A stretch of DNA of 64,000 nucleotides from Dehalococcoidia bacterium (GTDB lineage: Bacteria; Chloroflexota; Dehalococcoidia; Lucifugimonadales; UBA3495). The notes beneath the pieces were generated by a model. It ran no database searches. It was not told where the DNA came from and worked only from the letters and a program-made list of their open reading frames with translations. The DNA lies in the NCBI GenBank assembly GCA_965207865.1, contig CBDBNP010000006.1, positions 843,147-907,146 on the forward strand. The letters are read 5' to 3'. Within the stretch, counting starts at the first letter, position 1, and each line of letters opens with the position of its first letter. Below, piece after piece: positions 1 to 64,000 of this stretch. The translations under genes and the position numbers were made by a program.

Positions 1-240
1 GAGTGCCGCCTGAACCAAATCGTCAACATCGGGGAGGGCCCCGGAGGGCACGGCCTCGTCATCGGCACCATCCTGCTGATGCACGTACGAGACGACATCA
101 TCAACGGCCACCGTATCAACCATCACCTGATGAAGCCTACGGGACGCCTGGCCGGCAGCATGTATTGCCACACCGCCGACACCTTCGAGCTGGTGCGCCC
201 GGTTTACGACCCAGAGACCACCGCTGCTATCAGCGGCTAG
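1..240 (+). CDS. flavin reductase-like FMN-binding domain protein, C-terminal part (5' end outside window)
   Basis: Frame 1 is open from the window edge to TAG 238-240 (...GHGLVIGTILLMHVRDDIINGHRINHHLMKPTGRLAGSMYCHTADTFELVRPVYDP...). It resembles the C-terminal end of NAD(P)H:flavin reductase domains. A hairpin terminator follows. Family call from memory. Confidence 0.55.
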   Translation, partial: ECRLNQIVNIGEGPGGHGLVIGTILLMHVRDDIINGHRINHHLMKPTGRLAGSMYCHTADTFELVRPVYDPETTAAISG

Positions 241-263
241 TTGCGGGCCATCTGGCCAACACG

Positions 264-297
264 AAAGGGGCGCACGATAATGCGCCCCTTTTACATT
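264..297 (+). terminator. intrinsic terminator-like hairpin
   Basis: AAGGGGCGCA-cgataa-TGCGCCCCTT followed by TTACATT, 24 nt after the stop at 240. Confidence 0.6.
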
Positions 298-458
298 CCG
301 CATAGTATTGCGAGGAAAACCGCAGCGCCAACCGGTACGACTACGCGCCAACGCCGAACGCCGATAGGCGAGACTCAAACGCGGGGGCAGGGTAGACCGC
401 GCGGGGACGGAGTGGGGGGTGCAGCTGGAGGAAGCGGAATCCGGGACAGGCGAGAGGG

Positions 459-1253
459 CTAGTAGGGGCTCGGCGGGCGCTTGGAGGGATCGTCCTCTCC
501 GTCGGTGCTTGTTTCGAGTTCCACGTCCGCTCCAAACATAGGACGGCCTTCGCCGGAGAAATCGGGCTCTGCCGACTCCGTGTAGCTGCCCGAAACACTG
601 GTTGCCTGCTCCACCCGGCCCGTATACACCTCTTCCTCGACGTCCGCTGGCTCGGGTGCCTCATCGGTGTAGCTGCCCGAACTACCGGAAACCGACTGCG
701 TCTCAGCTTCGACTTCCTCCTCGTCGGCCATCTCAGGCTCGAACTCGGAGTCCAAGTCAGCGTCATCAACTATGGCGTAATCAGAATCAGCGGCCTCGAA
801 CTCCTCATCGGCCTCACGGTCAACAAGGGTGGCGGTAGCGAACGAGACTCCCGACTGCTCGCCGTGATACTGCGCCAGCGCGTCCTCAAGGTGAGCACGA
901 AAAGCCCCTGGGTCGCGCATCATAAGCATCATCCGGCTTCCGGAGATCATTCGAATGCGCAGCCTCTCACCGAACGGCAGGGCCAGCAGTTCCACGTGAG
1001 AAATTTCGGCAAAGGAAACAACGCGGGTGCGGGGCATTCCATACACGACGACCATGGAGTCGCGGTACAGCAGAAACTGGCGCGGGGTGGTGAGCCAGCT
1101 GTAAGCGCCCATTACAACGCCAAGAATGACGAGAAGGTAGCCGCCGGACATGATGAAGCCCAGAACAATCACCACCAATGAAAAGATCAGCGTCAGATTC
1201 CACTTGGTGGCGTGCTGGTCCCAGTAGATGGGGGTTTCCTGCTGCTCTGCCAT
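459..1253 (-). CDS. membrane protein: two N-terminal TM helices, PH-like (bPH/DUF304-type) region, long Asp/Glu-rich tail
   Basis: 264-aa ORF. Hydrophobic segments LTLIFSLVVIVLGFIMSGGYLLVILGVVMGAY. C-terminal ~120 aa are extremely acidic (DEEFEAADSDYAIVDDADLDSEFEPEMADEEEVE...). Codon-position GC bias fits coding. Confidence 0.7.
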   Translation of the reverse strand: MAEQQETPIYWDQHATKWNLTLIFSLVVIVLGFIMSGGYLLVILGVVMGAYSWLTTPRQFLLYRDSMVVVYGMPRTRVVSFAEISHVELLALPFGERLRIRMISGSRMMLMMRDPGAFRAHLEDALAQYHGEQSGVSFATATLVDREADEEFEAADSDYAIVDDADLDSEFEPEMADEEEVEAETQSVSGSSGSYTDEAPEPADVEEEVYTGRVEQATSVSGSYTESAEPDFSGEGRPMFGADVELETSTDGEDDPSKRPPSPY

Positions 1254-1410
1254 GCCGGTATTTTAGCACACGAGAATTCGTCGCGCGCGCCGCTTTTGAC
1301 ATTCCCTTGCACCACTGATATGTTTCAACGCGGCAAGCGGAGACCCGTCCGGCAGGTAACATTTCAATAAGTAAGCCATCCCGGCTGAACCGACGGGAAT
1401 TCGCCCAGAA

Positions 1411-1959
1411 TTGCAGCAGGACAGGACCGTGAACGCAGACGCAAATCGCCCGGACAACTGGGCCCACCTGATAGTGCAGGCGTTGAAGGACTACGACACG
1501 TCGCTCATCGCCTATGTGCCGGACACCTCCATACACCGTGTCACCCGGATCATCGACCAGGACCCGTTCTTCCACCTGGTTTCGGCCACCCGCGAGGAGG
1601 AGGCCGTTGGAATCGCCGTCGGCTCCTATGCCGCGGGCCGCAACGCCGCCGTCTTCATGCAGACCAGCGGTTTCGGGAACAGCATCAACGCGCTGGCCAG
1701 CCTGTGTATTCCGGCCAGGGCTCCCATCCCGTTCTTCATCAACATGCGGGGCGGCACCGGGGAGTTCAACATATCGCAGGTCCCCATGGGCCGGACCACG
1801 GTGCCCATCCTCGATATGTTTGGGATCGTGAGCTACACCATCGAGGACGAATACCGCATGGACAACCTGCTGGACGGCGCCATGAAGCTGTGCTACGCCA
1901 ATCGGCAGCCGGTGGCCGTATGCCTCACCCAGAGGCTGCACGGAGGTAAGTTTGCGTAG
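1411..1959 (+). CDS. comD: sulfopyruvate/phosphonopyruvate decarboxylase family, alpha (N-terminal TPP-enzyme) subunit
   Basis: 182 aa with ...YVPDTSIHRVT...ATREEEAVGIAVGSYAAGRNAAVFMQTSGFGNSINALASL..., typical of the ComD-type pyrimidine-binding half. Overlaps the beta subunit gene by 8 nt. Confidence 0.65.
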   Translation: MQQDRTVNADANRPDNWAHLIVQALKDYDTSLIAYVPDTSIHRVTRIIDQDPFFHLVSATREEEAVGIAVGSYAAGRNAAVFMQTSGFGNSINALASLCIPARAPIPFFINMRGGTGEFNISQVPMGRTTVPILDMFGIVSYTIEDEYRMDNLLDGAMKLCYANRQPVAVCLTQRLHGGKFA

Positions 1960-2530
1960 GTTCGACGCTATAGAACTGGTGTTGCGGCTGGCCGAAGACC
2001 GGCCCATCGTGGGAAACCTGGGTCCCACATCAGACGAGCTCTGGCACGCGGGGCATCGGGACAGGAATTTCTACACATACGGCAACATGGGGCTTGTTTC
2101 GTCCCTCGGCCTGGGCATGGCCCTGGCCACAGACGAACAGATCATCTGTATGGACGGGGACGGCTCGCTTCTCATGAACCTGGGCTCCCTGGCGTCCATC
2201 GGCCGGGAGCGACCCAAGAACCTGATAGTCCTGGTGTATGACAACGAGGAATGGGGCCAGACGGGTCACCAGGTGAGTCACACCGGCACCGGCACAAGCC
2301 TGGAGGCTGCGGCCCTGGCCTGCGGCATCACCAGCACATCCACGGTCAACGACCTGGAGGAACTGGAGGGCGCGTTGTCCAACGCCCTTGACACCGATGG
2401 GCCGCATTTCATAGTCGCCAAGATCGAGGAGGCGGGTTACCTGCCCGTCGCCCCGGTGGAGCCCGAGTTCACCCTCTACCGTTTCCGCAACACCTTCGTC
2501 GAAGGCCAGCAACCTCAGCCGCCGCGCTAA
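1952..2530 (+). CDS. comE: sulfopyruvate/phosphonopyruvate decarboxylase family, beta (TPP-binding) subunit
   Basis: 192 aa with the TPP-binding motif region GNMGLVSSLGLGMALA...ICMDGDGSLLMNLGSLASI...LVYDNEEWGQTG. Translationally coupled to the upstream subunit. Confidence 0.65.
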   Translation: MRRFDAIELVLRLAEDRPIVGNLGPTSDELWHAGHRDRNFYTYGNMGLVSSLGLGMALATDEQIICMDGDGSLLMNLGSLASIGRERPKNLIVLVYDNEEWGQTGHQVSHTGTGTSLEAAALACGITSTSTVNDLEELEGALSNALDTDGPHFIVAKIEEAGYLPVAPVEPEFTLYRFRNTFVEGQQPQPPR

Positions 2531-2841
2531 TGTCGGGGCGCCAGGTGTGCGGCCATCAGGCAGAGGTCGATATGGCAACGCAGGAAACAGAGGGCCTGCC
2601 CGGCATAACACTTCGGGACATTACCCGCAGTTTAGGTTGACTGGGAAGCCACGCCGAGCAAAGGGACCCGGCCCGACGGTCGGATGGAGGCCCGGCTAGA
2701 CTGAATTGACGAGCGCCTAGACTGCTTGTTCCTGACGGTAATCGGAATAAGCGCCACTATGATCGGAGGAGTGGTTACCGTCTTGGTCAAGTTGTTTGAC
2801 GGGTAGAATGAAACGTCATAAAGAGTTCATCCCGCCGAACG

Positions 2842-2873
2842 GCCTCCCAGCATTTCTGGGAGGCTTTCTTTAT
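2842..2873 (+). terminator. orphan intrinsic terminator-like hairpin in a 440-bp intergenic region
   Basis: GCCTCCCAG-cattt-CTGGGAGGC followed by TTTCTTTAT. It lies ~310 nt downstream of the comE-like stop, so it may end an unannotated short transcript. Confidence 0.5.
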
Positions 2874-2969
2874 GAGACCCGACGCCAATTGGATTTTCCG
2901 ATGCGAAAATGGTCTCCCGCTTTGGGTTAAAATGGGTTCAAGTCGCTATTGGCACCAGCGGAGTGCACC

Positions 2970-3749
2970 ATGACCACACAATCCACAACCGGCCACACCC
3001 GAGTTCCGTCCGATGTAGGCGAAATCGACGACCTGAGCATCATATACCCATCATCGGACGGCGAACCAATGGCCGAAAGCGACTGGCAGTACGTACCCCT
3101 GACCGAGACCGTCTCCACTTTGCGCGTATGGTTCCAGGACCGTCCTGACGTCTACGTCGCGGGCGACATGCTGGTTTACTACCGGATGAACGACAACCTG
3201 ACGAGAGTGGCGCCGGATGTCTACGCAGTCTTCGGAGTGTCGGGCAACCACCGCCGGGATTCCTGGATTGTCTGGCGTGAGGGAAAGGCGCCGGACTTCG
3301 TCCTGGAAATCGCATCGCACAGCACGTGGCAGAGGGACGTTAACGAGAAGCGCTCGATCTACGCTGACATGGGCGTAACCGAGTACTGGCGTTTTGACCC
3401 CACCGGCGAGTGCTTCACCCCCGCGCTGGCCGCCGAGCGACTGGTCAAGGGGGAGTACACCCTAATGTCGCTGACCGAGGATAGCGAGGGCGTCATCAGC
3501 TGCCACAGCGAAGTCCTGGGACTGGATATTTGTGTGCTGCCCAGTCTGGAGTTCCGGCTCTATGACCCGGCCACCGGCCTGCGGCTCCGCAATCACCGGG
3601 AAGATGCAGCGGCCAGTCAAGCCGCAGAGGCGGCCCTCCATGTGGCGGAGACAGCCCATCAAGCGGCTGAGGCAGCCCGCCAGGCGGCTGAGGCCGAGAA
3701 TCGCGACTTGCGCGAAAGGCTGCGAGCATTGGAACCTGATAGCAAGTAA
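2970..3749 (+). CDS. Uma2 family (DUF820) endonuclease-like protein with C-terminal coiled-coil tail
   Basis: ORF 2949..3749, likely ATG at 2970. Motifs ...YPSSDGEPMAESDWQY...PDVYV..DMLVYY...APDVYAVFGV...WREGKAPDFVLEIAS....D...K...YA..GV.EYW.FDP match the Uma2 PD-(D/E)xK pattern. Confidence 0.75.
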   Translation: MTTQSTTGHTRVPSDVGEIDDLSIIYPSSDGEPMAESDWQYVPLTETVSTLRVWFQDRPDVYVAGDMLVYYRMNDNLTRVAPDVYAVFGVSGNHRRDSWIVWREGKAPDFVLEIASHSTWQRDVNEKRSIYADMGVTEYWRFDPTGECFTPALAAERLVKGEYTLMSLTEDSEGVISCHSEVLGLDICVLPSLEFRLYDPATGLRLRNHREDAAASQAAEAALHVAETAHQAAEAARQAAEAENRDLRERLRALEPDSK

Positions 3750-3808
3750 CTCCCATAGCCCCGGCACTGTCGAACCGGTCGGAGCGGGAAGCTGGCAAGC
3801 AGGAAGCA

Positions 3809-3837
3809 CGAAGGGCGGGAATAAATCCCGCCCTTCG
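3809..3837. terminator. hairpin between convergent genes
   Basis: 12-bp perfect stem CGAAGGGCGGGA-ataaa-TCCCGCCCTTCG between the stops at 3749 (+) and 3862 (-). Confidence 0.55.
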
Positions 3838-3861
3838 TATTGTCTCCCGATGGAGCCTGGT

Positions 3862-4632
3862 CTAGCTCTTGACGTACTGGTTGAACCAGCCGAGCGTGCG
3901 CTGGAAGGCGTCGGCGGCTGCGTCCTCACGGTAGTCGGGGCGCTCGTTGCAGTTGAACCCGTGCCCGGCGCCGGAGTACATCTTGAAATCGTGGGTGACG
4001 CCAGCGGCCTTCAGGGCTTCCTCGATCTGGGCCACATCAGCCGGGGTGGGGTTGGCATCGTCCTCCCCGAAGTTGCCCATCACCGGGATGGTGTTGGCGG
4101 AAGTCCGCTCGATGGGGGCGGGGCCGTCGCCAAACGGCACCAGGATGCGGCCACCGTAGTACACGGAGGCGGCGCTCAATCCGGAGCAGCTGGTGGCGGC
4201 GAGGTAGGTGATCCGCCCGCCGACGCAATAGCCGACGATGCCGATCTTGTTGCCGCGGGTGCGCTGGTAGCGGTTCTGCAGGTAGTCGACAGTTACGTTG
4301 ATGTCCTCGATGAGCTCTTCGTCGTTCAGGGCGCCCATGTACTGTTGCACCTGCGGCATCTGGTCGTAGCCCAGCTTGGCATTGGGGTGCTGGCGATGGT
4401 AGAGCGACGGCGCGACGGCGACATATCCCTGCTGAGCGTACTGATCACACACCTGCTCGATGTGCCGTGTTACGCCAAAGGCCTCCATCACGACGATAAT
4501 GGCCGGGAAGCTGTTGCCTTCCGACGGGGCGGGATGGCTGACGTAGGTGGCCATATCCTGGCCTTGAGCTCCGCTCAGGGCATCCATCTCCCGCTCGCCG
4601 GCGAATCTGATGTTCTCCCAGAATGATGGCAT
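3862..4632 (-). CDS. dienelactone hydrolase family protein
   Basis: ORF to 4650, but the ATG at 4632 is preceded by AGGAGGAG. The sequence has ...AIIVVMEAFGV..HI..VCD.YA..GY.A.AP.LY... and the nucleophile region IGIVGYCVGG, plus a C-terminal GAGHGF. Confidence 0.8.
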   Translation of the reverse strand: MPSFWENIRFAGEREMDALSGAQGQDMATYVSHPAPSEGNSFPAIIVVMEAFGVTRHIEQVCDQYAQQGYVAVAPSLYHRQHPNAKLGYDQMPQVQQYMGALNDEELIEDINVTVDYLQNRYQRTRGNKIGIVGYCVGGRITYLAATSCSGLSAASVYYGGRILVPFGDGPAPIERTSANTIPVMGNFGEDDANPTPADVAQIEEALKAAGVTHDFKMYSGAGHGFNCNERPDYREDAAADAFQRTLGWFNQYVKS

Positions 4633-5202
4633 TGAACTCCTCCTGTTCACTGTCCGTAAATCAAGGCCTGTGAATCGGGGGTTGGGCTCAACCCTATGCT
4701 TAAGACCGCAAAGGCGGGGGCCACGGTCTCATTGGGTTTCCGCCACTGTTTCTCAGGCCGGTTGCCAAGGGATTTTAGCAGATATGCCAAGGCGGGAATA
4801 GTTGACGGCTCACGCCTTCCGGAGCCTTCTCGTTTGCAGAGGAAATTCCTCTCGAGCCGGGATAGGGTCAGGTTAGGGCGTCACCATGCTGGCAGGGATG
4901 AAGCGTGGCAGATGGGCAGTCCAACAGTTCCAAGACGCATTTGGACATCTCACGCCTTTAGAGCAGGCGTCCCTGAACGTCTACTGGCGCAATCTATCGT
5001 TTTTATTGCCTTCTCGGAAGCCCGGAATTTCTTGATCCAGAACGCTCCGTGAGTGTGCTCGTAGCAATCCCATATGACTCAACCTGTGCCCAGAACCGCA
5101 TGCTATCATTGGCCCTGCCACGTTCCGTGGTGCTGCCCAAACTTGGCGTCAACCACAATCCGGAATCTGGCCACAATATTTCCAGTCGCAACCGAGGCGG
5201 AT

Positions 5203-5877
5203 GTGTCCAACGCGCTATTCATTGCTTTCGAGGGTGGCGAGGGCTCGGGCAAGAGCACTCAGGCCGAGCGACTCCTCCAGCGACTCTCGGAAACCGGACA
5301 CCGGGCCATTATGGTCAGGGAGCCCGGCACCACCACCCTTGGCCTCTATCTGCGCGAATACCTGAAGAGCAAACGCCCGCTGACCCTCGAATCGGAGTTG
5401 CTGCTCTTTGCGGCGGCGAGAGCCCAGCTCGTGGCCGAGGAAATCGAGCCCGCCCTGGAGAGGGGCATCACCGTGGTCGCCGACCGTTACACCGGCTCCA
5501 CGGTGGCTTACCAGGGATTCGGCCGAGGCATCAGGCGCGATGTGATCGATTACCTCAACGACTATGTCACAGGCGGCCTGGTTCCCGACATCACCTTCCT
5601 GCTGGACACCGAACCCGCCGAGGGTCTGGAGCGAGTCGGCTCACCCCAGATGCAGATGGCCCTGATGCCTGAGGACACCGTTGACGTAGGCCGCGCCGAC
5701 CTGGCGGAACAGCGCCGCTTCGAGGACCAGGCCGTGGGATTCCACAATCGGGTGCGTCGCGGCTACCTGGAGCTGGCCAGGACAGCCCCGGGATGGCAAA
5801 TTGTTGACGCCCGCCTGCCCATAGAGGAGTTGTCTGACCAGGTATGGGATGCGGTGGCGCAGATTCTGCCCGATTAG
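5203..5877 (+). CDS. tmk: dTMP (thymidylate) kinase
   Basis: P-loop FIAFEGGEGSGKSTQ, then REPGTT, DRY..ST.AYQG. The track ORF starts at 5074, but GTG 5203 with GAGG 5 nt upstream gives a typical ~224-aa Tmk. Confidence 0.85.
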   Translation: MSNALFIAFEGGEGSGKSTQAERLLQRLSETGHRAIMVREPGTTTLGLYLREYLKSKRPLTLESELLLFAAARAQLVAEEIEPALERGITVVADRYTGSTVAYQGFGRGIRRDVIDYLNDYVTGGLVPDITFLLDTEPAEGLERVGSPQMQMALMPEDTVDVGRADLAEQRRFEDQAVGFHNRVRRGYLELARTAPGWQIVDARLPIEELSDQVWDAVAQILPD

Positions 5878-5929
5878 TCCCCCGACGACGTTTCCTCCAC
5901 GGCCACGGCCCTATCCCAAGTCAAAGAAT

Positions 5930-5955
5930 AAACCCCTCCTAATCAGGAGGGGTTT
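5930..5955. terminator. bidirectional hairpin between convergent tmk and selW-like genes
   Basis: AAACCCCTCCT-aatc-AGGAGGGGTTT, with a T-rich run on the minus-strand side. Confidence 0.55.
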
Positions 5956-5998
5956 CAATTCACTTACCGCGCTCGACTGACGGAGGGTTCAGTGCTTG

Positions 5999-6283
5999 CT
6001 AGTCGTCTGCGGCTACCAGGTCGGCCTGCTCAATCTTCTCGCGGACATGCGCCAGCATCTTGCGGACGCGACCCAGATCGGGGAAGACATTGCCCTCGCC
6101 CTTCTTGTCAAAGATCCGCTCGCCGTCCACGAACACTTCCATGATGCTCTGGCCGCGGGGAGAGATGGCCACCGCTGCGTCGGGTCCGAAATGCCGGAAA
6201 AACTCGTTCGCCATCCACGTGGCGGTTCCGAGATGCTGTCAACTGACGCAGTAGGTAATCTCGATCTGTACTTTGCCTTCCAT
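5999..6283 (-). CDS. SelW/Rdx-family thioredoxin-fold selenoprotein (CxxU), UGA-Sec at codon 15
   Basis: ATG 6283 (GGAGG 6 nt upstream) reads MEGKVQIEITYCVS-TGA(6241..6239)-QHLGTATW and continues in frame into the 71-aa track ORF (MANEFFRHFG...VFVDGERIFDKK...FP). The C-x-x-U position and the downstream pattern match Rdx/SelW-like proteins. Confidence 0.7.
6203..6232 (-). promoter_or_regulatory. SECIS-like stem-loop downstream of the in-frame UGA
   Basis: mRNA: UGA-CAGCAU-CUCG-GAAC-CGCCA-(CGUGGA)-UGGCG-AA-CGAG. Two stems (4 bp + 5 bp) with an internal loop and a G-containing apical loop, starting 6 nt after UGA. Confidence 0.5.
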
Positions 6284-6409
6284 CGGTTTCCTCCGAAGGA
6301 TTCAGGATGACGCTAGTGTACCTTTCCCCGGTGAAGGGTGCAAGTGATTTCTTGCACAATACCGCGCGCCTCGTCCGCAGTACGAATACACCCTGTCTCC
6401 AGGCCAAAC

Positions 6410-8092
6410 TCACACCCGGTAGAACATCACCGCCCGTTCGGGCTCACGGCCCTGACTTACCGATGCCACGTTGTACCTCTGGCCCAGCATGTGCTGCAGC
6501 CGGCGGATGTGGGACCGTTGCGGCGCCAGCTTGACCGTCATCTCCCCGCCCAACACCCGGTTGGCGGCCTCCTCAGCCTCCTCCATGGCCCGCTCGATAT
6601 TTGGCCCCTGCGGCCTCTCTTCCGGCTCCGGAGCTGCCCGGCCTCCGTGGCGATTCCACTGGCCCACCACGGTGCGCAGGAAGTCCTGCAGCTGGGGCAG
6701 CGAGTTTTTTCGCAGCACGAACACCGGCTTGCCATTGGCCTCTGCGATCCTCACCAGCTGCGATCCACGGCGGTAGTGCGTCTTGGTGGTTAGCACAAGG
6801 TCGGCGCGGCGCAACTCGTTCACGATCTGTGCTGGCACGCCGGACTCGACCATTGCACCCTCCAGCTTGTCCCGCCCGACGCCGAACAGGAAGACGCGCA
6901 CCTCGGATACCATGGCCGCCTCTTCCTCGGACATTTCGCCCATGGGCCGGGGCAGGCGCGGAGTGGGGGAGCCGCGTTCGTGCTCCCGGTTGCCTCCCCG
7001 GCGACGCTCCTGTCCCGGCTCGCGGCCGTTGCGCCGCCCCTCGGGCTGCCACGGTGCTGGGGCATCCTCGTTGGTCCGGTACTCCTCCTCGGCCCGTTGC
7101 ACTTCGCCATTCTCGTCAATCCAGCGGAGCTCCGGGACGATGGGGTAACCGCGCAGCCACTGGTCGACCACGTGGGCAACGTCGCTGTGGACGGCCAGCC
7201 GTTCCCAGCTCTGGATCTCGCAGACCACGTCGAAAGTGGGCGGCGCCTTGCGCTCCAGCACGGTTTTCTGGGTGCCTCGGTAGCGGGCCTCCTGGTCGCC
7301 CAGCGTAACCGTCTGGATACCTCCCACGAGGTCCGAAAGCGTGGGATTCATAATCAGGTTGTCCAGCGTGTTGCCGTGGGCCGTCGCGATGAGCTGAACG
7401 CCGCGCTCGGCGATGGTGCGGGCGGCGGCGGCCTCCTGCTCGGCCCCCATTTCGTCGATGACCACGGCCTCGGGCATGTGGTTCTCCACCGCCTCGATCA
7501 TAACGCCGTGCTGCTGCAGCGGGGTCCGGACCTGCATCCGCCGGGCCCGTCCTATGGCCGGGTGGGGGACATCGCCGTCGCCTGCGATTTCGTTCGACGT
7601 ATCAACGATCACCACGCGCTTGTTTGCCGAGACGGAGAGAACGCGCGCCATTTCCCGCAGCATGGTCGTCTTGCCTACTCCGGGCCGCCCCAGCAGCAGG
7701 ATGTTCTTGCCGGAAAAGGCCAAGTCTTCGATCATCTTGATGGTGCCGAAGACGGCTCGGCCCACGCGGCAAGTCAGCCCGATAATTCGACCGCGGCGGT
7801 TGCGGATGGCGGAGATTCGGTGCAGCGTGCGCTCGATCCCTGCCCTGTTGTCATCGCCAAACTCGCCCAGGCGGTCGATCACTCCCTGCAGGTCGTCAGC
7901 GTCGACCTCCTGGTCGCTGAGCGACGCGTCTCCGGAGACGAAACGTGCCTCCGGTTCACGTCCGAGGTCGAGGACGACCTCCAGCAGTTCCCCCAGATCC
8001 TCCCGCTGCCTGAGGGCCGACGAAACCCGGTAAGGCAGCACATTCAGCACCAGCTCCAACTCTTCCCGCACAGCCTCTTGCACTGTCGCCAA
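6410..8092 (-). CDS. AAA+/P-loop ATPase with C-terminal R3H nucleic-acid-binding domain (SpoIIIAA / Ycf45-like)
   Basis: 560 aa. Walker A LLGRPGVGKTT, Walker B AVVIDEMG, ATAHG sensor region, basic linker, and an R3H-like tail ...LAPQRSHIRRLQHMLGQRYNVASVSQGREPERAVMFY. Confidence 0.75.
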   Translation of the reverse strand: MATVQEAVREELELVLNVLPYRVSSALRQREDLGELLEVVLDLGREPEARFVSGDASLSDQEVDADDLQGVIDRLGEFGDDNRAGIERTLHRISAIRNRRGRIIGLTCRVGRAVFGTIKMIEDLAFSGKNILLLGRPGVGKTTMLREMARVLSVSANKRVVIVDTSNEIAGDGDVPHPAIGRARRMQVRTPLQQHGVMIEAVENHMPEAVVIDEMGAEQEAAAARTIAERGVQLIATAHGNTLDNLIMNPTLSDLVGGIQTVTLGDQEARYRGTQKTVLERKAPPTFDVVCEIQSWERLAVHSDVAHVVDQWLRGYPIVPELRWIDENGEVQRAEEEYRTNEDAPAPWQPEGRRNGREPGQERRRGGNREHERGSPTPRLPRPMGEMSEEEAAMVSEVRVFLFGVGRDKLEGAMVESGVPAQIVNELRRADLVLTTKTHYRRGSQLVRIAEANGKPVFVLRKNSLPQLQDFLRTVVGQWNRHGGRAAPEPEERPQGPNIERAMEEAEEAANRVLGGEMTVKLAPQRSHIRRLQHMLGQRYNVASVSQGREPERAVMFYRV

Positions 8093-8189
8093 TATCGCTC
8101 CTCCACCCGGAAAGTCTTTGTCCTGTAACGGTCAGGATGCCTTCAGAGGAGATACCCGTAACCTATTGTACGGGTGATGTTTCAGAAAT

Positions 8190-8786
8190 TCATTGGACAA
8201 GTCCACAGAAATACTGGTGAACGCGGGTATCCCGGGTGAGCTCGGGATGAAAGGATGTTGCCAGCAGGTTGCCCTGTCGTACTGCGACGGGACGGCCGTC
8301 ATCGAGACTTGCCAACACGTCGACGGAGTCGCCAATTCGAATGACCACGGGAGCGCGGATGAAAATGCAGTTGTAGGGTTCCTCGGACAGGGGAGAGATT
8401 TGCAGTTCCTGCTCGAAGCTGTCCACCTGCCGACCGAAGGCGTTGCGGCGCACGCCAATGTCCATGATGCCCAGGGGAACGGGGTCCTGCTCGGTGATTT
8501 CGTTGGCCAGCATTATCATGCCAGCGCAGGTGCCCCACACCGGGTGGCCTTCCGCTGCCATGCGGGCGATGGGCTCGCGGAGGTTGTACAAGGACATCAG
8601 GCGGCTGAGGGTGGTGCTCTCACCGCCGGGAATAATCAATCCGTCCAGAGCTTCCAGCTGCTCCGGCAACCTGACCTCGCTGGCCTCCACATCAATGCTG
8701 CGGAGGATCGCGATGTGTTCCGCAAAGTCGCCCTGTACCGCTAATACGCCAATGTTCAATTCGTTATGCCGCTGGCCCCGCTGCAC
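8190..8786 (-). CDS. pdxT: pyridoxal 5'-phosphate synthase glutaminase subunit
   Basis: IGVLAVQGDF.EH...L, GLIIPGGESTT, catalytic GTCAGMI, C-terminal ATSFHPELT. The start (GTG 8786 or TTG 8759) is uncertain. Confidence 0.9.
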   Translation of the reverse strand: MQRGQRHNELNIGVLAVQGDFAEHIAILRSIDVEASEVRLPEQLEALDGLIIPGGESTTLSRLMSLYNLREPIARMAAEGHPVWGTCAGMIMLANEITEQDPVPLGIMDIGVRRNAFGRQVDSFEQELQISPLSEEPYNCIFIRAPVVIRIGDSVDVLASLDDGRPVAVRQGNLLATSFHPELTRDTRVHQYFCGLVQ

Positions 8787-8811
8787 TGGTGAATGAAGGT
8801 GGGTCCCGCCA

Positions 8812-9171
8812 CTAGATGGACCTGGCCCGGAGTGGCTTGGTTACCAGGCGTTCTTCCGCCGGGTCTACCATCAGGTTAAATATTTGCAGAGTGGTAGCCC
8901 CGAGCAGGAATTCTCCCTCAACACCGAAAATAACCGGGCAGGGAAACTCCCTTCCATCAATGCCGAACAGGGCCATTCCGTAACCGTATTCAACCTCGCT
9001 TCCGCCTGCAATGGTAAAGAATCTGTATTCCAGAGGGGAAACGCCGTGTTTCGCAAGGAGTGAGTTCGGCATCACTGAATGGGCTGCTCCGGTGTCCACC
9101 AACGCAGTAACGGGTGTGAGTTCGGCAGCACCGATTCTGCCCACGCCCACTTGCACCTCGAATAGCCCCAT
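8812..9171 (-). CDS. retropepsin-like (clan AA) aspartyl protease, single domain
   Basis: 119 aa from ATG 9171. The longer track ORF would overlap pdxS. Active-site motif ALVDTGAAHSVMP and a C-terminal LLGATTLQIFNLMVDP. Sits exactly between pdxS and pdxT with 25-nt gaps. Confidence 0.65.
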   Translation of the reverse strand: MGLFEVQVGVGRIGAAELTPVTALVDTGAAHSVMPNSLLAKHGVSPLEYRFFTIAGGSEVEYGYGMALFGIDGREFPCPVIFGVEGEFLLGATTLQIFNLMVDPAEERLVTKPLRARSI

Positions 9172-9196
9172 CGCCGATCCTCTTTGCTGGAGTACC

Positions 9197-10090
9197 CTAG
9201 ACGCTCCGGGGCGCCAGGAGCTCGCCCGTGGGGATGTCGCGGACATTGCGTCCCACCATGGGCTCGCCCAGGTCCTTGGAGACGTCGGCCAGTATCTTCG
9301 GGTCCTGGTAGTGGGTCACTGCCTGTACGATGGCGTGAGCGCGACTCGCCGGGTCGCCGGACTTGAATATACCGGAGCCGACAAACACGCCGTCCGCGCC
9401 AAGCTGCATCATCAGGGCAGCATCAGCGGGAGTCGCCACGCCGCCAGCCGCAAAATTCACCACCGGGAGCCGTCCCTGCTCACGAGTTTCCTGGAGCAGT
9501 TCCAGGGACACCTGCAGGTCCCTGGCTTCGACCACCATCTCGTCGTCGGGCATGGTCCGCAGCTTGCGGATGTTGTCCTGCACTGCGCGCATGTGCCGCA
9601 CGGCCTCAACCACGTCGCCCGTGCCAGCCTCGCCCTTGGTGCGTATCATGGCCGCGCCCTCGGATATCCGGCGCAGGGCCTCGCCCAAGTCGCGGCAACC
9701 GCAGACAAAGGGGACCTTGAAATCGTGCTTCCAGACGTGATGGGTCTCATCGGCAGGCGTGAGCACCTCCGACTCGTCGATGTAGTCGACGCCCATGGCC
9801 TCTAGAATCTGGGCCTCAACGAAATGACCGATGCGCACCTTGGCCATGACCGGAATGGTTACGGCGTCCATAATGCGCTGAATTATCGCCGGGTCGGTCA
9901 TCCGGGCCACGCCACCATCGGCGCGGATGTCGGCAGGAACACGCTCGAGGGCCATAACGGCCACCGCTCCCGCCTCTGCGGCGATCTGGGCCTGTTCCGG
10001 GGTGACCACGTCCATGATGACGCCGCCCTTGAGCATCTGGGCGTGCCCCGACTTGACGGTGAAAGTTCCGGTCAAAATGTCTACAGCCAT
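9197..10090 (-). CDS. pdxS: pyridoxal 5'-phosphate synthase lyase subunit
   Basis: ...[43 protein letters not shown]...[31 protein letters not shown]... is unmistakable PdxS. ATG 10090 has GGAGG ~10 nt upstream. Confidence 0.93.
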
Positions 10091-10456
10091 TTCCAACAAT
10101 CCTCCGGCTGCGCCGCGTCATAACTGCAGGACAGCCCGGTTCTATTCCCGAATGTGAGCCAGCGCGGCCGGCCCACTATCTGTTAATCGTCTGCGAACTA
10201 ATTCGTAATTATACGAGCCGAGACCAGTCTAAGCAATTGCGGGCACCTCCTGCAGCGACTTCAACGAATAGAGACCCAGGACTGGATCCCATTGACACTT
10301 TTTGGTGGCCGAACTTCCGGAAAGACGGCAAGAGAAGCGAAGACAGACACAACTCGCTACTACGCAATAAACCAGTACAACCGGCTGCAGGAGAGCGGCT
10401 GGCCTTTCACAATGAAGGAACCGGAGTGCTGGCAAGAACACGCAATGGTGGAGAAA

Positions 10457-11488
10457 CTAACAGCTGCCTTCCTCGCTGGCCTCCAGCGATTGGACCATCC
10501 GGTTCATGAAGGCAGCCAGATGACGGATGCCGGCGATCCCGACCTGATAGCTCATTCGCGTCGGGCCAACCACGCAGATGGCGCCTCCCACTCCTCCAAG
10601 GCGGCCATAGCGGCAAACGATGACCCCAAAGGGACGCAGTGATTCCTCGGAGTTCTCCCCACCGATGGTCACCCGTGGATCGCTCTCGTTCGTGGCGGCG
10701 ATGATGCGTTCCAGCATCACCCGTTCCTCGATCATCTGCACCAGTAGCCGGGCGCGTTCTCCGGCAGCGAACTCCGGCTGGTTCAGCAGGCGGCTTAGCC
10801 CCTCGACGTGGTGCTCCGGAAGGTCGGCCTCCTCGGACTCCTTCATGACTTCCATCGTGGCGCCCACTACTTTTTGCTCCGATGGGTCAAGCGACAGGGT
10901 CAGGGACTTGATCTGGTCCCGGTCGAGGCCGGTCAGGGAGCAGTTGAGCCGCTCGGCAATCTGGTCCAGGTGCTGCTGGGTGACGGGTTCGGCGAGGGTG
11001 AGCATGCGCTTCAGCACCCGCATCTCGTCGAGGACGATCACCAGCAGCGCGACGGTTTCCTGCAGGAAAACCAGGTGCAGCCGTTTCAGCCGTGGGGAGG
11101 TCGAGCGGGGTTCGGTCACGATGGCCAGGTTGGCCGTCATCTGCGACAGAACTGCGGCGCACCGGCGGGCCCACCCGGCGGCATCGCGCTCGACGCCTCC
11201 CAGGGTCAGGTCCACCCGTCGGCGCAGGCGGCCGGGGAGTTCCGGCCACTTGTCCAGCGACTCCACGTAGTGGCGGTACCCGAGGTCGGAGGGGACGCCT
11301 CCAGCCGACACGTGGGGCCTCGAAATGTAGCCCTCCTCGGTGAGCTGGGACATGGTGCTTCGTACCGTGGCCGAGCTGACCCTGAGGGCAGGGCTGCGAG
11401 CGATACCGTCCGACGCCACGGGTGTGGCTGTCTGAACGTATTCGTCGACGACTAGATTGAGGATGGTTGATGCGCGGTCATTCAGCAT
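10457..11488 (-). CDS. hrcA: heat-inducible transcription repressor HrcA
   Basis: MLNDRASTILNLVVDEYVQTATPVASDGIA......VSSATVRSTMSQLTEEGYISRPHVSAGGVPSDLGYR is the typical HrcA N-terminus. The track ORF extends to 11569, but the promoter elements lie inside that extension. Confidence 0.85.
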   Translation of the reverse strand: MLNDRASTILNLVVDEYVQTATPVASDGIARSPALRVSSATVRSTMSQLTEEGYISRPHVSAGGVPSDLGYRHYVESLDKWPELPGRLRRRVDLTLGGVERDAAGWARRCAAVLSQMTANLAIVTEPRSTSPRLKRLHLVFLQETVALLVIVLDEMRVLKRMLTLAEPVTQQHLDQIAERLNCSLTGLDRDQIKSLTLSLDPSEQKVVGATMEVMKESEEADLPEHHVEGLSRLLNQPEFAAGERARLLVQMIEERVMLERIIAATNESDPRVTIGGENSEESLRPFGVIVCRYGRLGGVGGAICVVGPTRMSYQVGIAGIRHLAAFMNRMVQSLEASEEGSC

Positions 11489-11559
11489 CGGCTGTGCCCC
11501 CGGTGCGGGCATTACCGGGCCCAGGCCGGCGGGGCTTCCGCCCGAATCGCTATAAGCCG

Positions 11560-11588
11560 AAGCTAGCACAGCGCAGGTGGAGTGTCAA
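11560..11588 (-). promoter_or_regulatory. sigma70-type promoter for hrcA
   Basis: Minus strand reads TTGACA-17 nt-TAGCTT. The -35 is the reverse complement of 11583..11588 and the -10 of 11560..11565. Confidence 0.45.
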
Positions 11589-11641
11589 ACCTGTTATGCA
11601 CCGACCAGACTGCGAAATTCGTCCGCGTCCGGCGATATTCG

Positions 11642-11670
11642 TTGACCGCAATTCCGGGTGGTTCTATACT
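11642..11670 (+). promoter_or_regulatory. near-consensus sigma70-type promoter for bioY
   Basis: TTGACC (11642-11647), 17-nt spacer, TATACT (11665-11670). Lies inside the over-extended track ORF 11582..12418. Confidence 0.55.
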
Positions 11671-11716
11671 CGTACTGCGGCCTTTTTCGTTGTACGGTCG
11701 CCAGATTTTCGGGCGG

Positions 11717-12418
11717 GTGTGTGCTGTGTATTATCAGTCCAACGTTGCGGCCCTGGCAGATGTGGTTCTGCCGGTGGAGGAATTCAGGGCGCGGGTGGCC
11801 AGGGACGCGCTCCTCATCGTCGGGTTCACCCTCTTTGTGGTCCTATTCGCCCGGCTCTCCGTCCACCTGCCATTCACGCCGGTGCCGGTAACGGGGCAGA
11901 CCTTTGCCATGCTGGTCACCGGCGCGGCCCTGGGCAGCTGGCGCGGCGCCTCGTCCCTGGGCCTGTACCTCGTGCTCGGCATGTTCCTGCCGGTCTACGC
12001 GGGTTCTGCCGACGGGTATCTCTGGCAGGGGGGCGTGGGCGAGTACGTGTTCGGCTTCAGTTCCGGAAGCTCGGGGTTCATCTGGCAGATGGCCTCCGGC
12101 GGCTACATCATCGGGTTCGTGGCTGCGGCCTGGCTGGTCGGGTACCTGTCCGAGCGCGGTTTCGGCAGCAACGCCTGGGCCCTGCCCGTGCTGCTCGCCG
12201 GCAACGTGCTGGTGTACGTGCCGGGCCTGATCCAGCTCTCGCTGTTCGCGCCGGAGGGCAAGACGCTGGAGTGGGGCCTGTACCCGTTCATCGCAGGCGA
12301 CCTGATCAAGCTGTTCCTGGCGGCGGTCCTGGTGCCTGCGGCCTGGGGGCTGGCCAACTGGTTCCGGGGCGACGAGGATGATTCCGGTCGCCGTTCCGGC
12401 AACGACCGCTGGCTCTAG
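11717..12418 (+). CDS. bioY: biotin transporter BioY family protein
   Basis: ...LSVHLPFTPVPVTGQTFAMLVTGAALG...GGYIIGF..AAW..G..... is the BioY signature (PVPxTxQT). The start is placed at GTG 11717, downstream of the promoter, and remains uncertain (11717/11726). Confidence 0.8.
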   Translation: MCAVYYQSNVAALADVVLPVEEFRARVARDALLIVGFTLFVVLFARLSVHLPFTPVPVTGQTFAMLVTGAALGSWRGASSLGLYLVLGMFLPVYAGSADGYLWQGGVGEYVFGFSSGSSGFIWQMASGGYIIGFVAAAWLVGYLSERGFGSNAWALPVLLAGNVLVYVPGLIQLSLFAPEGKTLEWGLYPFIAGDLIKLFLAAVLVPAAWGLANWFRGDEDDSGRRSGNDRWL

Positions 12419-12491
12419 CGGAGGAACCTGACCTTAAGCCCGGCCTTATGGCGGGAGCCCGGCCTTCAAGGCAGCGACAGGGAGGGGAAAC

Positions 12492-13133
12492 ATGGACCTG
12501 GTCTGGTTGGGGCACGCTTCATTCCGCCTGCACTCGCAGGGGATGGTGGTGGTGACCGATCCGTTCCCCGAGTCGCTGGGGCTGCGGATCGACGGGCGCC
12601 CCGCCGACGTCGTCACCATCAGCAACACGCATCCCAACCACTCGGCCTCGGACACGGTGGGTGGCGAGCCGCGGCTGTTCCGGGCGCCCGGCGAGTACGA
12701 GTTCAACCACGTGGTCGTGCGCGGCGTGATGACGCCTCTGCCCGAGGGCGCTCCCCACGAGCAGCGTAACGTCGCCTACGCCATCGAGATGGACGGCATC
12801 AGCGTCTGCCACCTGGGCGACCTGACGCGTCCGCTGACCACGCGCCAGGTGGAGGAGCTCAAGCCCGTGGACGTGGCGCTGGTGCCCGCCGGCGGGCAGT
12901 GCACCCTCAGCCTGGACCAGGCGCTCCAGACGATCCAGGACCTGGACCCGAGGGTGGTGGTGCCCATGCACTACGGCCACGGCCAGGAGGGCCTGGCCCT
13001 CGACGGCGTGGAGCCCTTCCTGCGGCGCATGGGCCTGGAGGACGAGACGCAGCCTCAGCCCCGCCTCGTGATCACCCCCAGCAACCTGCCCTCGGACCTC
13101 CGCATCAACCTCCTGACCCCTCCCAGGGGGTAG
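12492..13133 (+). CDS. MBL-fold metallo-hydrolase (UPF0173-like)
   Basis: 213 aa: MDLVWLGHASFRL...VVTDPF......ADVVTISNTHPNHSA...CHLGDL...VDVALVPAGG...VVPMHY. Confidence 0.8.
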   Translation: MDLVWLGHASFRLHSQGMVVVTDPFPESLGLRIDGRPADVVTISNTHPNHSASDTVGGEPRLFRAPGEYEFNHVVVRGVMTPLPEGAPHEQRNVAYAIEMDGISVCHLGDLTRPLTTRQVEELKPVDVALVPAGGQCTLSLDQALQTIQDLDPRVVVPMHYGHGQEGLALDGVEPFLRRMGLEDETQPQPRLVITPSNLPSDLRINLLTPPRG

Positions 13134-13194
13134 GCCGCTGCGGTAGCAGCACCATCAGCGTTTCCCAATCCCGTTCATCCTAAGCCTGTCGTAG

Positions 13195-13223
13195 GGGCGC
13201 CCACAAGGGGCGCCCTGATTTTT
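13195..13223 (+). terminator. intrinsic terminator-like hairpin
   Basis: GGGCGCCC-acaag-GGGCGCCC (self-complementary octamers) followed by TGATTTTT, downstream of the MBL gene. Confidence 0.55.
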
Positions 13224-13226
13224 CGC

Positions 13227-13397
13227 GAAACAAACAGGGCGGGCACGAGGCCCGCCCCTACGTTGGCGTGAGAGTCCCCTTGGGAAACGAACAGGGCGGG
13301 CACTAGGCCCGCCCCTACGTTGGCGCCAGGGTCCCCCTGCGAAACGAACAGGGCGGGCACTAGGCCCGCCCCTACGTTGGCGTGAGGGTCCCGCGGC
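13227..13397 (-). repeat. three tandem 57-bp repeats, each a GC hairpin plus T-rich tail (triple terminator-like array)
   Basis: Units 13227-13283, 13284-13340 and 13341-13397. On the minus strand each reads ...GGGCGGGC-ctagt-GCCCGCCC-TGTTCGTTTC. The array starts 4 nt after the stop of the 13402..14094 gene. Confidence 0.85.
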
Positions 13398-13401
13398 CCG
13401 G

Positions 13402-14094
13402 CTAGGCGGCCGCTTCCTCCTCGGCCCGCATGCGCTGGCGGGCGTGGCGCGCGGCGACGTAGAGCAGCACTCCGCCGGCCAGCACCAGCACGATGCCGCC
13501 CACGATGGCCAGCGGCGGTATGCGCGTCACGGCGGTGTCGCCGGTCACCGGCAGGATGGCCGTGGGCGTTGGCTCGGGAATGGCCGTCGGCGGCACGGGC
13601 GTCGGCTCCGGCGTGGCCGTGGGCTCGGGCGTCGCGGTCGGCTCCGGCGTGGCCGTGGGCTCGGGCGTCGGCGTCGCCGCCCGGGGCAGCGGCTCGTTGA
13701 ACGTCAGGTCCTGGGTATACAGGTCGTAGACGCCGTAGAACTCGCGGGTCTCCGAGGCCTGGATGCTGCCGTGCTCGTTGACGATGTGGAAGGTGACGTC
13801 GCGGCCGATCATCCGGCGGTCGGTGGGCTCGATGATCAGGCCGGTGTAGGCGCCGCCCTCGCCCACGCTGGCGACGGCGGTCTGGTAGGTGTCGCAGCCG
13901 TCGACGCAGGCCACGATCTGTATGCCCGCCGGGACGGGGATGTCCAGGATCGTCGCGGTGCCGGAGTAGTAGTCCTGCAGCAGCGGCTGCAGCGGGCGCT
14001 TGTCCTGCTCCTGGCCCGGTACGGCGGCCGCGATCCCCAGCATCAACATCGCCGCCAGTATCGCCAGCGGCCACACCGTCCTCTTCGAAATCAC
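13402..14094 (-). CDS. secreted surface protein with LPXTG-type C-terminal sorting signal
   Basis: Signal peptide MISKRTVWPLAILAAMLMLGIAAA, a ~100-aa domain, a (TPEPTA)n linker, then LPVTGD + hydrophobic IPPLAIVGGIVLVLAGGVLLYVAA + RHARQRMR. Confidence 0.8.
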   Translation of the reverse strand: MISKRTVWPLAILAAMLMLGIAAAVPGQEQDKRPLQPLLQDYYSGTATILDIPVPAGIQIVACVDGCDTYQTAVASVGEGGAYTGLIIEPTDRRMIGRDVTFHIVNEHGSIQASETREFYGVYDLYTQDLTFNEPLPRAATPTPEPTATPEPTATPEPTATPEPTPVPPTAIPEPTPTAILPVTGDTAVTRIPPLAIVGGIVLVLAGGVLLYVAARHARQRMRAEEEAAA

Positions 14095-14244
14095 GTCCGC
14101 ACCTCCCTCAACGCCACGAGTCCAGTTGCTTTACATTCTGTCGCATTTTTATATTAATTTCAATATTTGTACTAACTGTGATTGGTCGGATTGGCGGGGT
14201 TGTTTGAACTGTGATTCGTGTGATTTTGGGATGGTTGGAGATTC

Positions 14245-14280
14245 GCCCTCACCCTAACCCTCTCCCAGGGGGAGAGGGGA
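14245..14280. repeat. family-B hairpin repeat (CCCTCTCC...GGAGAGGG)
   Basis: CGCCCTCACCCTAACCCTCTCCCAGGGGGAGAGGGGA. A near-identical copy at 14347-14383 is the IS target. Related copies lie at ~35371-35400, ~35771-35806, ~38778-38812 and ~55497-55526. Confidence 0.8.
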
Positions 14281-14309
14281 CTGTTGCGGGGGAGGGGCCA
14301 ATATCGAAA

Positions 14310-14340
14310 CCTCTGTGCTCTCTGTGCCCTCTGTGTTGAA
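14310..14340. repeat. family-A repeat, solo arm (CCTCTGTGCTCTCTGTGCCCTCTGTGTTGAA)
   Basis: Identical to the right arm of the 20237..20366 element apart from its terminal TTGAA versus TTTAA. Confidence 0.8.
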
Positions 14341-14398
14341 ACCGTCGCCCTCACCCTAACCCTCTCCCAGGGGGGAGAGGGGACAGGAGGGGGAGAGG

Positions 14399-15734
14399 CT
14401 GAAAGGGGTATGTAAAGGGTTTTCAGGGGGGCGCGTGGCAGGTAATTTCCAGGTTGGGCTTGGGTGTGGGCCAGGGTTCGGGCAGCAGCCAGACCTGGGT
14501 CCAGAGCCTTCCCTTGAGCATCAGCCGTCTCAGCCAGTTGACGCCGTGGCGGAATACGCTGACGATGCGGGGCGGACGGCTCCGAGGGTCCCGGTGATTG
14601 GGAGCCAGAGCCATGGGCGGCTTTCTCAGGTTGCCCGGGGCGATTTTGCGGTCATGGGCGTCCTCCACTCTGGTGCCATAGGCCAGGGCCAGCAGGGTGG
14701 CCACCGAGAGCACCAGCCAGTGGCGGGAGACGCGAGCGGGGTCGGTGCGCTGGGTCTTGTCCCACTTCCAGCCCAGGCTCTTGAGGGCCTTGAAGCCCAG
14801 CTCGATCCAGAAGCGCAGGGCGTACCAGCTGGGTCCCACCTTGTCGGGCGCCAGGTCGGTGAGGATGATCCAGGGTTCCTCCTGCTCGGAGTACCAGACC
14901 ACCAGCAGGGTGCACCGGCGTTTGGCCTTGGTGGTGCTGAAGGCGGTGCCACGGCCGATCCACGCCGTATCGGGACGGGAGACGAAACGATGGGCGGGCA
15001 AACGTTTGCCACCGTCGGCGCAGAAAGTGATGTTCTTCCGGTAGCGCATACCGGGATGCCAGCCCTGGGCGCGTATCTGTTTCCACAGCTTGGGACTGGC
15101 GATGCCCCGGTCGCAGAGCACGATTACGGTCTTGTTCCTGGGGACCGCTGGGGCCAGTTCCTGGAGCAGCTTCACGGTGGGGTCGGCCCAGGAGCCTTTC
15201 TGGGTGGCGTGATGGATGCGCCAGGCCACGGGGATGGCGCAACTGCGGTAGAGGACGCTGATGACGATGGCGGTGGTCCGGTCGCCCTTGAGGGTGGGGT
15301 CGATGGCCAGGGCGAGATGTTCCGAATGCCACCAGGCCAGGACCCAGCGGAGCAGGGGCGCAAAGCAGAGGGTTACATCCAGTTGGGTTTTGCAGGGGCG
15401 GGCCCGGTCGCTGCCGTCGTAGAGCCACTCCCGGAGATACTGTCGAAATTTGTTCCATCCGCCCCAGGGAGAGAGGGCCGAGGCGACGGCGTTCTGGCAG
15501 GCGCTGCCGGCGAGGATGGCCCCGCAGACCCACAGCGCCAAGCCGGCCAATTGTGGCTGAGAGAGGTGAGGTAAATGCGTTTCAATAGTTTGCTGAATCT
15601 GATAGGTTTCTCTGGGAAGGCGCATGGGGGACCTCCGGTGTCTGGGTGTGTGACTAACACCAGAATGCCGGATTCTCCGGCGCGTTCCCAAGGTTCATTT
15701 GGAGCCAATTTCAGCCGTTACATACCCCTTTCAG
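14399..15734 (-). mobile_element. intact IS4-family insertion sequence (1336 bp) with 17-bp perfect terminal IRs and 11-bp target-site duplication
   Basis: IR CTGAAAGGGGTATGTAA at 14399-14415 and its exact reverse complement at 15718-15734. Flanked by direct repeats AGGGGGAGAGG at 14388-14398 and 15735-15745. Confidence 0.9.
14423..15625 (-). CDS. IS4-family DDE transposase
   Basis: ORF to 15691, likely start MRLPRETYQ at 15625. Contains VLCDRGIASPKLW and the IS4 signature Y-2-R-3-E-6-K in YALRFWIELGFKALK. Confidence 0.85.
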   Translation of the reverse strand: MRLPRETYQIQQTIETHLPHLSQPQLAGLALWVCGAILAGSACQNAVASALSPWGGWNKFRQYLREWLYDGSDRARPCKTQLDVTLCFAPLLRWVLAWWHSEHLALAIDPTLKGDRTTAIVISVLYRSCAIPVAWRIHHATQKGSWADPTVKLLQELAPAVPRNKTVIVLCDRGIASPKLWKQIRAQGWHPGMRYRKNITFCADGGKRLPAHRFVSRPDTAWIGRGTAFSTTKAKRRCTLLVVWYSEQEEPWIILTDLAPDKVGPSWYALRFWIELGFKALKSLGWKWDKTQRTDPARVSRHWLVLSVATLLALAYGTRVEDAHDRKIAPGNLRKPPMALAPNHRDPRSRPPRIVSVFRHGVNWLRRLMLKGRLWTQVWLLPEPWPTPKPNLEITCHAPP

Positions 15735-15775
15735 AGGGGGAGAGGGGAATGTTGCGGGGGAGGGGAGAACGAGAA

Positions 15776-15800
15776 AGGGGCGCCCGTTTTGGGCGCCCCT
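15776..15800 (-). terminator. intrinsic terminator-like hairpin downstream of collagen-like gene
   Basis: AGGGGCGCCC-gtttt-GGGCGCCCCT. The minus-strand reading is followed by TTTCTCGTTCTC. Confidence 0.55.
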
Positions 15801-15843
15801 GATTGGTTCCTGGGGTTGCTGAGTGCGGTGGTCAGGTCAGCGG

Positions 15844-16647
15844 TTAGCTGCCCTGGCGTCCGGCGATGAACGCGCCGCCCGCGGCGACCACGCCAACGAT
15901 GGCGATGATCAGCGCGACGATGGCGAGTGCTCCGCCGCCGCTGGGACCCTGGGCGCCGTCAGCGCCGGCAGGACCGGCGGGGCCGGCGGGACCCTGGGCT
16001 CCAGGGTCGCCCTTGCCGCCGTCAGAGCCGTCGCGGCCGTCGTTGCCGTCGTCGCCGGCGGGGCCGGTAGCGCCAGCGGGGCCAGCAGCACCGGCGGGGC
16101 CGGCGGGGCCAGCAGGACCGGTGGCGCCGGCAGGACCGGTGGCGCCGTCAGCGCCAGCCGGGCCGGGCTCGCCGTCAGCGCCACGGGCGCCGGTGGCGCC
16201 GCGCGGGCCGCGCATGGCTTCCATTTCCTCTGCCGCGGTCTTGGTCGGCGTGGGCTTGGCAGCCTCACTGGTGAAGGCCATCAGGTCGGCACGCTTGATG
16301 TCGCCGCGCATGCCTACCATGACCTCTTCCATCGAGGTCGCGTCGTACATCATCATCTCGGCGTCTTCGCCTTCGCCCATCATCATTTCGAGCGAGAACG
16401 AGACCATGGCGCCCGCATCGCCCTCAACGTCGACCTGGAACATGCCCATGGCGTCTACCGTGCCTTCGCCGGCCTTTTCGCCGTCGATCATGGCGACCAC
16501 CATGGTGCCCTCGGCGGCCATGGCGTCGTCCAGCTCGGCGGTGCCGACGACACGGAACGGAGGCTGCTGGGCCAGAGCCACCGACAGCGGCAGCGAGGCC
16601 AGCAGCGCCAGCACACTCAGCAGTGCCACTATTCTGGTTACGGTCAT
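15844..16647 (-). CDS. secreted collagen-like triple-helix-repeat protein with C-terminal TM anchor
   Basis: Signal peptide [26 protein letters not shown] and a Met/Glu-rich ~110-aa domain. About 30 uninterrupted G-X-Y triplets follow ([28 protein letters not shown]...), then the hydrophobic [24 protein letters not shown]. Confidence 0.8.
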
Positions 16648-16802
16648 TCTTTCCTCCTTGTCTTTCGCTGACGCGGTTGCGTCAACGCGCCTGCGGGCGG
16701 GGATGGACCCCGGCCCGTTGGTGGTGGGGAGGCCCCCCGATCAGATCGAGGCGCGGCCTCCCCGTGGCTCACGGGAATCATCCCGTTTGCTGAGTGTTTG
16801 CC

Positions 16803-19475
16803 CTATCGAATGGGTATGTTGTTGGAACCTGCGTACAGGGTCCGGCCCTGGAACTCGATGGGATCGCCCTCGCTGACGATGACGATATACGCCTCACCAA
16901 CGGTGATCTCGTCCAGGTTGTTGAACGAGGCGAGCTCAGGATCGGGATCGTAGAACTCCCACATCTGGGTCGCGCCGATCAGATACCAGACACGCTCCAG
17001 GCGGTCCGCAGCGATCAGGTCAGCGAACACGTCCGCGGGGGCGGTGGAGACCTGGACGACCTCAGCAACTACGGAGAAGGTCTCAGTGGCGCTGTTGTCG
17101 TCGCCGTCCTTGACCGAGACGGTGTGGCTTCCCACGCTCAGGAGAGGCACACGGACCTGGAACTCGAACGTTCCCTGCCTGTCGGTCTCCGGAGCCGGGG
17201 ACGGTAGCACGTTCTGGCCACCGACCAACACCTCGGACAGAATGGAGAAGCTCTGGAAGTTGCTACCAGAGATGGTGAGCATGCCACCAGCCTGAGCCTG
17301 CTCGGATACCGTGATCATTGCGCCGGGTGTCTTGTGGTCGGCGCTCGCCTTGATACTATCTTCGGCGCGAACCCTGACCTCCACCGAATTGGTGGCGCCG
17401 ATTCCAGCGCTGGCCGGAACCGTCAAGTTAATGTTAACAGCGCCATTGCTGTCGGCAACGCCAACGTCCTCGATCTCGTCATCGTAGAAGACCTCTACCC
17501 GATTGCTGGAAGCAAACCCGCTACCGGTTACGGTAATGGTGCTGCCAATCAGGCTCTCTGCCGGAGACACCGAGACACTGGGCTTGGGAACAGTAATCGT
17601 CCCTGATCCGATCCTTTCACCGACGTCCAGGGTGACCTTTTTCTCTCCAGTACCTATATCAAGCGGGACCTTGTAAGTGAAAGAAACCCTGCCGCTCGAG
17701 GTGGACGTCACGCTGGTATCAGTTAGGGCGACTTCGCCAAGGGACCCGAAAGTCACGCCTGTGATCTGCTTGGAATTCTCGAAACCGGAACCCCTGATCG
17801 TTACCTGCTCTCCTGGGACTGGATCCGTCGGAGAAATACTCAGGGTCAGAGGCACGATTTCGACAGTTGTCGAGAGACCGGAAACTACTCCGCTGGAGCT
17901 GATTACCTCAACGTTCTGATTCCCGACTGGCACACCAGGTGGTACCTTTACCTTGGCCTCCTTGTTGGTCGCGCCTGTCTCAACTGCCATCTTATAGCTG
18001 TTGTTGCCACCGAACCTGACCTCAGTCGGCGTCTCGCCATTGTCACTCATTGTGAGGGTCAGGGTCTGGCCCCAGGAAATGCTTTCGGGACTGACGGTCA
18101 AGCCGGAAGAGAAAGTGTATTCTGCCGTCTTCTCGGCCCTATTGCTGCCGCCGTCAAAAGCGCTGATAGTTACCTTGTCAACGCCCTCCGGCTTGGATAT
18201 GCCTGCAATTGTAACGGTAAAGGAGCCATCCGCTATGGTCGCTCCTGAGGCGATCACCACGTCGACGCCATCGTCATACTCCATGTTTGGAGTGTACGAC
18301 TCTTCGTCGACATCCGTGGTTGCCGCATCGTCAATTGTCTTGTCGATAAACACAGTGGCCGACCCGCCACTGAAGCCCTTGCCGGTTACCGTGACATCGG
18401 CACTGCTCGAACCTTTCTTTGGGTCGATTGACACGGAGCGGATGACCGACACAACATTTGCTGAGACTGTGGTCTGGTCGTCGCCAACGCCGGTCTTGGC
18501 ATTGATGAAGTACAGCCCAGCTTCAGTGGGGTTACTGATTCCCGCCGTCTGACGGATACGAACACTTACGTCAGCATCAGTTTGTACCGTTATTCCGGGA
18601 TTGCCGTCTGTGTCTCCATTCATGTCCGGCACGGTTACCCTAAGGGTCCTGCCATTCAAAAAGGCGCTGGCCGGCTCACGATTGACATTGTCCCCATTGG
18701 AAATCAGGACATCGTCGCTGGATATGCTGGAGGGCAGGCCAATGCCGCTCCCAAATTCTATGAAAAAGTCATCGCCCGAATCGAGCGCGCCAGTTTCAGC
18801 TTCGAGCTGTAACTCTATTGTAGAGCCAGCAGTATTGCTGGTCGCCGGCGAGTCATAGCTCAAACCCACGGTGTAGGTGGCCTCGGTGTGAACTGTTGCA
18901 ACAGAAGGATCGTCCCCGACTTCAATCTGAATGGACGCGGGGCCAATTCCTACAGGGAAGGCGATTGCGAATGCGGCCGCCGCTTGAAGTGCCTGGTTAG
19001 GCAATACATTTTCTGCGGCCGTTTCGTCTGCGGCAGTGGCGGTTCCGTCTGCCTTGACGGGAGCGCTGGCATCCCCTGGATCCGCTGTTGCATCATCGCC
19101 TGAATAAGCTTGCCAACCAGCAGGGGAGACACCGGTAATCAGGGTTCCAATTTCGGGCTGAATCAATAGCGTAAGCCCGGTATACGTCTTGCCCAAAGTA
19201 GGGGTTTGATACTTTTGGACCTGCGCGACAGCAGGATCATCTGTGGTAGCCGGCACAAAAGCGGTGGGGCTCAAGACCAGTGCTGTTCCTGTGCCTGCGT
19301 CAACAACACCCTCTCGGACCTCCAACTGCAAAAGACGAGCTGCGTGCGGATGCGTGGCACCATCATGCGCCCCGACGCCGGTGGCGCTGAAGACGCCCAT
19401 GGCGAAGAGGGCAGCGAGGAGCGCTGCGGCCATGAGCAGGGCAATTCCAGTGGATTTGCCTATCATTGAATTCAT
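16803..19475 (-). CDS. large secreted cell-surface protein with multiple IPT/TIG-like Ig-fold repeats
   Basis: 890 aa. Signal peptide ...GIALLMAAALLAALFAMGVFSA. Recurrent VT(V/I)xG(S/K)GF modules (VTVTGKGFSGG, VTIRGSGFENS, ITVTGSGFASS, LTISGSNFQSF). AAGGAGA SD before ATG 19475. Confidence 0.85.
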   Translation of the reverse strand: MNSMIGKSTGIALLMAAALLAALFAMGVFSATGVGAHDGATHPHAARLLQLEVREGVVDAGTGTALVLSPTAFVPATTDDPAVAQVQKYQTPTLGKTYTGLTLLIQPEIGTLITGVSPAGWQAYSGDDATADPGDASAPVKADGTATAADETAAENVLPNQALQAAAAFAIAFPVGIGPASIQIEVGDDPSVATVHTEATYTVGLSYDSPATSNTAGSTIELQLEAETGALDSGDDFFIEFGSGIGLPSSISSDDVLISNGDNVNREPASAFLNGRTLRVTVPDMNGDTDGNPGITVQTDADVSVRIRQTAGISNPTEAGLYFINAKTGVGDDQTTVSANVVSVIRSVSIDPKKGSSSADVTVTGKGFSGGSATVFIDKTIDDAATTDVDEESYTPNMEYDDGVDVVIASGATIADGSFTVTIAGISKPEGVDKVTISAFDGGSNRAEKTAEYTFSSGLTVSPESISWGQTLTLTMSDNGETPTEVRFGGNNSYKMAVETGATNKEAKVKVPPGVPVGNQNVEVISSSGVVSGLSTTVEIVPLTLSISPTDPVPGEQVTIRGSGFENSKQITGVTFGSLGEVALTDTSVTSTSSGRVSFTYKVPLDIGTGEKKVTLDVGERIGSGTITVPKPSVSVSPAESLIGSTITVTGSGFASSNRVEVFYDDEIEDVGVADSNGAVNINLTVPASAGIGATNSVEVRVRAEDSIKASADHKTPGAMITVSEQAQAGGMLTISGSNFQSFSILSEVLVGGQNVLPSPAPETDRQGTFEFQVRVPLLSVGSHTVSVKDGDDNSATETFSVVAEVVQVSTAPADVFADLIAADRLERVWYLIGATQMWEFYDPDPELASFNNLDEITVGEAYIVIVSEGDPIEFQGRTLYAGSNNIPIR

Positions 19476-20236
19476 CTGTGTTAATTCTCCTTTCGGCCGG
19501 TCCCTCGGGCGGCGGGACCATATAGGTGCCCTTGTACCGTTGGGGCCGGTTCCCGCTCCCCGCGTTTCGCGGAGTCAAGATGTGCGGGACCCCCGGTCGT
19601 GCCGGGGGATGTTCCGGGTCCAGGGCCTGTCCGGCGGCGGGCGCCTCGTGGGCTCCCCTGTGCCGGCTGGCCTGGGTTGCGCCCTCACCGTGGTTCGTGG
19701 TTCGTGGTCCGTGGTTCGACAAGCTCACCATGAGCGGTTTACCGTGAACGGTTCGCCACGAGCGGTGGTGGGGCGTTGCCCTGGGGCGGTCGTGCGCGGG
19801 CTGGCGGCGGGGCCTCCTGGGCTTCCTTGTGCCAGCGGCGTCGGACTTCCTTGCGGCGGTTGCCTTTCCCCCTTGTGCCCTCGCGGATGCGGGGCCCGGG
19901 GGATGACCGGTTGATTGCCTGGTTGTTAAAGGTCTCTGTATCGATGCACTCCCGCTGCTGCCCTGCCGGGTCCCACGCGAAGCGTGGGGGCGCGGGCCGG
20001 GAATGGCGCTGCGGTCCCGCCCTTGGCGGGAGCCTGTATCACATGGGCCCGACCTCCTCTGAAATACGAATCCCCGGACACCCCGGCCGAGACCGGACTG
20101 CCGGCGCGGCTTTGTCCATTCCGGACGTAATTGTAGCTATAGAAGTATTACGCGCCCCTTACGGCGAGTCAAGGGATATACATGACGTTTTGGCGACTTT
20201 CGGCAGGTGCCTTCCCACTCCCCTCAGGGGGAGTGT

Positions 20237-20366
20237 TTCAACACAGAGGGCACAGAGAGCACAGAGGTTTTATTTTTTCTCCTCCCGGAGTTCCAGGCCA
20301 TCTCTCGCATTCCCGGCGGAGACATAAACCAAAAACCTCTGTGCTCTCTGTGCCCTCTGTGTTTAA
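20237..20366. repeat. family-A MITE-like element: 31-bp terminal inverted repeats around a ~68-bp core
   Basis: TTCAACACAGAGGGCACAGAGAGCACAGAGG (20237-20267) and CCTCTGTGCTCTCTGTGCCCTCTGTGTTTAA (20336-20366), one mismatch between arms. Confidence 0.85.
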
Positions 20367-20512
20367 CTCCCGGGGGGTGGCGGATGCGGCCGGGCATATA
20401 CACGGGAATTTACATTGCCAATAGTCGGATACTGTATTAATGTTATGGAAAGTGTTTTAAATTTGTAAAAAATACCGTGGCAAAAGATTGTTGGTTCTCC
20501 TAGACTCTTCCC

Positions 20513-20760
20513 ATGGCCCGCAATGAATACCCATCAGACCTGTCGGACGCCGAATGGCAGTCGGTTGACCCCCATGTCCCGCCGGTTGAGCCGGATGGCC
20601 CTCGCGGCCGGTATTCCCGCCGCGAGGTACTGAACGGCATCCGGTACGTCCTGCGGACCGGGAGTCCCTGGAGCAGGCTGCCCGACGACCTGCCCCCGTG
20701 GGAGGTGATCTACCGGTACTTCTGGCTCTGGCGGCGGCAGGGGGTCTGGCCCCGGATCGA
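20513..20760 (+). pseudogene. IS5-type transposase N-terminal (DUF4096-like) remnant
   Basis: MARNEYPSDLSDAEWQSVDPHVPP....GPRGRYSRREVLNGIRYVLRTGSPWSRLPDDLPPWEVIYRYFWLWRRQGVWPRI matches the conserved N-terminal module of IS5/IS4-group OrfA proteins. No DDE domain follows. It is fused in frame to the next gene only because no stop intervenes. Confidence 0.7.
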
Positions 20761-20893
20761 CAGCGACCCGCTCCCCGAGGCCTACCGGCCGCTGTGGGAC
20801 CGCAGAGGACCCGGTGCCGCATCCGGCGGCGGAGACCCGGCGAACCAAGGCCCCAGGCGACGCTTCCCCGTCATCCAGTCCCTGGTGGCATTG

Positions 20894-23536
20894 ATGTTCG
20901 TCCTGATGGGCATCGTCGCCTGCTCCTTCTTCTTCGGCTCCCCCGACGAGGACGAGAGCGAGGGAAGCGTCGCATCCCAGAGCGACGCGGCCGCTGCGCC
21001 GGGCGCGTCGGGCTTCCTCCTGGCGGTGAGCAGCGCCGCCCTGGACGAGGACGCGGGCCGGACGGCAATCACGGTAACCGCAACGCTCGACGGCGCGCCC
21101 CTGCCAACGGACAGGACCATCGCCATCACCATCGGGGCAGACGGCGACGGCGCGTCGGGCGCCGACTACGCCGCCGGGAACGTGGGGGCCATCACCATCC
21201 CCGCCGGGGAAACGTCCGGCACGACCACCCTCCACCTCACGCCCGTGGACGACAACATCCACGAGGGTGAGGGCGAGGCGCTGTCCGTCTCGGGCGCGGC
21301 AGCGGACCTGGGCACGGCCCTCGCCGAAATCCGGATCATCGACAACGACGCCGCCTCCACCGGATTCGAGCTGACCGCCAACCCCGCGTCCCTGGAGGAG
21401 GGATCGGCTCAAGCGAAAGTGTCGGTCACCGCAACCCTGAACGGCCCCGCGTTCGCGACCGACCGGGCCTTCGCCATCACCGTCGGGGCGCCCGGGGACA
21501 GCGCCACGCGCGCCGACTACACCGCAACGGGTGTCGGAGACATCATCATACCCGCCGGGGCGACCACCGGGACCGCCAGCTTCGCGCTCGCGCCCATGAA
21601 CGACGGCACCCACGAGGGCATCCCCGAGAAAATCACCATCTCGGGCAGGGCCCCGGGGCTGGGGAGAGGATCGGCTATCGTGTCCATCGTAGACATGGAC
21701 CCCCCGTCGAATGGCCTTGCCCTGTCCCTCAGCCCGGCGACACTGGACGAGGGCGCCGGCCCAACGGAGGTCTCGGTGACCGCGGCCATCAACGGCCCGG
21801 CCTCCACCACGGCCACGGCGGTCCGCCTCGAGGTTGGGGCGGCGGGCGACACCGCCTCCGCCGACGACTACACCGCGTCTGCCGCCGGGGACATCATCAT
21901 CGCCGCCGGAGCGACCACCGGCACCACCACCTTCCGGCTGACGCCCCTGGACGACCGCATCCGGGAGGGCGTCGACGAGACCATCACGGTCACGGGAAAC
22001 GCCGCCGGCCTGGGCACGGGAACGGCGACGCTCAAGATCGCGGACAACGAGGCTGCGTCGACCGGCATCCTCCTGGAGGTGAGCCCGACAATCCTGCTCG
22101 AGGAGGCGGGCTGGACCGACATCACGGCTACGGCGACGCTCAACGGCCCTGCATACCCCACTGACCAGGCGGTAACGCTCGCCCTTGGAGAGTTCGGGGA
22201 CAGCGCGGGCCCCGGTGATTACGCCAGGTCCGCCCTCGGGCACATCACCATCCCCGCCGGCCACACCTCGGGCGCAGCCTCTTTCCGGCTCCTGCCGCTG
22301 GACGACTATCTGCACGAAGATGTCATCGAGGCAGTCACCCTGTCCGGTTCATTGGCCGGCCTCGGCACCGGCTACGCGACCATCGAAATCCTGGACGATG
22401 ACGCAGCGTCGACGGAAGTCGTGGTTGATGTGAGTCCCATTTTCCTGAACGAGGGCGCGGGCCTCGTCGAGCTCACCGTCGAGGCCTGCTTCAACGGACC
22501 GGCCTTCACGTCCGACAGGGTGATCAGGCTGGGCGTCGGCGCGGAGGGCGACACCGCGGGGCCCGACGACTACACCTTTGCCGGCATCGAGGACATCGTC
22601 ATTCCGGCGGGCTCGACCTCCGGAACCGTCACTTTCCAGCTCGACCTGCACGACGATCGAGTCTACGAGGGCGGGTTCGAGAAAATCACGGTGTCAGCCA
22701 CCGATGTGGAGCTGGGAACGAGCCACGCATCACTCTACATTCTGGAGGACGACACGCCGACGACCGGCATCAAGCTGTCCATTTCCCCGAGTGTTCTGGA
22801 CGAGGACGCAGGGCAAACTGAACTCACGGTGACGGCTGAACTGAACGGCTCGGCCTTCCTCGTCGACAAGCACCTGACCCTCAGCGTGGGGACTTCCGGC
22901 GACAGCGCGAGTACCGACGACTATGGCGTGGTCAACGTACAGGGCATCACGATTTCCGCGGGAGAGACTTCGGGGACGACCACGTTCCAGCTCACCCCGT
23001 TTGACGACTCAAGTGCTGAGCGCACCATAGAAACGCTCACCGTATCGGTCCAGGGGGAGGGTCTGGGTTCAGCGTCGGCGAGGATCAGCATTAGAGACAA
23101 CGAGAAACCCGTAGTGATCCGGACTCCGACCATCAACATATTCACCGGAGGCGGCGGAGGCGGAGGCGGCGGTGGGAGCGGTGGTGGCGGCGGCGGCGGA
23201 GGCGGGGGTGGTGGCGGTTCGTCTCAGTCGGGTAACACGCGGTCGGATGATAACTCTAACCCTCCACGGTCACCGTCTCCGCCCGTGCAAAGGTCTGTGG
23301 ATCCACCAACGCAGTCGGACACTCAGCAGCAGCCGACCCGGCTTTACTGGCCATCCTCCCCGGTCATCTGCGATTACAATCCGGACACCGGTAGATCGGT
23401 GTGCACTGTGAATAAGAAAAAGGACGGGACGAATGATTGGGCGGAATGGATAGACATATTTGGATGCCGCTATCCCCTTCCACAGGATAGCCGGCTAAAG
23501 AAGCCTGAAATGGACTATATCACCAGCCGGTGCTAA
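20894..23536 (+). CDS. Calx-beta repeat lipoprotein with poly-Gly linker and Cys-containing C-terminal domain
   Basis: Internal ATG 20894 gives MFVLMGIVAC (lipobox-like IVAC). Six ~115-aa repeats follow the pattern L(D/E)E(D/G)AG...V(S/T)VTA.LNGPA...D......(V/I)G..GD(S/T)A...DY......I.IPAG.TSGT..F.L.P.DD...EG.E. Then G9-S-G13 and a 4-Cys tail. Confidence 0.75.
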   Translation: MFVLMGIVACSFFFGSPDEDESEGSVASQSDAAAAPGASGFLLAVSSAALDEDAGRTAITVTATLDGAPLPTDRTIAITIGADGDGASGADYAAGNVGAITIPAGETSGTTTLHLTPVDDNIHEGEGEALSVSGAAADLGTALAEIRIIDNDAASTGFELTANPASLEEGSAQAKVSVTATLNGPAFATDRAFAITVGAPGDSATRADYTATGVGDIIIPAGATTGTASFALAPMNDGTHEGIPEKITISGRAPGLGRGSAIVSIVDMDPPSNGLALSLSPATLDEGAGPTEVSVTAAINGPASTTATAVRLEVGAAGDTASADDYTASAAGDIIIAAGATTGTTTFRLTPLDDRIREGVDETITVTGNAAGLGTGTATLKIADNEAASTGILLEVSPTILLEEAGWTDITATATLNGPAYPTDQAVTLALGEFGDSAGPGDYARSALGHITIPAGHTSGAASFRLLPLDDYLHEDVIEAVTLSGSLAGLGTGYATIEILDDDAASTEVVVDVSPIFLNEGAGLVELTVEACFNGPAFTSDRVIRLGVGAEGDTAGPDDYTFAGIEDIVIPAGSTSGTVTFQLDLHDDRVYEGGFEKITVSATDVELGTSHASLYILEDDTPTTGIKLSISPSVLDEDAGQTELTVTAELNGSAFLVDKHLTLSVGTSGDSASTDDYGVVNVQGITISAGETSGTTTFQLTPFDDSSAERTIETLTVSVQGEGLGSASARISIRDNEKPVVIRTPTINIFTGGGGGGGGGGSGGGGGGGGGGGGGSSQSGNTRSDDNSNPPRSPSPPVQRSVDPPTQSDTQQQPTRLYWPSSPVICDYNPDTGRSVCTVNKKKDGTNDWAEWIDIFGCRYPLPQDSRLKKPEMDYITSRC

Positions 23537-23754
23537 TAGTCAGACCATCATGGCGCTTCCCCTTTCCCGGCAATGATGAAAGTACAGCGTTGGGTCAAAT
23601 CAGGAAGGGCCAGTGCAGGAGAGACGGAGCTTGGTTCGGGTGTCCACGGCGGACAAGCACCAGCCAATGGCGGCTGCCACCCAGTTGCGCCCTGAGACAC
23701 GGGCGATTGCGGCCCTTTCCGGGCTGTCTCCGTCAGGTTCGCCTTCCGCGCGGA

Positions 23755-24365
23755 CAGGCCTGAACCAGCAAGCCAGCGCTGCATTCGCAGATCCTCATAG
23801 GGCGAGTTCAGACATGTCCGGTTCCGCTGCGGTTCACACCTCCATTCGAAGCAATGGAAACGCAATTCCGAGGCAGGGGCAGCCCCGGAGAAGACTCTGA
23901 ATTCAGCCTCCCCCATCCCTTCGGCAGGCTCAGGGCAGGATTGAGCCAGTTGCCTTGCCTGGGGGGTGTCGTGAAACTCCAGCCGCCGCGCAATACGCCA
24001 CGCCTCCGCCCCCGGAAAGCCCCGTCACAAATACGCCTTGCAAATGGTGTTGAAATTGTCCATTACCACCCGGGCCAGCGGACATCGGGGTAGGCCTCAT
24101 ACGCGGGCCATCGCGTCTGGTGAGCAAAGTCCAGGGCAGGGCGGGGCGCCGTTACCGCCATATGCCGCCTCCTGAGGTTGTCGACGGACATCCTGGGGCT
24201 CGATGAAAAGGAACGGGGAAGCGGGCCACTCCGGCCCCGACGATGAGTGATTCCTGTGGCTATCCCGCAGGTGCGACGGCCGCTCACAAGCCTGGCATGG
24301 ACAGAGAACCAGCCGCCGGATTTAATTCTGTAATGGTCGTGGTGGAGACGACGCCACCAAGCCAA
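23755..24365 (-). pseudogene. IS630-family transposase pseudogene (DDE half, frameshifted, internal stop, 5' truncated)
   Basis: Minus-strand frames give ...VVMDNFNTICKAYL*RGFPGAEAWRIARRLEFHDTPQ..GNWLNPA..EAEFRVFSG....L......W...RN....SPYEDLRMQRWLAG. That parallels the IS630 pattern (V)LDN...H........E.......L.FH.TP.H.SWLN.AE.EFS.L. The pieces lie in three frames. Confidence 0.65.
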
Positions 24366-24453
24366 AACACGGTAATGCCACTAGAAACGGCGCCCCATAA
24401 CCCAGCTGCGAGTGTAATATTGGGAGATATCGCGCCCGCGCTGCCTGCCTACC

Positions 24454-25179
24454 ATGAATATCTCCGTCATCGTCCCTGCGTACAACGAAGAGACTGTTCT
24501 GCCTGCGACGCTCGACGCTATTGGAGCGGCGGCGGATACACTGGCCGCCAACTCCCGCGCCAGCGTTGAGCTCCTGGTCGTCGACAACAACAGCACCGAC
24601 GCCACCGTCATCGTGGCCCAGGAATCCGGCGCCCAGGTGGTCCGGGAGCCGGTGCAGGGGATCGCCAGGGCCCGAAACGCCGGGGCGCGGCACGCAGAGG
24701 GAGACGTGCTCGTCTTTGTGGACGCAGACGTGTGGATGCCTCGCGATACACTATCAGCGATTCACACCGCAATGTCCGACCCGAGCTGCGTGGGCGGCGG
24801 CGTGGACGTTGAGTACCAGCCGAGGCGACGTTCGATGAGGATTTACCTGCGGGCCTGGCGACTTCTCGCGGAACGGCTCGGCATGGTCCAGGGAGCAACG
24901 CAGTTCTGCACCAAGGACGCGTTTGAGGCCATCGGCGGCTACGACCAGACGGCCTGGATCGGAGAGGACGTGGATTTCTACTGGGCGCTCGGGAAGCTGG
25001 CCCGGAAAACCGGGGGACACGTTCGACTCATACGGAATCCACGGGTGCGGGCGTCCTCGCGGCGATTTGACACCTGGCCCTTCTGGAAAACACTGATATG
25101 GACCAATCCCCTGGTCATCGCATTGCTCCGGAGGCGCAGGTGGCCCTGGGGCGGATGGTACTCTCGTCCCGTCCGGTGA
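24454..25179 (+). CDS. family 2 glycosyltransferase
   Basis: MNISVIVPAYNEE....TLD.I.........ELLVVDNNSTD.T..IA...GA.V......GIARARNAGA..A.GD.L.F.DAD is the classic GT2 N-terminus. Confidence 0.85.
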   Translation: MNISVIVPAYNEETVLPATLDAIGAAADTLAANSRASVELLVVDNNSTDATVIVAQESGAQVVREPVQGIARARNAGARHAEGDVLVFVDADVWMPRDTLSAIHTAMSDPSCVGGGVDVEYQPRRRSMRIYLRAWRLLAERLGMVQGATQFCTKDAFEAIGGYDQTAWIGEDVDFYWALGKLARKTGGHVRLIRNPRVRASSRRFDTWPFWKTLIWTNPLVIALLRRRRWPWGGWYSRPVR

Positions 25180-25182
25180 CCC

Positions 25183-26691
25183 TCAGTCCCCGGGCTGCGG
25201 TTGCGGGGCCGGCTCCTCCTGCCGAGGGGCGGACCTGGTGTTGCCCTGCAGGAACGAAACCGTCATCGAGGCAATGACCAACGCCACCAGGACGTAGAAA
25301 GCGTAGCGCATGCCAACGGTAAAGGCGTTGCGAACTCCCTCCACCGAGCTGGTACGAACGGCCTCAAGGCTCGGCTCGAATCCCAAGGAGCCCATAGTAA
25401 CGGTGACAATTGTCGTAGCGATGGCCAGGCTGATCACGTTGGCAGAGTTACGCACCAGGTTCAGGAATCCCGACACCACGCCGTAGCTGTCGCGCCCCAC
25501 CGCGCTCAACACCGAGCTGGAGTTGGCCGAATAGAAGGTGCCCATACCGCCATTGACCAGTATCAGTCCGGGGATCACCTCCCACAGTGGTGAGGTGTCG
25601 GTTACGCGGCTCAGCATGATCAGGCCGGCAGTGGACGAGACCATGCCGCCCACGGTGAACCAGCGCCAGCCGAACCTGTCCGACAGCGTGCCGCTGACCG
25701 AGCCCATGATCGCCATGAGCAGCGCGCCGGGCATGACCACCAGTCCTGCCACCTTGGGGCTGTATCCCAGCACGTTCTGGACGTAGAAGGGCATCAGGAA
25801 CAGCACCGACGATTGCCCCAGGAAGGTCAGGAAAGCGGCCGATATCCCGCAGGAGAAGACCCTGCCCCGAAAGAACCGCAGGTTGAACATCGGGGAATCA
25901 GTCCGCAGCTCCCACCAGATGAATGCCACGAACATGCCGGCGGAGAGCACGAAGGCCGCGAGGATGGGGGCAGCCATCCAGCCCCAGTTCACCGCCAGGG
26001 TGAGGCCCAGCAGCAGCGCCACCAGCACCCCAGTGGACAAGAACGCACCCGTCCAGTCGAACCTGATGCCACGAGAGGCACGCTCCGATTCCCAGCCGCG
26101 GAGCACCCACAATGTGGCCAAAACTCCCACAAAGCCGAGCGGGATGTTGATGAAGAACACCGCCCGCCAGTGGATGAGGTCCACCACCGTTCCGCCGATG
26201 GCCGGCCCGGCCACTGCCCCAACGCCCACGGTGGTCATCAGCAGGCCTATCGCCCGGCCGCGCTCGTGGGGCGGGAACACCGAGGTCATGATGGCCATGC
26301 CCGTACCCTGGGTCATGGCCGAACCCACACCTTGCAGCAGCCGCGCGCCCAGCAGCGATCCCAGCTCCGGCGCCAGCCCCGCGCCCGCCGCACCCACCAT
26401 CAGGACGATGCTCCCAAGGATGTACACCCGCTTCTGGCCCATCATATCGGCCAGGCGCCCCATGGGCAGCAGCAGTGCGCTGATGGTCAGGGCATAGCCG
26501 ATGACCACCCACTGCACGCTGGGGAGCTCTATCACCATGTCCTCAGCGATGGAAGGCAGAGCCACTATGACGCTGCCATGGTCGACGACTGAGGCGAACA
26601 GGCCGATGGCCAGCGCGCCGAAGACCACGTACTTGTTCCTGTCGCCCTGGTTCACAGACAACTGGGTATCAAGTAACCCTCTCCCCGGCAC
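25183..26691 (-). CDS. MFS transporter, 14-TM DHA2 (EmrB/QacA-like) type
   Basis: 502 aa, about 14 hydrophobic segments. MFS motif A-like LPMGRLADMMGQKRVY and motif C-like region. Confidence 0.85.
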   Translation of the reverse strand: MPGRGLLDTQLSVNQGDRNKYVVFGALAIGLFASVVDHGSVIVALPSIAEDMVIELPSVQWVVIGYALTISALLLPMGRLADMMGQKRVYILGSIVLMVGAAGAGLAPELGSLLGARLLQGVGSAMTQGTGMAIMTSVFPPHERGRAIGLLMTTVGVGAVAGPAIGGTVVDLIHWRAVFFINIPLGFVGVLATLWVLRGWESERASRGIRFDWTGAFLSTGVLVALLLGLTLAVNWGWMAAPILAAFVLSAGMFVAFIWWELRTDSPMFNLRFFRGRVFSCGISAAFLTFLGQSSVLFLMPFYVQNVLGYSPKVAGLVVMPGALLMAIMGSVSGTLSDRFGWRWFTVGGMVSSTAGLIMLSRVTDTSPLWEVIPGLILVNGGMGTFYSANSSSVLSAVGRDSYGVVSGFLNLVRNSANVISLAIATTIVTVTMGSLGFEPSLEAVRTSSVEGVRNAFTVGMRYAFYVLVALVIASMTVSFLQGNTRSAPRQEEPAPQPQPGD

Positions 26692-26830
26692 GGTGGGAAA
26701 CCTCGGAGCCAGGCTCCATAATCACGAAAACACACCAAGGCATTATACTCTTGTCCGGCCAAGGAATTACGCAGAGAGCAATATCCCCGATCGGGATATC
26801 TTGCTGGCAGTCAGCAGGCATTTAGGAGGA

Positions 26831-27397
26831 ATGGAAATGGCCAGAATTCCCACAGCCGACCGGAACAGTGTTCCGCAGGACCAGCTGGAGGCGTTTGACG
26901 AATACGTCGCAGGGCGCGGCAGCGTTCCGGATACCGGGCCACTTTCGGTGATGATTCACGTACCGGAGCTGATCAAGCGCGGCGAGCACCTGCGGGCCTA
27001 CTTGCGGGGAGACGAGTCAAGCCTGCCTCTCAACATACGGGAACTGGCCATGCTGGTAACTGCACGGGAGATGGACTGCCAGTTCATCTGGAACGCCCAC
27101 TGTGCATTCGGTCGCCAGTCGGGCCTGAGCGACGAGCTGGTGGACAGCCTCCGGGACAAGAAAGAACTGCCGGCACTGTCGGAGGAGGAGTCAACCGTCC
27201 TTGATTATGGCCGCGAGCTCTTCCGGACCCGCCGCGTCAGCCAGGAGACGTTCCAGCGGGCGATGGACCAGTTCGGCAACCGGGGCCTGGTGGAACTGAC
27301 CACGCTCATGGGCTACTACTCCTGCCTCGCCTTCAACATCAACGCCTTCGAGGTCGGCCTGCCCGAGAACATCACCGAGTCGCCCCTGCCGGTGTAG
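26831..27397 (+). CDS. carboxymuconolactone decarboxylase (AhpD-like) family protein
   Basis: The track ORF starts at 26501 inside the MFS gene. AGGAGGA precedes ATG 26831/26837. RELAMLVTAREMDCQFIWNAHCAFGRQSGLSDELV is CMD-family-like. Confidence 0.8.
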   Translation: MEMARIPTADRNSVPQDQLEAFDEYVAGRGSVPDTGPLSVMIHVPELIKRGEHLRAYLRGDESSLPLNIRELAMLVTAREMDCQFIWNAHCAFGRQSGLSDELVDSLRDKKELPALSEEESTVLDYGRELFRTRRVSQETFQRAMDQFGNRGLVELTTLMGYYSCLAFNINAFEVGLPENITESPLPV

Positions 27398-27436
27398 GGA
27401 GAGCGGGGCACTGACCCCTGAGTGCGACATTTGTCG

Positions 27437-27865
27437 TTAGGGCGGGGCTGCTTCGATGACATAGAACGTAACCCGCTTCTCGTTTTGGCCAGCCGTCGAC
27501 GCGGCCACTCGGTAGGTGCCATAGCGGGGCAGCTGCCACCGGTTGTTGATGACCGCGGTGGCCCGGAAGGACTGGCCCTGCGTGGCGTCCACGGGCCGTC
27601 CGACGTTTACGGCGACCTCGACTTCAGGAGGTACCATCAGGCCGTCTTCGTCCTCGATTCTGATGGTCAACCGGTGCTGCTCGTTGGTGAGATTTCACGG
27701 CACAAGTACCCCGATGACCATTGTGAGGGAGACCGGGGAGTCGATACTCCTGATTTGTCTCCGGTCCCAGGCGCCTCCCATCATGTACAGCTTGCCGTTT
27801 AGCACCTCGGCACGATCGGCGAGCAGCAGGAAGTCGATTTCCACCCGTTCAAGGCCGGCCAGCAT
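27437..27865 (-). pseudogene. small conserved-looking gene (~142 codons) interrupted by one in-frame TGA
   Basis: ATG 27865 (GGAGG 10 nt upstream) reads MLAGLERVEIDFLLLADRAEVLNGKLYMMGGAWDRRQIRSIDSPVSLTMVIGVLVP-TGA(27697..27695)-NLTNEQHRLTIRIEDEDGLMVPPEVEVAVNVG...YVIEAAPP. The same frame continues across the stop. Confidence 0.6.
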
Positions 27866-27879
27866 TTGAGCACAGCCTC

Positions 27880-28746
27880 CTACAGCACGGCCGCTGCGAT
27901 TTCCTCAATCTCAGCGACGGCCGCATCGCCCTCAGTGTTGTTCAGCCAGACGGTGATGCGGTCGGCGCCGGCGTCCGTCAGCTCCTCGATTTCCTCGCGG
28001 GTGCGGAACTGGTTGCCAAAGCCGAAGGCCAGGATTTCGATGGACTTGGGATCACGCCCCGCCGATTCGGCCAGTTCATCCAGCGTGGCCCGGCCGGCGC
28101 GAATCTCCGCCGCCGAGGTGCGGTTGGGCATCCAGCCGTCGCCGTAGGCCACGACCCGGCGGAACACGTTGCGGGCCTTGCCGCCCAGATACACCGGCGG
28201 ATGGGGATTCTGCACCGGCTTGGGGACCGACTTGACCGGCGGAAAGTCGTAATACTGACCGTGGTACTCCGCCTCGTCCTGGGTCCACAGCTGCTTCATC
28301 GCCTCGATTGACTCGCGGGTCTGGGTCCAGCGGTGGTCAAAGTCCGTGCCCATGATCTCCGCCTCCTCCCGCAGCCAGCCAGCGCCGATGCCGAAGATGA
28401 AACGGCCATCGGAGTACCGGTCGAGGGTGGCGATTTCCTTGGCCAGCAGCAACGGGTTCCGCTCCGGCACCAGGCAGATACCCGTTCCCAGTTTGATCCG
28501 GCTGGTGACGGCGGAGGCGCGGGCCAGCGCTATGAACGGGTCGACGATGCGACCGTATTCCTCGGGAATCGCCCCATCCGACGCTCCCGCGTAGGGAGAG
28601 GTCGTGCGCACCGGCAGGATGGCGTGCTCCGGCACCCAGAAAGACTCGAAGCCCAGGTCCTCGGCCCGCTTCGCCAGCAGTGCCGGATCGGCGGAACTGT
28701 CCACCTCGAAAGAGAATATACCGACCCTGCTCGTGTTATCGCTCAT
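27880..28746 (-). CDS. LLM-class (luciferase-like) F420/flavin-dependent oxidoreductase
   Basis: Likely start MSDNTSRVGIFS at 28746. FESFWVPEH......P..AL...A..T.RI.LGTGI.LVP.RNPLLLAKE.ATLD..S.GRF.FGIGAGW is the LLM pattern. Confidence 0.85.
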   Translation of the reverse strand: MSDNTSRVGIFSFEVDSSADPALLAKRAEDLGFESFWVPEHAILPVRTTSPYAGASDGAIPEEYGRIVDPFIALARASAVTSRIKLGTGICLVPERNPLLLAKEIATLDRYSDGRFIFGIGAGWLREEAEIMGTDFDHRWTQTRESIEAMKQLWTQDEAEYHGQYYDFPPVKSVPKPVQNPHPPVYLGGKARNVFRRVVAYGDGWMPNRTSAAEIRAGRATLDELAESAGRDPKSIEILAFGFGNQFRTREEIEELTDAGADRITVWLNNTEGDAAVAEIEEIAAAVL

Positions 28747-29066
28747 AATCACTCCGGCCGGGGTAAAATCGTTTATCATGGATACATGCAAGTCGCGGCG
28801 AGTGTAGCAACGCACTTTCGCCACGGTCAAACGCCCACCGTCGCGGGGGAACTACGCGTTCCCACAGCCTCCGCAATGGCAACAAGTCGTCGTTCGGCGA
28901 TCGCAAGGACAATGGTATTTTGGCAGCAAAGCAAGTAAAATCGCGACTATCATCCAAGGGCAGCCAATTCCCGAATGAAGGGCGTGACGGTGTCCAGGAC
29001 GTCGTCAAACCCTCCACTGGCGCATCCGCCGGGCGCATTGACGCCTGGTCAAGACTGGGCACGAAT

Positions 29067-31301
29067 TTGGCGATAGGGGGTAGTGACTTTGGGGTAACGG
29101 CCATCGAAGGAGTGGACAGACTACTGGAGAGAGTCACGGACTACCTTCCGGAAGAGGCGTCCGATCTCATCAGGGATGCCTACGAATTTGCCGAGCTCTC
29201 TCACGAGGGACAGTTGCGCAAGTCGGGCGAGCCCTACATCGCCCACCCCCTGGAAATTGCCCTCTTTCTCAGTGAACTCCGCCTGGACGAGCAGACCATC
29301 GCCGCCTCTTTGCTCCACGACGTGGTTGAGGACTGCGACGTCTCTCTTGATGAGCTGTCCGCTAAGTTCGGTCCCGAAATCGCCCGGCTGGTCGACGGCG
29401 TTACCAAGCTCACGCAGCTGGACAGCCGGATCCACGACCCCATCAGCGCCCTGCCCATCGGCGGGGATGACCCCGACAGCCTTTACGCCGAAAGCCTCCG
29501 CAAGATGCTGGTGGCCATGGCCGAGGACATCCGTGTCGTCCTCATCAAGCTGGGCGACCGCCTCCACAACATGCGGACCCTGGGAGCCCTCCCACCGGAC
29601 AAGCAGCGGCGCATCGCGCAGGAAACCCTGGACATCTATGCGCCCCTCGCGCACCGGCTGGGGATCTGGGAAATCAAGTGGCAGCTGGAGGATCTGGCTT
29701 TTCGCTACCTCAACGAGGAGAGGTACCGCGAAATCTCCCGCATGCTTGCCGCCCGCCGCGCCGTCCGCGAGGCCTATGTGGCCCAGGTCTCAGACCTGCT
29801 GCGCGACAGCCTGGAATCCGAAGGGATAACGGCAGACGTCTCGGGGCGCCCGAAGAACATCTACAGCACGTATCGCAAGATCCAGAAGTACGAGGCCCAG
29901 GGCAAACAGCTAAGCGAGATCTACGACCTGTTCGCCCTTCGCGTGCTGGTGGAAAAGGACGCGGACTGCTACCGGGTCCTCGGCGTGGTGCACCAGCTGT
30001 GGCATCCCCTGCCCGGCCAGATCGACGACTACATCGCCAATCCCAAGGAGAACATGTACCAGGCGCTGCACTCCACGGTGGTCTGCGAGGGCGGCACCCA
30101 CCTCGAAGTGCAGATCAAGACCTTCGAGCACCACGAGACCGCCGAGTATGGCGTCGCCGCTCACTGGCGCTACAAGGAGGGCAACTCCAGGGACCTCCAG
30201 TTCGAGGAGAAGATGAGCGGGCTGCGGCAGCTGTTGGAGTGGCAGCGCGACGTCACCAGCACCGCTGAGTTCATCGAGTCCGTCAAGGAGGACATCTTCC
30301 ACGACCAGGTGTTCGTCTACACCCCGAAGGGACGTATCGTCGAACTCACGGCAGGGTCCACTCCCATCGATTTTGCCTACAAGATCCATACTGAGCTGGG
30401 CAACAGGTGCGTCGGCGCAAAGGTCAACGGCAAGCTGGTCTCTTTGGACACGGCTCTGGAAAACGGCGACACCGTAGAAATAATGCGCACCAATTCGGAC
30501 CGCGGGCCCAGCCTGGACTGGCTGAATTCCAATCGCGGCTATGTTCGCTCCGCCCACGCCCGCCAGAGCATCCGACACTGGTTCCGCAGGCAGGAACGCG
30601 GCACCAACATCCAGCGCGGACGGGAAATGCTGCGCCGCGAAATGCGTCGTCTCAACCTGAAATTTGAGGATAGCGAGGTCCTGGGGCTGTTCAAGTTCGA
30701 CAGCATGGACGACCTGCTGACAAACCTGGGTTCCGGCGGCGTTACAGAGGGACAGTTGGCGCAAAAACTGGCTGAAGCCCGACAGGAGCCGGAACATCCT
30801 CTGGCCCGCAAGCGCACCGACCTGCCGCTTTCGAGCCCGACTTCAGGCATCAAGGTGCTGGGAGTGGGCGACCTCCTCACCCGCATGGGGCGCTGCTGCG
30901 GTCCCATCCCCGGCGACGAGATCGTCGGCTTCGTCACCCGGTCCAGGGGAGTGACCGTCCACAAGCGGACCTGTCCCAGCGTCCTGCACGAGGACGAGCC
31001 CGAGCGTTTCGTCTCGGTGGAATGGGGTCAGGCCAAGGAGCTGTTCCCGGTGCGCGTCACTATGCTTGCCTACGACCGGGTGGGTCTGCTGCGGGACCTG
31101 ACGCAGAACGTCTCGGAAGAAGGCGTCAACATTTCAAACGTCGTTACCGCACAGCAGCCCAACGGCACGGTGAACCTCACATTCAACATGCACACCACGG
31201 GGCTGCAGCAGCTGAGCAAGCTGTTCTCCAAGCTGGAGGGCGTGCGGGGCTGCATATCGGTACACCGCGAACGCTCGGGGGTTCCCGCGGGCACCCACTG
31301 A
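29067..31301 (+). CDS. rel: bifunctional (p)ppGpp synthetase/hydrolase, RelA/SpoT homolog
   Basis: HD hydrolase motifs (GEPYIAHPLEIA, LHDVVEDC), synthetase region (RPKNIYSTYRKI...DLFALRVLV...ANPKENMYQALHS), TGS and ACT regions. The ORF opens at 28920. The true start is probably TTG 29067 or GTG 29112. Confidence 0.9.
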   Translation: MAIGGSDFGVTAIEGVDRLLERVTDYLPEEASDLIRDAYEFAELSHEGQLRKSGEPYIAHPLEIALFLSELRLDEQTIAASLLHDVVEDCDVSLDELSAKFGPEIARLVDGVTKLTQLDSRIHDPISALPIGGDDPDSLYAESLRKMLVAMAEDIRVVLIKLGDRLHNMRTLGALPPDKQRRIAQETLDIYAPLAHRLGIWEIKWQLEDLAFRYLNEERYREISRMLAARRAVREAYVAQVSDLLRDSLESEGITADVSGRPKNIYSTYRKIQKYEAQGKQLSEIYDLFALRVLVEKDADCYRVLGVVHQLWHPLPGQIDDYIANPKENMYQALHSTVVCEGGTHLEVQIKTFEHHETAEYGVAAHWRYKEGNSRDLQFEEKMSGLRQLLEWQRDVTSTAEFIESVKEDIFHDQVFVYTPKGRIVELTAGSTPIDFAYKIHTELGNRCVGAKVNGKLVSLDTALENGDTVEIMRTNSDRGPSLDWLNSNRGYVRSAHARQSIRHWFRRQERGTNIQRGREMLRREMRRLNLKFEDSEVLGLFKFDSMDDLLTNLGSGGVTEGQLAQKLAEARQEPEHPLARKRTDLPLSSPTSGIKVLGVGDLLTRMGRCCGPIPGDEIVGFVTRSRGVTVHKRTCPSVLHEDEPERFVSVEWGQAKELFPVRVTMLAYDRVGLLRDLTQNVSEEGVNISNVVTAQQPNGTVNLTFNMHTTGLQQLSKLFSKLEGVRGCISVHRERSGVPAGTH

Positions 31302-31337
31302 AACCTCGGCCTTATCAAAACACACCAGGAACGAGAG

Positions 31338-31370
31338 GAGCGCAGAGAAGCCAGAAACTCTGCGCTCTTT
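31338..31370 (+). terminator. intrinsic terminator-like hairpin after rel
   Basis: GAGCGCAGAG-aagccagaaa-CTCTGCGCTC followed by TTTGCC. Confidence 0.55.
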
Positions 31371-31411
31371 GCCAACCCTGAAACCGAACTCAGTTTAGAA
31401 AGGAGACCATC

Positions 31412-31792
31412 ATGCCAGACCGACAGCCGATCATTCCCGCCGGAGTGGCGCCGAATCCCAACCTCTCTCCCGGCATACGCGTGGGCGACATGCTGTACGT
31501 GTCGGGGCACGTGGGCACCGACGCCAGCGGCAACATTGCCGAGGGCTGCGAGGCCCAGTCCCGCCAGGTGATGGCCAACATCCGCGGCGTAATCGAGGCC
31601 GCTGGCGGAAAGATGGAGGACGTCTGCAAGATTACGTGCTTCCTGACCAACATGGACGACTACGCGGACTACGCTAAGGTGCGCCTCGAGACCTGGCCCA
31701 GCAATCCCCCCGCCAGTTCCACCGTCGGTGTCTCCGCCCTGGTGCGCCCTGAACTGGTGGTCGAGGTCGAGGCCATCGTCAAGCTCGGCTAA
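31412..31792 (+). CDS. RidA/YjgF/UK114 family protein
   Basis: 126 aa. ...SPGIRVGDMLYVSGHVG.D..G........AQ..QV..NI..V.EAAG....DV.K...FL......A......A..T...V..L......VEVEA. AAAGGAGA SD. Confidence 0.85.
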   Translation: MPDRQPIIPAGVAPNPNLSPGIRVGDMLYVSGHVGTDASGNIAEGCEAQSRQVMANIRGVIEAAGGKMEDVCKITCFLTNMDDYADYAKVRLETWPSNPPASSTVGVSALVRPELVVEVEAIVKLG

Positions 31793-31801
31793 GCGGGAGT
31801 C

Positions 31802-31868
31802 TTAACCACAGAGAACACGGAGTTCACGGAGGAAAATGATAATAAATCTCTGTGCCCTCTGTGGTGAA
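31802..31868. repeat. family-A repeat, degenerate compact copy
   Basis: TTAACCACAGAGAACACGGAGTTCACGGAGG...CTCTGTGCCCTCTGTGGTGAA between the two RidA genes. Confidence 0.7.
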
Positions 31869-31887
31869 TTGAATCGGGAGGGTAGCC

Positions 31888-32352
31888 ATGTCCGTTGAAG
31901 ACAAGCTGCGGGAAATGGGTCTGACGCTGAGCGAAACCAACGCGCCGGTGGCCAACTTTGTGCCGTCCGTGCGCACGGGCAACCTGCTGTACGTTGCCGG
32001 CCACATCGGGTTCATGCCCGACGGTTCGATCCTGCACCCCGGCAAAGTGGGCCGCGACGTTACGGAGGAGCAGGGCTACGAGTCGGCCCGGCAAGCCATG
32101 CTGAACTGCCTGGCCGCCATCAAGGAGTCAGCAGGCAGCCTAGACAATGTGAAGCGTGTGGTGAAACTGCTGGTCATGGTCAACGCCGACCCGGACTACG
32201 AGCGGCACTTTGCCGTGGGCAATGGCGCCTCCGACCTGCTGGTCGCCCTCTACGGAGACGAGGGCCGCCACGCCCGCTCCGCCGTGGGCATGGCCGGTCT
32301 CCCCCTGCGCGCCCCCGTGGAGGTAGAGATGATCGTGGAGCTCGCAGGGTAG
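31888..32352 (+). CDS. RidA/YjgF-superfamily protein (longer subgroup)
   Basis: 154 aa. ...NFVPSVRTGNLLYVAGHIG....G........V....G...AR.A.LN.LA.....GSLD.V.RVVKL...V.............S.L.......H.RSAVGMA.LP....VEVEMIVE. Confidence 0.8.
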   Translation: MSVEDKLREMGLTLSETNAPVANFVPSVRTGNLLYVAGHIGFMPDGSILHPGKVGRDVTEEQGYESARQAMLNCLAAIKESAGSLDNVKRVVKLLVMVNADPDYERHFAVGNGASDLLVALYGDEGRHARSAVGMAGLPLRAPVEVEMIVELAG

Positions 32353-32424
32353 GGGTGCAATTGGAAGCAAATTGCATGACTTTCTTTTGGCACTGACATC
32401 CTGTCTCTGTATCTGAAATTGACG

Positions 32425-32640
32425 CTATTTTGCCCTGCGCCCTATCAACGTACCAAAGAAGGCCCCTATCCCACCCTTCATTAGCCAGTCAGCTGCTTGA
32501 GCCAAGGCATCCCGGCGTTCTGGGTCGTTTACGCCCAACCAGATGATGACCGCAAATCCAGCCAGGCCTACAACGAGGGCCAATAGAGGGGGCAGATTCT
32601 CTCTGAATCCGCCCCCGTCATTACCTGAACCACAATTCAT
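32425..32640 (-). CDS. small membrane protein, unknown function
   Basis: 71 aa with one clear TM helix (LPPLLALVVGLAGFAVIIWLGV). Lies in a lower-GC 0.5-kb patch, 3 nt downstream of the next small ORF. Confidence 0.45.
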   Translation of the reverse strand: MNCGSGNDGGGFRENLPPLLALVVGLAGFAVIIWLGVNDPERRDALAQAADWLMKGGIGAFFGTLIGRRAK

Positions 32641-32643
32641 TGC

Positions 32644-32832
32644 TCATCGGCCAGCTTGTCTGTTCTCCTTGGCTTGTCTGCCAAAGGCCGGCCTCCGTGC
32701 AACGAATTTACCCGTCCTAGTGTCAACATAGGATGCAGACAACGGGTGAAAGACGATCTCCTTTATTGTGGTGAACAGCCATCGCCCTTCGACGAAGACG
32801 CGATGCAACGCCCTGTATGCTATGTGTGTCAT
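32644..32832 (-). CDS. small basic protein, unknown function
   Basis: 62 aa. ATG 32832 preceded by GAGGGAGAG. Stop lies 3 nt before the start of the 71-aa membrane ORF (possible two-gene unit). No recognisable motif. Confidence 0.3.
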   Translation of the reverse strand: MTHIAYRALHRVFVEGRWLFTTIKEIVFHPLSASYVDTRTGKFVARRPAFGRQAKENRQAGR

Positions 32833-32875
32833 GGCCGCTCTCCCTCAGAAACCCGCACATCTAATAATAACACCC

Positions 32876-33238
32876 TTAATCATCCACCAGCGTGCGCGAC
32901 ACATCGACGGTGGCGTAGGACCAGGCGACGCGGAACGGTGCGTCGCCGGTGTTGATCAGGCGGTGGTGCGTGCCGGGCGTGATGAACGCCGCGTCGCCGG
33001 CACTTACGTGGTGCTCAACTCCGTTGATCATGAGGGTTCCCGCACCCTCGATGACGATCACCGATTCCTCGGCGTTGTGGTAGTGCGTGGTGTTGGAGCG
33101 GCCTGACTCAAAGCTGGTGATGCCGCTGGATATCTCGGTGGCGCCGAACTCCTTGTTGATGTGGCTGGCAACGGTCACTCCCTCGGCTCGTTGCAGTGTG
33201 TCTACCTCGCTGGCACGGATTACTCGCGGCTCCGGCAT
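32876..33238 (-). CDS. cupin domain protein
   Basis: 120 aa. G.....HYH...EES..V.EG.G.....G.......GD..FI..G..H...N.G is the two-motif cupin signature. Confidence 0.8.
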   Translation of the reverse strand: MPEPRVIRASEVDTLQRAEGVTVASHINKEFGATEISSGITSFESGRSNTTHYHNAEESVIVIEGAGTLMINGVEHHVSAGDAAFITPGTHHRLINTGDAPFRVAWSYATVDVSRTLVDD

Positions 33239-33263
33239 GGCTCCCCTCCTTAGTTCCTATTTT

Positions 33264-33339
33264 TTCAACACAGAGCGCACAGAGGCCACAGAGTAATCTA
33301 TTATTTTTTCTCTGTGTTCTCTGCGCCCTCTGTGTTGAA
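33264..33339. repeat. family-A repeat, compact palindromic copy
   Basis: TTCAACACAGAGCGCACAGAGGCCACAGAG-taatctattattttttc-TCTGTGTTCTCTGCGCCCTCTGTGTTGAA between the cupin and HpaB-like genes. Confidence 0.85.
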
Positions 33340-33349
33340 TTACTCCTCG

Positions 33350-34804
33350 CTACTCCTGTTCCAGGAACTGGCGCACCCAGTCGGCATCGGGTTGGCGGTC
33401 TTTCATGTTGTAGAGAATGACGGCGTTGCGCACCGAATCGGCCTGGAAGAATCGCTCGTAGAGGATCTGACGCGCCCCGAACGCGCTGCATGACATGTCC
33501 CATGCCAGCCGGAACAGCCGCACGCGATCTCGGGCTGAGGTCGCGTCGGTCTCCAGGTAGCGGTTGATCTCCTCGGCCAGCGGACCCTCCAGGTCGGCCT
33601 CGGTGGGCAGGGCCATTAGGCTGCTGGAACCCAGCAGGTGAATGATCTCCCCCATGCGCGGATACATGCGTATGAACAAGTTGCGGGCGGCCTGCAGGGG
33701 CAGCTCCGCCGGGGCCATGATGCCCCACTGGTCCACCTCGGCGTCGGCCTCCGAGGCCCGCAGGCAGGCCTTGGTGACCTCCAGGTTCTCGACGATCTCG
33801 GCGATCATCTGCTGCACCTGCTGCTGCGTCGATGAGCCCAGCGTCTCGGTCATCAGCGTAGCCAGCCCAAGCACGAACTCGCACTTGGCCACGTTCTTGG
33901 TGACCACCTGGTGCCCGGAGTGAACGTGGCGGTTCGTCGCAATCTGCAGGTTGTTGCACAGCTCCACGTCGCCCAGCAGAAACACGTTCTCCCACGGCAC
34001 AAAGACGTGGTCGAAGAAGGCCACGGCGTCAATTTCCTCGAACCGCGAACCCAGCGGGTGATCGAAGTGGGAGCGTTCGAAGTCGAAGCTCTCACGGCAC
34101 TGGTAACGCAGACCCGGGGTGTTGTTGGCCACCGCGAAGGCAAAGGCGTAGGGTTCCGGCGCCTGCCCGGGCAACTGGTGCGACGTCGTGGGATACAGCG
34201 CGATCTCCTCGGACAGCGGCGCCAACGTGGCCAGCACCCTCGCACCGTGGACGATGATGCCTGCGTCGGTCTCCTTTTCCACCCTCAGCGCGATGTCGGT
34301 GCGGTCCTCGAGCGGAGTGGAGCCCGGCGTGCGGCTGCGCTGCAGGTTGAGCAGGGTATGGGTCAGCACCAGGTCATTCTCCCGCACGTGCTCGTAGTAG
34401 TTGTTGATGTTGTCTTTGAACTCCGGGCGGTTCCGGGCGAAGTAATCACCGGCAGCGGCCATGGCCATGATGTTTACGTTCATGAAGTCGGGGCTGCGGC
34501 CCATCATCCCGAAGGTGGCCCGAGCCCAGTGGCGCATCATGATCCGGCGGGCGTCCAGGTCCTCCTTGGTGCGCGGCATGATGAACGACGTTCCCACGCG
34601 TTCGCCCGTGGTAGGCGATACGTAAGTCATCTCGTCGCGAATGGCCGGGTCGTGCTGCATGTCGTACATACGCGCCAGCGACTCGACGCCCCCCCGCAGC
34701 GCGGGATGGGTGGTTACGTCCTTCACCCGCTCGCCATGCAGGTAGACCTCCGGACCATTCTCCCTCAGGTTGGCGATGTATTCCGCCCCGGTTCTGGCTG
34801 GCAT
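33350..34804 (-). CDS. 4-hydroxyphenylacetate 3-monooxygenase oxygenase-component (HpaB) family protein
   Basis: 484 aa. MPARTGAEYIANLRENGPEVYLHGERVKDVTTHPALR...GRSPDFMN......., length and N-terminal pattern typical of HpaB/4-HBCoA-dehydratase-fold flavin monooxygenases. Confidence 0.8.
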   Translation of the reverse strand: MPARTGAEYIANLRENGPEVYLHGERVKDVTTHPALRGGVESLARMYDMQHDPAIRDEMTYVSPTTGERVGTSFIMPRTKEDLDARRIMMRHWARATFGMMGRSPDFMNVNIMAMAAAGDYFARNRPEFKDNINNYYEHVRENDLVLTHTLLNLQRSRTPGSTPLEDRTDIALRVEKETDAGIIVHGARVLATLAPLSEEIALYPTTSHQLPGQAPEPYAFAFAVANNTPGLRYQCRESFDFERSHFDHPLGSRFEEIDAVAFFDHVFVPWENVFLLGDVELCNNLQIATNRHVHSGHQVVTKNVAKCEFVLGLATLMTETLGSSTQQQVQQMIAEIVENLEVTKACLRASEADAEVDQWGIMAPAELPLQAARNLFIRMYPRMGEIIHLLGSSSLMALPTEADLEGPLAEEINRYLETDATSARDRVRLFRLAWDMSCSAFGARQILYERFFQADSVRNAVILYNMKDRQPDADWVRQFLEQE

Positions 34805-34904
34805 GTCGCTGCTCCCTGTGATGGACTTGGTGCGCTTTTCCGAATGGTACCACGCTGTTTGAGGGTCGTCATTGTTGAACCGCGATTGTCCGGCGGAGGC
34901 AGTT

Positions 34905-34999
34905 GTCTGAACTGTGATTCGTTTGATTCAGTGATGGCTGTGATTTTCATTCCCCGGAATCAAGGCAATCGATGGATCACAAAAAATCACAGTTCAGAC
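34905..34999. repeat. family-C element: 15-bp perfect inverted repeats with internal TGTGAT/ATCACA iterations
   Basis: GTCTGAACTGTGATT (34905-34919) and AATCACAGTTCAGAC (34985-34999), in the divergent HpaB/ABM intergenic region. A related arm GTTTGAACTGTGATTCGTGTGATTTT lies at ~14203-14228. Confidence 0.8.
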
Positions 35000-35043
35000 T
35001 GTGGTAGGATGCTAGAGATTCCCACTATTGAGGAGATTGACCG

Positions 35044-35361
35044 ATGTACGTGATCATCGCGCCCATCCAGATCAAGCCGGGCTGCAAGGAGCAGTTCATG
35101 GAAGCCATCATCCCCGACGCCATTGGCTCGGTGAATGACGAACCCGGTTGCCATCGTTTCGACGTGATCCAGGACGCCGGCGACGAGAATCGCGTCTGGC
35201 TCTACGAGGTGTACGACGACGAGGCCGCCTTCCAGGCCCACACTGAGGCGCCGCACTTCATCAAGTTCCGCGACGCCGTGGCCGACATACGCGTCGATGG
35301 CATCCAGGGCGCGGCCCGCGGCAGTTACAACGTCTGGCCCACCGACTCCGAGTGGAAATAA
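35044..35361 (+). CDS. antibiotic-biosynthesis-monooxygenase (ABM) domain protein, YgiN-like
   Basis: 105 aa: MYVIIAPIQIKPGCKEQF...........EPGC.RFDV.QD...EN...LYEVY.DEAAF.AH...PHF..F. Confidence 0.8.
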   Translation: MYVIIAPIQIKPGCKEQFMEAIIPDAIGSVNDEPGCHRFDVIQDAGDENRVWLYEVYDDEAAFQAHTEAPHFIKFRDAVADIRVDGIQGAARGSYNVWPTDSEWK

Positions 35362-35436
35362 CCCGCTGATTCCCCCTCCCTCCAGGAGAGGGTAAGGGGT
35401 GAGTGCCTAGTTGAGCTGAAATTCGTATGTAGGGAA

Positions 35437-35763
35437 ATGTTCATGTACGTAATAATCGCGCCGATACAGATTAAAGAGGGGTGTAAGGACGAATTCGTCA
35501 AAGCCCTGCTGCCAAACGCCCAGGCGGCCGCCAACACGGAGCCGGGCTGCCTGCGTTTCGACGTGATCCAGGACGCCGGCGATCCCAACCGGCTCTGGGT
35601 CTATGAGATCTACGTGGACGAGGACGCCTTCCACGCCCACCAGGCATCTGATCATTACAAGAAGGCAATCGAGACCATGGGGCCTATGCGGGGAGACCCA
35701 GTGCTGCAGGGAGCGGCCCGCGGCAGCACCAATATCTGGCCGCCCGACTCCGAGTGGAAGTAG
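35437..35763 (+). CDS. ABM domain protein, tandem paralog
   Basis: 108 aa, clearly paralogous to 35044..35361 (MYVIIAPIQIKEGCKDEF...EPGCLRFDVIQDAGDPNRLWVYEIYVDEDAFHAH...; both end in DSEWK). The start may be ATG 35443. Confidence 0.8.
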   Translation: MFMYVIIAPIQIKEGCKDEFVKALLPNAQAAANTEPGCLRFDVIQDAGDPNRLWVYEIYVDEDAFHAHQASDHYKKAIETMGPMRGDPVLQGAARGSTNIWPPDSEWK

Positions 35764-35825
35764 GGTAACGCCCCACCCTGACCCTCCCCCCGAAGGAGAG
35801 GGAATTTTAGCCAGGGGAACGCACG

Positions 35826-36221
35826 ATGGCAAAAACGATATTGCAGAGCAGCGAAGTGGCAACGCCGGCTGGAATCATGTCCCAGGGCGTTGCGGTCCCG
35901 GCAGGACGAATGGTGTTCGCTTCTGGCCAGGTGGCTCGAGGTGTGGACGGCCAGCTGGTCGGACGCGGCGACATCCGCGCGCAGACCCGCAAGGTGCTGG
36001 AAAACACGCAGGCGGTGCTGGCGGAGGCTGGCGCCACCCTGGACGACGTCGTAAAGGTGACCGTGTTTGTCACTAACCTCGCCGAACATTTCTCGGCCAT
36101 CCACGAGGTTCGGGCCGAGTTCTTCTCGTCGGACTACCCGGCCAGCACACTGGTCGAGATCAGCCGGCTGGTGGACCCCGACATGCTCATCGAGATCGAG
36201 GCAATAGCCGTCGTTCAATAG
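35826..36221 (+). CDS. RidA/YjgF/UK114 family protein (third paralog)
   Basis: 131 aa: ...PAG.MSQGV.V.....VF.SGQV.......L.G.GDI.AQTR.VLEN..AVL.EAGATLDDVVKVTVFV.....F..........F....PA.T.VE...L....MLIEIEAIAV. Confidence 0.85.
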   Translation: MAKTILQSSEVATPAGIMSQGVAVPAGRMVFASGQVARGVDGQLVGRGDIRAQTRKVLENTQAVLAEAGATLDDVVKVTVFVTNLAEHFSAIHEVRAEFFSSDYPASTLVEISRLVDPDMLIEIEAIAVVQ

Positions 36222-36250
36222 GCGACGATTGGTGAATCCATAGACGCTGC

Positions 36251-36285
36251 AGGGGCGCACGACCGTGCGCCCCTGAGTGTTTTCC
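36251..36285 (+). terminator. intrinsic terminator-like hairpin
   Basis: AGGGGCGCAC-gacc-GTGCGCCCCT followed by GAGTGTTTTCC. Confidence 0.55.
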
Positions 36286-36343
36286 GTGCAGGTCCCCGGC
36301 ATTTCCCAGGCCCATTCGCCTTGCACCTGTGGAAGGAAGGGCG

Positions 36344-36862
36344 TTAGCCTCGATTGGCTGCTGCCGCGGCGGCCACGCCGTCCGGCACAAGGTCAGCCTC
36401 CCACGGACCAGGGAAATTGCCCTGGGGACGGTCGCCGCTCATGAACAGGTTTTCCTGGCGATGCCAGTCCTCACGCGGAGTCTCGTAGTAGACCTCGATG
36501 CCATTGCCGTCGGGGTCCTTGATGTAGATGCCCAGAGACAGGCCATGATCCGAGACACGCTGGATGGGCACATCCTTTTCCTTGAGGTTGTTGTAAAAGT
36601 CGGCCAGGTCCTCGAGGCTGCCCATCCGCCACGCCATGTGGTTGAGGCCAACCTGGCCAGCGCGAGGGCCCTCAGCATTCTCGCCCACTTCCATCAGCGC
36701 AATCTCGTGCGACTGGTTCAGGTCGGCGGACATGAAGGCGGCGCGCCCTTCCTTGAAGTCATAGGTATGCAGACCCAGGACGGACTCGTACCACTCGCGG
36801 GCATCTGCGGCGTTGCGGACATAGATGTTAACGTGTCCGAGGTAACTGGGTGTGAATCCCAT
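36344..36862 (-). CDS. VOC (glyoxalase/bleomycin-resistance/extradiol dioxygenase) family protein
   Basis: 172 aa: LGHVNIYVRNAADAREWYESVLGL......HEIAL.......GLNH.A......EDL.........G......DHG.S..IY..DPDGN.IEVYYE. Confidence 0.8.
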   Translation of the reverse strand: MGFTPSYLGHVNIYVRNAADAREWYESVLGLHTYDFKEGRAAFMSADLNQSHEIALMEVGENAEGPRAGQVGLNHMAWRMGSLEDLADFYNNLKEKDVPIQRVSDHGLSLGIYIKDPDGNGIEVYYETPREDWHRQENLFMSGDRPQGNFPGPWEADLVPDGVAAAAAANRG

Positions 36863-37033
36863 AGCGTTCCTCCTTTTTGAGTGCCTGTTGTGCAGGATAC
36901 GCTACCATATTGCGCTCGAAACCTGCAAGAAAAGGCGCATCAGGCACGCTTGCCGACGACCAATGGCGTAGCGGCGCGAGAGGAAAGGCGATGCTACAAT
37001 AATACTGTCGGCATCTAGGTGCCGGCGGCGAAC

Positions 37034-37109
37034 GGGCCGTTAGCTCAGTCGGCAGAGCACCGGACTTTTAATCCGGGTGTCGTGGGTTCGACCCCCACAC
37101 GGCCTACCA
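37034..37109 (+). tRNA. tRNA-Lys (anticodon UUU)
   Basis: Manual cloverleaf: acceptor GGGCCGT/ACGGCCT, D arm GCTC-AGTCGGCA-GAGC, anticodon arm CCGGA-CTTTTAA-TCCGG, variable GTGTC, T arm GTGGG-TTCGACC-CCCAC, discriminator A, encoded CCA. 76 nt. Confidence 0.92.
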
Positions 37110-37174
37110 ACACACCTCAGATTCACGCCAGCCTCCGTCGCAGCAACATGGATTGCGGAGTGGAGAAAACGTCA

Positions 37175-37645
37175 ATGGCAGGCAGGGCGCCCAGAAAGTC
37201 GAGCAGAGCCTCCGGGAAGGCCCTCCCGAAGAATGAAAAAGGGGTGGTGCTCCTATCCGGAGGCAACCCCCAGATCGCCAAGGCAGACGGCGACGAGCCG
37301 GTGCAGGCCTACATCGCAGCCATGCCCGAATGGAAAGGCGATATTGGACGCCAGATCGACTCTTTGATAGAGCGTACGGTTCCTGAGGTACGCAAGGCTG
37401 TGCGATGGAACTCGCCCTTCTACGGCGTTGAGGGGCAGGGATGGTTCCTGAGCTACCACGTCTTTGCCCGCTACGTGAAGGTGACGTTCCTCAATGGCTC
37501 GTCGCTCGACCCTCTGCCCCCGATAGAGTCCAAGGACAAGGATACGCGCTACTACCACATTTTCGAGGACGGTATCGCCGACGAGGAGCTCGTCGAAAGC
37601 TGGGTCCGGCAGGCAGCCTCGATTCCGGGTTGGCCCGGGTTCTGA
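37175..37645 (+). CDS. DUF1801 (YdhG-like) domain protein
   Basis: The track ORF 37019.. overlaps the tRNA. ATG 37175 is preceded by GGAGTGGAG. ...AYIAAMPEWKGDIGRQIDSLIERTVPEVRKAVRWNSPFYGVEGQGWFLSYHVFARYVKVTF is DUF1801-like. Confidence 0.7.
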   Translation: MAGRAPRKSSRASGKALPKNEKGVVLLSGGNPQIAKADGDEPVQAYIAAMPEWKGDIGRQIDSLIERTVPEVRKAVRWNSPFYGVEGQGWFLSYHVFARYVKVTFLNGSSLDPLPPIESKDKDTRYYHIFEDGIADEELVESWVRQAASIPGWPGF

Positions 37646-37886
37646 ACGTCTGGGAGTCGCGATAGCAGACTGGGGTTGTTTCGGAGCCTGAAAGCCGCCG
37701 GGTTTGAAGCTGAACCTGTTTCCCGATCGGAATCCTGGGGCAAGGATGGGATATCGCTCTGGTTTGAGCGAATCCGGTGCCACTCTTAAATCGATGCTCA
37801 ATGAAATCGGCGACTATTGGGAGGATGACACTTCGTCGCGTCCCGCCTCCCCTCCGCAACAGATGCCACAGCAACAGGTATCCAAT

Positions 37887-38074
37887 CGAGTATTCGTTGT
37901 CCTCGGCAGGGATGGGCCGTCAGGGATTCTGTTGCAAGATTCCTCGATGGTCTCGATCTTGAACCTGTCATTCTGCAGGAACAGCCCAGCGAAGGCCGGA
38001 CAATCATCGAGAAATTCGAGGACTATTCCGACGTAGGATATGCAATAGTCCTGTGTACTTCAGACGATGTTTGA
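37887..38074 (+). pseudogene. decayed TIR-like nucleotide-binding protein gene (pfam10137/COG4271-type) fragment
   Basis: One frame gives [10 protein letters not shown]. After a frameshift the next gives [49 protein letters not shown]. This mirrors the N-terminal half of bacterial TIR-like proteins (VFIVHG.D......V..FLE.LGLEP.IL.EQ...G.TIIEKFE......FA.VLLTPDD). The remainder is broken by stops. Low-GC patch. Confidence 0.55.
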
Positions 38075-38316
38075 GCTTTAGCAGCCGAACAGGATAAACC
38101 GCATCCTCGTCCCAGACCAAATGAGGGGAAGGTTGGGAGCTGACACTAGCCAGAGAAATACGAGCGGCAGGCATGGACATTGACCTGAATCGGATAGCGT
38201 AGGCCCCAAGTGATTGGCCCATCGGCGATGCAGAGTATTGGCAAATACCGTAGGCTGGCGTTATAGTAGGCACTACTAGAAAAGCGACTCAAACGGAGTC
38301 CGCTGCGGAGGGAATT

Positions 38317-38772
38317 ATGGCGAAGCCGAAGAGGATCGGGCATCTGGTAATCAACGTCAAGGACCAGGACGCCTCGACAAGGTTCTACACCGAGGTCTTG
38401 GGATTCGAGATCGCCGTGGAGCGGCCGGGCTTCGGCACGTTCCTGACCTGCGGCCGCGTCCACCACGACTTGGCCCTGTTCCAAGCCAAGGAAGGCGCGC
38501 AGGAAGTCGTCGACGGCGGCTTGGGCCTGAACCACATGGCCATCCAGGTCGAAGACTACGAGGAGCTGAAGGACTACTACAACAAGCTCCAGGAGTACTA
38601 CGAGGTCGACAAGCTGCGGACCGTCGACCACAGCATGACCAAGAGTATCTACATCCAGGACCCGGACGGCAACGGCATCGAGCTGTTCTGCAACTCCTTC
38701 GACAGCGCTGAGGAAGGGCTGGAAGAGATGCGCCGCCCCGGCCGACAGAACACCGCGCTGGTCTTCGACTAG
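38317..38772 (+). CDS. VOC family protein (glyoxalase/dioxygenase fold)
   Basis: 151 aa: IGHLVINVKDQDASTRFYTEVLGFE........HHDLALF.......GLNHMA..V.....L..........D.SIYI.DPDGNGIELF. Confidence 0.8.
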   Translation: MAKPKRIGHLVINVKDQDASTRFYTEVLGFEIAVERPGFGTFLTCGRVHHDLALFQAKEGAQEVVDGGLGLNHMAIQVEDYEELKDYYNKLQEYYEVDKLRTVDHSMTKSIYIQDPDGNGIELFCNSFDSAEEGLEEMRRPGRQNTALVFD

Positions 38773-38825
38773 GCGACCCCCACCTTAATCCTCCCCCATG
38801 AGGGAGAGGGAACACAGAAAGCCGT

Positions 38826-38859
38826 AGGGGCGCACATGGGTGCGCCCCTATATTTGTGT
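38826..38859 (+). terminator. intrinsic terminator-like hairpin
   Basis: AGGGGCGCAC-atgg-GTGCGCCCCT followed by ATATTTGTGT. Confidence 0.55.
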
Positions 38860-38870
38860 CAGGGAGGAGA

Positions 38871-39638
38871 ATGTCAGCTGAGCCAAATATACGCATCAGG
38901 GCTGCGGCCCTGGACCTGGATGGCACGATCATCGGGGCTGACGAACTGGTCACGCCAGCGGTCAAGGATGCCATCGCCCGCCTGTCTGCGCGTATTCCGG
39001 TGTTCATCGCCACAGGGCGGGAGCCCCAGGATGTGTTCAAGTACGCCGACCAGCTGGGCCTGACCGGGCCGCAACTGTCCGACGGCGGCGCGGCCATCCT
39101 CGACCCCGTGAACCGCACGCACATGTGGAGCGCCAACCTGGGCCCGGAGCTGGCGTCGGAGGTGCTGGGGATTATCGGCGAGCTGAACTCCAACTTTGTC
39201 GCCACCCACGGACGCGGCACCTTCCGCAGGGTCAGTGATCTCCCCGATCACGAGATCGTGCGAATATCTGCGCTGGACCTCTCCCGCGAGTCCGCGCAGG
39301 AACTGACACGGCGCTACCATGACCACCCGCGGATCAGCGTCATCCTGGCGTCGTTGCCCTACAACGGCCTGTGGGCGGTGGACTTCACCTCGAAGGGAGT
39401 CAATAAGGGCACGGGCATCGCCCGTATGGGCGAGATGCTGGGAGTGGAACCAGCGGAGATGGCCTGCGTCGGCGACAGCTACAACGACCTGCCCATGTTC
39501 GCAGCTGCCGGGCTGCCCATCGCCATGGGAGGCGCGCCCGACGACATCAGGAGTGCCGCAGCGTTATCCGTTCCGAAGGTGGAGGAGGACGGACTGGCGT
39601 TCGCTATCGAGAACCACATCCTGACGAGGGTCGGTTAA
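38871..39638 (+). CDS. Cof-type HAD-IIB family hydrolase
   Basis: GGGAGGAG before ATG 38871. Motif I LDLDGTII, motif II-like ATGR, KG..I.......G, motif III GDSYNDLPMF. Confidence 0.85.
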   Translation: MSAEPNIRIRAAALDLDGTIIGADELVTPAVKDAIARLSARIPVFIATGREPQDVFKYADQLGLTGPQLSDGGAAILDPVNRTHMWSANLGPELASEVLGIIGELNSNFVATHGRGTFRRVSDLPDHEIVRISALDLSRESAQELTRRYHDHPRISVILASLPYNGLWAVDFTSKGVNKGTGIARMGEMLGVEPAEMACVGDSYNDLPMFAAAGLPIAMGGAPDDIRSAAALSVPKVEEDGLAFAIENHILTRVG

Positions 39639-39644
39639 CCAAAG

Positions 39645-39715
39645 AGTACACAGAGGCCACTGAGATAAATTGAGGCCAGTTCAAGAAAAGTTCTGTGTCC
39701 TCCGTGTTCTATGTA
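39645..39715. repeat. family-A repeat, degenerate copy
   Basis: AGTACACAGAGGCCACTGAG...TTCTGTGTCCTCCGTGTTCTATGTA between the HAD and LLM genes. Confidence 0.6.
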
Positions 39716-39726
39716 GTAGATAGCCA

Positions 39727-40809
39727 CTAGCGCAGGGCCGGGGCGACTTCGGTGGCGAAGCGCTTTACCGATGCCAGTACCTTCTCCTTGGCGATGCCTC
39801 CGCCCACGTTGACTTCGGCCACCACGCCCGACAGTCCCTGCTCCTCGATGATGTCGCGCAGCAGGCGCGATACGGTCTCGGGGTTGCCGTAGGCCAGCCG
39901 GTCACGCAGCAGGTCCTCGTAGGTGATCGACGAAAGCTGGTGGCCGCGCTGGACGCGCTCCTCGCTGGGAGTGGCACCGGCCACGGCGGCGCTGTTCAGA
40001 AAGTTCTGGGCCAGCCGCCTGTAGGCCCGCATTGTGGACTCCTCGGCGTCGGCATAGGCCTGTTCATCGGTCTCGCCGACATACACAGGGAGGCGCAGGA
40101 AGACGCTGGTATCCGCCTTGTGGCCGGCATCCTTCCAGGCGGCCCGGTACTCGTTCAGGCTGGCGGCGAGGGTCGGCCGGTCCATTCCCCTCAGTCCGAC
40201 GAAGACCGGTAGGCCCTGACGGCCCACCTGGGGGAACGTCTCCTTTGTCGTGGCGGCAATGCGCAGGGGCGGATGGGGTTTCTGGTACGGCTTGGGGATC
40301 ACGCACACGTCGTTGAACTGGTAGTACTTGCCCTCGTAGGAGAACCGCTCGTTGGACCAGGCGGCCAGGATGATCTCGAGGGATTCCTGGAAACGCTCGC
40401 GGCTCTCGGCGTAGGAGATGCCGTAGCCCTCGTAAGCGCGGGCAAAGCCGCTGCGGCCCACGCCGAACTCCACCCGGCCATGGCTGATCTGGTCTACGGT
40501 GGCGACCTCCTCGGCCAGCCGGATGGGGTGCGCCAGCGGCAGCACGTTTACCGCCACACCCACGCGGAGGCTCTGGTACCGGGCAACGATGGCAGATGAA
40601 ATGATCAGTGGCGCGGAGACCACCGAGGGTATGCCGGCGCCCATGGTGTCCAGCGGACTGCGCGGCGCGGCGAAGTGCCGTTCCGCCAGCCACACGCCGT
40701 CCAGTCCGCCCATCTCGGCGGCCTCGGCCATGGCAAACGCCTCATCGAACGCGGCCTCCTCGGTCTCGCCGTAGCGGTAGTCGCATTCCATCACCAGTCC
40801 GACGTGCAT
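39727..40809 (-). CDS. LLM-class flavin-dependent oxidoreductase (paralog 1 of a tandem pair)
   Basis: 360 aa: MHVGLVMECDYRYGETEEAAFDEAF..AEAAEMGGLDGVWLAERHF......, LLM pattern. Collinear and highly similar to 40981..42063. Confidence 0.85.
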   Translation of the reverse strand: MHVGLVMECDYRYGETEEAAFDEAFAMAEAAEMGGLDGVWLAERHFAAPRSPLDTMGAGIPSVVSAPLIISSAIVARYQSLRVGVAVNVLPLAHPIRLAEEVATVDQISHGRVEFGVGRSGFARAYEGYGISYAESRERFQESLEIILAAWSNERFSYEGKYYQFNDVCVIPKPYQKPHPPLRIAATTKETFPQVGRQGLPVFVGLRGMDRPTLAASLNEYRAAWKDAGHKADTSVFLRLPVYVGETDEQAYADAEESTMRAYRRLAQNFLNSAAVAGATPSEERVQRGHQLSSITYEDLLRDRLAYGNPETVSRLLRDIIEEQGLSGVVAEVNVGGGIAKEKVLASVKRFATEVAPALR

Positions 40810-40845
40810 GCACCCTCTCCTGATATGGCCGCAGTATCAGTCTCG

Positions 40846-40874
40846 ATTCTAGGTTGCCCCCTATGCAGTGTCAA
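40846..40874 (-). promoter_or_regulatory. near-consensus sigma70-type promoter for LLM paralog 1
   Basis: Minus strand TTGACA (rc of 40869-40874), 17 nt, TAGAAT (rc of 40846-40851), ~37 nt upstream of ATG 40809. Confidence 0.5.
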
Positions 40875-40890
40875 ACCTGCCGGGCGTAGG

Positions 40891-40973
40891 TTCACCACAG
40901 AGCACACGAAGCACAGGGAGGTTAATTCAGACCCAAGAAAGAGATCTCTGAGCCCCCGTGTTATCCGTGGTTG
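40891..40973. repeat. family-A repeat, degenerate copy
   Basis: TTCACCACAGAGCACACGAAGCACAGGGAGG...CTCTGAGCCCCCGTGTTATCCGTGGTTGA between the two LLM paralogs. Confidence 0.6.
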
Positions 40974-40980
40974 ATGGCCG

Positions 40981-42063
40981 CTAGCGCAGGTTGGGGGCCA
41001 CTTCTGAGGTGAACCGTTTGACCGATGCGAGGACCTTGTCTTTGGAGATGCCGCCGCCGACATTCACCTCGGCGATCACGCCATCCAGCCCCAATTCCTC
41101 GATGATCTCGCGCAGCAGCTTGGTGACGGTGTCAGGATTGCCGTAGGCAAGGCGATCTCGCAGTAGTTCCCTGTACGTGATGTTGGAAATTTGCTGGGCC
41201 CGCCGGACACCTTCCTCGTCGGGTGTTGCTCCGGCAACGGTGGCGCTGATTAGGAAACTCTGGCCCAGGCGGCGGAAGGCCTGCATGGTGGAGTTCTCAG
41301 CCTCGGCGAAAGCCTGCTCGTCGGTCTCGCCCACGTATACGGGTATACGCAGATAGACGCTGTCATCGCCCTTGTGGCCGGCGTCCTTCCTCGCTGCGCG
41401 GTACTCGCCCAGGCATTCGGCCAGCTCGGGGCGGTCGAGACCGCGGAGGCCTACGAACACCGGCAGACCAGAGCGCCCCACCTGGGGGAAGGTCGGTTTC
41501 GTGGTGGCTGCAACACGCAGCGGCGGATGCGGCTTCTGGAAGGGCTTGGGGACGACGCAGACCTCGTCGAACTTGTAGTACTTGCCCTCATATGAGAACC
41601 GCTCATTGGTCCAAACGGCCAGGATGACGTCGAGACATTCCTGGAACCGCTCACGGCTCTCCGCGTAGGAGATGCCGTAACAATCATAGGCCCGGTGAAA
41701 GCCGCTGCGACCAACGCCGAACTCCACGCGCCCCTGGCTGATGTGGTCGATGGTAGCGACCTCCTCCGCCATCCGGATGGGGTGAGCCAGGGGGAGCACG
41801 TTCACCGCGACCCCAACGCGCAGGTGCTGGTACCGGGCCACGATGGCAGTGGACATGATCAGCGGCGCAGACACCACCGACGGTATGCCAAATCCGCCGG
41901 TGTCCAGCGCGTTGACCGGAGCGGCAAAGTGCCGCTCCGACAGCCAGACGCCGTCCAGCCCGCCCATCTCGGCGGCATCTGCCGTGGCGAAGGCCTCGTC
42001 AAAAGCGGCCTGCTCGGTCTCTCCGTAGCGGTAGTCGCATTCCATCACGAGGCCGATGTGCAT
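40981..42063 (-). CDS. LLM-class flavin-dependent oxidoreductase (paralog 2)
   Basis: 360 aa: MHIGLVMECDYRYGETEQAAFDEAFATADAAEMGGLDGVWLSERHF... Same length as paralog 1, with most positions identical or conservative by eye. Confidence 0.85.
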   Translation of the reverse strand: MHIGLVMECDYRYGETEQAAFDEAFATADAAEMGGLDGVWLSERHFAAPVNALDTGGFGIPSVVSAPLIMSTAIVARYQHLRVGVAVNVLPLAHPIRMAEEVATIDHISQGRVEFGVGRSGFHRAYDCYGISYAESRERFQECLDVILAVWTNERFSYEGKYYKFDEVCVVPKPFQKPHPPLRVAATTKPTFPQVGRSGLPVFVGLRGLDRPELAECLGEYRAARKDAGHKGDDSVYLRIPVYVGETDEQAFAEAENSTMQAFRRLGQSFLISATVAGATPDEEGVRRAQQISNITYRELLRDRLAYGNPDTVTKLLREIIEELGLDGVIAEVNVGGGISKDKVLASVKRFTSEVAPNLR

Positions 42064-42097
42064 GAATCCTCCAGCATTTGCGCCTGTCTGATAGTCG

Positions 42098-42127
42098 ATT
42101 CTAGGTTGACGCTGAAAACCGTGTCAA
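42098..42127 (-). promoter_or_regulatory. near-consensus sigma70-type promoter for LLM paralog 2
   Basis: Minus strand TTGACA (rc of 42122-42127), 18 nt, TAGAAT (rc of 42098-42103). Same architecture as the paralog-1 promoter. Confidence 0.5.
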
Positions 42128-42168
42128 ACTTGTCCGGCGTGTGTCGGGGGCCGTGATAGAATCCGGAA

Positions 42169-42813
42169 ATGACGGACTTGGCCAGATCCCGGGCCGCATT
42201 GATGGATCAGCTGGCCCGCCGCATTCGCTCACCCGAGGTGATGCGCGCCCTGGAGGCGGTGCCTCGGGAACGGTTCGTGCCGACCGAGTTGCGCAGCATG
42301 TCCTACCAGGACATCCCGCTGCCCATCGGGGAAGGTCAGACTATTTCGCAGCCGACCATGGTGGCCGAGATGACGGCGGCCCTCCGGCTCTCTCCGAGAG
42401 AGAAAGTCCTCGAGGTTGGTTGTGGCTCAGGCTACCAGGCAGCGGTGCTGGCCCATCTCGCCTCCGAAGGACTGGTGGTCACGGTGGAGCGGCTGCAGGG
42501 TCTGGCCACTCGCGCCGAGGCGACGCTGCAGGAACTTGACTACCGCAACGTGGTGGTGGAGCTGACAGGGCCGGTGCCCGGCTGCCCCGAGCGTGGACCC
42601 TACGATGCCATCCTGGTTGCCGCCGCCGCCCCAGCGATTCCGCCGTCGCTGCTGGCGCAGCTGCGCGTTGGAGGCAGGATGGCCCTGCCCGTGGGCCCCC
42701 GTGAGGAGCAGGAACTGCTGCTGGTACTGAAGACCGGCGAGGGAGTCTCGGTCAGCACCCTAGGCCGCTGCCGCTTCGTCCCGCTGCTGGGCGCCGAGGG
42801 CTTTGGGGAGTAG
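42169..42813 (+). CDS. pcm: protein-L-isoaspartate O-methyltransferase
   Basis: ...AL..VPRE.FVP.......Y.D.PLPIG.GQTISQP.MVA.MT.AL.L....KVLEVGCGSGYQAAVLA.L...V.TVER......A......L.Y.NV.V..... is a clear PCMT signature. Confidence 0.9.
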   Translation: MTDLARSRAALMDQLARRIRSPEVMRALEAVPRERFVPTELRSMSYQDIPLPIGEGQTISQPTMVAEMTAALRLSPREKVLEVGCGSGYQAAVLAHLASEGLVVTVERLQGLATRAEATLQELDYRNVVVELTGPVPGCPERGPYDAILVAAAAPAIPPSLLAQLRVGGRMALPVGPREEQELLLVLKTGEGVSVSTLGRCRFVPLLGAEGFGE

Positions 42814-42852
42814 CCACGTACTGGCAGCGACGTGGGCGCTACTCATGCCAGT

Positions 42853-43236
42853 CTACGGCTGGTAATTCTTTGAGACCTCGGCGTTGAAGAACATCGGATC
42901 GTGCCAGTAGCATCCTACGCAGGTGCCATTGTATTTGCTGTGTCCCCTGACCTGGCTCACCGAGTAGCCGAGGCGCATGGCGTCGAATCGGTTGCCGGTG
43001 TCGCGGCACTCGCGGCAGTGCTGTCGCTTTGCGTCGTTGGCACTCCGGGAAAGGGGCTGGAAATCTTCAATCACGACTTTGGTGGCGTCGCTCAGACGGG
43101 GGTCGTCGAGACGACCGTCCTTGTGGTCGCACTGGGGAGACCCCGTTGCTAATATCACGCAACGACCCGCCGTAACCTCTCTTCGAATGCCTTCAGGGAT
43201 GGGCTTCTGGATGGCGACCTTTTTGAACCCCTCCAA
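42853..43236 (-). CDS. small HNH (beta-beta-alpha-Me) nuclease, probable type II restriction endonuclease
   Basis: 127 aa (TTG start). Pattern C-x9-CDHKDG...(26)...SRSANDAKRQHCRECR is a Cys-flanked H-N-(N/K) finger. Directly downstream of a DNA methyltransferase on the same strand. Confidence 0.6.
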   Translation of the reverse strand: MEGFKKVAIQKPIPEGIRREVTAGRCVILATGSPQCDHKDGRLDDPRLSDATKVVIEDFQPLSRSANDAKRQHCRECRDTGNRFDAMRLGYSVSQVRGHSKYNGTCVGCYWHDPMFFNAEVSKNYQP

Positions 43237-43468
43237 CTGAACATGAGTTATCTTGCCCCTGCCCGCAGGATGTCGCAGGATGTTGTAGTGTTTCGCTAGG
43301 GACCCGTCTTGACGAATCCAGTCTCCACCGTTACCAAATTGGAGTTTCGCATACCGACCGACGAACTAGGATATGGATACACAACGACTAAACCCGAGAT
43401 TGTCGGGCTGCGCCAGTTCAAGGAAAAGAGCCGCCTTGCTCCCTGCCCTGAGACCATCGATAACAGAG

Positions 43469-44260
43469 TTACTGGACAAGGGTCACCCGCTGTCGGGAGA
43501 TCTCGACGTAGCGCTCGTCAATGTCGCAGCCGGCGAACGCGCGGCCGTTTTTCAGTGCAGCCATGGCGGTGGTTCCGGCGCCAAGGAACGGGTCGACCAC
43601 GAGGTCGCCTGGGTTGCTGTGCTTGATCACGAGATCGGAAAACAACTTCTCAGGTTTCTGCGTGGGGTGTTGTCGATTCCCGTTGTGGCGAGGGATGGGG
43701 TATTCGTAGATCCCCGGGTCGTCCCTGTAAATTCCGGAGTCGTAGGAACTGTTGAATGTGGGCTTGCCGACCTTGACACCCGAAACCGCCATCTCACGGC
43801 AGTTTGACAGGTAGGTGGCCCGCATGTTCAGGGGGACAGGGTTGGTCTTTTCCCAGATGATTTGCCGGATCATCTTGAACCCTGCCTTTTCCATTGCGTC
43901 CTTGACCAGGCCGATTTTCCAAAGGTCGTACCAGACTATGGCCGTGCCGCCTCGGCGCAGCGCTCGGTAAAAGACCTCTGCCATCACCTCAAGGTCTATC
44001 TGGCAGTGGTCCCACTCGCCGAAATCCATTGACACAGCGAATCGCTGCACGCCGTTCACCACGGACTTGAACCCGGTCTCCCTGCTGATGGTGTAGGGTG
44101 GATCGGTCAGGATCAGGTCGACCGATCCTTTGGGCAGCGAGTCCATGAACTCGCTGAAGTCGGCGACCTCAATCCTTGGAGATGGCAGGGCAGTCTCGTG
44201 GGTTACGCCGCCCCGGTCGGCAGCGGCGGTCTCTTCCTGTTTACGTTGTCGTGCAGACAT
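43469..44260 (-). CDS. beta-class DNA methyltransferase (N6-adenine or N4-cytosine)
   Basis: Motif IV ILTDPPY precedes motif I VVDPFLGAGTTAMAA (circularly permuted beta order). HPTQKPEKL conserved. ATG 44260; the ORF opens at TTG 44299. Confidence 0.85.
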   Translation of the reverse strand: MSARQRKQEETAAADRGGVTHETALPSPRIEVADFSEFMDSLPKGSVDLILTDPPYTISRETGFKSVVNGVQRFAVSMDFGEWDHCQIDLEVMAEVFYRALRRGGTAIVWYDLWKIGLVKDAMEKAGFKMIRQIIWEKTNPVPLNMRATYLSNCREMAVSGVKVGKPTFNSSYDSGIYRDDPGIYEYPIPRHNGNRQHPTQKPEKLFSDLVIKHSNPGDLVVDPFLGAGTTAMAALKNGRAFAGCDIDERYVEISRQRVTLVQ

Positions 44261-44336
44261 TATGTCAGTCAGAATACGTGGTGCTCCGGAGGCCGTCAAC
44301 GGCCAGAAGTCATCTACGCCGTGCTAGAATCGAGCC

Positions 44337-45110
44337 ATGACCGACTTGAGTGACGGAATCCTGAGAGCAGCCGCTATGGTTCGGCAGGCGAGCTACGTGG
44401 TGGCGCTGTCGGGCGCCGGGCTGTCGGCGGGCAGCGGCATCCCCACCTATCGCGGCGCGGGCGGACTGTGGACGCAGCACGGCACACCACCGCTGCTGTC
44501 CTACCAGGAGTTCGCCAGCGACCCGGCGGCCTGGTGGGCGAAACGCATGGCTGCCGAGGAAGACCCATCGCATCCCGTTTACCAGATGAAGCAGGCCGTG
44601 GACGGGGCGGAGCCCAACGCCGGCCACCTGGCGCTGGCCGAGCTGGAGCGGCGGGGCATCCTCCGCAGCGTCATCACGCAGAATGTCGACAACCTGCACG
44701 CCGAAGCCGGGAGCCAGGCACTGCTGGAAATCCACGGCAACCGCACCCGCTTGCGGTGCATCGAGTGCGGGTTGCGGTTTCCTCGCGACGACTACGACCT
44801 TTCCAAGGAGCCGCCCCTTTGCCGCGAGTGCGGTGGCGTGGTCAAGCTGGACACCGTGATGTTCGGCGAGCCGATTCCCGCCGATGTGCTCCAGGCCTGC
44901 CGGGAGGCCGCGGAGCGTTGCGACTGCATGCTGCTGGTGGGGACGTCGGGAACCGTCAACCCCGCTGCCCGCCTGCCCCTGGTGGCCAAGGACAACGGAG
45001 CGACACTGATAGAGGTGAACCCGGAGGACACGCCCCTGACCGCCTGGTGCGACGTCGCCCTGTCCGGGTCGGCGGATGTTATTCTGCCGGAACTGCTGCG
45101 TTCGATATAA
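44337..45110 (+). CDS. cobB: NAD-dependent protein deacylase, Sir2 family (CobB-type)
   Basis: GAGLSAGSGIPTYRG, ITQNVDNLH, EIHGN, Zn ribbon CIECG...CRECGG, VGTSG.V.PAA. Confidence 0.85.
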   Translation: MTDLSDGILRAAAMVRQASYVVALSGAGLSAGSGIPTYRGAGGLWTQHGTPPLLSYQEFASDPAAWWAKRMAAEEDPSHPVYQMKQAVDGAEPNAGHLALAELERRGILRSVITQNVDNLHAEAGSQALLEIHGNRTRLRCIECGLRFPRDDYDLSKEPPLCRECGGVVKLDTVMFGEPIPADVLQACREAAERCDCMLLVGTSGTVNPAARLPLVAKDNGATLIEVNPEDTPLTAWCDVALSGSADVILPELLRSI

Positions 45111-45165
45111 TTGTCGCGACGGATAATTTTCTCCCCTAACACCTCTCACTGACTCGGAGCAGCAA

Positions 45166-46362
45166 ATGCCATTCGTGCTGTCCCAGTTCGGGCTGCCCGA
45201 TGCCCCCTGGGTTGACCCGGTCCTTTCGATCGCCGTGGTGGTCATCTCCATGCTGGTGGCCGCCTTGGTTCACTTCGCCATGTTTCCATTGGTGACCCGG
45301 CTGACCCACCACACTCCAACCGAGCTCGACGACGTTATCATCCGGGCAGTGAGACTGCCCATCAATGTGGCCATCGTGGTGCTGGGCGTCTACCTGAGCC
45401 TGACGCTAACCCTCGACCTGCCCGCCGGCGTTCAGCATGCCATTGACCTTGGGGCCCGGGCCCTTGGCGTGCTGCTATTCGTCGTCCTGGTGGGACGTGT
45501 CTTTTCCCGTGTCATGGACTGGGCCATCGCGGAGCAGGACAAGAGGGAGCATCACACCGTGGACACCCGCCTGCTGCTGATGCTGCGGCGGGTGCTGGTG
45601 GGCCTGATATACGCCCTGGGACTGCTGCTGGTGATCAACACCCTCGGCATACCAATCAGCCCGCTCATCGCCGGACTGGGCCTGGGTGGCGTGGCAGTGG
45701 CCTTGGCGATACAGCCGACGCTGTCGAACCTCTTTGCCGGCACATACGTGATGACCGAGGGGGTCGTATCGCCGGGGGACTACATCGAGATGGAAGGAGG
45801 AGTCGCCGGATACGTGCTGGAGGTGGGATGGCGCAGCACCCGTCTGCGCACCTGGGGCAACAACCTGGTGGTGGTTCCCAACGCACGGTTCGCCGAAACC
45901 ATCATCACCAACTACTACGAGCCCACGCCGCCGGTGAATGTCTACCTGACCTGCGGAGTCAGCTATGACAGCGATTTGGCCCGGGTCGAGGCGGTGTCCA
46001 TGGACGTGATGAATGAGGTGCTGGAGTCCAGCCCGCACGGAGTGCGGGAGTACGGGGCCTACTTTGGGTTCGAGAATTTCGGGGAGTCCAACGTCGATTT
46101 CTGGCTGTTCGTGCAGGCCAGGGACCGGCTGGCCAGCTTCGAACTTCGATCGGAGCTGATAAACGAACTCCACCGGCGTTTCGACGAGGAGGGCATCGTG
46201 ATCAACTACCCGGTGCGCGCCATCCAGTTTCCCGGCGATACCCCACCCGACGCTGACCGCCGACATAGCGAAAGGATGCCGGAGTTCGCCCGCCGTCCTC
46301 CGCCCGCGGACACGCCCAATGTCGATGCAGGGGGTGGAGACGGCCCCGACGGCCCAGCCTAG
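45166..46362 (+). CDS. mechanosensitive ion channel (MscS) family protein
   Basis: 398 aa, N-terminal TM helices. Pore-helix and beta-domain signature GLGGVAVALAIQPTLSNLFAGTYVMTEGVVSPGDYIEMEGGVAGYVLEVGWRSTRLRTWGNNLVVVPN. Confidence 0.85.
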   Translation: MPFVLSQFGLPDAPWVDPVLSIAVVVISMLVAALVHFAMFPLVTRLTHHTPTELDDVIIRAVRLPINVAIVVLGVYLSLTLTLDLPAGVQHAIDLGARALGVLLFVVLVGRVFSRVMDWAIAEQDKREHHTVDTRLLLMLRRVLVGLIYALGLLLVINTLGIPISPLIAGLGLGGVAVALAIQPTLSNLFAGTYVMTEGVVSPGDYIEMEGGVAGYVLEVGWRSTRLRTWGNNLVVVPNARFAETIITNYYEPTPPVNVYLTCGVSYDSDLARVEAVSMDVMNEVLESSPHGVREYGAYFGFENFGESNVDFWLFVQARDRLASFELRSELINELHRRFDEEGIVINYPVRAIQFPGDTPPDADRRHSERMPEFARRPPPADTPNVDAGGGDGPDGPA

Positions 46363-46468
46363 CGTGATTGGCCACTTGTGTGGCCTGTAACAGGCAGATA
46401 TAATCAAGTTGCGATGTTGCCCGCAGTCTCCGCCAGGAGGCTGTAACGGAGGTCACATTCCTCTCCCC

Positions 46469-46545
46469 GGGCCTGTAGCTCAGGCGGTTAGAGCGCGGTC
46501 CTGATAAGACCGAGGTCGATGGTTCGAGTCCATCCAGGCCCACCA
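46469..46545 (+). tRNA. tRNA-Ile (anticodon GAU)
   Basis: Manual cloverleaf: acceptor GGGCCTG/CAGGCCC, D arm GCTC-AGGCGGTTA-GAGC, anticodon arm CGGTC-CTGATAA-GACCG, variable AGGTC, T arm GATGG-TTCGAGT-CCATC, A, encoded CCA. 77 nt. Stand-alone, not in an rRNA operon. Confidence 0.92.
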
Positions 46546-46879
46546 AGCTGGATAAAATCAAGAACTTTCACGTTGAGGCTCGTCTTGAGCCTGTAGAAAC
46601 AGACCCTTCGTTGCATCAAGCTCCACCTTTGGAGTTCCACCTCCAGGGTCATTCGATTATCCAAGCACAAGGCGCGGCCTTTGCCGGAAGCCCCCTCTCT
46701 CACCTTACGCCCTTCCTTTGGCAGGCTAAGGATGAGCGAACTCCCGGAGACGCCTACGATAATCGAAAGACCCTGGTTCCACCTCTCAGAGAAGTTGACC
46801 ATTGGACTGTTGGGCTGCCATACTAAATTTGGGGTTCGCCCAGGATACTCTCCGACTCCAGCCTGAGAGATAATACAAC

Positions 46880-47737
46880 ATGCCATACACGGCGGATATC
46901 AGTAGAAACAACCCCGGTTGCTTCCTCTTTCTGATTGATCAGTCGGGGTCGATGGCGGATGCGCTGGGTGGTCAGCCGGAGTTGCGCAAAAAGGACGGCG
47001 CGGCCGATGCCGTGAACCGCATCCTCGACGCCATCTCCCAACGCTGCTCGCAGGGCATGGACGTTCGCGACTACTTCCATGTCGGCGTAATCACATACCA
47101 CACGGACTCCTCGGGAATGCCGGATGTGCAGACCGCCCTTCCAGGGACCTCTCCGAAGGAACCCTTCCTCCCCATCAGCCAGGTTGTCGACGCCGCCATC
47201 GTGGAGGACAGGGAAGTGAAGGAGTCGGACGGCGCGGGCGGCCTGGTGGAAGTGCCCCGGAAGTTTCCGGTGTGGCTGCGCCCGGAAGCGAAGTACGGTA
47301 CGCCAATGTGCGCGGCGTTGTCCACCGCTTCCCATGCGCTCCACGACTGGATACTCGATCACCCCAGTTCCTATCCCCCTATGGTAATCAGCGTCACCGA
47401 CGGTGCCGCTACGGACGGGAATCCGGTGGCCTTAGCCGAAGAGATCATGGACATGGGAACCGAAGACGGCAACGTGCTGATCTACAACGCCCATCTTTCG
47501 GAAATGTCCGCGATGCCGGTGCAGTACCCGTCCGACGAGAGCCAAGTGCCTCCCGATGAGTACGCGGCGCAAATGTTCCGCATGTCTTCCGAATTTCCCG
47601 ACCCGGTGGTGACCCTGGCCACTGCCATGGGCCTGCCGGTCACCCAGGGATCACGCGGCTACGTCTACAATGCCGACATGGTGGCCCTGGTGCAGTTCCT
47701 GGACATAGGTACGCGCGCCGCTTCGGACCTGCACTGA
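46880..47737 (+). CDS. von Willebrand factor A (vWA) domain protein, TerY/YegL-like
   Basis: 285 aa. MIDAS motif FLFLIDQSGSM (D-x-S-x-S), downstream VISVTDGAATDG. First gene of a tightly spaced three-gene unit. Confidence 0.8.
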   Translation: MPYTADISRNNPGCFLFLIDQSGSMADALGGQPELRKKDGAADAVNRILDAISQRCSQGMDVRDYFHVGVITYHTDSSGMPDVQTALPGTSPKEPFLPISQVVDAAIVEDREVKESDGAGGLVEVPRKFPVWLRPEAKYGTPMCAALSTASHALHDWILDHPSSYPPMVISVTDGAATDGNPVALAEEIMDMGTEDGNVLIYNAHLSEMSAMPVQYPSDESQVPPDEYAAQMFRMSSEFPDPVVTLATAMGLPVTQGSRGYVYNADMVALVQFLDIGTRAASDLH

Positions 47738-47753
47738 TCGGTTAGAGGGTGAG

Positions 47754-48527
47754 GTGTACCTTCGACCTCCCACAGAGTTCTGGCTGCCCAAGGCGGGCAA
47801 CGACCCGGAGGAGTACGAGGACGCTTTCCGCGTCGTGTGCCCTCCGCAAGTTGGAGCATCCGGGCTTGGCGCGGCGCGAATAGCCGTCTCCGACGGCGCC
47901 AGCGAGTCCTCGTTTGCCCGCGAATGGGCGAACTTCCTGACAGATGCCTTTGTGACCCAGCCCCCGGCGTCATGCGGTCTGACTGAGGATTCCCTAAACA
48001 CATGGCTGAAGTCCCCGCAGGAAAGATGGCATGCTTCCGTGCCATGGGACCGCCTGCCTTGGCACGGAGAGACCAAGACACAGGCAGGGTCTTTAGCGAC
48101 TCTCTTGGGACTAGCCGTCAAGGCTGCGCCGGACAACTCCGGGCAACTTTCCTGGCAGGCGCTGGCAGTGGGGGATAGTTGTCTCTTTATCGTTCGCGAC
48201 AACCGGCTGTGGCTGTCCTTTCCCCTGGAAAACTCCGCCCAGTTCGATAACAACCCCGCCCTGCTCTGCAGCAATCCTGATAACTCCGGGAACATGTGGG
48301 AAGGGATACACCAGCGCAGCGGGGAATGCGCGACGGGCGACCTTCTCATTCTCGCTACCGACGCCCTGGCCTGCTGGATCCTCGCCGAGAATGCTGCAGA
48401 AGAGAGGCCATGGGAGACGCTCCTAGGATTGGACTCGTCGGAGTGGGAAACTTGGGTCGGGGAGCAGCGGCAGGGTGGGTTCATGCGGAACGACGACACG
48501 ACGTTGGTCATCATCCAGGTTATGTAG
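47754..48527 (+). CDS. PP2C-family Ser/Thr phosphatase-like protein
   Basis: 257 aa. EDAF, AVSDGASES, AVGDSCLF and NDDTTLV match the metal-binding Asp motifs of bacterial PP2C/SpoIIE-type domains. 16-nt gap after the vWA gene. Confidence 0.7.
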   Translation: MYLRPPTEFWLPKAGNDPEEYEDAFRVVCPPQVGASGLGAARIAVSDGASESSFAREWANFLTDAFVTQPPASCGLTEDSLNTWLKSPQERWHASVPWDRLPWHGETKTQAGSLATLLGLAVKAAPDNSGQLSWQALAVGDSCLFIVRDNRLWLSFPLENSAQFDNNPALLCSNPDNSGNMWEGIHQRSGECATGDLLILATDALACWILAENAAEERPWETLLGLDSSEWETWVGEQRQGGFMRNDDTTLVIIQVM

Positions 48528-48550
48528 GACCATGAGGTGAAACGAGAGCC

Positions 48551-49828
48551 ATGCCCTGGCCCGGGATAACCGACTATAGCGAGGCTATCCAGAACCCCCA
48601 GCTTTGCTTCAAGGGCACCGGACTCGCGTCCGGTTCGACGTTGGTCAATCAACGTCTTATGCCGCTGGTGTTCTCCGGCGCCTTCGCTTGCGTCTACCCC
48701 ATGGAGGTGGGTGGCAGCAAATACGCGGTGCGCTGTTTCACCCGCGAAATTAAAGACCAGCAGACCCATTACAACCATCTGAGCGAATATCTCATCAATG
48801 TCCTCCCCCCATCCTTTGTGCATTTCGAGTACCTGGAAAATGGGATTAACCTGAAGGGTATTTGGTATCCGATTGTCAGGATGGAGTGGGTAGAAGGAGA
48901 GTCGTTGAGCAGCTTCGTAGGCTCCCATCTCAACGACCCCGACGCCTTACGCCGAGTCGCGGCCCAGTGGCGCGGGGGCCCGGCAGCCAGTCTGCGGGGG
49001 CTGGGTATCGCCCACAACGACCTGCAACACGGCAACGTTATGGTGCAGGCGGACGAGAGAATCCGTCTGGTGGACTACGACGGCATGTTCCTGCCCCGAT
49101 TTCGCGGGGAGCGCAGCCCTGAACTGGGCCACAAGAACTTCCAACACCCTTTCAGGACGGCCGAAGACTACGACGACTACGTGGACAACTTCCCGTCCCT
49201 GGTAGTCTACCTCAGCCTACTGGCTATAGCCTCCGCCCCCAACCTGTGGGCCTTCTTCAACGACGACAACCTGATCTTCACCAGGAGCGACTACACTGCC
49301 CCCGGGAAATCCCCGCTATTCGACCTACTGAAGAAGTCGCCTGACCAGACCGTGGCGAAACTGGCGGAGTGCCTGGAGGAGTGCTGCACGCTTCCCGTGG
49401 AGAAGGTGCCGGACCTGGAGAGCATCCTGCAGAGCATCCCTCCCATCCCTGCGTCCTTGCCCTCAGCGTCGTCGTCAGCTCTTCCGCCATCAGCAGCGCC
49501 CGCGGTTCCTTCGTCCTCAACCCCGCCGAGCGCGGCCCCACAGGGATATCGGCAGATGCTCCTCCGTGCTCGACAGCCAGCGCAGCCCGCCTCACTTTCG
49601 ACACAATCCCATCCTCCCACGACGAATGCTACCAGTCCTGTATCGGCGGCGCAACCCGCTCCGGCACCGACGACTCAAGCCACCGCCAACCCCCCTGGGG
49701 TGGGCTCGCGCAGGGCCGCTCCCGGAGAGATCAGGAAGGTGCTGCTGGGAGTGACGGTCACTGTTGCGGTGGTCACAATGGCTCTCGCGGCAACGATAGT
49801 CTGGGCCATCTCGGTGCGAGGATGGTAG
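48551..49828 (+). CDS. atypical Ser/Thr protein kinase-like protein with Pro/Ser-rich linker and C-terminal TM anchor
   Basis: 425 aa. Catalytic-loop-like IAHNDLQHGNVMV and DFG-equivalent LVDYDGMF. The beta-3 position reads YAVRCF (Arg where Lys is canonical). The C-terminal VLLGVTVTVAVVTMALAATIVWAI is a TM helix. Confidence 0.7.
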   Translation: MPWPGITDYSEAIQNPQLCFKGTGLASGSTLVNQRLMPLVFSGAFACVYPMEVGGSKYAVRCFTREIKDQQTHYNHLSEYLINVLPPSFVHFEYLENGINLKGIWYPIVRMEWVEGESLSSFVGSHLNDPDALRRVAAQWRGGPAASLRGLGIAHNDLQHGNVMVQADERIRLVDYDGMFLPRFRGERSPELGHKNFQHPFRTAEDYDDYVDNFPSLVVYLSLLAIASAPNLWAFFNDDNLIFTRSDYTAPGKSPLFDLLKKSPDQTVAKLAECLEECCTLPVEKVPDLESILQSIPPIPASLPSASSSALPPSAAPAVPSSSTPPSAAPQGYRQMLLRARQPAQPASLSTQSHPPTTNATSPVSAAQPAPAPTTQATANPPGVGSRRAAPGEIRKVLLGVTVTVAVVTMALAATIVWAISVRGW

Positions 49829-49834
49829 TACGAA

Positions 49835-50617
49835 CTATGGCCTTCCACGGGCCAGGAGATGCGGAACGATCCCCGTGACCAGGACGATAGCGCCTGTACC
49901 GGAGAAGACGCTGGCCACGGCACCAAGGAAGAGGAACGAGCCAATTATCCCAACGACGACAAACGCCAACGAGAGCCAGTTGATCCAGCCATAACCCGGC
50001 TTGGCCCACCCCACACGGTCGGCCCAACCGAACAATGTGCCGCGGATCCCACGCCCCCGGAGCAAGAGTGTGATGAGGGAGCACACCAAGAGTAGAACAC
50101 CGATCTTCGCGACTTCGTCCATCGCCGACGTTATCCCCTGGACTTCGAACTCGTGGTCGACGAAGAGCAGGGAGACCAGGATGCGGGGAAACGCGCCAGC
50201 GGCGAACACGACCAACCCGGCCGCCGCCGTGCCCAGCGCCAGCTTTCCCGGCGGCCTCATCCTGCTGGTCGCTATCGGCGCGCCGGCCAGTCCCAGCAGT
50301 TCGAGCACGAGGCGCACGCAAAAAATGCTGATTCCCACGACAATGTTGCAACTGCCAAGAACCGCCAAGAGCTCTATGCTCGTTCGAGGTTCATCCGAGG
50401 GAAGAAACTGCCGGTCTTCCGGCGCTCCCTGCAGTTCAATGAGTGGGGTTATTGCCTGGGTGTGCAGAATGCCTCCGGCCATCGGACTCAATACAATCAG
50501 AAAGACACCGGCCGCCATCACGCCCAGTGCCACCTTGTAGGCCACACCCCAGTCTGCGAGGGTAGTACGGATCCTCGGAAAGCTGGTTTGAGGGACGTTC
50601 CTGTAGGACACACCCAC
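49835..50617 (-). CDS. polytopic membrane protein, unknown function
   Basis: 260 aa with ~6 hydrophobic segments. Convergent with the kinase gene (6-nt gap between stops). No recognisable motif. Confidence 0.6.
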   Translation of the reverse strand: MGVSYRNVPQTSFPRIRTTLADWGVAYKVALGVMAAGVFLIVLSPMAGGILHTQAITPLIELQGAPEDRQFLPSDEPRTSIELLAVLGSCNIVVGISIFCVRLVLELLGLAGAPIATSRMRPPGKLALGTAAAGLVVFAAGAFPRILVSLLFVDHEFEVQGITSAMDEVAKIGVLLLVCSLITLLLRGRGIRGTLFGWADRVGWAKPGYGWINWLSLAFVVVGIIGSFLFLGAVASVFSGTGAIVLVTGIVPHLLARGRP

Positions 50618-50757
50618 GCCTCCTGTCTCGCGCCGGACTTTGGTCCTTGAAGGCCGGGGCTTAGCTCGACCGGCACACGGCGGTTATCGCCGGTTGCCGC
50701 GGCCTCCTCTCCGTGAAGGAGACACTTCTGAAACTGCTTCGGCTTCTGGGCCGCGTT

Positions 50758-51321
50758 TCAGCGGTTGAGCCACCCGTATGCCAGAAGGGCTACGCTGCCC
50801 CCGAAGAGCACGATGCCCGGCAACATGACCATGGCCCCGCCGGCCCCAAAGATGATCTGCAGGAAAAGGGCGAGGACAAGCAGGAGTGCCCCGATCACCA
50901 CCCCCGCCAGTCCCATCCTGTTCGTCCAGCGCCACCTGACGGTCACGACCCTGTACCTCTGTATAATGCTTCGCGCCGCGCCAATAGCCGCAGCGCGTCG
51001 GCGGGATTCCATAAACAGGAGTGCCCCGAGCCCGCTCAGAAGCAGCACCCCACCCATTGCCCTGATCGTCGCGCCGAAGCCCACACCGTAATCGTCTTGG
51101 AGAACTATCCCGAACACGACCAAGACGATTCCACTTGCCACCCCGGAGGCTCCCAGCATATCGGCAGGACTTGCCTCTCGGATCCCCCTGAGCAACTTAG
51201 GCACACCGGTCCTCAATAAAGACATGTCTGCTCCTGACTCTGGAGGGATTCCAAGTGCAATCGCCGAATACCATACACGCTTGCTCCCTGGTATTGTGTC
51301 TTGAACCAAGATTTCCCACAT
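50758..51321 (-). CDS. membrane protein, unknown function
   Basis: 187-aa ORF. ~4 TM segments in the C-terminal 150 aa. The start may be the internal ATG at 51225, because GC drops sharply upstream of it. Confidence 0.55.
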   Translation of the reverse strand: MWEILVQDTIPGSKRVWYSAIALGIPPESGADMSLLRTGVPKLLRGIREASPADMLGASGVASGIVLVVFGIVLQDDYGVGFGATIRAMGGVLLLSGLGALLFMESRRRAAAIGAARSIIQRYRVVTVRWRWTNRMGLAGVVIGALLLVLALFLQIIFGAGGAMVMLPGIVLFGGSVALLAYGWLNR

Positions 51322-51506
51322 TGGAAGTCTTTAAGCTCAAAGGGCAGTCCAAAGGAGATCATAGCATTATAGCCAGGTACTGTAAGCCCGAATCCACCGA
51401 AAGGTTGAGGATTGAGGGGTGTGCTGAATTGGTCAAAAATGCCGGACCGATTCTTACACACCCCTGGTCTCTCAGCGCAAATCTCTCCCGCCAGACCTCT
51501 CCCTGT

Positions 51507-51642
51507 CAGGACGATTGCAAAGTCGTTGTCTGGATCAGGATTTCCAGCATTATAGAATTCTCAGGATAAATGTCCTAATCCTGCACATCTTTCAATCCTG
51601 ATTCAGACAATTGCGATGGACAACAACTTTGCAATCGTCCTG
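51507..51642. repeat. 136-bp imperfect long inverted repeat (nested arms) in an ORF-free low-GC region
   Basis: Outer arms CAGGACGATTGCAAAGTCGTTGTC (51507-51530) and GACAACAACTTTGCAATCGTCCTG (51619-51642), 23/24 complementary. Inner arms TGGATCAGGATT / AATCCTGATTCA, 11/12. Confidence 0.8.
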
Positions 51643-52244
51643 ATGGGTGGGGGTTGTAAAGTGCACTGGTTGTAGATATAGTCCTCTGAGCCACCAACCC
51701 AGGTAAACCTGACGTCCCCATCTGTGAGAATCACCATACTGGCCCATCCCCCGGCCCTTCATCCCCAGTCTTTCACCCCAACCCTTTCTCTATCGGTGGA
51801 TTTGGGATAGGACATCCTGATTTGCCGACTTTTTCAACACTCCCGTCTCTGTAAATCGATAGTATTAGGAAGGACTTCCACTCTCGGGGTCTTCCAACTT
51901 CCTCGCGTATACGAGGGTTTACCCTCGCAACCCAGTGGTCTTAATAGCGCCGGTCGCCATACCTTTCCTCCAGGCGCTTTTTCCAGCCGTCTGCAGCAAC
52001 AAACCTGCACAAATCCTATCCATACCCTAAGTCTGGCTATATCCTATCCATTTCCTATCTATACCCTAGCCGCGTTTGGTTTATTTCCTATTTGTCTTCC
52101 CTTATCTTAATCATTAGACAACAGAGGGCAATTGGGAACATCTTCCTTTGCTCATCTGCTCATCAATTAGGATATAGATTGGATAAAGTGTATCGAATTG
52201 GGATAAGCAGAGCAGCAGCAACCGGTTCGCATCCGGCGCCATGG

Positions 52245-53519
52245 ATGGGAAGGCTGCTGGTCATCTCCCTTCTGGTGATGTTGAATCTACCGGTAATGTT
52301 GATCGGCACCACCGGAATGGACCAGTACGGTTTCTTTACCCTTGAACCAGTGGCGTCCCGGCCGTGGCCGCTGGCGCTCTCGATTGCGCTGAGTACATTT
52401 TCCGCCGGAGCGGGCTATTCGGTCTATCGTCTGTTGCAGAGGCGGGCCTGGTTCACCGGAAACAGGTACGAAGCTTACCATCGTAACGCAGTAGTCTTCG
52501 GGGTGCCGGTCGCCATCGCTTTTCTCCCGGCATTCTTTCTTACTGGTTACGAAGGCAAACCCCTAGTGGTGGGCGTGGCCGGAATCATGGCCGCTTCACT
52601 GTGTCTCACCGCCGCCCTCAATAACCGCGAGACCCCGCAAGACCCCGAAATGGCCCGCCTCTGGTTCGTTGTCTTCGCCGCCTTCATCCTCGTGTTGTTG
52701 ACACTATCAGTGTTGGGAATGCTGGCGATGTATTTCGTTGAGCATTCGCCTTCCGGCGGCAACTTTCTCTGGTCATGGGAATTCGACTGGAGCGATCTGG
52801 GATACCCGGCGGAAGAGTTCAGCCAGCGTTACCGGAACGGGCTGCTGGCCTTCGGCATCGCGGGAACCTTGTACATGACCGTTGGCCTCGGGGGCTCCAT
52901 GCTGGGAGCGGTTCTCAGGTGGACCAAGCCTGACGAAGAAAGGGCGGAAGAGGAAACGGCGACGCCACATCCGGCAGCGTCGGCTGAGGACTGGTTGGAT
53001 GCCGGAGAAGAGACGGCGCAGGAGTCCCCGGAGTTTGTGGTGGCGATGAACGGAGAAGAAACCTTCATCAGCCAAAGGGAGTACGAGAACCTTCTCGCCG
53101 AGAAAGACATACTCCTGCCCGACACCAGGCTACTGGTGGACAAAGCGTCGGGAACCGCCTTTGCCAAGAACGGCGGCAACTGGAAAAAAATTCCTTTTCG
53201 TGGCAGGCGCAAAGGCCCGTTCCAGTTGCTGTGCATCTATGCCCGGCACCCGGGAAGGCGGTTTACCACGGGAGAGCTGGAAGTCATGCTGCGGACTGAG
53301 CTGGACAACCGGGACGAGTTTAACGTCAGCGATTTCTTTGCTCAGTTGCGGAAGAGAACACCCTTGGTGCCCGTGCAGCGCGACGACGGCCGCTCCTATA
53401 TCCCGGATACGGTCAGCGTTTGCTTCCTGGACTATTTCCCTGCCTCCAAGTCCGCAGACGGAATCACCGCCTCCACGGAGGAATACCCTGACCTCCCAAA
53501 CAAGCTGGAGGGACCCTGA
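52245..53519 (+). CDS. polytopic membrane protein with cytoplasmic linker and C-terminal OmpR/PhoB-type winged-helix DNA-binding domain
   Basis: ATG 52245 (MGRLLVISLLVML...). ~7 hydrophobic segments in the first ~260 aa. The C-terminus GPFQLLCIYARHPGRRFTTGELEVML.......EFNVSDFFAQLRKR......VQRDDGRSYI parallels trans_reg_C (..E..LL..L....G.V.SR..L.......RTVDVHI..LRKK...I.TVRG.GY). Confidence 0.65.
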   Translation: MGRLLVISLLVMLNLPVMLIGTTGMDQYGFFTLEPVASRPWPLALSIALSTFSAGAGYSVYRLLQRRAWFTGNRYEAYHRNAVVFGVPVAIAFLPAFFLTGYEGKPLVVGVAGIMAASLCLTAALNNRETPQDPEMARLWFVVFAAFILVLLTLSVLGMLAMYFVEHSPSGGNFLWSWEFDWSDLGYPAEEFSQRYRNGLLAFGIAGTLYMTVGLGGSMLGAVLRWTKPDEERAEEETATPHPAASAEDWLDAGEETAQESPEFVVAMNGEETFISQREYENLLAEKDILLPDTRLLVDKASGTAFAKNGGNWKKIPFRGRRKGPFQLLCIYARHPGRRFTTGELEVMLRTELDNRDEFNVSDFFAQLRKRTPLVPVQRDDGRSYIPDTVSVCFLDYFPASKSADGITASTEEYPDLPNKLEGP

Positions 53520-53551
53520 CAACCTCCTCCTCGAAGCTGAACCGGCAAATC

Positions 53552-55431
53552 CTAGAAATCTGGCCGGAAAGTGGCGGTGGCCGGGCTGGCGGGTATAGTG
53601 GTGTCAACAAGCATGACGAGGGCTGAGAATGCTGGGAGAGCGTTCGGACCAGAGGGGTCTTTGGGAAGCAGACCGGCTGTATCTGGACCACGTGGGGCGG
53701 GATACCTTCTACGGTCTGCTGGCCTCGCTGCGGGGCCGGCTGTTCCGGGACGCGGATTTCGCCGAGTTCTACTGCGCCGACAACGGCCGGGACAGCGTGC
53801 CGCCCAGTCTGCTGGCCACTGCCCTGCTGCTGCAGGCCCACGACAAGGTGAGCGACGCCGAGGCCAAGGCCCGGGCCGACTTCGACATCCGCTGGAAGGT
53901 GGCGTTGGGGATTGAGGTCGAGGACAGGCCCTTCGCCAAGAGCACGTTGCAGGTATTCCGCGCCCAGTTGATCCTGCACGACAAGGTGCGGGAGGTATTC
54001 GAGTCCAGCCTGCGGCTGGCCCGTGAGGCTGGTTACCTGAAGCGGGGTCGTGGTATGCGGGTGGCGCTGGACACCACATACATTCTGGGACGCGGCGCGG
54101 TCAAGGACACCTACAATCTATTGGGCGACGGTATCGCGAAGCTGATGCGGGCACTGACATCGGTGGAAGGAGTTCCCCTGCGGCAATGGGCTGAGGCCCA
54201 CGGCTACGACCGTTACGTGGGCAGCAGCGTGAAGGGTGAAGCGGCCATTGACTGGTCGGATCGACAGGCGCGGCGGGAGCTGCTCGGAGAGATCGTGGCC
54301 GATGCCGACCAGCTTTTGGAACTGGCCCGGCTGGACCAGGCTGGGCTGCCTGCGGACAGCGTCGAGCGGCAAGCGATAGTTGAGGCGGCGGAGCTGCTGG
54401 GCCGGTTGCTGCTCCAGGACGTGAAGCGCGGGGTGGACGGCGCTGGCGATGCTGACGCTGACAGCGAGGTGAGCCTCAGTGGGGTGAGCAAGGACCGGAT
54501 GGTGTCGGTGCATGATCCGGATATGCGCCACGGGCATAAGAGCAAGCAGCGTCGCTTTGACGGGCACAAGGCCGCCGTGGTGGTGGACACCGACACCCAG
54601 TTGATCACCGCGGTGGACGTGCTGGCGGGCAACGCTTGGGACAGCGTGGGCGCCCTGGAACTGGTGGAGCAGAGCGAGGCCAGCGCGGGCGTGCCAGTGG
54701 TGGAAGCCATGGGCGACACGGCCTACGGCGATGGAGGCACCCGTCAGGAGTTCGCCGATGCGGGCCGCAAGCTGGTAGCTCGGGTGCCTGGCCGCCCGGA
54801 CCGGCAGCGCTTTCCCAAGGATGACTTTGTCATTGACCTGGCGGCGGGCAGTTGCACCTGTCCGGCGGGGCAGGTCACCCACAAAATCGTGCCGGCGGGA
54901 AAGCGGACTGATGCCGCGGGACGGGTCCACCACCTGCGGGCATTCCAGTTCGACGGGTCCGAATGCATGAGCTGTCCACTGCGGTCCCAGTGCATCTCGG
55001 CCAAAGGCAGGAAGGGACGATGGGTGCTGATCCATCCCCAGGAAGCCCTGCTGCAGAAGGCCCGGGCCCTGCAACAGAGCGCTGCCTACGACGAATATCG
55101 AGGACGGCGAGTGGTGGTGGAACACAGATTGGCCCGGCTGGTCCATCTGGGCATCCGCCAGTCCCGCTATTTTGGTAGAGCCAAGACTAAATTCCAGCTG
55201 TATCTGGCGGCCACGGTGGCCAACCTGACCCTGGTGGCGGGGAAGGCCAGCCTGACAGGGGGCACCGGCGGCAGTTGCAGTGTCGGCAGCTCACTGCGCA
55301 TAAAGGCCATCCGTTCCGCTTATGACTTCGTCCCCGCACGGCTCGGTCAAGTCACGCCCCTGGCCCTGCTTGCGTTGGCCTCACTGCCGAAATTCATCTC
55401 CCCAAACAAGGCTTTCCGGCCAGATTTCTAG
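53552..55431 (+). mobile_element. intact IS1182/IS5-type insertion sequence (1880 bp) with 20-bp perfect terminal inverted repeats
   Basis: CTAGAAATCTGGCCGGAAAG at 53552-53571 and its exact reverse complement at 55412-55431. The outer CTAG could instead be a 4-bp target duplication with 16-bp IRs. The transposase stop lies inside the right IR. Confidence 0.85.
53629..55431 (+). CDS. IS1182/IS5-family DDE transposase
   Basis: 600 aa. N-terminal DUF772-like module (FYC.DNGRDSVPPSLLATALLLQAHDKVSDAEA......D.RWK.ALG), D..MRHGHKS, AMGDTAYG, Cys cluster C.CP...C..CPLRSQC, C-terminal RVVVEHRLARL...G.RQSRY.G..K...Q......V.NL. Confidence 0.85.
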   Translation: MLGERSDQRGLWEADRLYLDHVGRDTFYGLLASLRGRLFRDADFAEFYCADNGRDSVPPSLLATALLLQAHDKVSDAEAKARADFDIRWKVALGIEVEDRPFAKSTLQVFRAQLILHDKVREVFESSLRLAREAGYLKRGRGMRVALDTTYILGRGAVKDTYNLLGDGIAKLMRALTSVEGVPLRQWAEAHGYDRYVGSSVKGEAAIDWSDRQARRELLGEIVADADQLLELARLDQAGLPADSVERQAIVEAAELLGRLLLQDVKRGVDGAGDADADSEVSLSGVSKDRMVSVHDPDMRHGHKSKQRRFDGHKAAVVVDTDTQLITAVDVLAGNAWDSVGALELVEQSEASAGVPVVEAMGDTAYGDGGTRQEFADAGRKLVARVPGRPDRQRFPKDDFVIDLAAGSCTCPAGQVTHKIVPAGKRTDAAGRVHHLRAFQFDGSECMSCPLRSQCISAKGRKGRWVLIHPQEALLQKARALQQSAAYDEYRGRRVVVEHRLARLVHLGIRQSRYFGRAKTKFQLYLAATVANLTLVAGKASLTGGTGGSCSVGSSLRIKAIRSAYDFVPARLGQVTPLALLALASLPKFISPNKAFRPDF

Positions 55432-55679
55432 AGCGTGTTTACAAACTCTGCCGGCGAAGACATTTGGGTATTGGCGCGGTTGTTTGATGCCAGGATTTCA
55501 CCCTCACCCTCAAGGGAGAGGGGATATTGCAGGTTAATTCCGCCCTATTTTCGGTTTGTAAACATACCCTTGTTATATCCTAGCTATAACCTAGCCACTT
55601 TCGGTTCATTCTAGCCTCTGCGTCAGTAATAATCAGGAAGGGTCAACTATGACCATCTCATCCTGAAGGAGGCGCCTCA

Positions 55680-56036
55680 ATGACCACACCCGAAAATTCC
55701 GCTCAGGCTGGACAGCAGTCCCTGAGCGGCCTGACCGTCCTCAACCTCGGCATCGCTCTCACCATGAGCCTATTGATGTCCACGTTGCTGACTCTCCTCT
55801 CTGCGTCCGGAGATATTGACGAAGGCCTCGGAAAGACATCGTTGGTTTTTCCATTCCTTGTCATTCTTCTGGCAGTTGCCACAGCCACCTTTTCCTTCTG
55901 GCATACCACCATTGCCGCTTCACGTGAAGGGTTGAAAAACGCTATTAGGTTGACAAGCTGGATCCTCACTTTTGTCACGCTGGGGTTTGGCTTCATTTCG
56001 CTGATTCTGATGGTAGTTGTGGTTTTCAAACTCTGA
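55680..56036 (+). CDS. small membrane protein (3-4 TM), unknown function
   Basis: 118 aa. GAAGGAGG SD 7 nt before the ATG. Hydrophobic segments LTVLNLGIALTMSLLMSTLLTLL, LVFPFLVILLAVATATFSFW, WILTFVTLGFGFISLILMVVVVF. Confidence 0.65.
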   Translation: MTTPENSAQAGQQSLSGLTVLNLGIALTMSLLMSTLLTLLSASGDIDEGLGKTSLVFPFLVILLAVATATFSFWHTTIAASREGLKNAIRLTSWILTFVTLGFGFISLILMVVVVFKL

Positions 56037-56234
56037 TGGCCGCAAAGTCCGCCTGTCCTGCTTCTTCGGGCCGCGTCCCGGCGAAGCGGGGCAGCGCATT
56101 TTTGGGCGAATCGTAGCGGCGGTAAATGTCGTGGACAATCGCTGAACTTACCCAATCTACTGACCGCCAAGCCTGCCTTCATGCGGCCGACAGCAAGACC
56201 CCATGGCAAGACCCCATCGGATTAGGAGTGAACC

Positions 56235-56762
56235 ATGCCCAAAATTCTCGGCGTCCTGATTCTGGCGGCCCTGGCCGTAGTTCTTGCCTGCGGCGGAGGT
56301 GGCGAGCGGCTAACCGTTCGAGAGTATGCAGAAGAGTGCGGGGACTTGGGAGTACAACTTTCCGGTTTCAACCTCGACTTGGACGACATAATTGAGGATT
56401 CCGACGATGCTGAAAAGGCGATTGAGGATCTTCGAGATTTCATTGGCGAATACGAAAGACTAAATCCGCCTTCTTCGCTTCAAGACCTTCACGACGCTCG
56501 CCTAGAGTTGATGGATTTCCTGGATGATGAAGTCCTCCCCATCATGGAAGATGTCTTGCCTCTCGTAGAGGATGCGTTGTCAGCCCTGGAAGATGGGGAT
56601 GAAGACGAACTCGAAAAGCTTCAGGAAGAATTTGAGGAATTTGAGGATGCCTTTGAGGACCTGGAGGAAGAAGCTGACGATCTAGCTGCGGAAGCTGAAG
56701 AGCAGTTCGAAGACTTGTCATCCAGGAATCAGGAAATTTTGGAAGATTCGGATTGCGGATAA
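56235..56762 (+). CDS. highly acidic lipoprotein, predicted helical, unknown function
   Basis: 175 aa. Signal + lipobox MPKILGVLILAALAVVLAC. The mature part is ~40% Asp/Glu by eye, with heptad-like EDLxxF/ELxxF patterns. AGGAG SD. Confidence 0.7.
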   Translation: MPKILGVLILAALAVVLACGGGGERLTVREYAEECGDLGVQLSGFNLDLDDIIEDSDDAEKAIEDLRDFIGEYERLNPPSSLQDLHDARLELMDFLDDEVLPIMEDVLPLVEDALSALEDGDEDELEKLQEEFEEFEDAFEDLEEEADDLAAEAEEQFEDLSSRNQEILEDSDCG

Positions 56763-56817
56763 ATCTCGGAGCATCTTCATTCGCTGGCGGGGCGATAATG
56801 CCCTATTGATAATGCTT

Positions 56818-56892
56818 CCCGAATCCGCCAATAGCAACTCTGTCTCGAATGTCAAGAGGAATGACCGATCAAAGCGGTAGCTCTACTAAACT
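56818..56892 (+). repeat. 75-bp duplicate of the 5' end (leader + first 15 codons) of the LRR lipoprotein gene
   Basis: 70/75 identical to 58191-58265 (CCCGAATCCGCCAATAGCAACTCT.TCTCGAATGTCAAGAGGAATGACCG.TCAAAGCGGTAG...). Both contain ATG-TCA-AGA-GGA-ATG-ACC (MSRGMT). Confidence 0.85.
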
Positions 56893-57072
56893 AAATCCAA
56901 GGTGGGATGTGCATTTATGCACGACGATGATCAACTGCGTTGGGCCGGCGCCCCTCTCTCAGCCGTACCTGGAAAATGACCCGGCTCCGTCAGTTGACCC
57001 CTACCGTCTGCGCATTTCACCTTGGCTTTGGTTTAGGTTTTATACAAAGTCTAGTTAAGGGAGGTATCCAAT

Positions 57073-57384
57073 ATGGAAAGACCCATGAATGTCACAATAA
57101 GCGCCAGCCGCCTCGGCGGGCTGATTGGATTTATATCCGGCAACAGCAAGAGACGCACCATTGAACGCGGAATACAATCACTGAACCGCAACGGCTACCA
57201 TGTGATCATGGTCGTGGACGACGAGTGGGGCTCCCTGGGCTTAATCCTCCGACTTCTTCTCCTCATTGTCACCCTGGGCCTGTTTACCCTCGAACCAGGC
57301 CATATTGTCATCGGTGAAAGGGACGAGGAACCATCACCGGCGCGCACGGCAACCCCCAGAGCCAGAGTCCAGGTGGGGAACTAA
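57073..57384 (+). CDS. small protein with C-terminal hydrophobic hairpin, unknown function
   Basis: 103 aa. AAGGGAGG SD. LGLILRLLLLIVTLGLFTL hydrophobic segment. 4-nt gap to the next ORF. Confidence 0.5.
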   Translation: MERPMNVTISASRLGGLIGFISGNSKRRTIERGIQSLNRNGYHVIMVVDDEWGSLGLILRLLLLIVTLGLFTLEPGHIVIGERDEEPSPARTATPRARVQVGN

Positions 57385-57388
57385 AACA

Positions 57389-57838
57389 ATGTACGAGCAG
57401 AAGGAAAACGGGTTCGACCAGTTGATCGAGTCAATCGGCGGCTATAACCGCAGAACCATAGGTATCATCTTTGCTGCCGGAATTATCACCGGAACAGTCG
57501 GGGGGGCAATAGTCGGATTCATGTTCCTTATACTGTTGGTCTTCATTGCGGTCCTGGTAGCAGTCATCGTGCTGATCGCACGCGCACGGCGAAGGGACAC
57601 AGCCTCCAGCGAAGCAATCCAGCAGCCTGTCCAGCCGGTCAGGAATCCAACGCCGCCGCCGGCCGCGAGACCAACTCACGTTCCGGCACTGGAACGCCGC
57701 ATCCTCACAATAGTGAACAGCGGCAACGAAAATCTATCGGCCAGCGCCCTAGCCGAGGAATTTCAGGTGTCAACAGATTTCGTCCGCGAGACGGTCCAGA
57801 ATATGGCCGATCGCGGCCTTTTCAATTTGGAAGAGTGA
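57389..57838 (+). CDS. membrane-anchored protein with C-terminal winged-helix-like domain
   Basis: 149 aa from ATG 57389. TM IGIIFAAGIITGTVGGAIVGFMFLILLVFIAVLVAVIVLIA, Pro-rich linker, then LERRILTIVNSGNENLSASALAEEFQVSTDFVRETVQNMADRGL (MarR/TrmB-like HTH pattern). Confidence 0.55.
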   Translation: MYEQKENGFDQLIESIGGYNRRTIGIIFAAGIITGTVGGAIVGFMFLILLVFIAVLVAVIVLIARARRRDTASSEAIQQPVQPVRNPTPPPAARPTHVPALERRILTIVNSGNENLSASALAEEFQVSTDFVRETVQNMADRGLFNLEE

Positions 57839-57878
57839 AGCCAGGTCCATGATGGAGAAATGGCGCAAGACTCTCTGA

Positions 57879-58053
57879 GAGCCGCCGGGCGATGTGCCCG
57901 GTGTAAGCATCCAGCTTCTTTCCCCGCGGCTGGGGCCGGATCGCCTCAGGCGACCTCAGATAGCGCGATACCGTGTTCCGGGCAAGACCCAATTTCCGAT
58001 CGATCGCCCGAGCCGATTGGCCCCCCTCCCTTCGCCTCGTCAATCTCTTTCAC
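57879..58053 (-). pseudogene. IS21-family IstA transposase N-terminal HTH remnant (frameshifted, truncated)
   Basis: Minus strand: VKEIDEAK then, after a shift in a G-run, REGGQSARAIDRKLGLARNTVSRYLRSPEAIRPQPRGKKLDAYTGHIARRL. This parallels IstA N-termini (I..L...G.S.R.IA..LG.SRNTV.KYL......P....R..SKLDP....I...L). Nothing of the DDE domain follows. Confidence 0.6.
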
Positions 58054-58221
58054 CTGTCCACATCTTAGCAAATTGTCCAATGCACCCCCGCAGATTCTCC
58101 GCAGATGAGGCACTCGCTATCGGGGGGCTTATTTCTATTTCGTAACTAACACATTGGAGGAGGTCTCGAAGAGCCCGTGTCAAGAATCAACCCGAATCCG
58201 CCAATAGCAACTCTATCTCGA

Positions 58222-59979
58222 ATGTCAAGAGGAATGACCGGTCAAAGCGGTAGGTCTACCAGACTGGCGAGACGGCTTGCCCTGCTGGGTGTTGTTCTTA
58301 CGCTGGCGCTGTCGGCAATCCTCATGGCCTGCGGCGGCGACTCCACCGAATCCGGCGGGGAGGATCGGCCCCCCACTCGGTCGCAGCCTGCCGACGCGGG
58401 GGAGTCCCCCGGAGAGGCGGAACCCAACGGCCCGCCAGTCACCCCCCTCGCCGAACCAGAGGGCACCCAAGAGGCTAACCCCGAACCCACGCGCCAAGGA
58501 ATCTTCGGCGCCGGCAGCCAGTCCACCGCCGGGCCGGAGGCCACCGATGAGCCGACGGCTACCAGACGCCCCCTGCTGACCTTTGGGCCGACATCGGCAG
58601 CAACGGACCGGGAGGCGCTGGTTGCCCTCTACAACGCAACGGACGGTCCGAACTGGGACGACGATGTCAACTGGCTGAGCGACGCGCCCCTGAACGAATG
58701 GTATGGCGTCACCACCAACGACGACGGGCGCGTTACGGAGCTGGACCCCGACTTTAACGAGTTGAGCGGGGAGATACCGCCGGAGCTGGGCAGCCTTGCC
58801 AACCTGGAAAGGCTGTACCTTGACGGGAACGGGTTGAGCGGTGAGATACCGCCGGAGTTGGGCAGCCTCGCCAATCTGACAGGGTTGAGCCTCAGCGGGA
58901 ACGAGTTGAGTGGTGAGATACCGTCGGAGTCGGGCAGCCTCGCCAATCTGACAGGGTTGAGCCTCAGCGGGAACGAGTTGAGCGGTGAGATACCCCCGGA
59001 GTTGGGCAACCTCGCCAACCTGACACGGCTGAGCCTCGAAGGGAACGAGTTGAGCGGAGAGATACCGCCGGAGCTGGGCAACCTCACCAGCCTGACAAGT
59101 CTGTTCCTCTACGAGAACGAGTTGAGCGGGGAGATACCGCCGGAGCTGGGCGGCCTCGCCAACCTGGAAAGGCTGATCATCCACGGAAACGAGTTGAGCG
59201 GGGAGATACCGCCAGAACTGGGCAGCCTCGCCAACCTGACACGGCTGCGGCTCGACGACAACCAGTTGAGCGGTGAGATACCCCCGGAGTTGGGCGGCCT
59301 CGCCGGCCTGGAAGAGCTGAGACTCTACGACAACCAGTTGAGCGGTGAGATACCCCTGGAGTTGGGCAACCTCGCCAATCTGCAAGGGCTGAGCCTCAGC
59401 GGGAACGGGTTGAGCGGTGAGATACCCCCGGAGTTGGGCAACCTCGCCAACCTGACATGGCTGAGCCTCAGCGGGAACGAGTTGAGCGGTGAGATACCGT
59501 CAGAGCTGAGCAACCTCGCCAACCTGGAATCGCTTTGGCTCAGAGAAAATCAGTTGAGCGAGATACCGCCGGAGTTGGGCAGCCTCGCCAACCTGGAAAA
59601 GCTGAGACTCGAAACGAACCAGTTGAGCGAGATACCGCCGGAGTTGGGCAGCCTCGCCAACCTGGAATCGCTGCACCTCAGTGGGAACCAGTTGAGCGAG
59701 ATACCGCCGGAACTGGGCAGCCTCGCCAACCTGACAGTGCTGGACCTCAGTGGGAACCAGTTGAGCGAGATACCTCCGGAACTGGGCAGCCTCGCCAACC
59801 TGATATTTCTGTCCCTCCGCGATAACCAGTTGAGCGAGATACCTCCGGAACTGGGCAACCTTGCCAACCTGGAAGCCCTGGACATCTTCGGGAACCAGTT
59901 GAGCGGTTGCGTGCCAAGCAGCCTGGCAGGCCAGTTGGATCTTCACCGCTCTTACCTTGACGACCTGCCCTTCTGCTGA
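58222..59979 (+). CDS. leucine-rich repeat lipoprotein (about 17 24-residue LSGEIPPELG-type repeats, then five or six 23-residue LSEIPPELG repeats)
   Basis: ATG 58222 (MSRGMTGQSGRSTRLARRLALLGVVLTLALSAILMAC, lipobox LMAC). Low-complexity linker, cap DREALVALYNATDGPNWDDDVNWLSDAPLNEWYGVTTNDDGRVTEL, then the LRR array. Confidence 0.85.
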   Translation: MSRGMTGQSGRSTRLARRLALLGVVLTLALSAILMACGGDSTESGGEDRPPTRSQPADAGESPGEAEPNGPPVTPLAEPEGTQEANPEPTRQGIFGAGSQSTAGPEATDEPTATRRPLLTFGPTSAATDREALVALYNATDGPNWDDDVNWLSDAPLNEWYGVTTNDDGRVTELDPDFNELSGEIPPELGSLANLERLYLDGNGLSGEIPPELGSLANLTGLSLSGNELSGEIPSESGSLANLTGLSLSGNELSGEIPPELGNLANLTRLSLEGNELSGEIPPELGNLTSLTSLFLYENELSGEIPPELGGLANLERLIIHGNELSGEIPPELGSLANLTRLRLDDNQLSGEIPPELGGLAGLEELRLYDNQLSGEIPLELGNLANLQGLSLSGNGLSGEIPPELGNLANLTWLSLSGNELSGEIPSELSNLANLESLWLRENQLSEIPPELGSLANLEKLRLETNQLSEIPPELGSLANLESLHLSGNQLSEIPPELGSLANLTVLDLSGNQLSEIPPELGSLANLIFLSLRDNQLSEIPPELGNLANLEALDIFGNQLSGCVPSSLAGQLDLHRSYLDDLPFC

Positions 59980-60078
59980 AGCCAGCAGTTCTCAGCCGGG
60001 GGTGGGCGGCATACCGGCCTTGCAGGCGCTCCCGGCGCGTGTTGGCTATGGCGCAATTGAGACTAGGAGGTAGAGAAA

Positions 60079-62988
60079 ATGACCGGCAACCGAGCGAGAA
60101 GATGCGGGACCCTGTTGAGCGTCGTCCTGGCACTGTTCCTCACGATGACCCTCGCGGCCTGTGGCGGCGAGGGCGACCCCGGAGGGGAGGGAACTCCCAG
60201 CTCGTCCTCAAGCAGCGGTGACCGGGAAGCGACGCAGGAGGCCGGAGCCTCGGGATCGCAGTCGCGGATCCCCTTCGCCCGGGCCACCCCCGAACCCACC
60301 GAGGAGGCCGGGGCTTCGGGATCGCAGTCGCGGATCCCCTTCGCCCGGGCCACCCCCGAACCCACCGAGGAGGCCGGGGCTTCGGGATCGCAGTCGCGGA
60401 TCCCCTTCGCCCGGGCCACCCCCGAACCCACCGAGGAGGGCGAATCCTCGGCGACCGCCCTGATTCCGTCATCGGAGGGAGCCGACGGAGAGGGCGAATC
60501 CTCGGTGACCGCCCTCATTTCATCATCGGGGGAAGCCGCCGAACTCGACCGTGACGCCCTGATCGCCCTCTATGAAGCCACCGGCGGCGACGACTGGACC
60601 GACAACGAAGGGTGGCTCAGCGACGCCCCCATCGGCCAGTGGCGCGGCGTCACCGTCGACGACACCGGGCGGGTCACCGCCCTGGTCCTCAACGGCAACA
60701 ACCTGGTCGGGACCGTGCCCGATGAGATCGGCTACCTGCACGCCCTGACCCTGCTGGACCTGGGCGGGAACCGGCTGGACGGCTGCGTGCCGGCCAACCT
60801 GTACGATCAAGACCACGTGGAAGTCCGCCCGCTGGGACGCGCTCCCAACCCGCCTCTGGCGCAGACCTCGGCGGAGACCGACAAGGAAGCGCTTCTGGCC
60901 ATCTACAACGCCACCGACGGCGCCAGTTGGGACGAGAGCGGCACCTGGGCCGGTTTCTTGCCCATCAGCGAGTGGGCAGGCGTCACCACCGACGAGGACG
61001 GCCGCGTCGTCGAACTCAAAGCCAACCTTCTCTTAGCGGATCTCCCGCCCGAGATCGGCCACCTCACGGGCCTGAGGACCCTGGATCTGGACGGTGTGAC
61101 CGGGGGAATTCCGCCGGAGTTGGGATATCTCGTCAACCTGGAGAGGCTGGAGCTCGGGGGTAAGTGGTCGTGGAGGACCGGCATCTTTAACAATCTGAGC
61201 GGGGAGATACCGCCGGAGCTGGGTAGCCTCGCCAACCTGACAGTGCTGAACCTCGCTAGCGACAGAAACTCGCTGTGCGGGGAGATACCGCCGGAGCTGG
61301 GCAGCCTTGGCAGCCTGAGAGAGCTGCGGCTCCAAAACAACCAGTTGAGCGGGGAGATACCGCCTGAGTTGGGCGGCCTCGCCAACCTGAGAGAGCTGTA
61401 CCTCTGGGGCAACCAGTTGAGCGGGGAGGTTCTGCCGGAGTGGGAGAACCACGCCTACACCCTGGAGAGAATCGATCTCAGGGGGAACCAGCTTGGCGGA
61501 TGCATATCCGACTTGCTGAGAGACTACGTTGACGTCGAGGCTGGCGAAATTCCGGTATGCGCTCCCGAAAACCACCCCGGCGACACCGAGGCGCTGATCG
61601 CCCAGTACAACGCCTGGGGGCAGCCGGACAACCTCAGCAACTGGCTGAGCCGGGAGCCCATCGGCGAGTGGGCAGGCGTTTCCGTGGACGCCACTGGCCG
61701 CGTCGCAGCCTTGAACCAGCCCTACCCTTATGGACGGCTGACCGGGAAGCTGTCGCCGGAGTTGGGCAACCTTGCCAACCTGAAATATCTGGACCTCAGC
61801 AGGAACGAGTTGACCGAGGATATTCCCCCTGAGCTGGGCGGCCTTGCCAGCCTGGGACGGTTGTACCTCCAGGACAACCAGTTGACAGGTGAGATACCGC
61901 CGGAGTTGGGCGGCCTTGCCAGCCTGGGACGGTTGTACCTCCAGGACAACCAGTTGACAGGTGAGATACCGCCGGAGTTGGGCGGCCTTGCCAGCCTGGG
62001 ACGGTTGTACCTCCAGGACAACCAGTTGACCGGTGAGATACCGGCGGAACTGGGCAGCCTCGCCAACCTGCGCGAGCTGAACCTCCTCGGCAACCAGTTG
62101 AGCTGGGAGATACCGCGGAACTGGGCCAGTCTGTACAACGTGAGATTCCAAGGCGGCGAAGCAAACATCTGGATAGGGCCTAAGTTCGCCTCGGTCAGCG
62201 CCGGGACATATCACACCTGTGGTGTGAGGACCAACGGCGCCGTCGCCTGCTGGGGCAATGACGGATTTGGCCAGTCCACGCCGCCGGAGGGGCAGTTCGC
62301 CTCGGTCAGCGCCGGGTATTGGCACACCTGCGGGGTCAGGACTGGCGGCGCCGTCGCCTGCTGGGGCGGCCATGACAGTCATGTCCAGCCCACGCCGCCG
62401 GAGGGGCAGTTCGCCTCGGTCAACGCCGGAGGTGAGCACACCTGTGGGGTGAGGACCAACGGCGCCGTCGCCTGCTGGGGCGTTGACTATTATGGCCAGT
62501 CCACGCCGCCGGAGGGGCAGTTCGTCTCGGTCAGCGCCGGAGGTTACCACACGTGTGGGGTTAGGACCGACGGCGCCGTCGCCTGCTGGGGCGATGACGA
62601 TGATGAAAAGACCACACCGCCGGAGGGGCAGTTCGCCTCGGTCAGCACCGGGTGGAACCACACCTGCGGGGTGAGGACCGACGGCTCCGTGGCCTGCTGG
62701 GGCAATCACTATGATGGCCGGACTCGGTCGCCGGAGGGGCAGTTCGCCTCGGTCAACGCCGGAGGTGAGCACACCTGTGGGGTGAGGACCAACGGCGCCG
62801 TCGCCTGCTGGGGCGATGACGATGATGGCCAGTCCACGCCGCTGGAGGGGCAGTTCGTCTCCGTCAGCGCCGGGGGTTTCCACTTCGATGGCGGGTACAC
62901 GTGCGGGGTGAGGACCGACGGCTTCGTGGCCTGCTGGGGCAATAACTTTTATGGCAATTCCAGCCCTTGGTCGTCAGAGGAATCATAG
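60079..62988 (+). CDS. LRR lipoprotein fused to a seven-blade RCC1-like beta-propeller
   Basis: 969 aa. Lipobox TLAAC. 3x22-aa tandem repeat. Three cap+LRR blocks (DRDALIALYEATGGDDWTDNEGWLSDAPIGQWRGVTVDDTGRVTAL...). C-terminal 7 x ~38-aa repeats FASVSAG..HTCGVRT.GAVACWG.....GQSTPPEGQ. Confidence 0.85.
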   Translation: MTGNRARRCGTLLSVVLALFLTMTLAACGGEGDPGGEGTPSSSSSSGDREATQEAGASGSQSRIPFARATPEPTEEAGASGSQSRIPFARATPEPTEEAGASGSQSRIPFARATPEPTEEGESSATALIPSSEGADGEGESSVTALISSSGEAAELDRDALIALYEATGGDDWTDNEGWLSDAPIGQWRGVTVDDTGRVTALVLNGNNLVGTVPDEIGYLHALTLLDLGGNRLDGCVPANLYDQDHVEVRPLGRAPNPPLAQTSAETDKEALLAIYNATDGASWDESGTWAGFLPISEWAGVTTDEDGRVVELKANLLLADLPPEIGHLTGLRTLDLDGVTGGIPPELGYLVNLERLELGGKWSWRTGIFNNLSGEIPPELGSLANLTVLNLASDRNSLCGEIPPELGSLGSLRELRLQNNQLSGEIPPELGGLANLRELYLWGNQLSGEVLPEWENHAYTLERIDLRGNQLGGCISDLLRDYVDVEAGEIPVCAPENHPGDTEALIAQYNAWGQPDNLSNWLSREPIGEWAGVSVDATGRVAALNQPYPYGRLTGKLSPELGNLANLKYLDLSRNELTEDIPPELGGLASLGRLYLQDNQLTGEIPPELGGLASLGRLYLQDNQLTGEIPPELGGLASLGRLYLQDNQLTGEIPAELGSLANLRELNLLGNQLSWEIPRNWASLYNVRFQGGEANIWIGPKFASVSAGTYHTCGVRTNGAVACWGNDGFGQSTPPEGQFASVSAGYWHTCGVRTGGAVACWGGHDSHVQPTPPEGQFASVNAGGEHTCGVRTNGAVACWGVDYYGQSTPPEGQFVSVSAGGYHTCGVRTDGAVACWGDDDDEKTTPPEGQFASVSTGWNHTCGVRTDGSVACWGNHYDGRTRSPEGQFASVNAGGEHTCGVRTNGAVACWGDDDDGQSTPLEGQFVSVSAGGFHFDGGYTCGVRTDGFVACWGNNFYGNSSPWSSEES
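60235..60432 (+). repeat. 3 x 66-bp in-frame tandem repeat (units 2 and 3 identical)
   Basis: Encodes (E/Q)EAGASGSQSRIPFARATPEPT three times. Units at 60235, 60301 and 60367. Confidence 0.9.
61834..62049 (+). repeat. 3 x 72-bp near-identical in-frame tandem repeat (three LRR units)
   Basis: Each unit encodes LGGLASLGRLYLQDNQLTGEIPPE. Units at 61834, 61906 and 61978. Confidence 0.9.
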
Positions 62989-63140
62989 CCGAGAATACGG
63001 AGCGCCGTCCCAATCTCTGCGGGAGGGGTCGCGCCAGCGCAGCAATAGCCGGCCCGGCGGGGGTCTTCCTCGCGGTTTGCCGCGGGTCGGCCCCCCGCAG
63101 CGTGGCGGGATGACGCCTTCGACAGCGGTGGGAGGTTGCG

Positions 63141-63962
63141 ATGATTACGAGTACGGAACGGGCTAGCCGGCTTGCCCTGCTGGGCATTGTCCTGGCGCTG
63201 GTCCTGGCGGCAGCGCTCCTCGCGGCCTGCGGCGGCGATTCGCCGGATGCCGGTGGAGAGCGGGCCGTGACGCCCCGGCCGGAGACTGCGGAGAGCGGGG
63301 ATCCCGGCCCCACGCGCCAGGGAATCCTCGGCATCGGCAGCCAGTCCGCCGCCGATCCGGAGACCACCGATGCGCCGCGACCGACGGCTGCCGGACGCCC
63401 CCTGCTTCCCTTCGGGACGACATCGGCGGCAACGGACCGGGAGGCGCTGGTTGCCCTCTACAACGCAACGGACGGTCCGAACTGGGAAGACGATGAAAAC
63501 TGGCTGAGCGACGCGCCCCTTGACGCATGGAAGGGCGTTGCCACCGGCGACGACGGGCGCGTTACAGAGTTGGACCTCGGCGAGAATCGTCTGAACGGGG
63601 AGATATCGCCGGAACTGGGCCACATCGCCAACCTGGAACGGTTGAGCCTCTACGGTAACCAGTTGAGCGGAAAGATACCGACGGAACTCGGCAGCCTGGC
63701 CAACCTGGAATTGCTGAGCCTCTACGGGAACCGATTGAGCGGGGAGATACCGCCGGAGTTGGGCAACCTCGCCGGCCTGACAGAGCTGTGGCTCAACAGC
63801 AACCGGTTGAGCGGGGAGATACCGCCGGAGCTGGGCGACCTCGCCAACCTGGAATCACTTTGGCTCCGCAACAACCAGTTGAGCGGATGCGCCCCGGCCA
63901 GTTTGAACCGCGAGGGCCTGAAAGTGCGCCTGCCGTCTTCCGTAGTCGGCTTTTGCCGGTAG
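63141..63962 (+). CDS. leucine-rich repeat lipoprotein (short paralog, ~6 LRRs)
   Basis: 273 aa: MITSTERASRLALLGIVLALVLAAALLAAC lipobox, the same cap DREALVALYNATDGPNWEDDENWLSDAPLDAWKGVATGDDGRVTEL, and LSGEIPPELG repeats. Confidence 0.85.
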   Translation: MITSTERASRLALLGIVLALVLAAALLAACGGDSPDAGGERAVTPRPETAESGDPGPTRQGILGIGSQSAADPETTDAPRPTAAGRPLLPFGTTSAATDREALVALYNATDGPNWEDDENWLSDAPLDAWKGVATGDDGRVTELDLGENRLNGEISPELGHIANLERLSLYGNQLSGKIPTELGSLANLELLSLYGNRLSGEIPPELGNLAGLTELWLNSNRLSGEIPPELGDLANLESLWLRNNQLSGCAPASLNREGLKVRLPSSVVGFCR

Positions 63963-64000
63963 AGGCGGCGCCCAGCAGATATAAGAGACAGGAGATCACG

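Follow-up and report, generated by a model that had tools for sequence, protein, structure and literature searches.

The window, by which we mean the whole 64,000-nucleotide stretch analyzed, carries a compact group of five genes directly after a tRNA-Ile(GAU) gene. Three of them form a plus-strand triad encoding a vWA protein, a PP2C-family phosphatase and a kinase, and the remaining two, convergent on the triad, encode membrane proteins that we call TM1 and TM2:

46469 to 46545, plus strand: tRNA-Ile(GAU) (ARAGORN; Rfam, 70.5 bits), context only
46546 to 46879, plus strand: leader 5' of the vWA gene, GC 0.52
46880 to 47737, plus strand: TerY-like vWA protein, 285 aa (PADLOC TerY)
47754 to 48527, plus strand: PP2C-family Ser/Thr phosphatase, 257 aa, GTG start (PADLOC PP2C)
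48551 to 49828, plus strand: TerY-P-family Ser/Thr kinase, 425 aa (PADLOC STK_OB)
49835 to 50617, minus strand: TM1, orphan polytopic membrane protein (TM prediction, family searches)
50758 to 51321, minus strand: TM2, orphan membrane protein (TM prediction, family searches)

All five open reading frames, the tRNA and the tight packing of the triad lie where the initial annotation had placed them, with gaps of 16 nt between the vWA and PP2C genes, 23 nt between the PP2C and kinase genes and 6 nt between the kinase stop and the convergent pair. The leader is conserved across loci from ~46776 onwards and this part moves with the module, homology to loci from other genera beginning at 46776-46834; a consensus scan places a promoter-like site, TTGACC-18-CATACT, within it at 46795-46824. 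Beyond the module, a low-GC tract (51226-52091, GC 0.49) gave no match in an Rfam search. The two membrane genes, originally given as 260 and 187 aa, are present, but shorter products are more likely. TM1 probably starts at the GTG at 50611, 7 nt after an AGGAGG, to give 258 aa, and TM2 probably starts at Met33 (51225), to give 155 aa, because that start is called in a sister genome and conservation begins there. In this lineage a TGA truncates the basic C-terminal tail of TM2, and a remnant of the tail is still seen.

The proposal that the three plus-strand genes form a TerY-P-type triad is supported by PADLOC matches for all three products, and the motifs quoted in its favor (DQSGSM in the vWA protein; EDAF, SDGASES, GDSCLF and NDDTTLV in the phosphatase; YAVRCF, HNDLQHGN and DYD in the kinase) are all found in the translations. 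The vWA protein matches TerY (PDLC02224) with an E-value of 1e-84 over positions 1-274 of 277 and shares 45.6% identity with TerY from a canonical system on a Calothrix plasmid; DQSGSM is its MIDAS motif, its Pfam VWA_2 match is sub-threshold, and TM prediction found no membrane segment in what we class as a cytosolic protein. The phosphatase matches PP2C (PDLC02222) at 9.6e-35 over positions 10-239 of 242, and scores 23.1 bits against the Pfam PP2C_2 cut-off of 24. Values of dN/dS are 0.18-0.28 for the vWA gene and 0.24-0.34 for the PP2C gene. By these matches the triad belongs to a family that has been reported to act as a stand-alone anti-phage system against T7-like/Autographiviridae phages (PMC7699616, PMC11090510, bioRxiv 10.1101/2022.08.12.503731), and the earlier statement that the biological role of TerY-P is unknown therefore no longer holds.

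The kinase departs from the canonical design. Its match to STK_OB (PDLC02223) is strong (1.3e-72) but restricted to positions 1-296 of 562, whereas the Calothrix plasmid kinase is matched over 7-537. An OB-fold C-terminal domain was not found; positions 297-562 of the profile are unmatched, and in their place the catalytic core (residues 1-295) is followed by a low-complexity Pro/Ser/Ala linker (~296-388), a basic juxtamembrane stretch and one predicted TM helix (residues ~398-417, nt ~49742-49801). The linker and C-terminal anchor had been recognized from the outset, and we would put the linker at ~100 aa. By predicted topology the kinase is a tail-anchored protein with a cytoplasmic catalytic domain and ~8 residues beyond the TM helix, and, as judged from sequence, what is new in it is the replacement of the OB part of a TerY-P kinase by a linker and membrane anchor. 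Conservation falls from 0.87 in the core to 0.49 in the linker and recovers to 0.64 in the anchor, a moderate value that tells against assuming a specific helix-helix contact by the anchor. Within the same kinase clade the C-terminal modules are swapped among a TM helix with a PD40 beta-propeller, a cadherin-like module, a double zinc ribbon and a multi-TM module.

TM1 is predicted to have six TM helices with its N-terminus inside, and TM2 to have four, with a strongly basic cytoplasmic loop. Searches of Pfam, NCBIfam and PADLOC returned no family for either protein, and neither has a recognizable fold or motif, the AF2 models being of low to moderate confidence (pLDDT 68 for TM1 and 64 for TM2) and a Foldseek search of TM1 against the PDB giving no match. 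Both families are tiny. TM1 homologues form 49 clusters in all, and every one whose context was read adjoins a triad, including the three most remote (37-43% identity), which lie beside triads of 285/257/420-531 aa; for TM2, 38 representatives were found among 1.84 billion proteins, in 28 clusters. Thr117 is invariant in the TM1 alignment and Thr95 nearly so in TM2, both in predicted basic cytoplasmic loops, making them candidate phosphorylation sites. With dN/dS of 0.22-0.49 (TM1) and 0.54-0.61 (TM2), these are real genes under purifying selection that have been inherited and transferred with the triad.

The initial suspicion that the two membrane genes belong with the triad is confirmed across related loci. 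Each of the 21 related loci with a single-anchor kinase has TM1 and TM2 in convergent orientation behind that kinase, and TM2 accompanies 27 of 27 membrane-embedded kinases and none of three others (Fisher p = 2.5e-4, for loci that are not phylogenetically independent because all are drawn from a restricted range of Chloroflexota and related MAGs). The single-anchor kinase is thus always accompanied by two membrane proteins that are otherwise unknown, and this is a further new feature of the locus. The unit is also horizontally mobile, as had been supposed: two Acidimicrobiia chromosomes carry copies with 89% nucleotide identity, the homology spans just 46834-51132, which is the five genes, and dS against these copies is just 0.17-0.35. 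The module keeps a GC of ~0.62-0.64 in hosts with flanking GC of 0.54-0.58, 4-9 GC points higher than its surroundings. Only the five genes are common beyond the closest relatives; the downstream 475-aa protein, the low-GC tract and the IS, which had been counted in with the unit, are confined to those relatives. On balance, we favor the view that these five genes make up a membrane-associated form of the TerY-P phosphorylation system that can be transferred horizontally, although some way short of certainty.

Could TM1 and TM2 instead be unrelated neighbors, adjacent to the triad through the shared ancestry of close genomes? The limited taxonomic set from which all loci come would allow this, but the flanks vary among loci while the five genes remain together, the boundaries of the transfer to another phylum enclose exactly these genes, and none of the contexts read shows either TM family apart from a triad. 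In one genome (L024) the kinase is 636 aa long and is homologous to TM1, in frame, over residues ~393-633 (hhalign probability 99.3%, E 3e-20), and the TM2 gene is retained downstream. This explanation is largely refuted and we give it very little credence. A classical island integrated at the tRNA-Ile and extending to ~58 kb, with a cargo made up of the triad, both membrane genes and the 475-aa "regulator", is also improbable. The comparison with relatives does reveal a variable site: five loci (L053, L035, L036, L040 and L042) share MscS-tRNA-Ile with the window and differ downstream, and among those with the longer Mtase-SIR2-MscS-tRNA-Ile flank one (L053) has AbiTii, a Tle1-like phospholipase, an IS630-type transposase and Uma2, and an integrase element is present in two (L035 and L036). 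Two further loci (L004 and L005) keep the decayed remains of a tRNA 3' end to the left of the module leader, and GC is 0.58 over 52-58 kb. Against this, no integrase or recombinase lies between 46546 and 58 kb, where the sole mobility gene is the DDE transposase of an IS, and probes of 25 and 18 nt for the expected direct repeat of the tRNA-Ile 3' end, allowing up to 3 mismatches over the 64-kb window, matched only the tRNA itself. The compositional break described after the tRNA is real in the intergenic DNA (46546-46879), this and 52-58 kb being the only clear drops in GC, but it does not extend to the five genes, which are near native at 0.616 against 0.62 for the window, with GC3 5-10 points below that of most neighboring genes (0.73-0.78 against 0.80-0.87). 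Likewise, a region "studded with IS elements" was an overstatement, as we find one intact IS (~53557-55427), no repeated copies and one 194-bp segment found in the window only; and the 475-aa protein has the TM segments attributed to it, whereas its winged helix was not detected. In sister genome OZ247426.1 a tyrosine integrase follows directly after the identical tRNA-Ile, and the sister locus L036 shows a Phage_integrase gene (1.8e-25) after the tRNA. The window starts to align with the sister triad locus at 46536, a position within the final 10 nt of the tRNA, and in the sister the integrase element sits between the tRNA-Ile and a 10-nt repeat of the tRNA end directly 5' of the triad leader, which places the triad beyond attR, on its chromosomal side. 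The window resembles a tRNA-Ile integration hot spot in its empty state, so that mobility and a variable tRNA flank survive from the island reading, whereas integrase and att repeat are absent and the shift in composition is weak.

Two further alternatives concern what the five-gene system does. Arg in place of the beta-3 Lys and DYD in place of DFG raise the possibility that the kinase-like protein has no catalytic activity and serves as a scaffold, and that the module acts by binding, without phosphotransfer; the substituted motifs are confirmed, and a Pfam Pkinase score of just 16 bits marks a highly divergent subfamily. These motifs are, however, not special to this locus as "atypical" might imply. 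The Arg, HNDLQHGN and LVDYD recur throughout ~120 homologues and also in the canonical OB-type TerY-P kinases, with which the kinase shares the signature AxRCF / AHxDLQHGN / DYD. The catalytic Asp and Asn (HxDxxxxN) and the leading Asp in DxD are kept, with essentially no variation among the ~120 homologues. A dedicated PP2C phosphatase is always co-encoded, and E. coli YegI is an active kinase despite more deviant motifs (VGDxxQxS, DSD; bioRxiv 10.1101/819920), so we think a pseudokinase improbable. A signaling role outside defence, in osmotic, mechanical, envelope-stress or symbiosis-related control through TM1 and TM2, with the likeness to TerY-P a matter of ancestry only, deserves more attention, though we still judge it unlikely. 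The 88 flanking ORFs from 23 loci are mostly housekeeping, with an MscS-type channel the commonest neighbor; in the window the tRNA-Ile is closely preceded by an MscS gene, and an MscS-family gene adjoins the module in at least nine loci (L005, as a fragment, L007, L008, L010, L011, L013-L015 and L032), one of them distant. Some genomes hold several paralogous triads, as is often so for regulatory modules, and the original comparative-genomics hypothesis for TerY-P, as cited in PMC11090510, was a metal-sensing phospho-switch. Yet the module-adjacent MscS copies are 37-39% identical to that of the window and their adjacency may partly be inherited synteny within Dehalococcoidia, and the module is patchy and recently transferred between phyla with its own composition kept. 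Strong, near full-length scores against models made for a defence system were obtained for all three soluble proteins, and a few loci, though only a few, have clear defence neighbors, such as PDC-M38A/B with AbiLi (L033) or an RM system (L030). A search of viral contigs found no relatives, and overall the genomic context is only weakly defence-like.

By homology to the OB-type TerY-P systems of Proteobacteria, the output of the five-gene system is most likely phage protection, and we infer that it probably functions as a membrane-coupled phospho-switch for defence. In the mechanism that we envisage, the kinase anchor, TM1 and TM2 would form one membrane complex that takes over from the OB fold (or the zinc ribbon or beta-propeller of sister variants) as the sensing or targeting module of the kinase. 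A trigger at the membrane, most plausibly a phage-induced envelope event, would activate the kinase to phosphorylate cytoplasmic targets, candidates being the basic loops in which TM1 and TM2 carry their conserved Thr residues, the vWA protein and phage proteins. The phosphatase would hold the system off or reset it, the MIDAS site of the vWA protein could serve as a metal-dependent binding adaptor, and TM1 and TM2 may be sensors or executors. More speculatively, and with clear reservations, we suggest that the two proteins and the tail anchor constitute an undescribed sensor/effector complex, that the C-terminal appendage is a swappable input or targeting module (OB, zinc ribbon, beta-propeller or membrane complex), and that phage is detected or acted on at the envelope via Thr phosphorylation in the TM1/TM2 loops. 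If this is true, the C-terminus of TerY-P kinases is an exchangeable input/targeting module, and this subtype works at the cell envelope.

The closest known system is TerY-P itself (PADLOC, Gao et al. 2020 family), with which the locus shares the three families, their order, orientation and tight packing, vWA and PP2C proteins that match the models over their full length, and a kinase core with the same AxRCF, HxDLQHGN and DYD. It differs in lacking the OB-fold half of the kinase profile, having a membrane tail anchor instead, and in the addition of two dedicated convergent polytopic membrane proteins, one of them fused to the kinase in one genome; its hosts are Dehalococcoidia/Chloroflexota MAGs (and Acidimicrobiia by transfer) rather than Proteobacteria, and its activity is a prediction. 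[quoted passage not shown] In those the kinase carries a zinc ribbon and CnuB/C/H/E belong to the operon, whereas here the add-on is a TM anchor, and domain searches found neither a zinc ribbon in the kinase nor McrB/McrC-like, helicase or HEPN neighbors.

The E. coli genes yegL-pphC(yegK)-yegI, which had been named as a representative of the same arrangement, are better regarded as an analogue by architecture, a vWA protein and a PP2C-like phosphatase alongside a membrane-inserted Ser/Thr kinase, YegI, with non-canonical catalytic and Mg-binding loops (bioRxiv 10.1101/819920). BLASTP against YegI and PphC was not significant (kinase E = 13, phosphatase E = 0.34), the match of the vWA protein to YegL (E 4e-04) lies around the MIDAS motifs alone, and none of the three E. 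coli proteins matches the TerY-P models; unlike the locus described here, yegL/pphC/yegI is without TM1 and TM2 partners. Receptor-type Hanks kinases of bacteria with a cognate PP2C (PknB/PstP, PrkC/PrpC, PpkA/PppA) also pair a cytoplasmic kinase and TM tether with a phosphatase, and a sister variant (L019) even has an extracytoplasmic PD40 beta-propeller. The present kinase, in contrast, belongs to a different, highly divergent subfamily with almost nothing outside the membrane beyond the few residues after its TM helix, and any sensing would need to go via separate membrane proteins.

The module, made up of the vWA, PP2C and atypical kinase genes (the triad) and two genes for polytopic membrane proteins, TM1 and TM2, convergent to the kinase gene, is laid out with the neighbouring tRNA gene as follows:

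46469-46545, tRNA-Ile(GAU), upstream of the vWA gene
46880-47737, plus strand, vWA protein, 285 aa
47754-48527, plus strand, PP2C, 257 aa, GTG start
48551-49828, plus strand, kinase-like protein, 425 aa
49835-50617, minus strand, TM1, 260 aa as listed
50758-51321, minus strand, TM2, 187 aa as listed

The five open reading frames are located where the initial annotation placed them, each motif quoted there is found in the translations, and the genes from vWA through PP2C and kinase to TM1 are separated by 16, 23 and 6 nt. The kinase is tail-anchored, its C-terminus consisting of a Pro/Ser/Ala-rich linker and a single hydrophobic helix with about 8 residues beyond it. The sequence places the true start of TM1 most likely at the GTG at 50611 (258 aa), because AGGAGG sits 7 nt before it, and that of TM2 most likely at Met33 (51225; 155 aa), because the gene call in a sister genome agrees and conservation begins there. 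A terminator scan found none between the convergent genes, the tRNA is the sole Rfam match over 46-58.5 kb, and an exact-sequence lookup of the window kinase found no record. The unit excludes a membrane protein of 475 aa, the low-GC tract and the small ORFs that reach 58 kb, since they are common only to the closest relatives; the winged helix ascribed to the 475-aa protein was found neither by Pfam nor by PDB sequence search, and Pfam, NCBIfam and PADLOC returned no family match for it.

All Pfam matches to the triad are sub-threshold (VWA_2, 22 bits; PP2C_2, 23.1 bits against a cut-off of 24; Pkinase, 16 bits), and its assignment rests on the PADLOC models for the TerY-P defence system, which match strongly: TerY (E 1e-84, profile positions 1-274/277), PP2C (E 9.6e-35, 10-239/242) and STK_OB, a kinase with an OB-fold C-terminal part (E 1.3e-72, 1-296/562). 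The proposed vWA + PP2C + kinase triad of TerY-P type is thereby upheld, with the OB domain lost from its kinase, and by itself it is an already known system. The arginine of AxRCF (beta-3 position), AHxDLQHGN and DYD also align in canonical OB-type kinases and are present in essentially all 120 homologues among the matches listed; they are therefore a family signature and no local oddity. TerY-P has been published as a stand-alone anti-phage system against T7-like/Autographiviridae phages that lets the majority of infected P. aeruginosa cells survive, with no mechanism given, which makes the statement that its biological role is still unknown outdated (PMC7699616, PMC11090510, bioRxiv 10.1101/2022.08.12.503731). 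The earlier interpretation is partly supported: the TerY-P-type triad stands, and the unknown role, the kinship with yegIKL and the delimited island fall away.

Other C-terminal forms occur in the same kinase clade, namely 3-5 TM helices, one TM helix with a PD40 beta-propeller after it, a cadherin-like domain, and a second kinase domain with a double zinc ribbon. Several forms within one clade make it evident that this C-terminus can be swapped as a module, a role filled at this locus by the membrane proteins. Conservation is 0.87 in the catalytic core, 0.64 in the anchor and 0.49 in the linker. The value for the anchor is compatible with specific helix packing and is no proof of it; the idea that it demonstrates specific TM-TM contacts was dropped, as the anchor lies just moderately above the linker.

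TM1 and TM2 belong to the system. Searches of both in Pfam, NCBIfam and PADLOC gave zero matches, and their families comprise 49 homologous clusters among 5.8 billion for TM1 and 38 representatives among 1.84 billion (28 clusters) for TM2. One genome per species was scanned for kinase relatives, yielding 29 loci, almost all from Dehalococcoidia/Chloroflexota MAGs, with two from Caldilineaceae and two from Acidimicrobiia. The co-occurrence of the two membrane proteins with the triad, an earlier suggestion, holds for single-anchor kinases: both are convergent after the kinase in 21/21 loci with a single C-terminal anchor (20 of the 29 scanned and the sister assembly L030), down to 60% kinase identity. 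TM2 accompanies 27/27 membrane-embedded kinases versus 0/3 others (Fisher p=2.5e-4, the loci not being independent), the three remotest TM1 homologues (37-43% identity) are likewise convergent to a triad of 285/257/420-531 aa, and all five genes are under purifying selection (dN/dS 0.17-0.61). At one related locus, L024, the kinase is 636 aa long and its residues ~393-633 are an in-frame TM1 homologue (hhalign probability 99.3%, E 3e-20, TM1 columns 9-260), with a separate TM2 gene still downstream of the fusion. Two protein families formerly without context are now assigned one. At two other loci (L020 and L025, 10001-11980) the first kinase carries a truncation or a frameshift, and a second kinase paralogue of 65% identity follows directly; these triads are without TM1 and TM2.

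From hydropathy and charge distribution, TM1 is predicted to have six TM helices, with both termini inside, and TM2 four. The invariant Thr117 of TM1 is located in a predicted basic cytoplasmic loop (LTRRMRPPGK), and the predicted cytoplasmic loop of TM2 carries nine Lys/Arg and the near-invariant Thr95. The AF2 models are helical and of limited confidence (TM1 pLDDT 68, moderate; TM2 pLDDT 64, low), and a Foldseek search of the TM1 model against the PDB gave nothing better than E 0.7. At 50684-50760 TM2 stops at a TGA where relatives run on into a basic tail (…RRNAAQKPKQSSEVSPSRRGGRGNRR); its remnant is legible past the TGA, in part in another frame, and the tail was therefore lost by nonsense mutation and frameshift, a loss common to the window lineage, P0208, P0209 and P0216.

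Mobility of the five-gene cassette has evidence of its own. Two Acidimicrobiia chromosomes share 89% nucleotide homology with the window, confined to 46834-51132, that is, to the five genes, and the dS of 0.17-0.35, much smaller than vertical descent between phyla would leave, points to co-transfer of the genes. The cassette also keeps a GC of 0.62-0.64 in several hosts with a flank GC of 0.54-0.58. A recent transfer of a compact five-gene unit between Chloroflexota and Acidimicrobiia MAGs is thus documented. OY759598.1 has two oppositely oriented copies of the module plus MscS (L010 at 4.12 Mb, L011 at 3.90 Mb), whose proteins match the window genes near-identically, and several other genomes hold a second, paralogous triad (L007/L020, L008/L025, L004/L029).

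The flank 3' of tRNA-Ile varies and is a hot spot. Of the tRNA island first proposed, the variability of this flank among relatives and the mobility of the cassette stand, whereas a delimited integrase-type island does not: no integrase was found within the window, and the search for a direct repeat of the tRNA 3' end, which would mark an att site, found none elsewhere within it. In composition, the five genes show near-native GC (0.616 vs 0.62) and a modestly lower GC3. The left flank of methyltransferase, SIR2, MscS and tRNA-Ile is kept in many relatives. In the near-identical strain OZ247426.1 the same tRNA is followed at once by a tyrosine integrase (Phage_integrase 1.8e-25) and IS110, and the triad block lies elsewhere, preceded by only the tRNA's final 10 nt (AGGCCCACCA) and then the leader that the window also has. 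These junctions are the attL/attR signature of an element that entered at the end of the tRNA and left the OZ247426.1 triad on the chromosomal side; the window therefore looks like the unoccupied form of the integration site. The attL (in L036, 4112001-4120000, with tRNA-Ile and integrase) and the attR-like junction of the 10-nt tRNA end and triad (in L001, 1523184-1544455) are 2.6 Mb apart in opposite orientation, implying either that a large inversion or rearrangement broke within the integrated element or that the assemblies differ. In L053, from another species, the tRNA is kept along with ~60 nt from the start of the leader, and the module is replaced by other genes (1-7000): AbiTii, a Tle1-like phospholipase (DUF2235) and two ORFs identified by their translations only, an IS630-type transposase and one resembling Uma2. 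This content fits a defence/conflict hot spot.

The neighbours of the module were surveyed for defence-island enrichment as 88 flanking ORFs from 23 loci. The commonest flanking gene is an MscS-type channel, followed by IS110 transposases; the remaining ORFs are mainly housekeeping, and defence-type neighbours occur in a minority of the loci: PDC-M38A/B with AbiLi adjoin the vWA gene in L033, an NgoMIV-type RM lies in the flank of L030, and elsewhere there are a few AriA/mad matches. Defence-island enrichment of the flanks is weak, as is genomic context as independent support for defence; kinase relatives were not found in the viral contig collection. The link to MscS keeps alive a role of the module in membrane stress. 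An MscS-family gene stands next to the module, just beyond TM2, in at least nine loci (L005, L007, L008, L010, L011, L013-L015 and L032), usually directly after TM2 and on the triad strand; that of the window (45166-46362) is on the opposite side of the module, ahead of the tRNA. The adjacency may reflect either functional linkage or inherited synteny.

Several further features of the window deserve record. An IS insertion at 53557-55427, with a 600-aa DDE transposase (DDE_Tnp_1_6, DDE_Tnp_1, DUF772), is missing in L001, L002 and L030, sister loci that otherwise show 97-99% identity, and the ~5-nt overlap of the flanking alignments is consistent with a target-site duplication. A 194-bp segment at 57888-58081 is absent in L001 and L030; the 73-aa ORF overlapping it (57822-58043, minus strand) has no Pfam match. 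Three eukaryote-like repeat-protein genes (LRR; LRR + RCC1; LRR) occupy 58177-63962, with periodic DNA repeats of 72 nt and 111 nt, and together with ankyrin and cadherin proteins at related loci they may point to a host-associated lifestyle, possibly that of a sponge symbiont. Just upstream of the SIR2-MscS-tRNA-Ile block, what looks like a decayed RM system (42853-44299) comprises a truncated ICEA/NlaIII-like restriction endonuclease ORF (127 aa, profile 112-200/218) adjoining an N6_N4 DNA methylase. Tandem paralogous luciferase-like monooxygenase genes (39727-42063; 360 aa each, ~74% nucleotide identity) are followed by a PCMT methyltransferase and form an ordinary housekeeping neighbourhood upstream of the module.

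The locus is, with high confidence, a five-gene variant of TerY-P, which counts among the defence systems that work by Ser/Thr phosphorylation. For an anti-phage role of this variant, argued from homology, we put the chances at about even, and the following membrane-complex model is offered tentatively, as rather doubtful in its specifics. The kinase would sit at the membrane's inner face in a complex with TM1 and TM2, which may supply its input or target as the OB fold does in canonical systems. A membrane-level trigger would switch the kinase on and PP2C would counteract it; the MIDAS site of the vWA protein could make it a metal-dependent adaptor, the loops with the conserved Thr residues may accept the phosphate, and the output, judged by homology, would probably be phage resistance. 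The exchange of C-terminal modules (OB fold, zinc ribbon, beta-propeller, TM anchor) offers a handle on the sensing or targeting part of TerY-P, and the strict coupling of the anchored kinase to a pair of orphan membrane proteins, with TM1 fused to it in one genome, offers a second. Practical weight is limited; the hosts are uncultured and function is inferred.

The E. coli K-12 yegL-pphC-yegI locus, named initially as a representative of this triad, was retrieved and its proteins compared with those of the window by BLASTP. Similarity is not significant for kinase and phosphatase (E 13 and 0.34), the vWA alignment is limited to the surroundings of the MIDAS motifs (E 4e-4), and 0/3 of the E. 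coli proteins match the TerY-P models; homology was rejected. YegI itself is a membrane kinase, and its loops are non-canonical (bioRxiv 10.1101/819920). The two loci are alike in architecture only, which corrects the idea of the triad as an uncharacterised relative of yegIKL. Within TerY-P, reportedly first described by Anantharaman et al. in 2012 in a survey outside this comparison, the membrane-anchored five-gene form, which has two orphan partners and, in one genome, its kinase fused to TM1, is apparently a variant not described before. The canonical TerY-P of a Calothrix plasmid has a TerY 45.6% identical to the window vWA protein and differs in its kinase, which spans the whole STK_OB profile (7-537).
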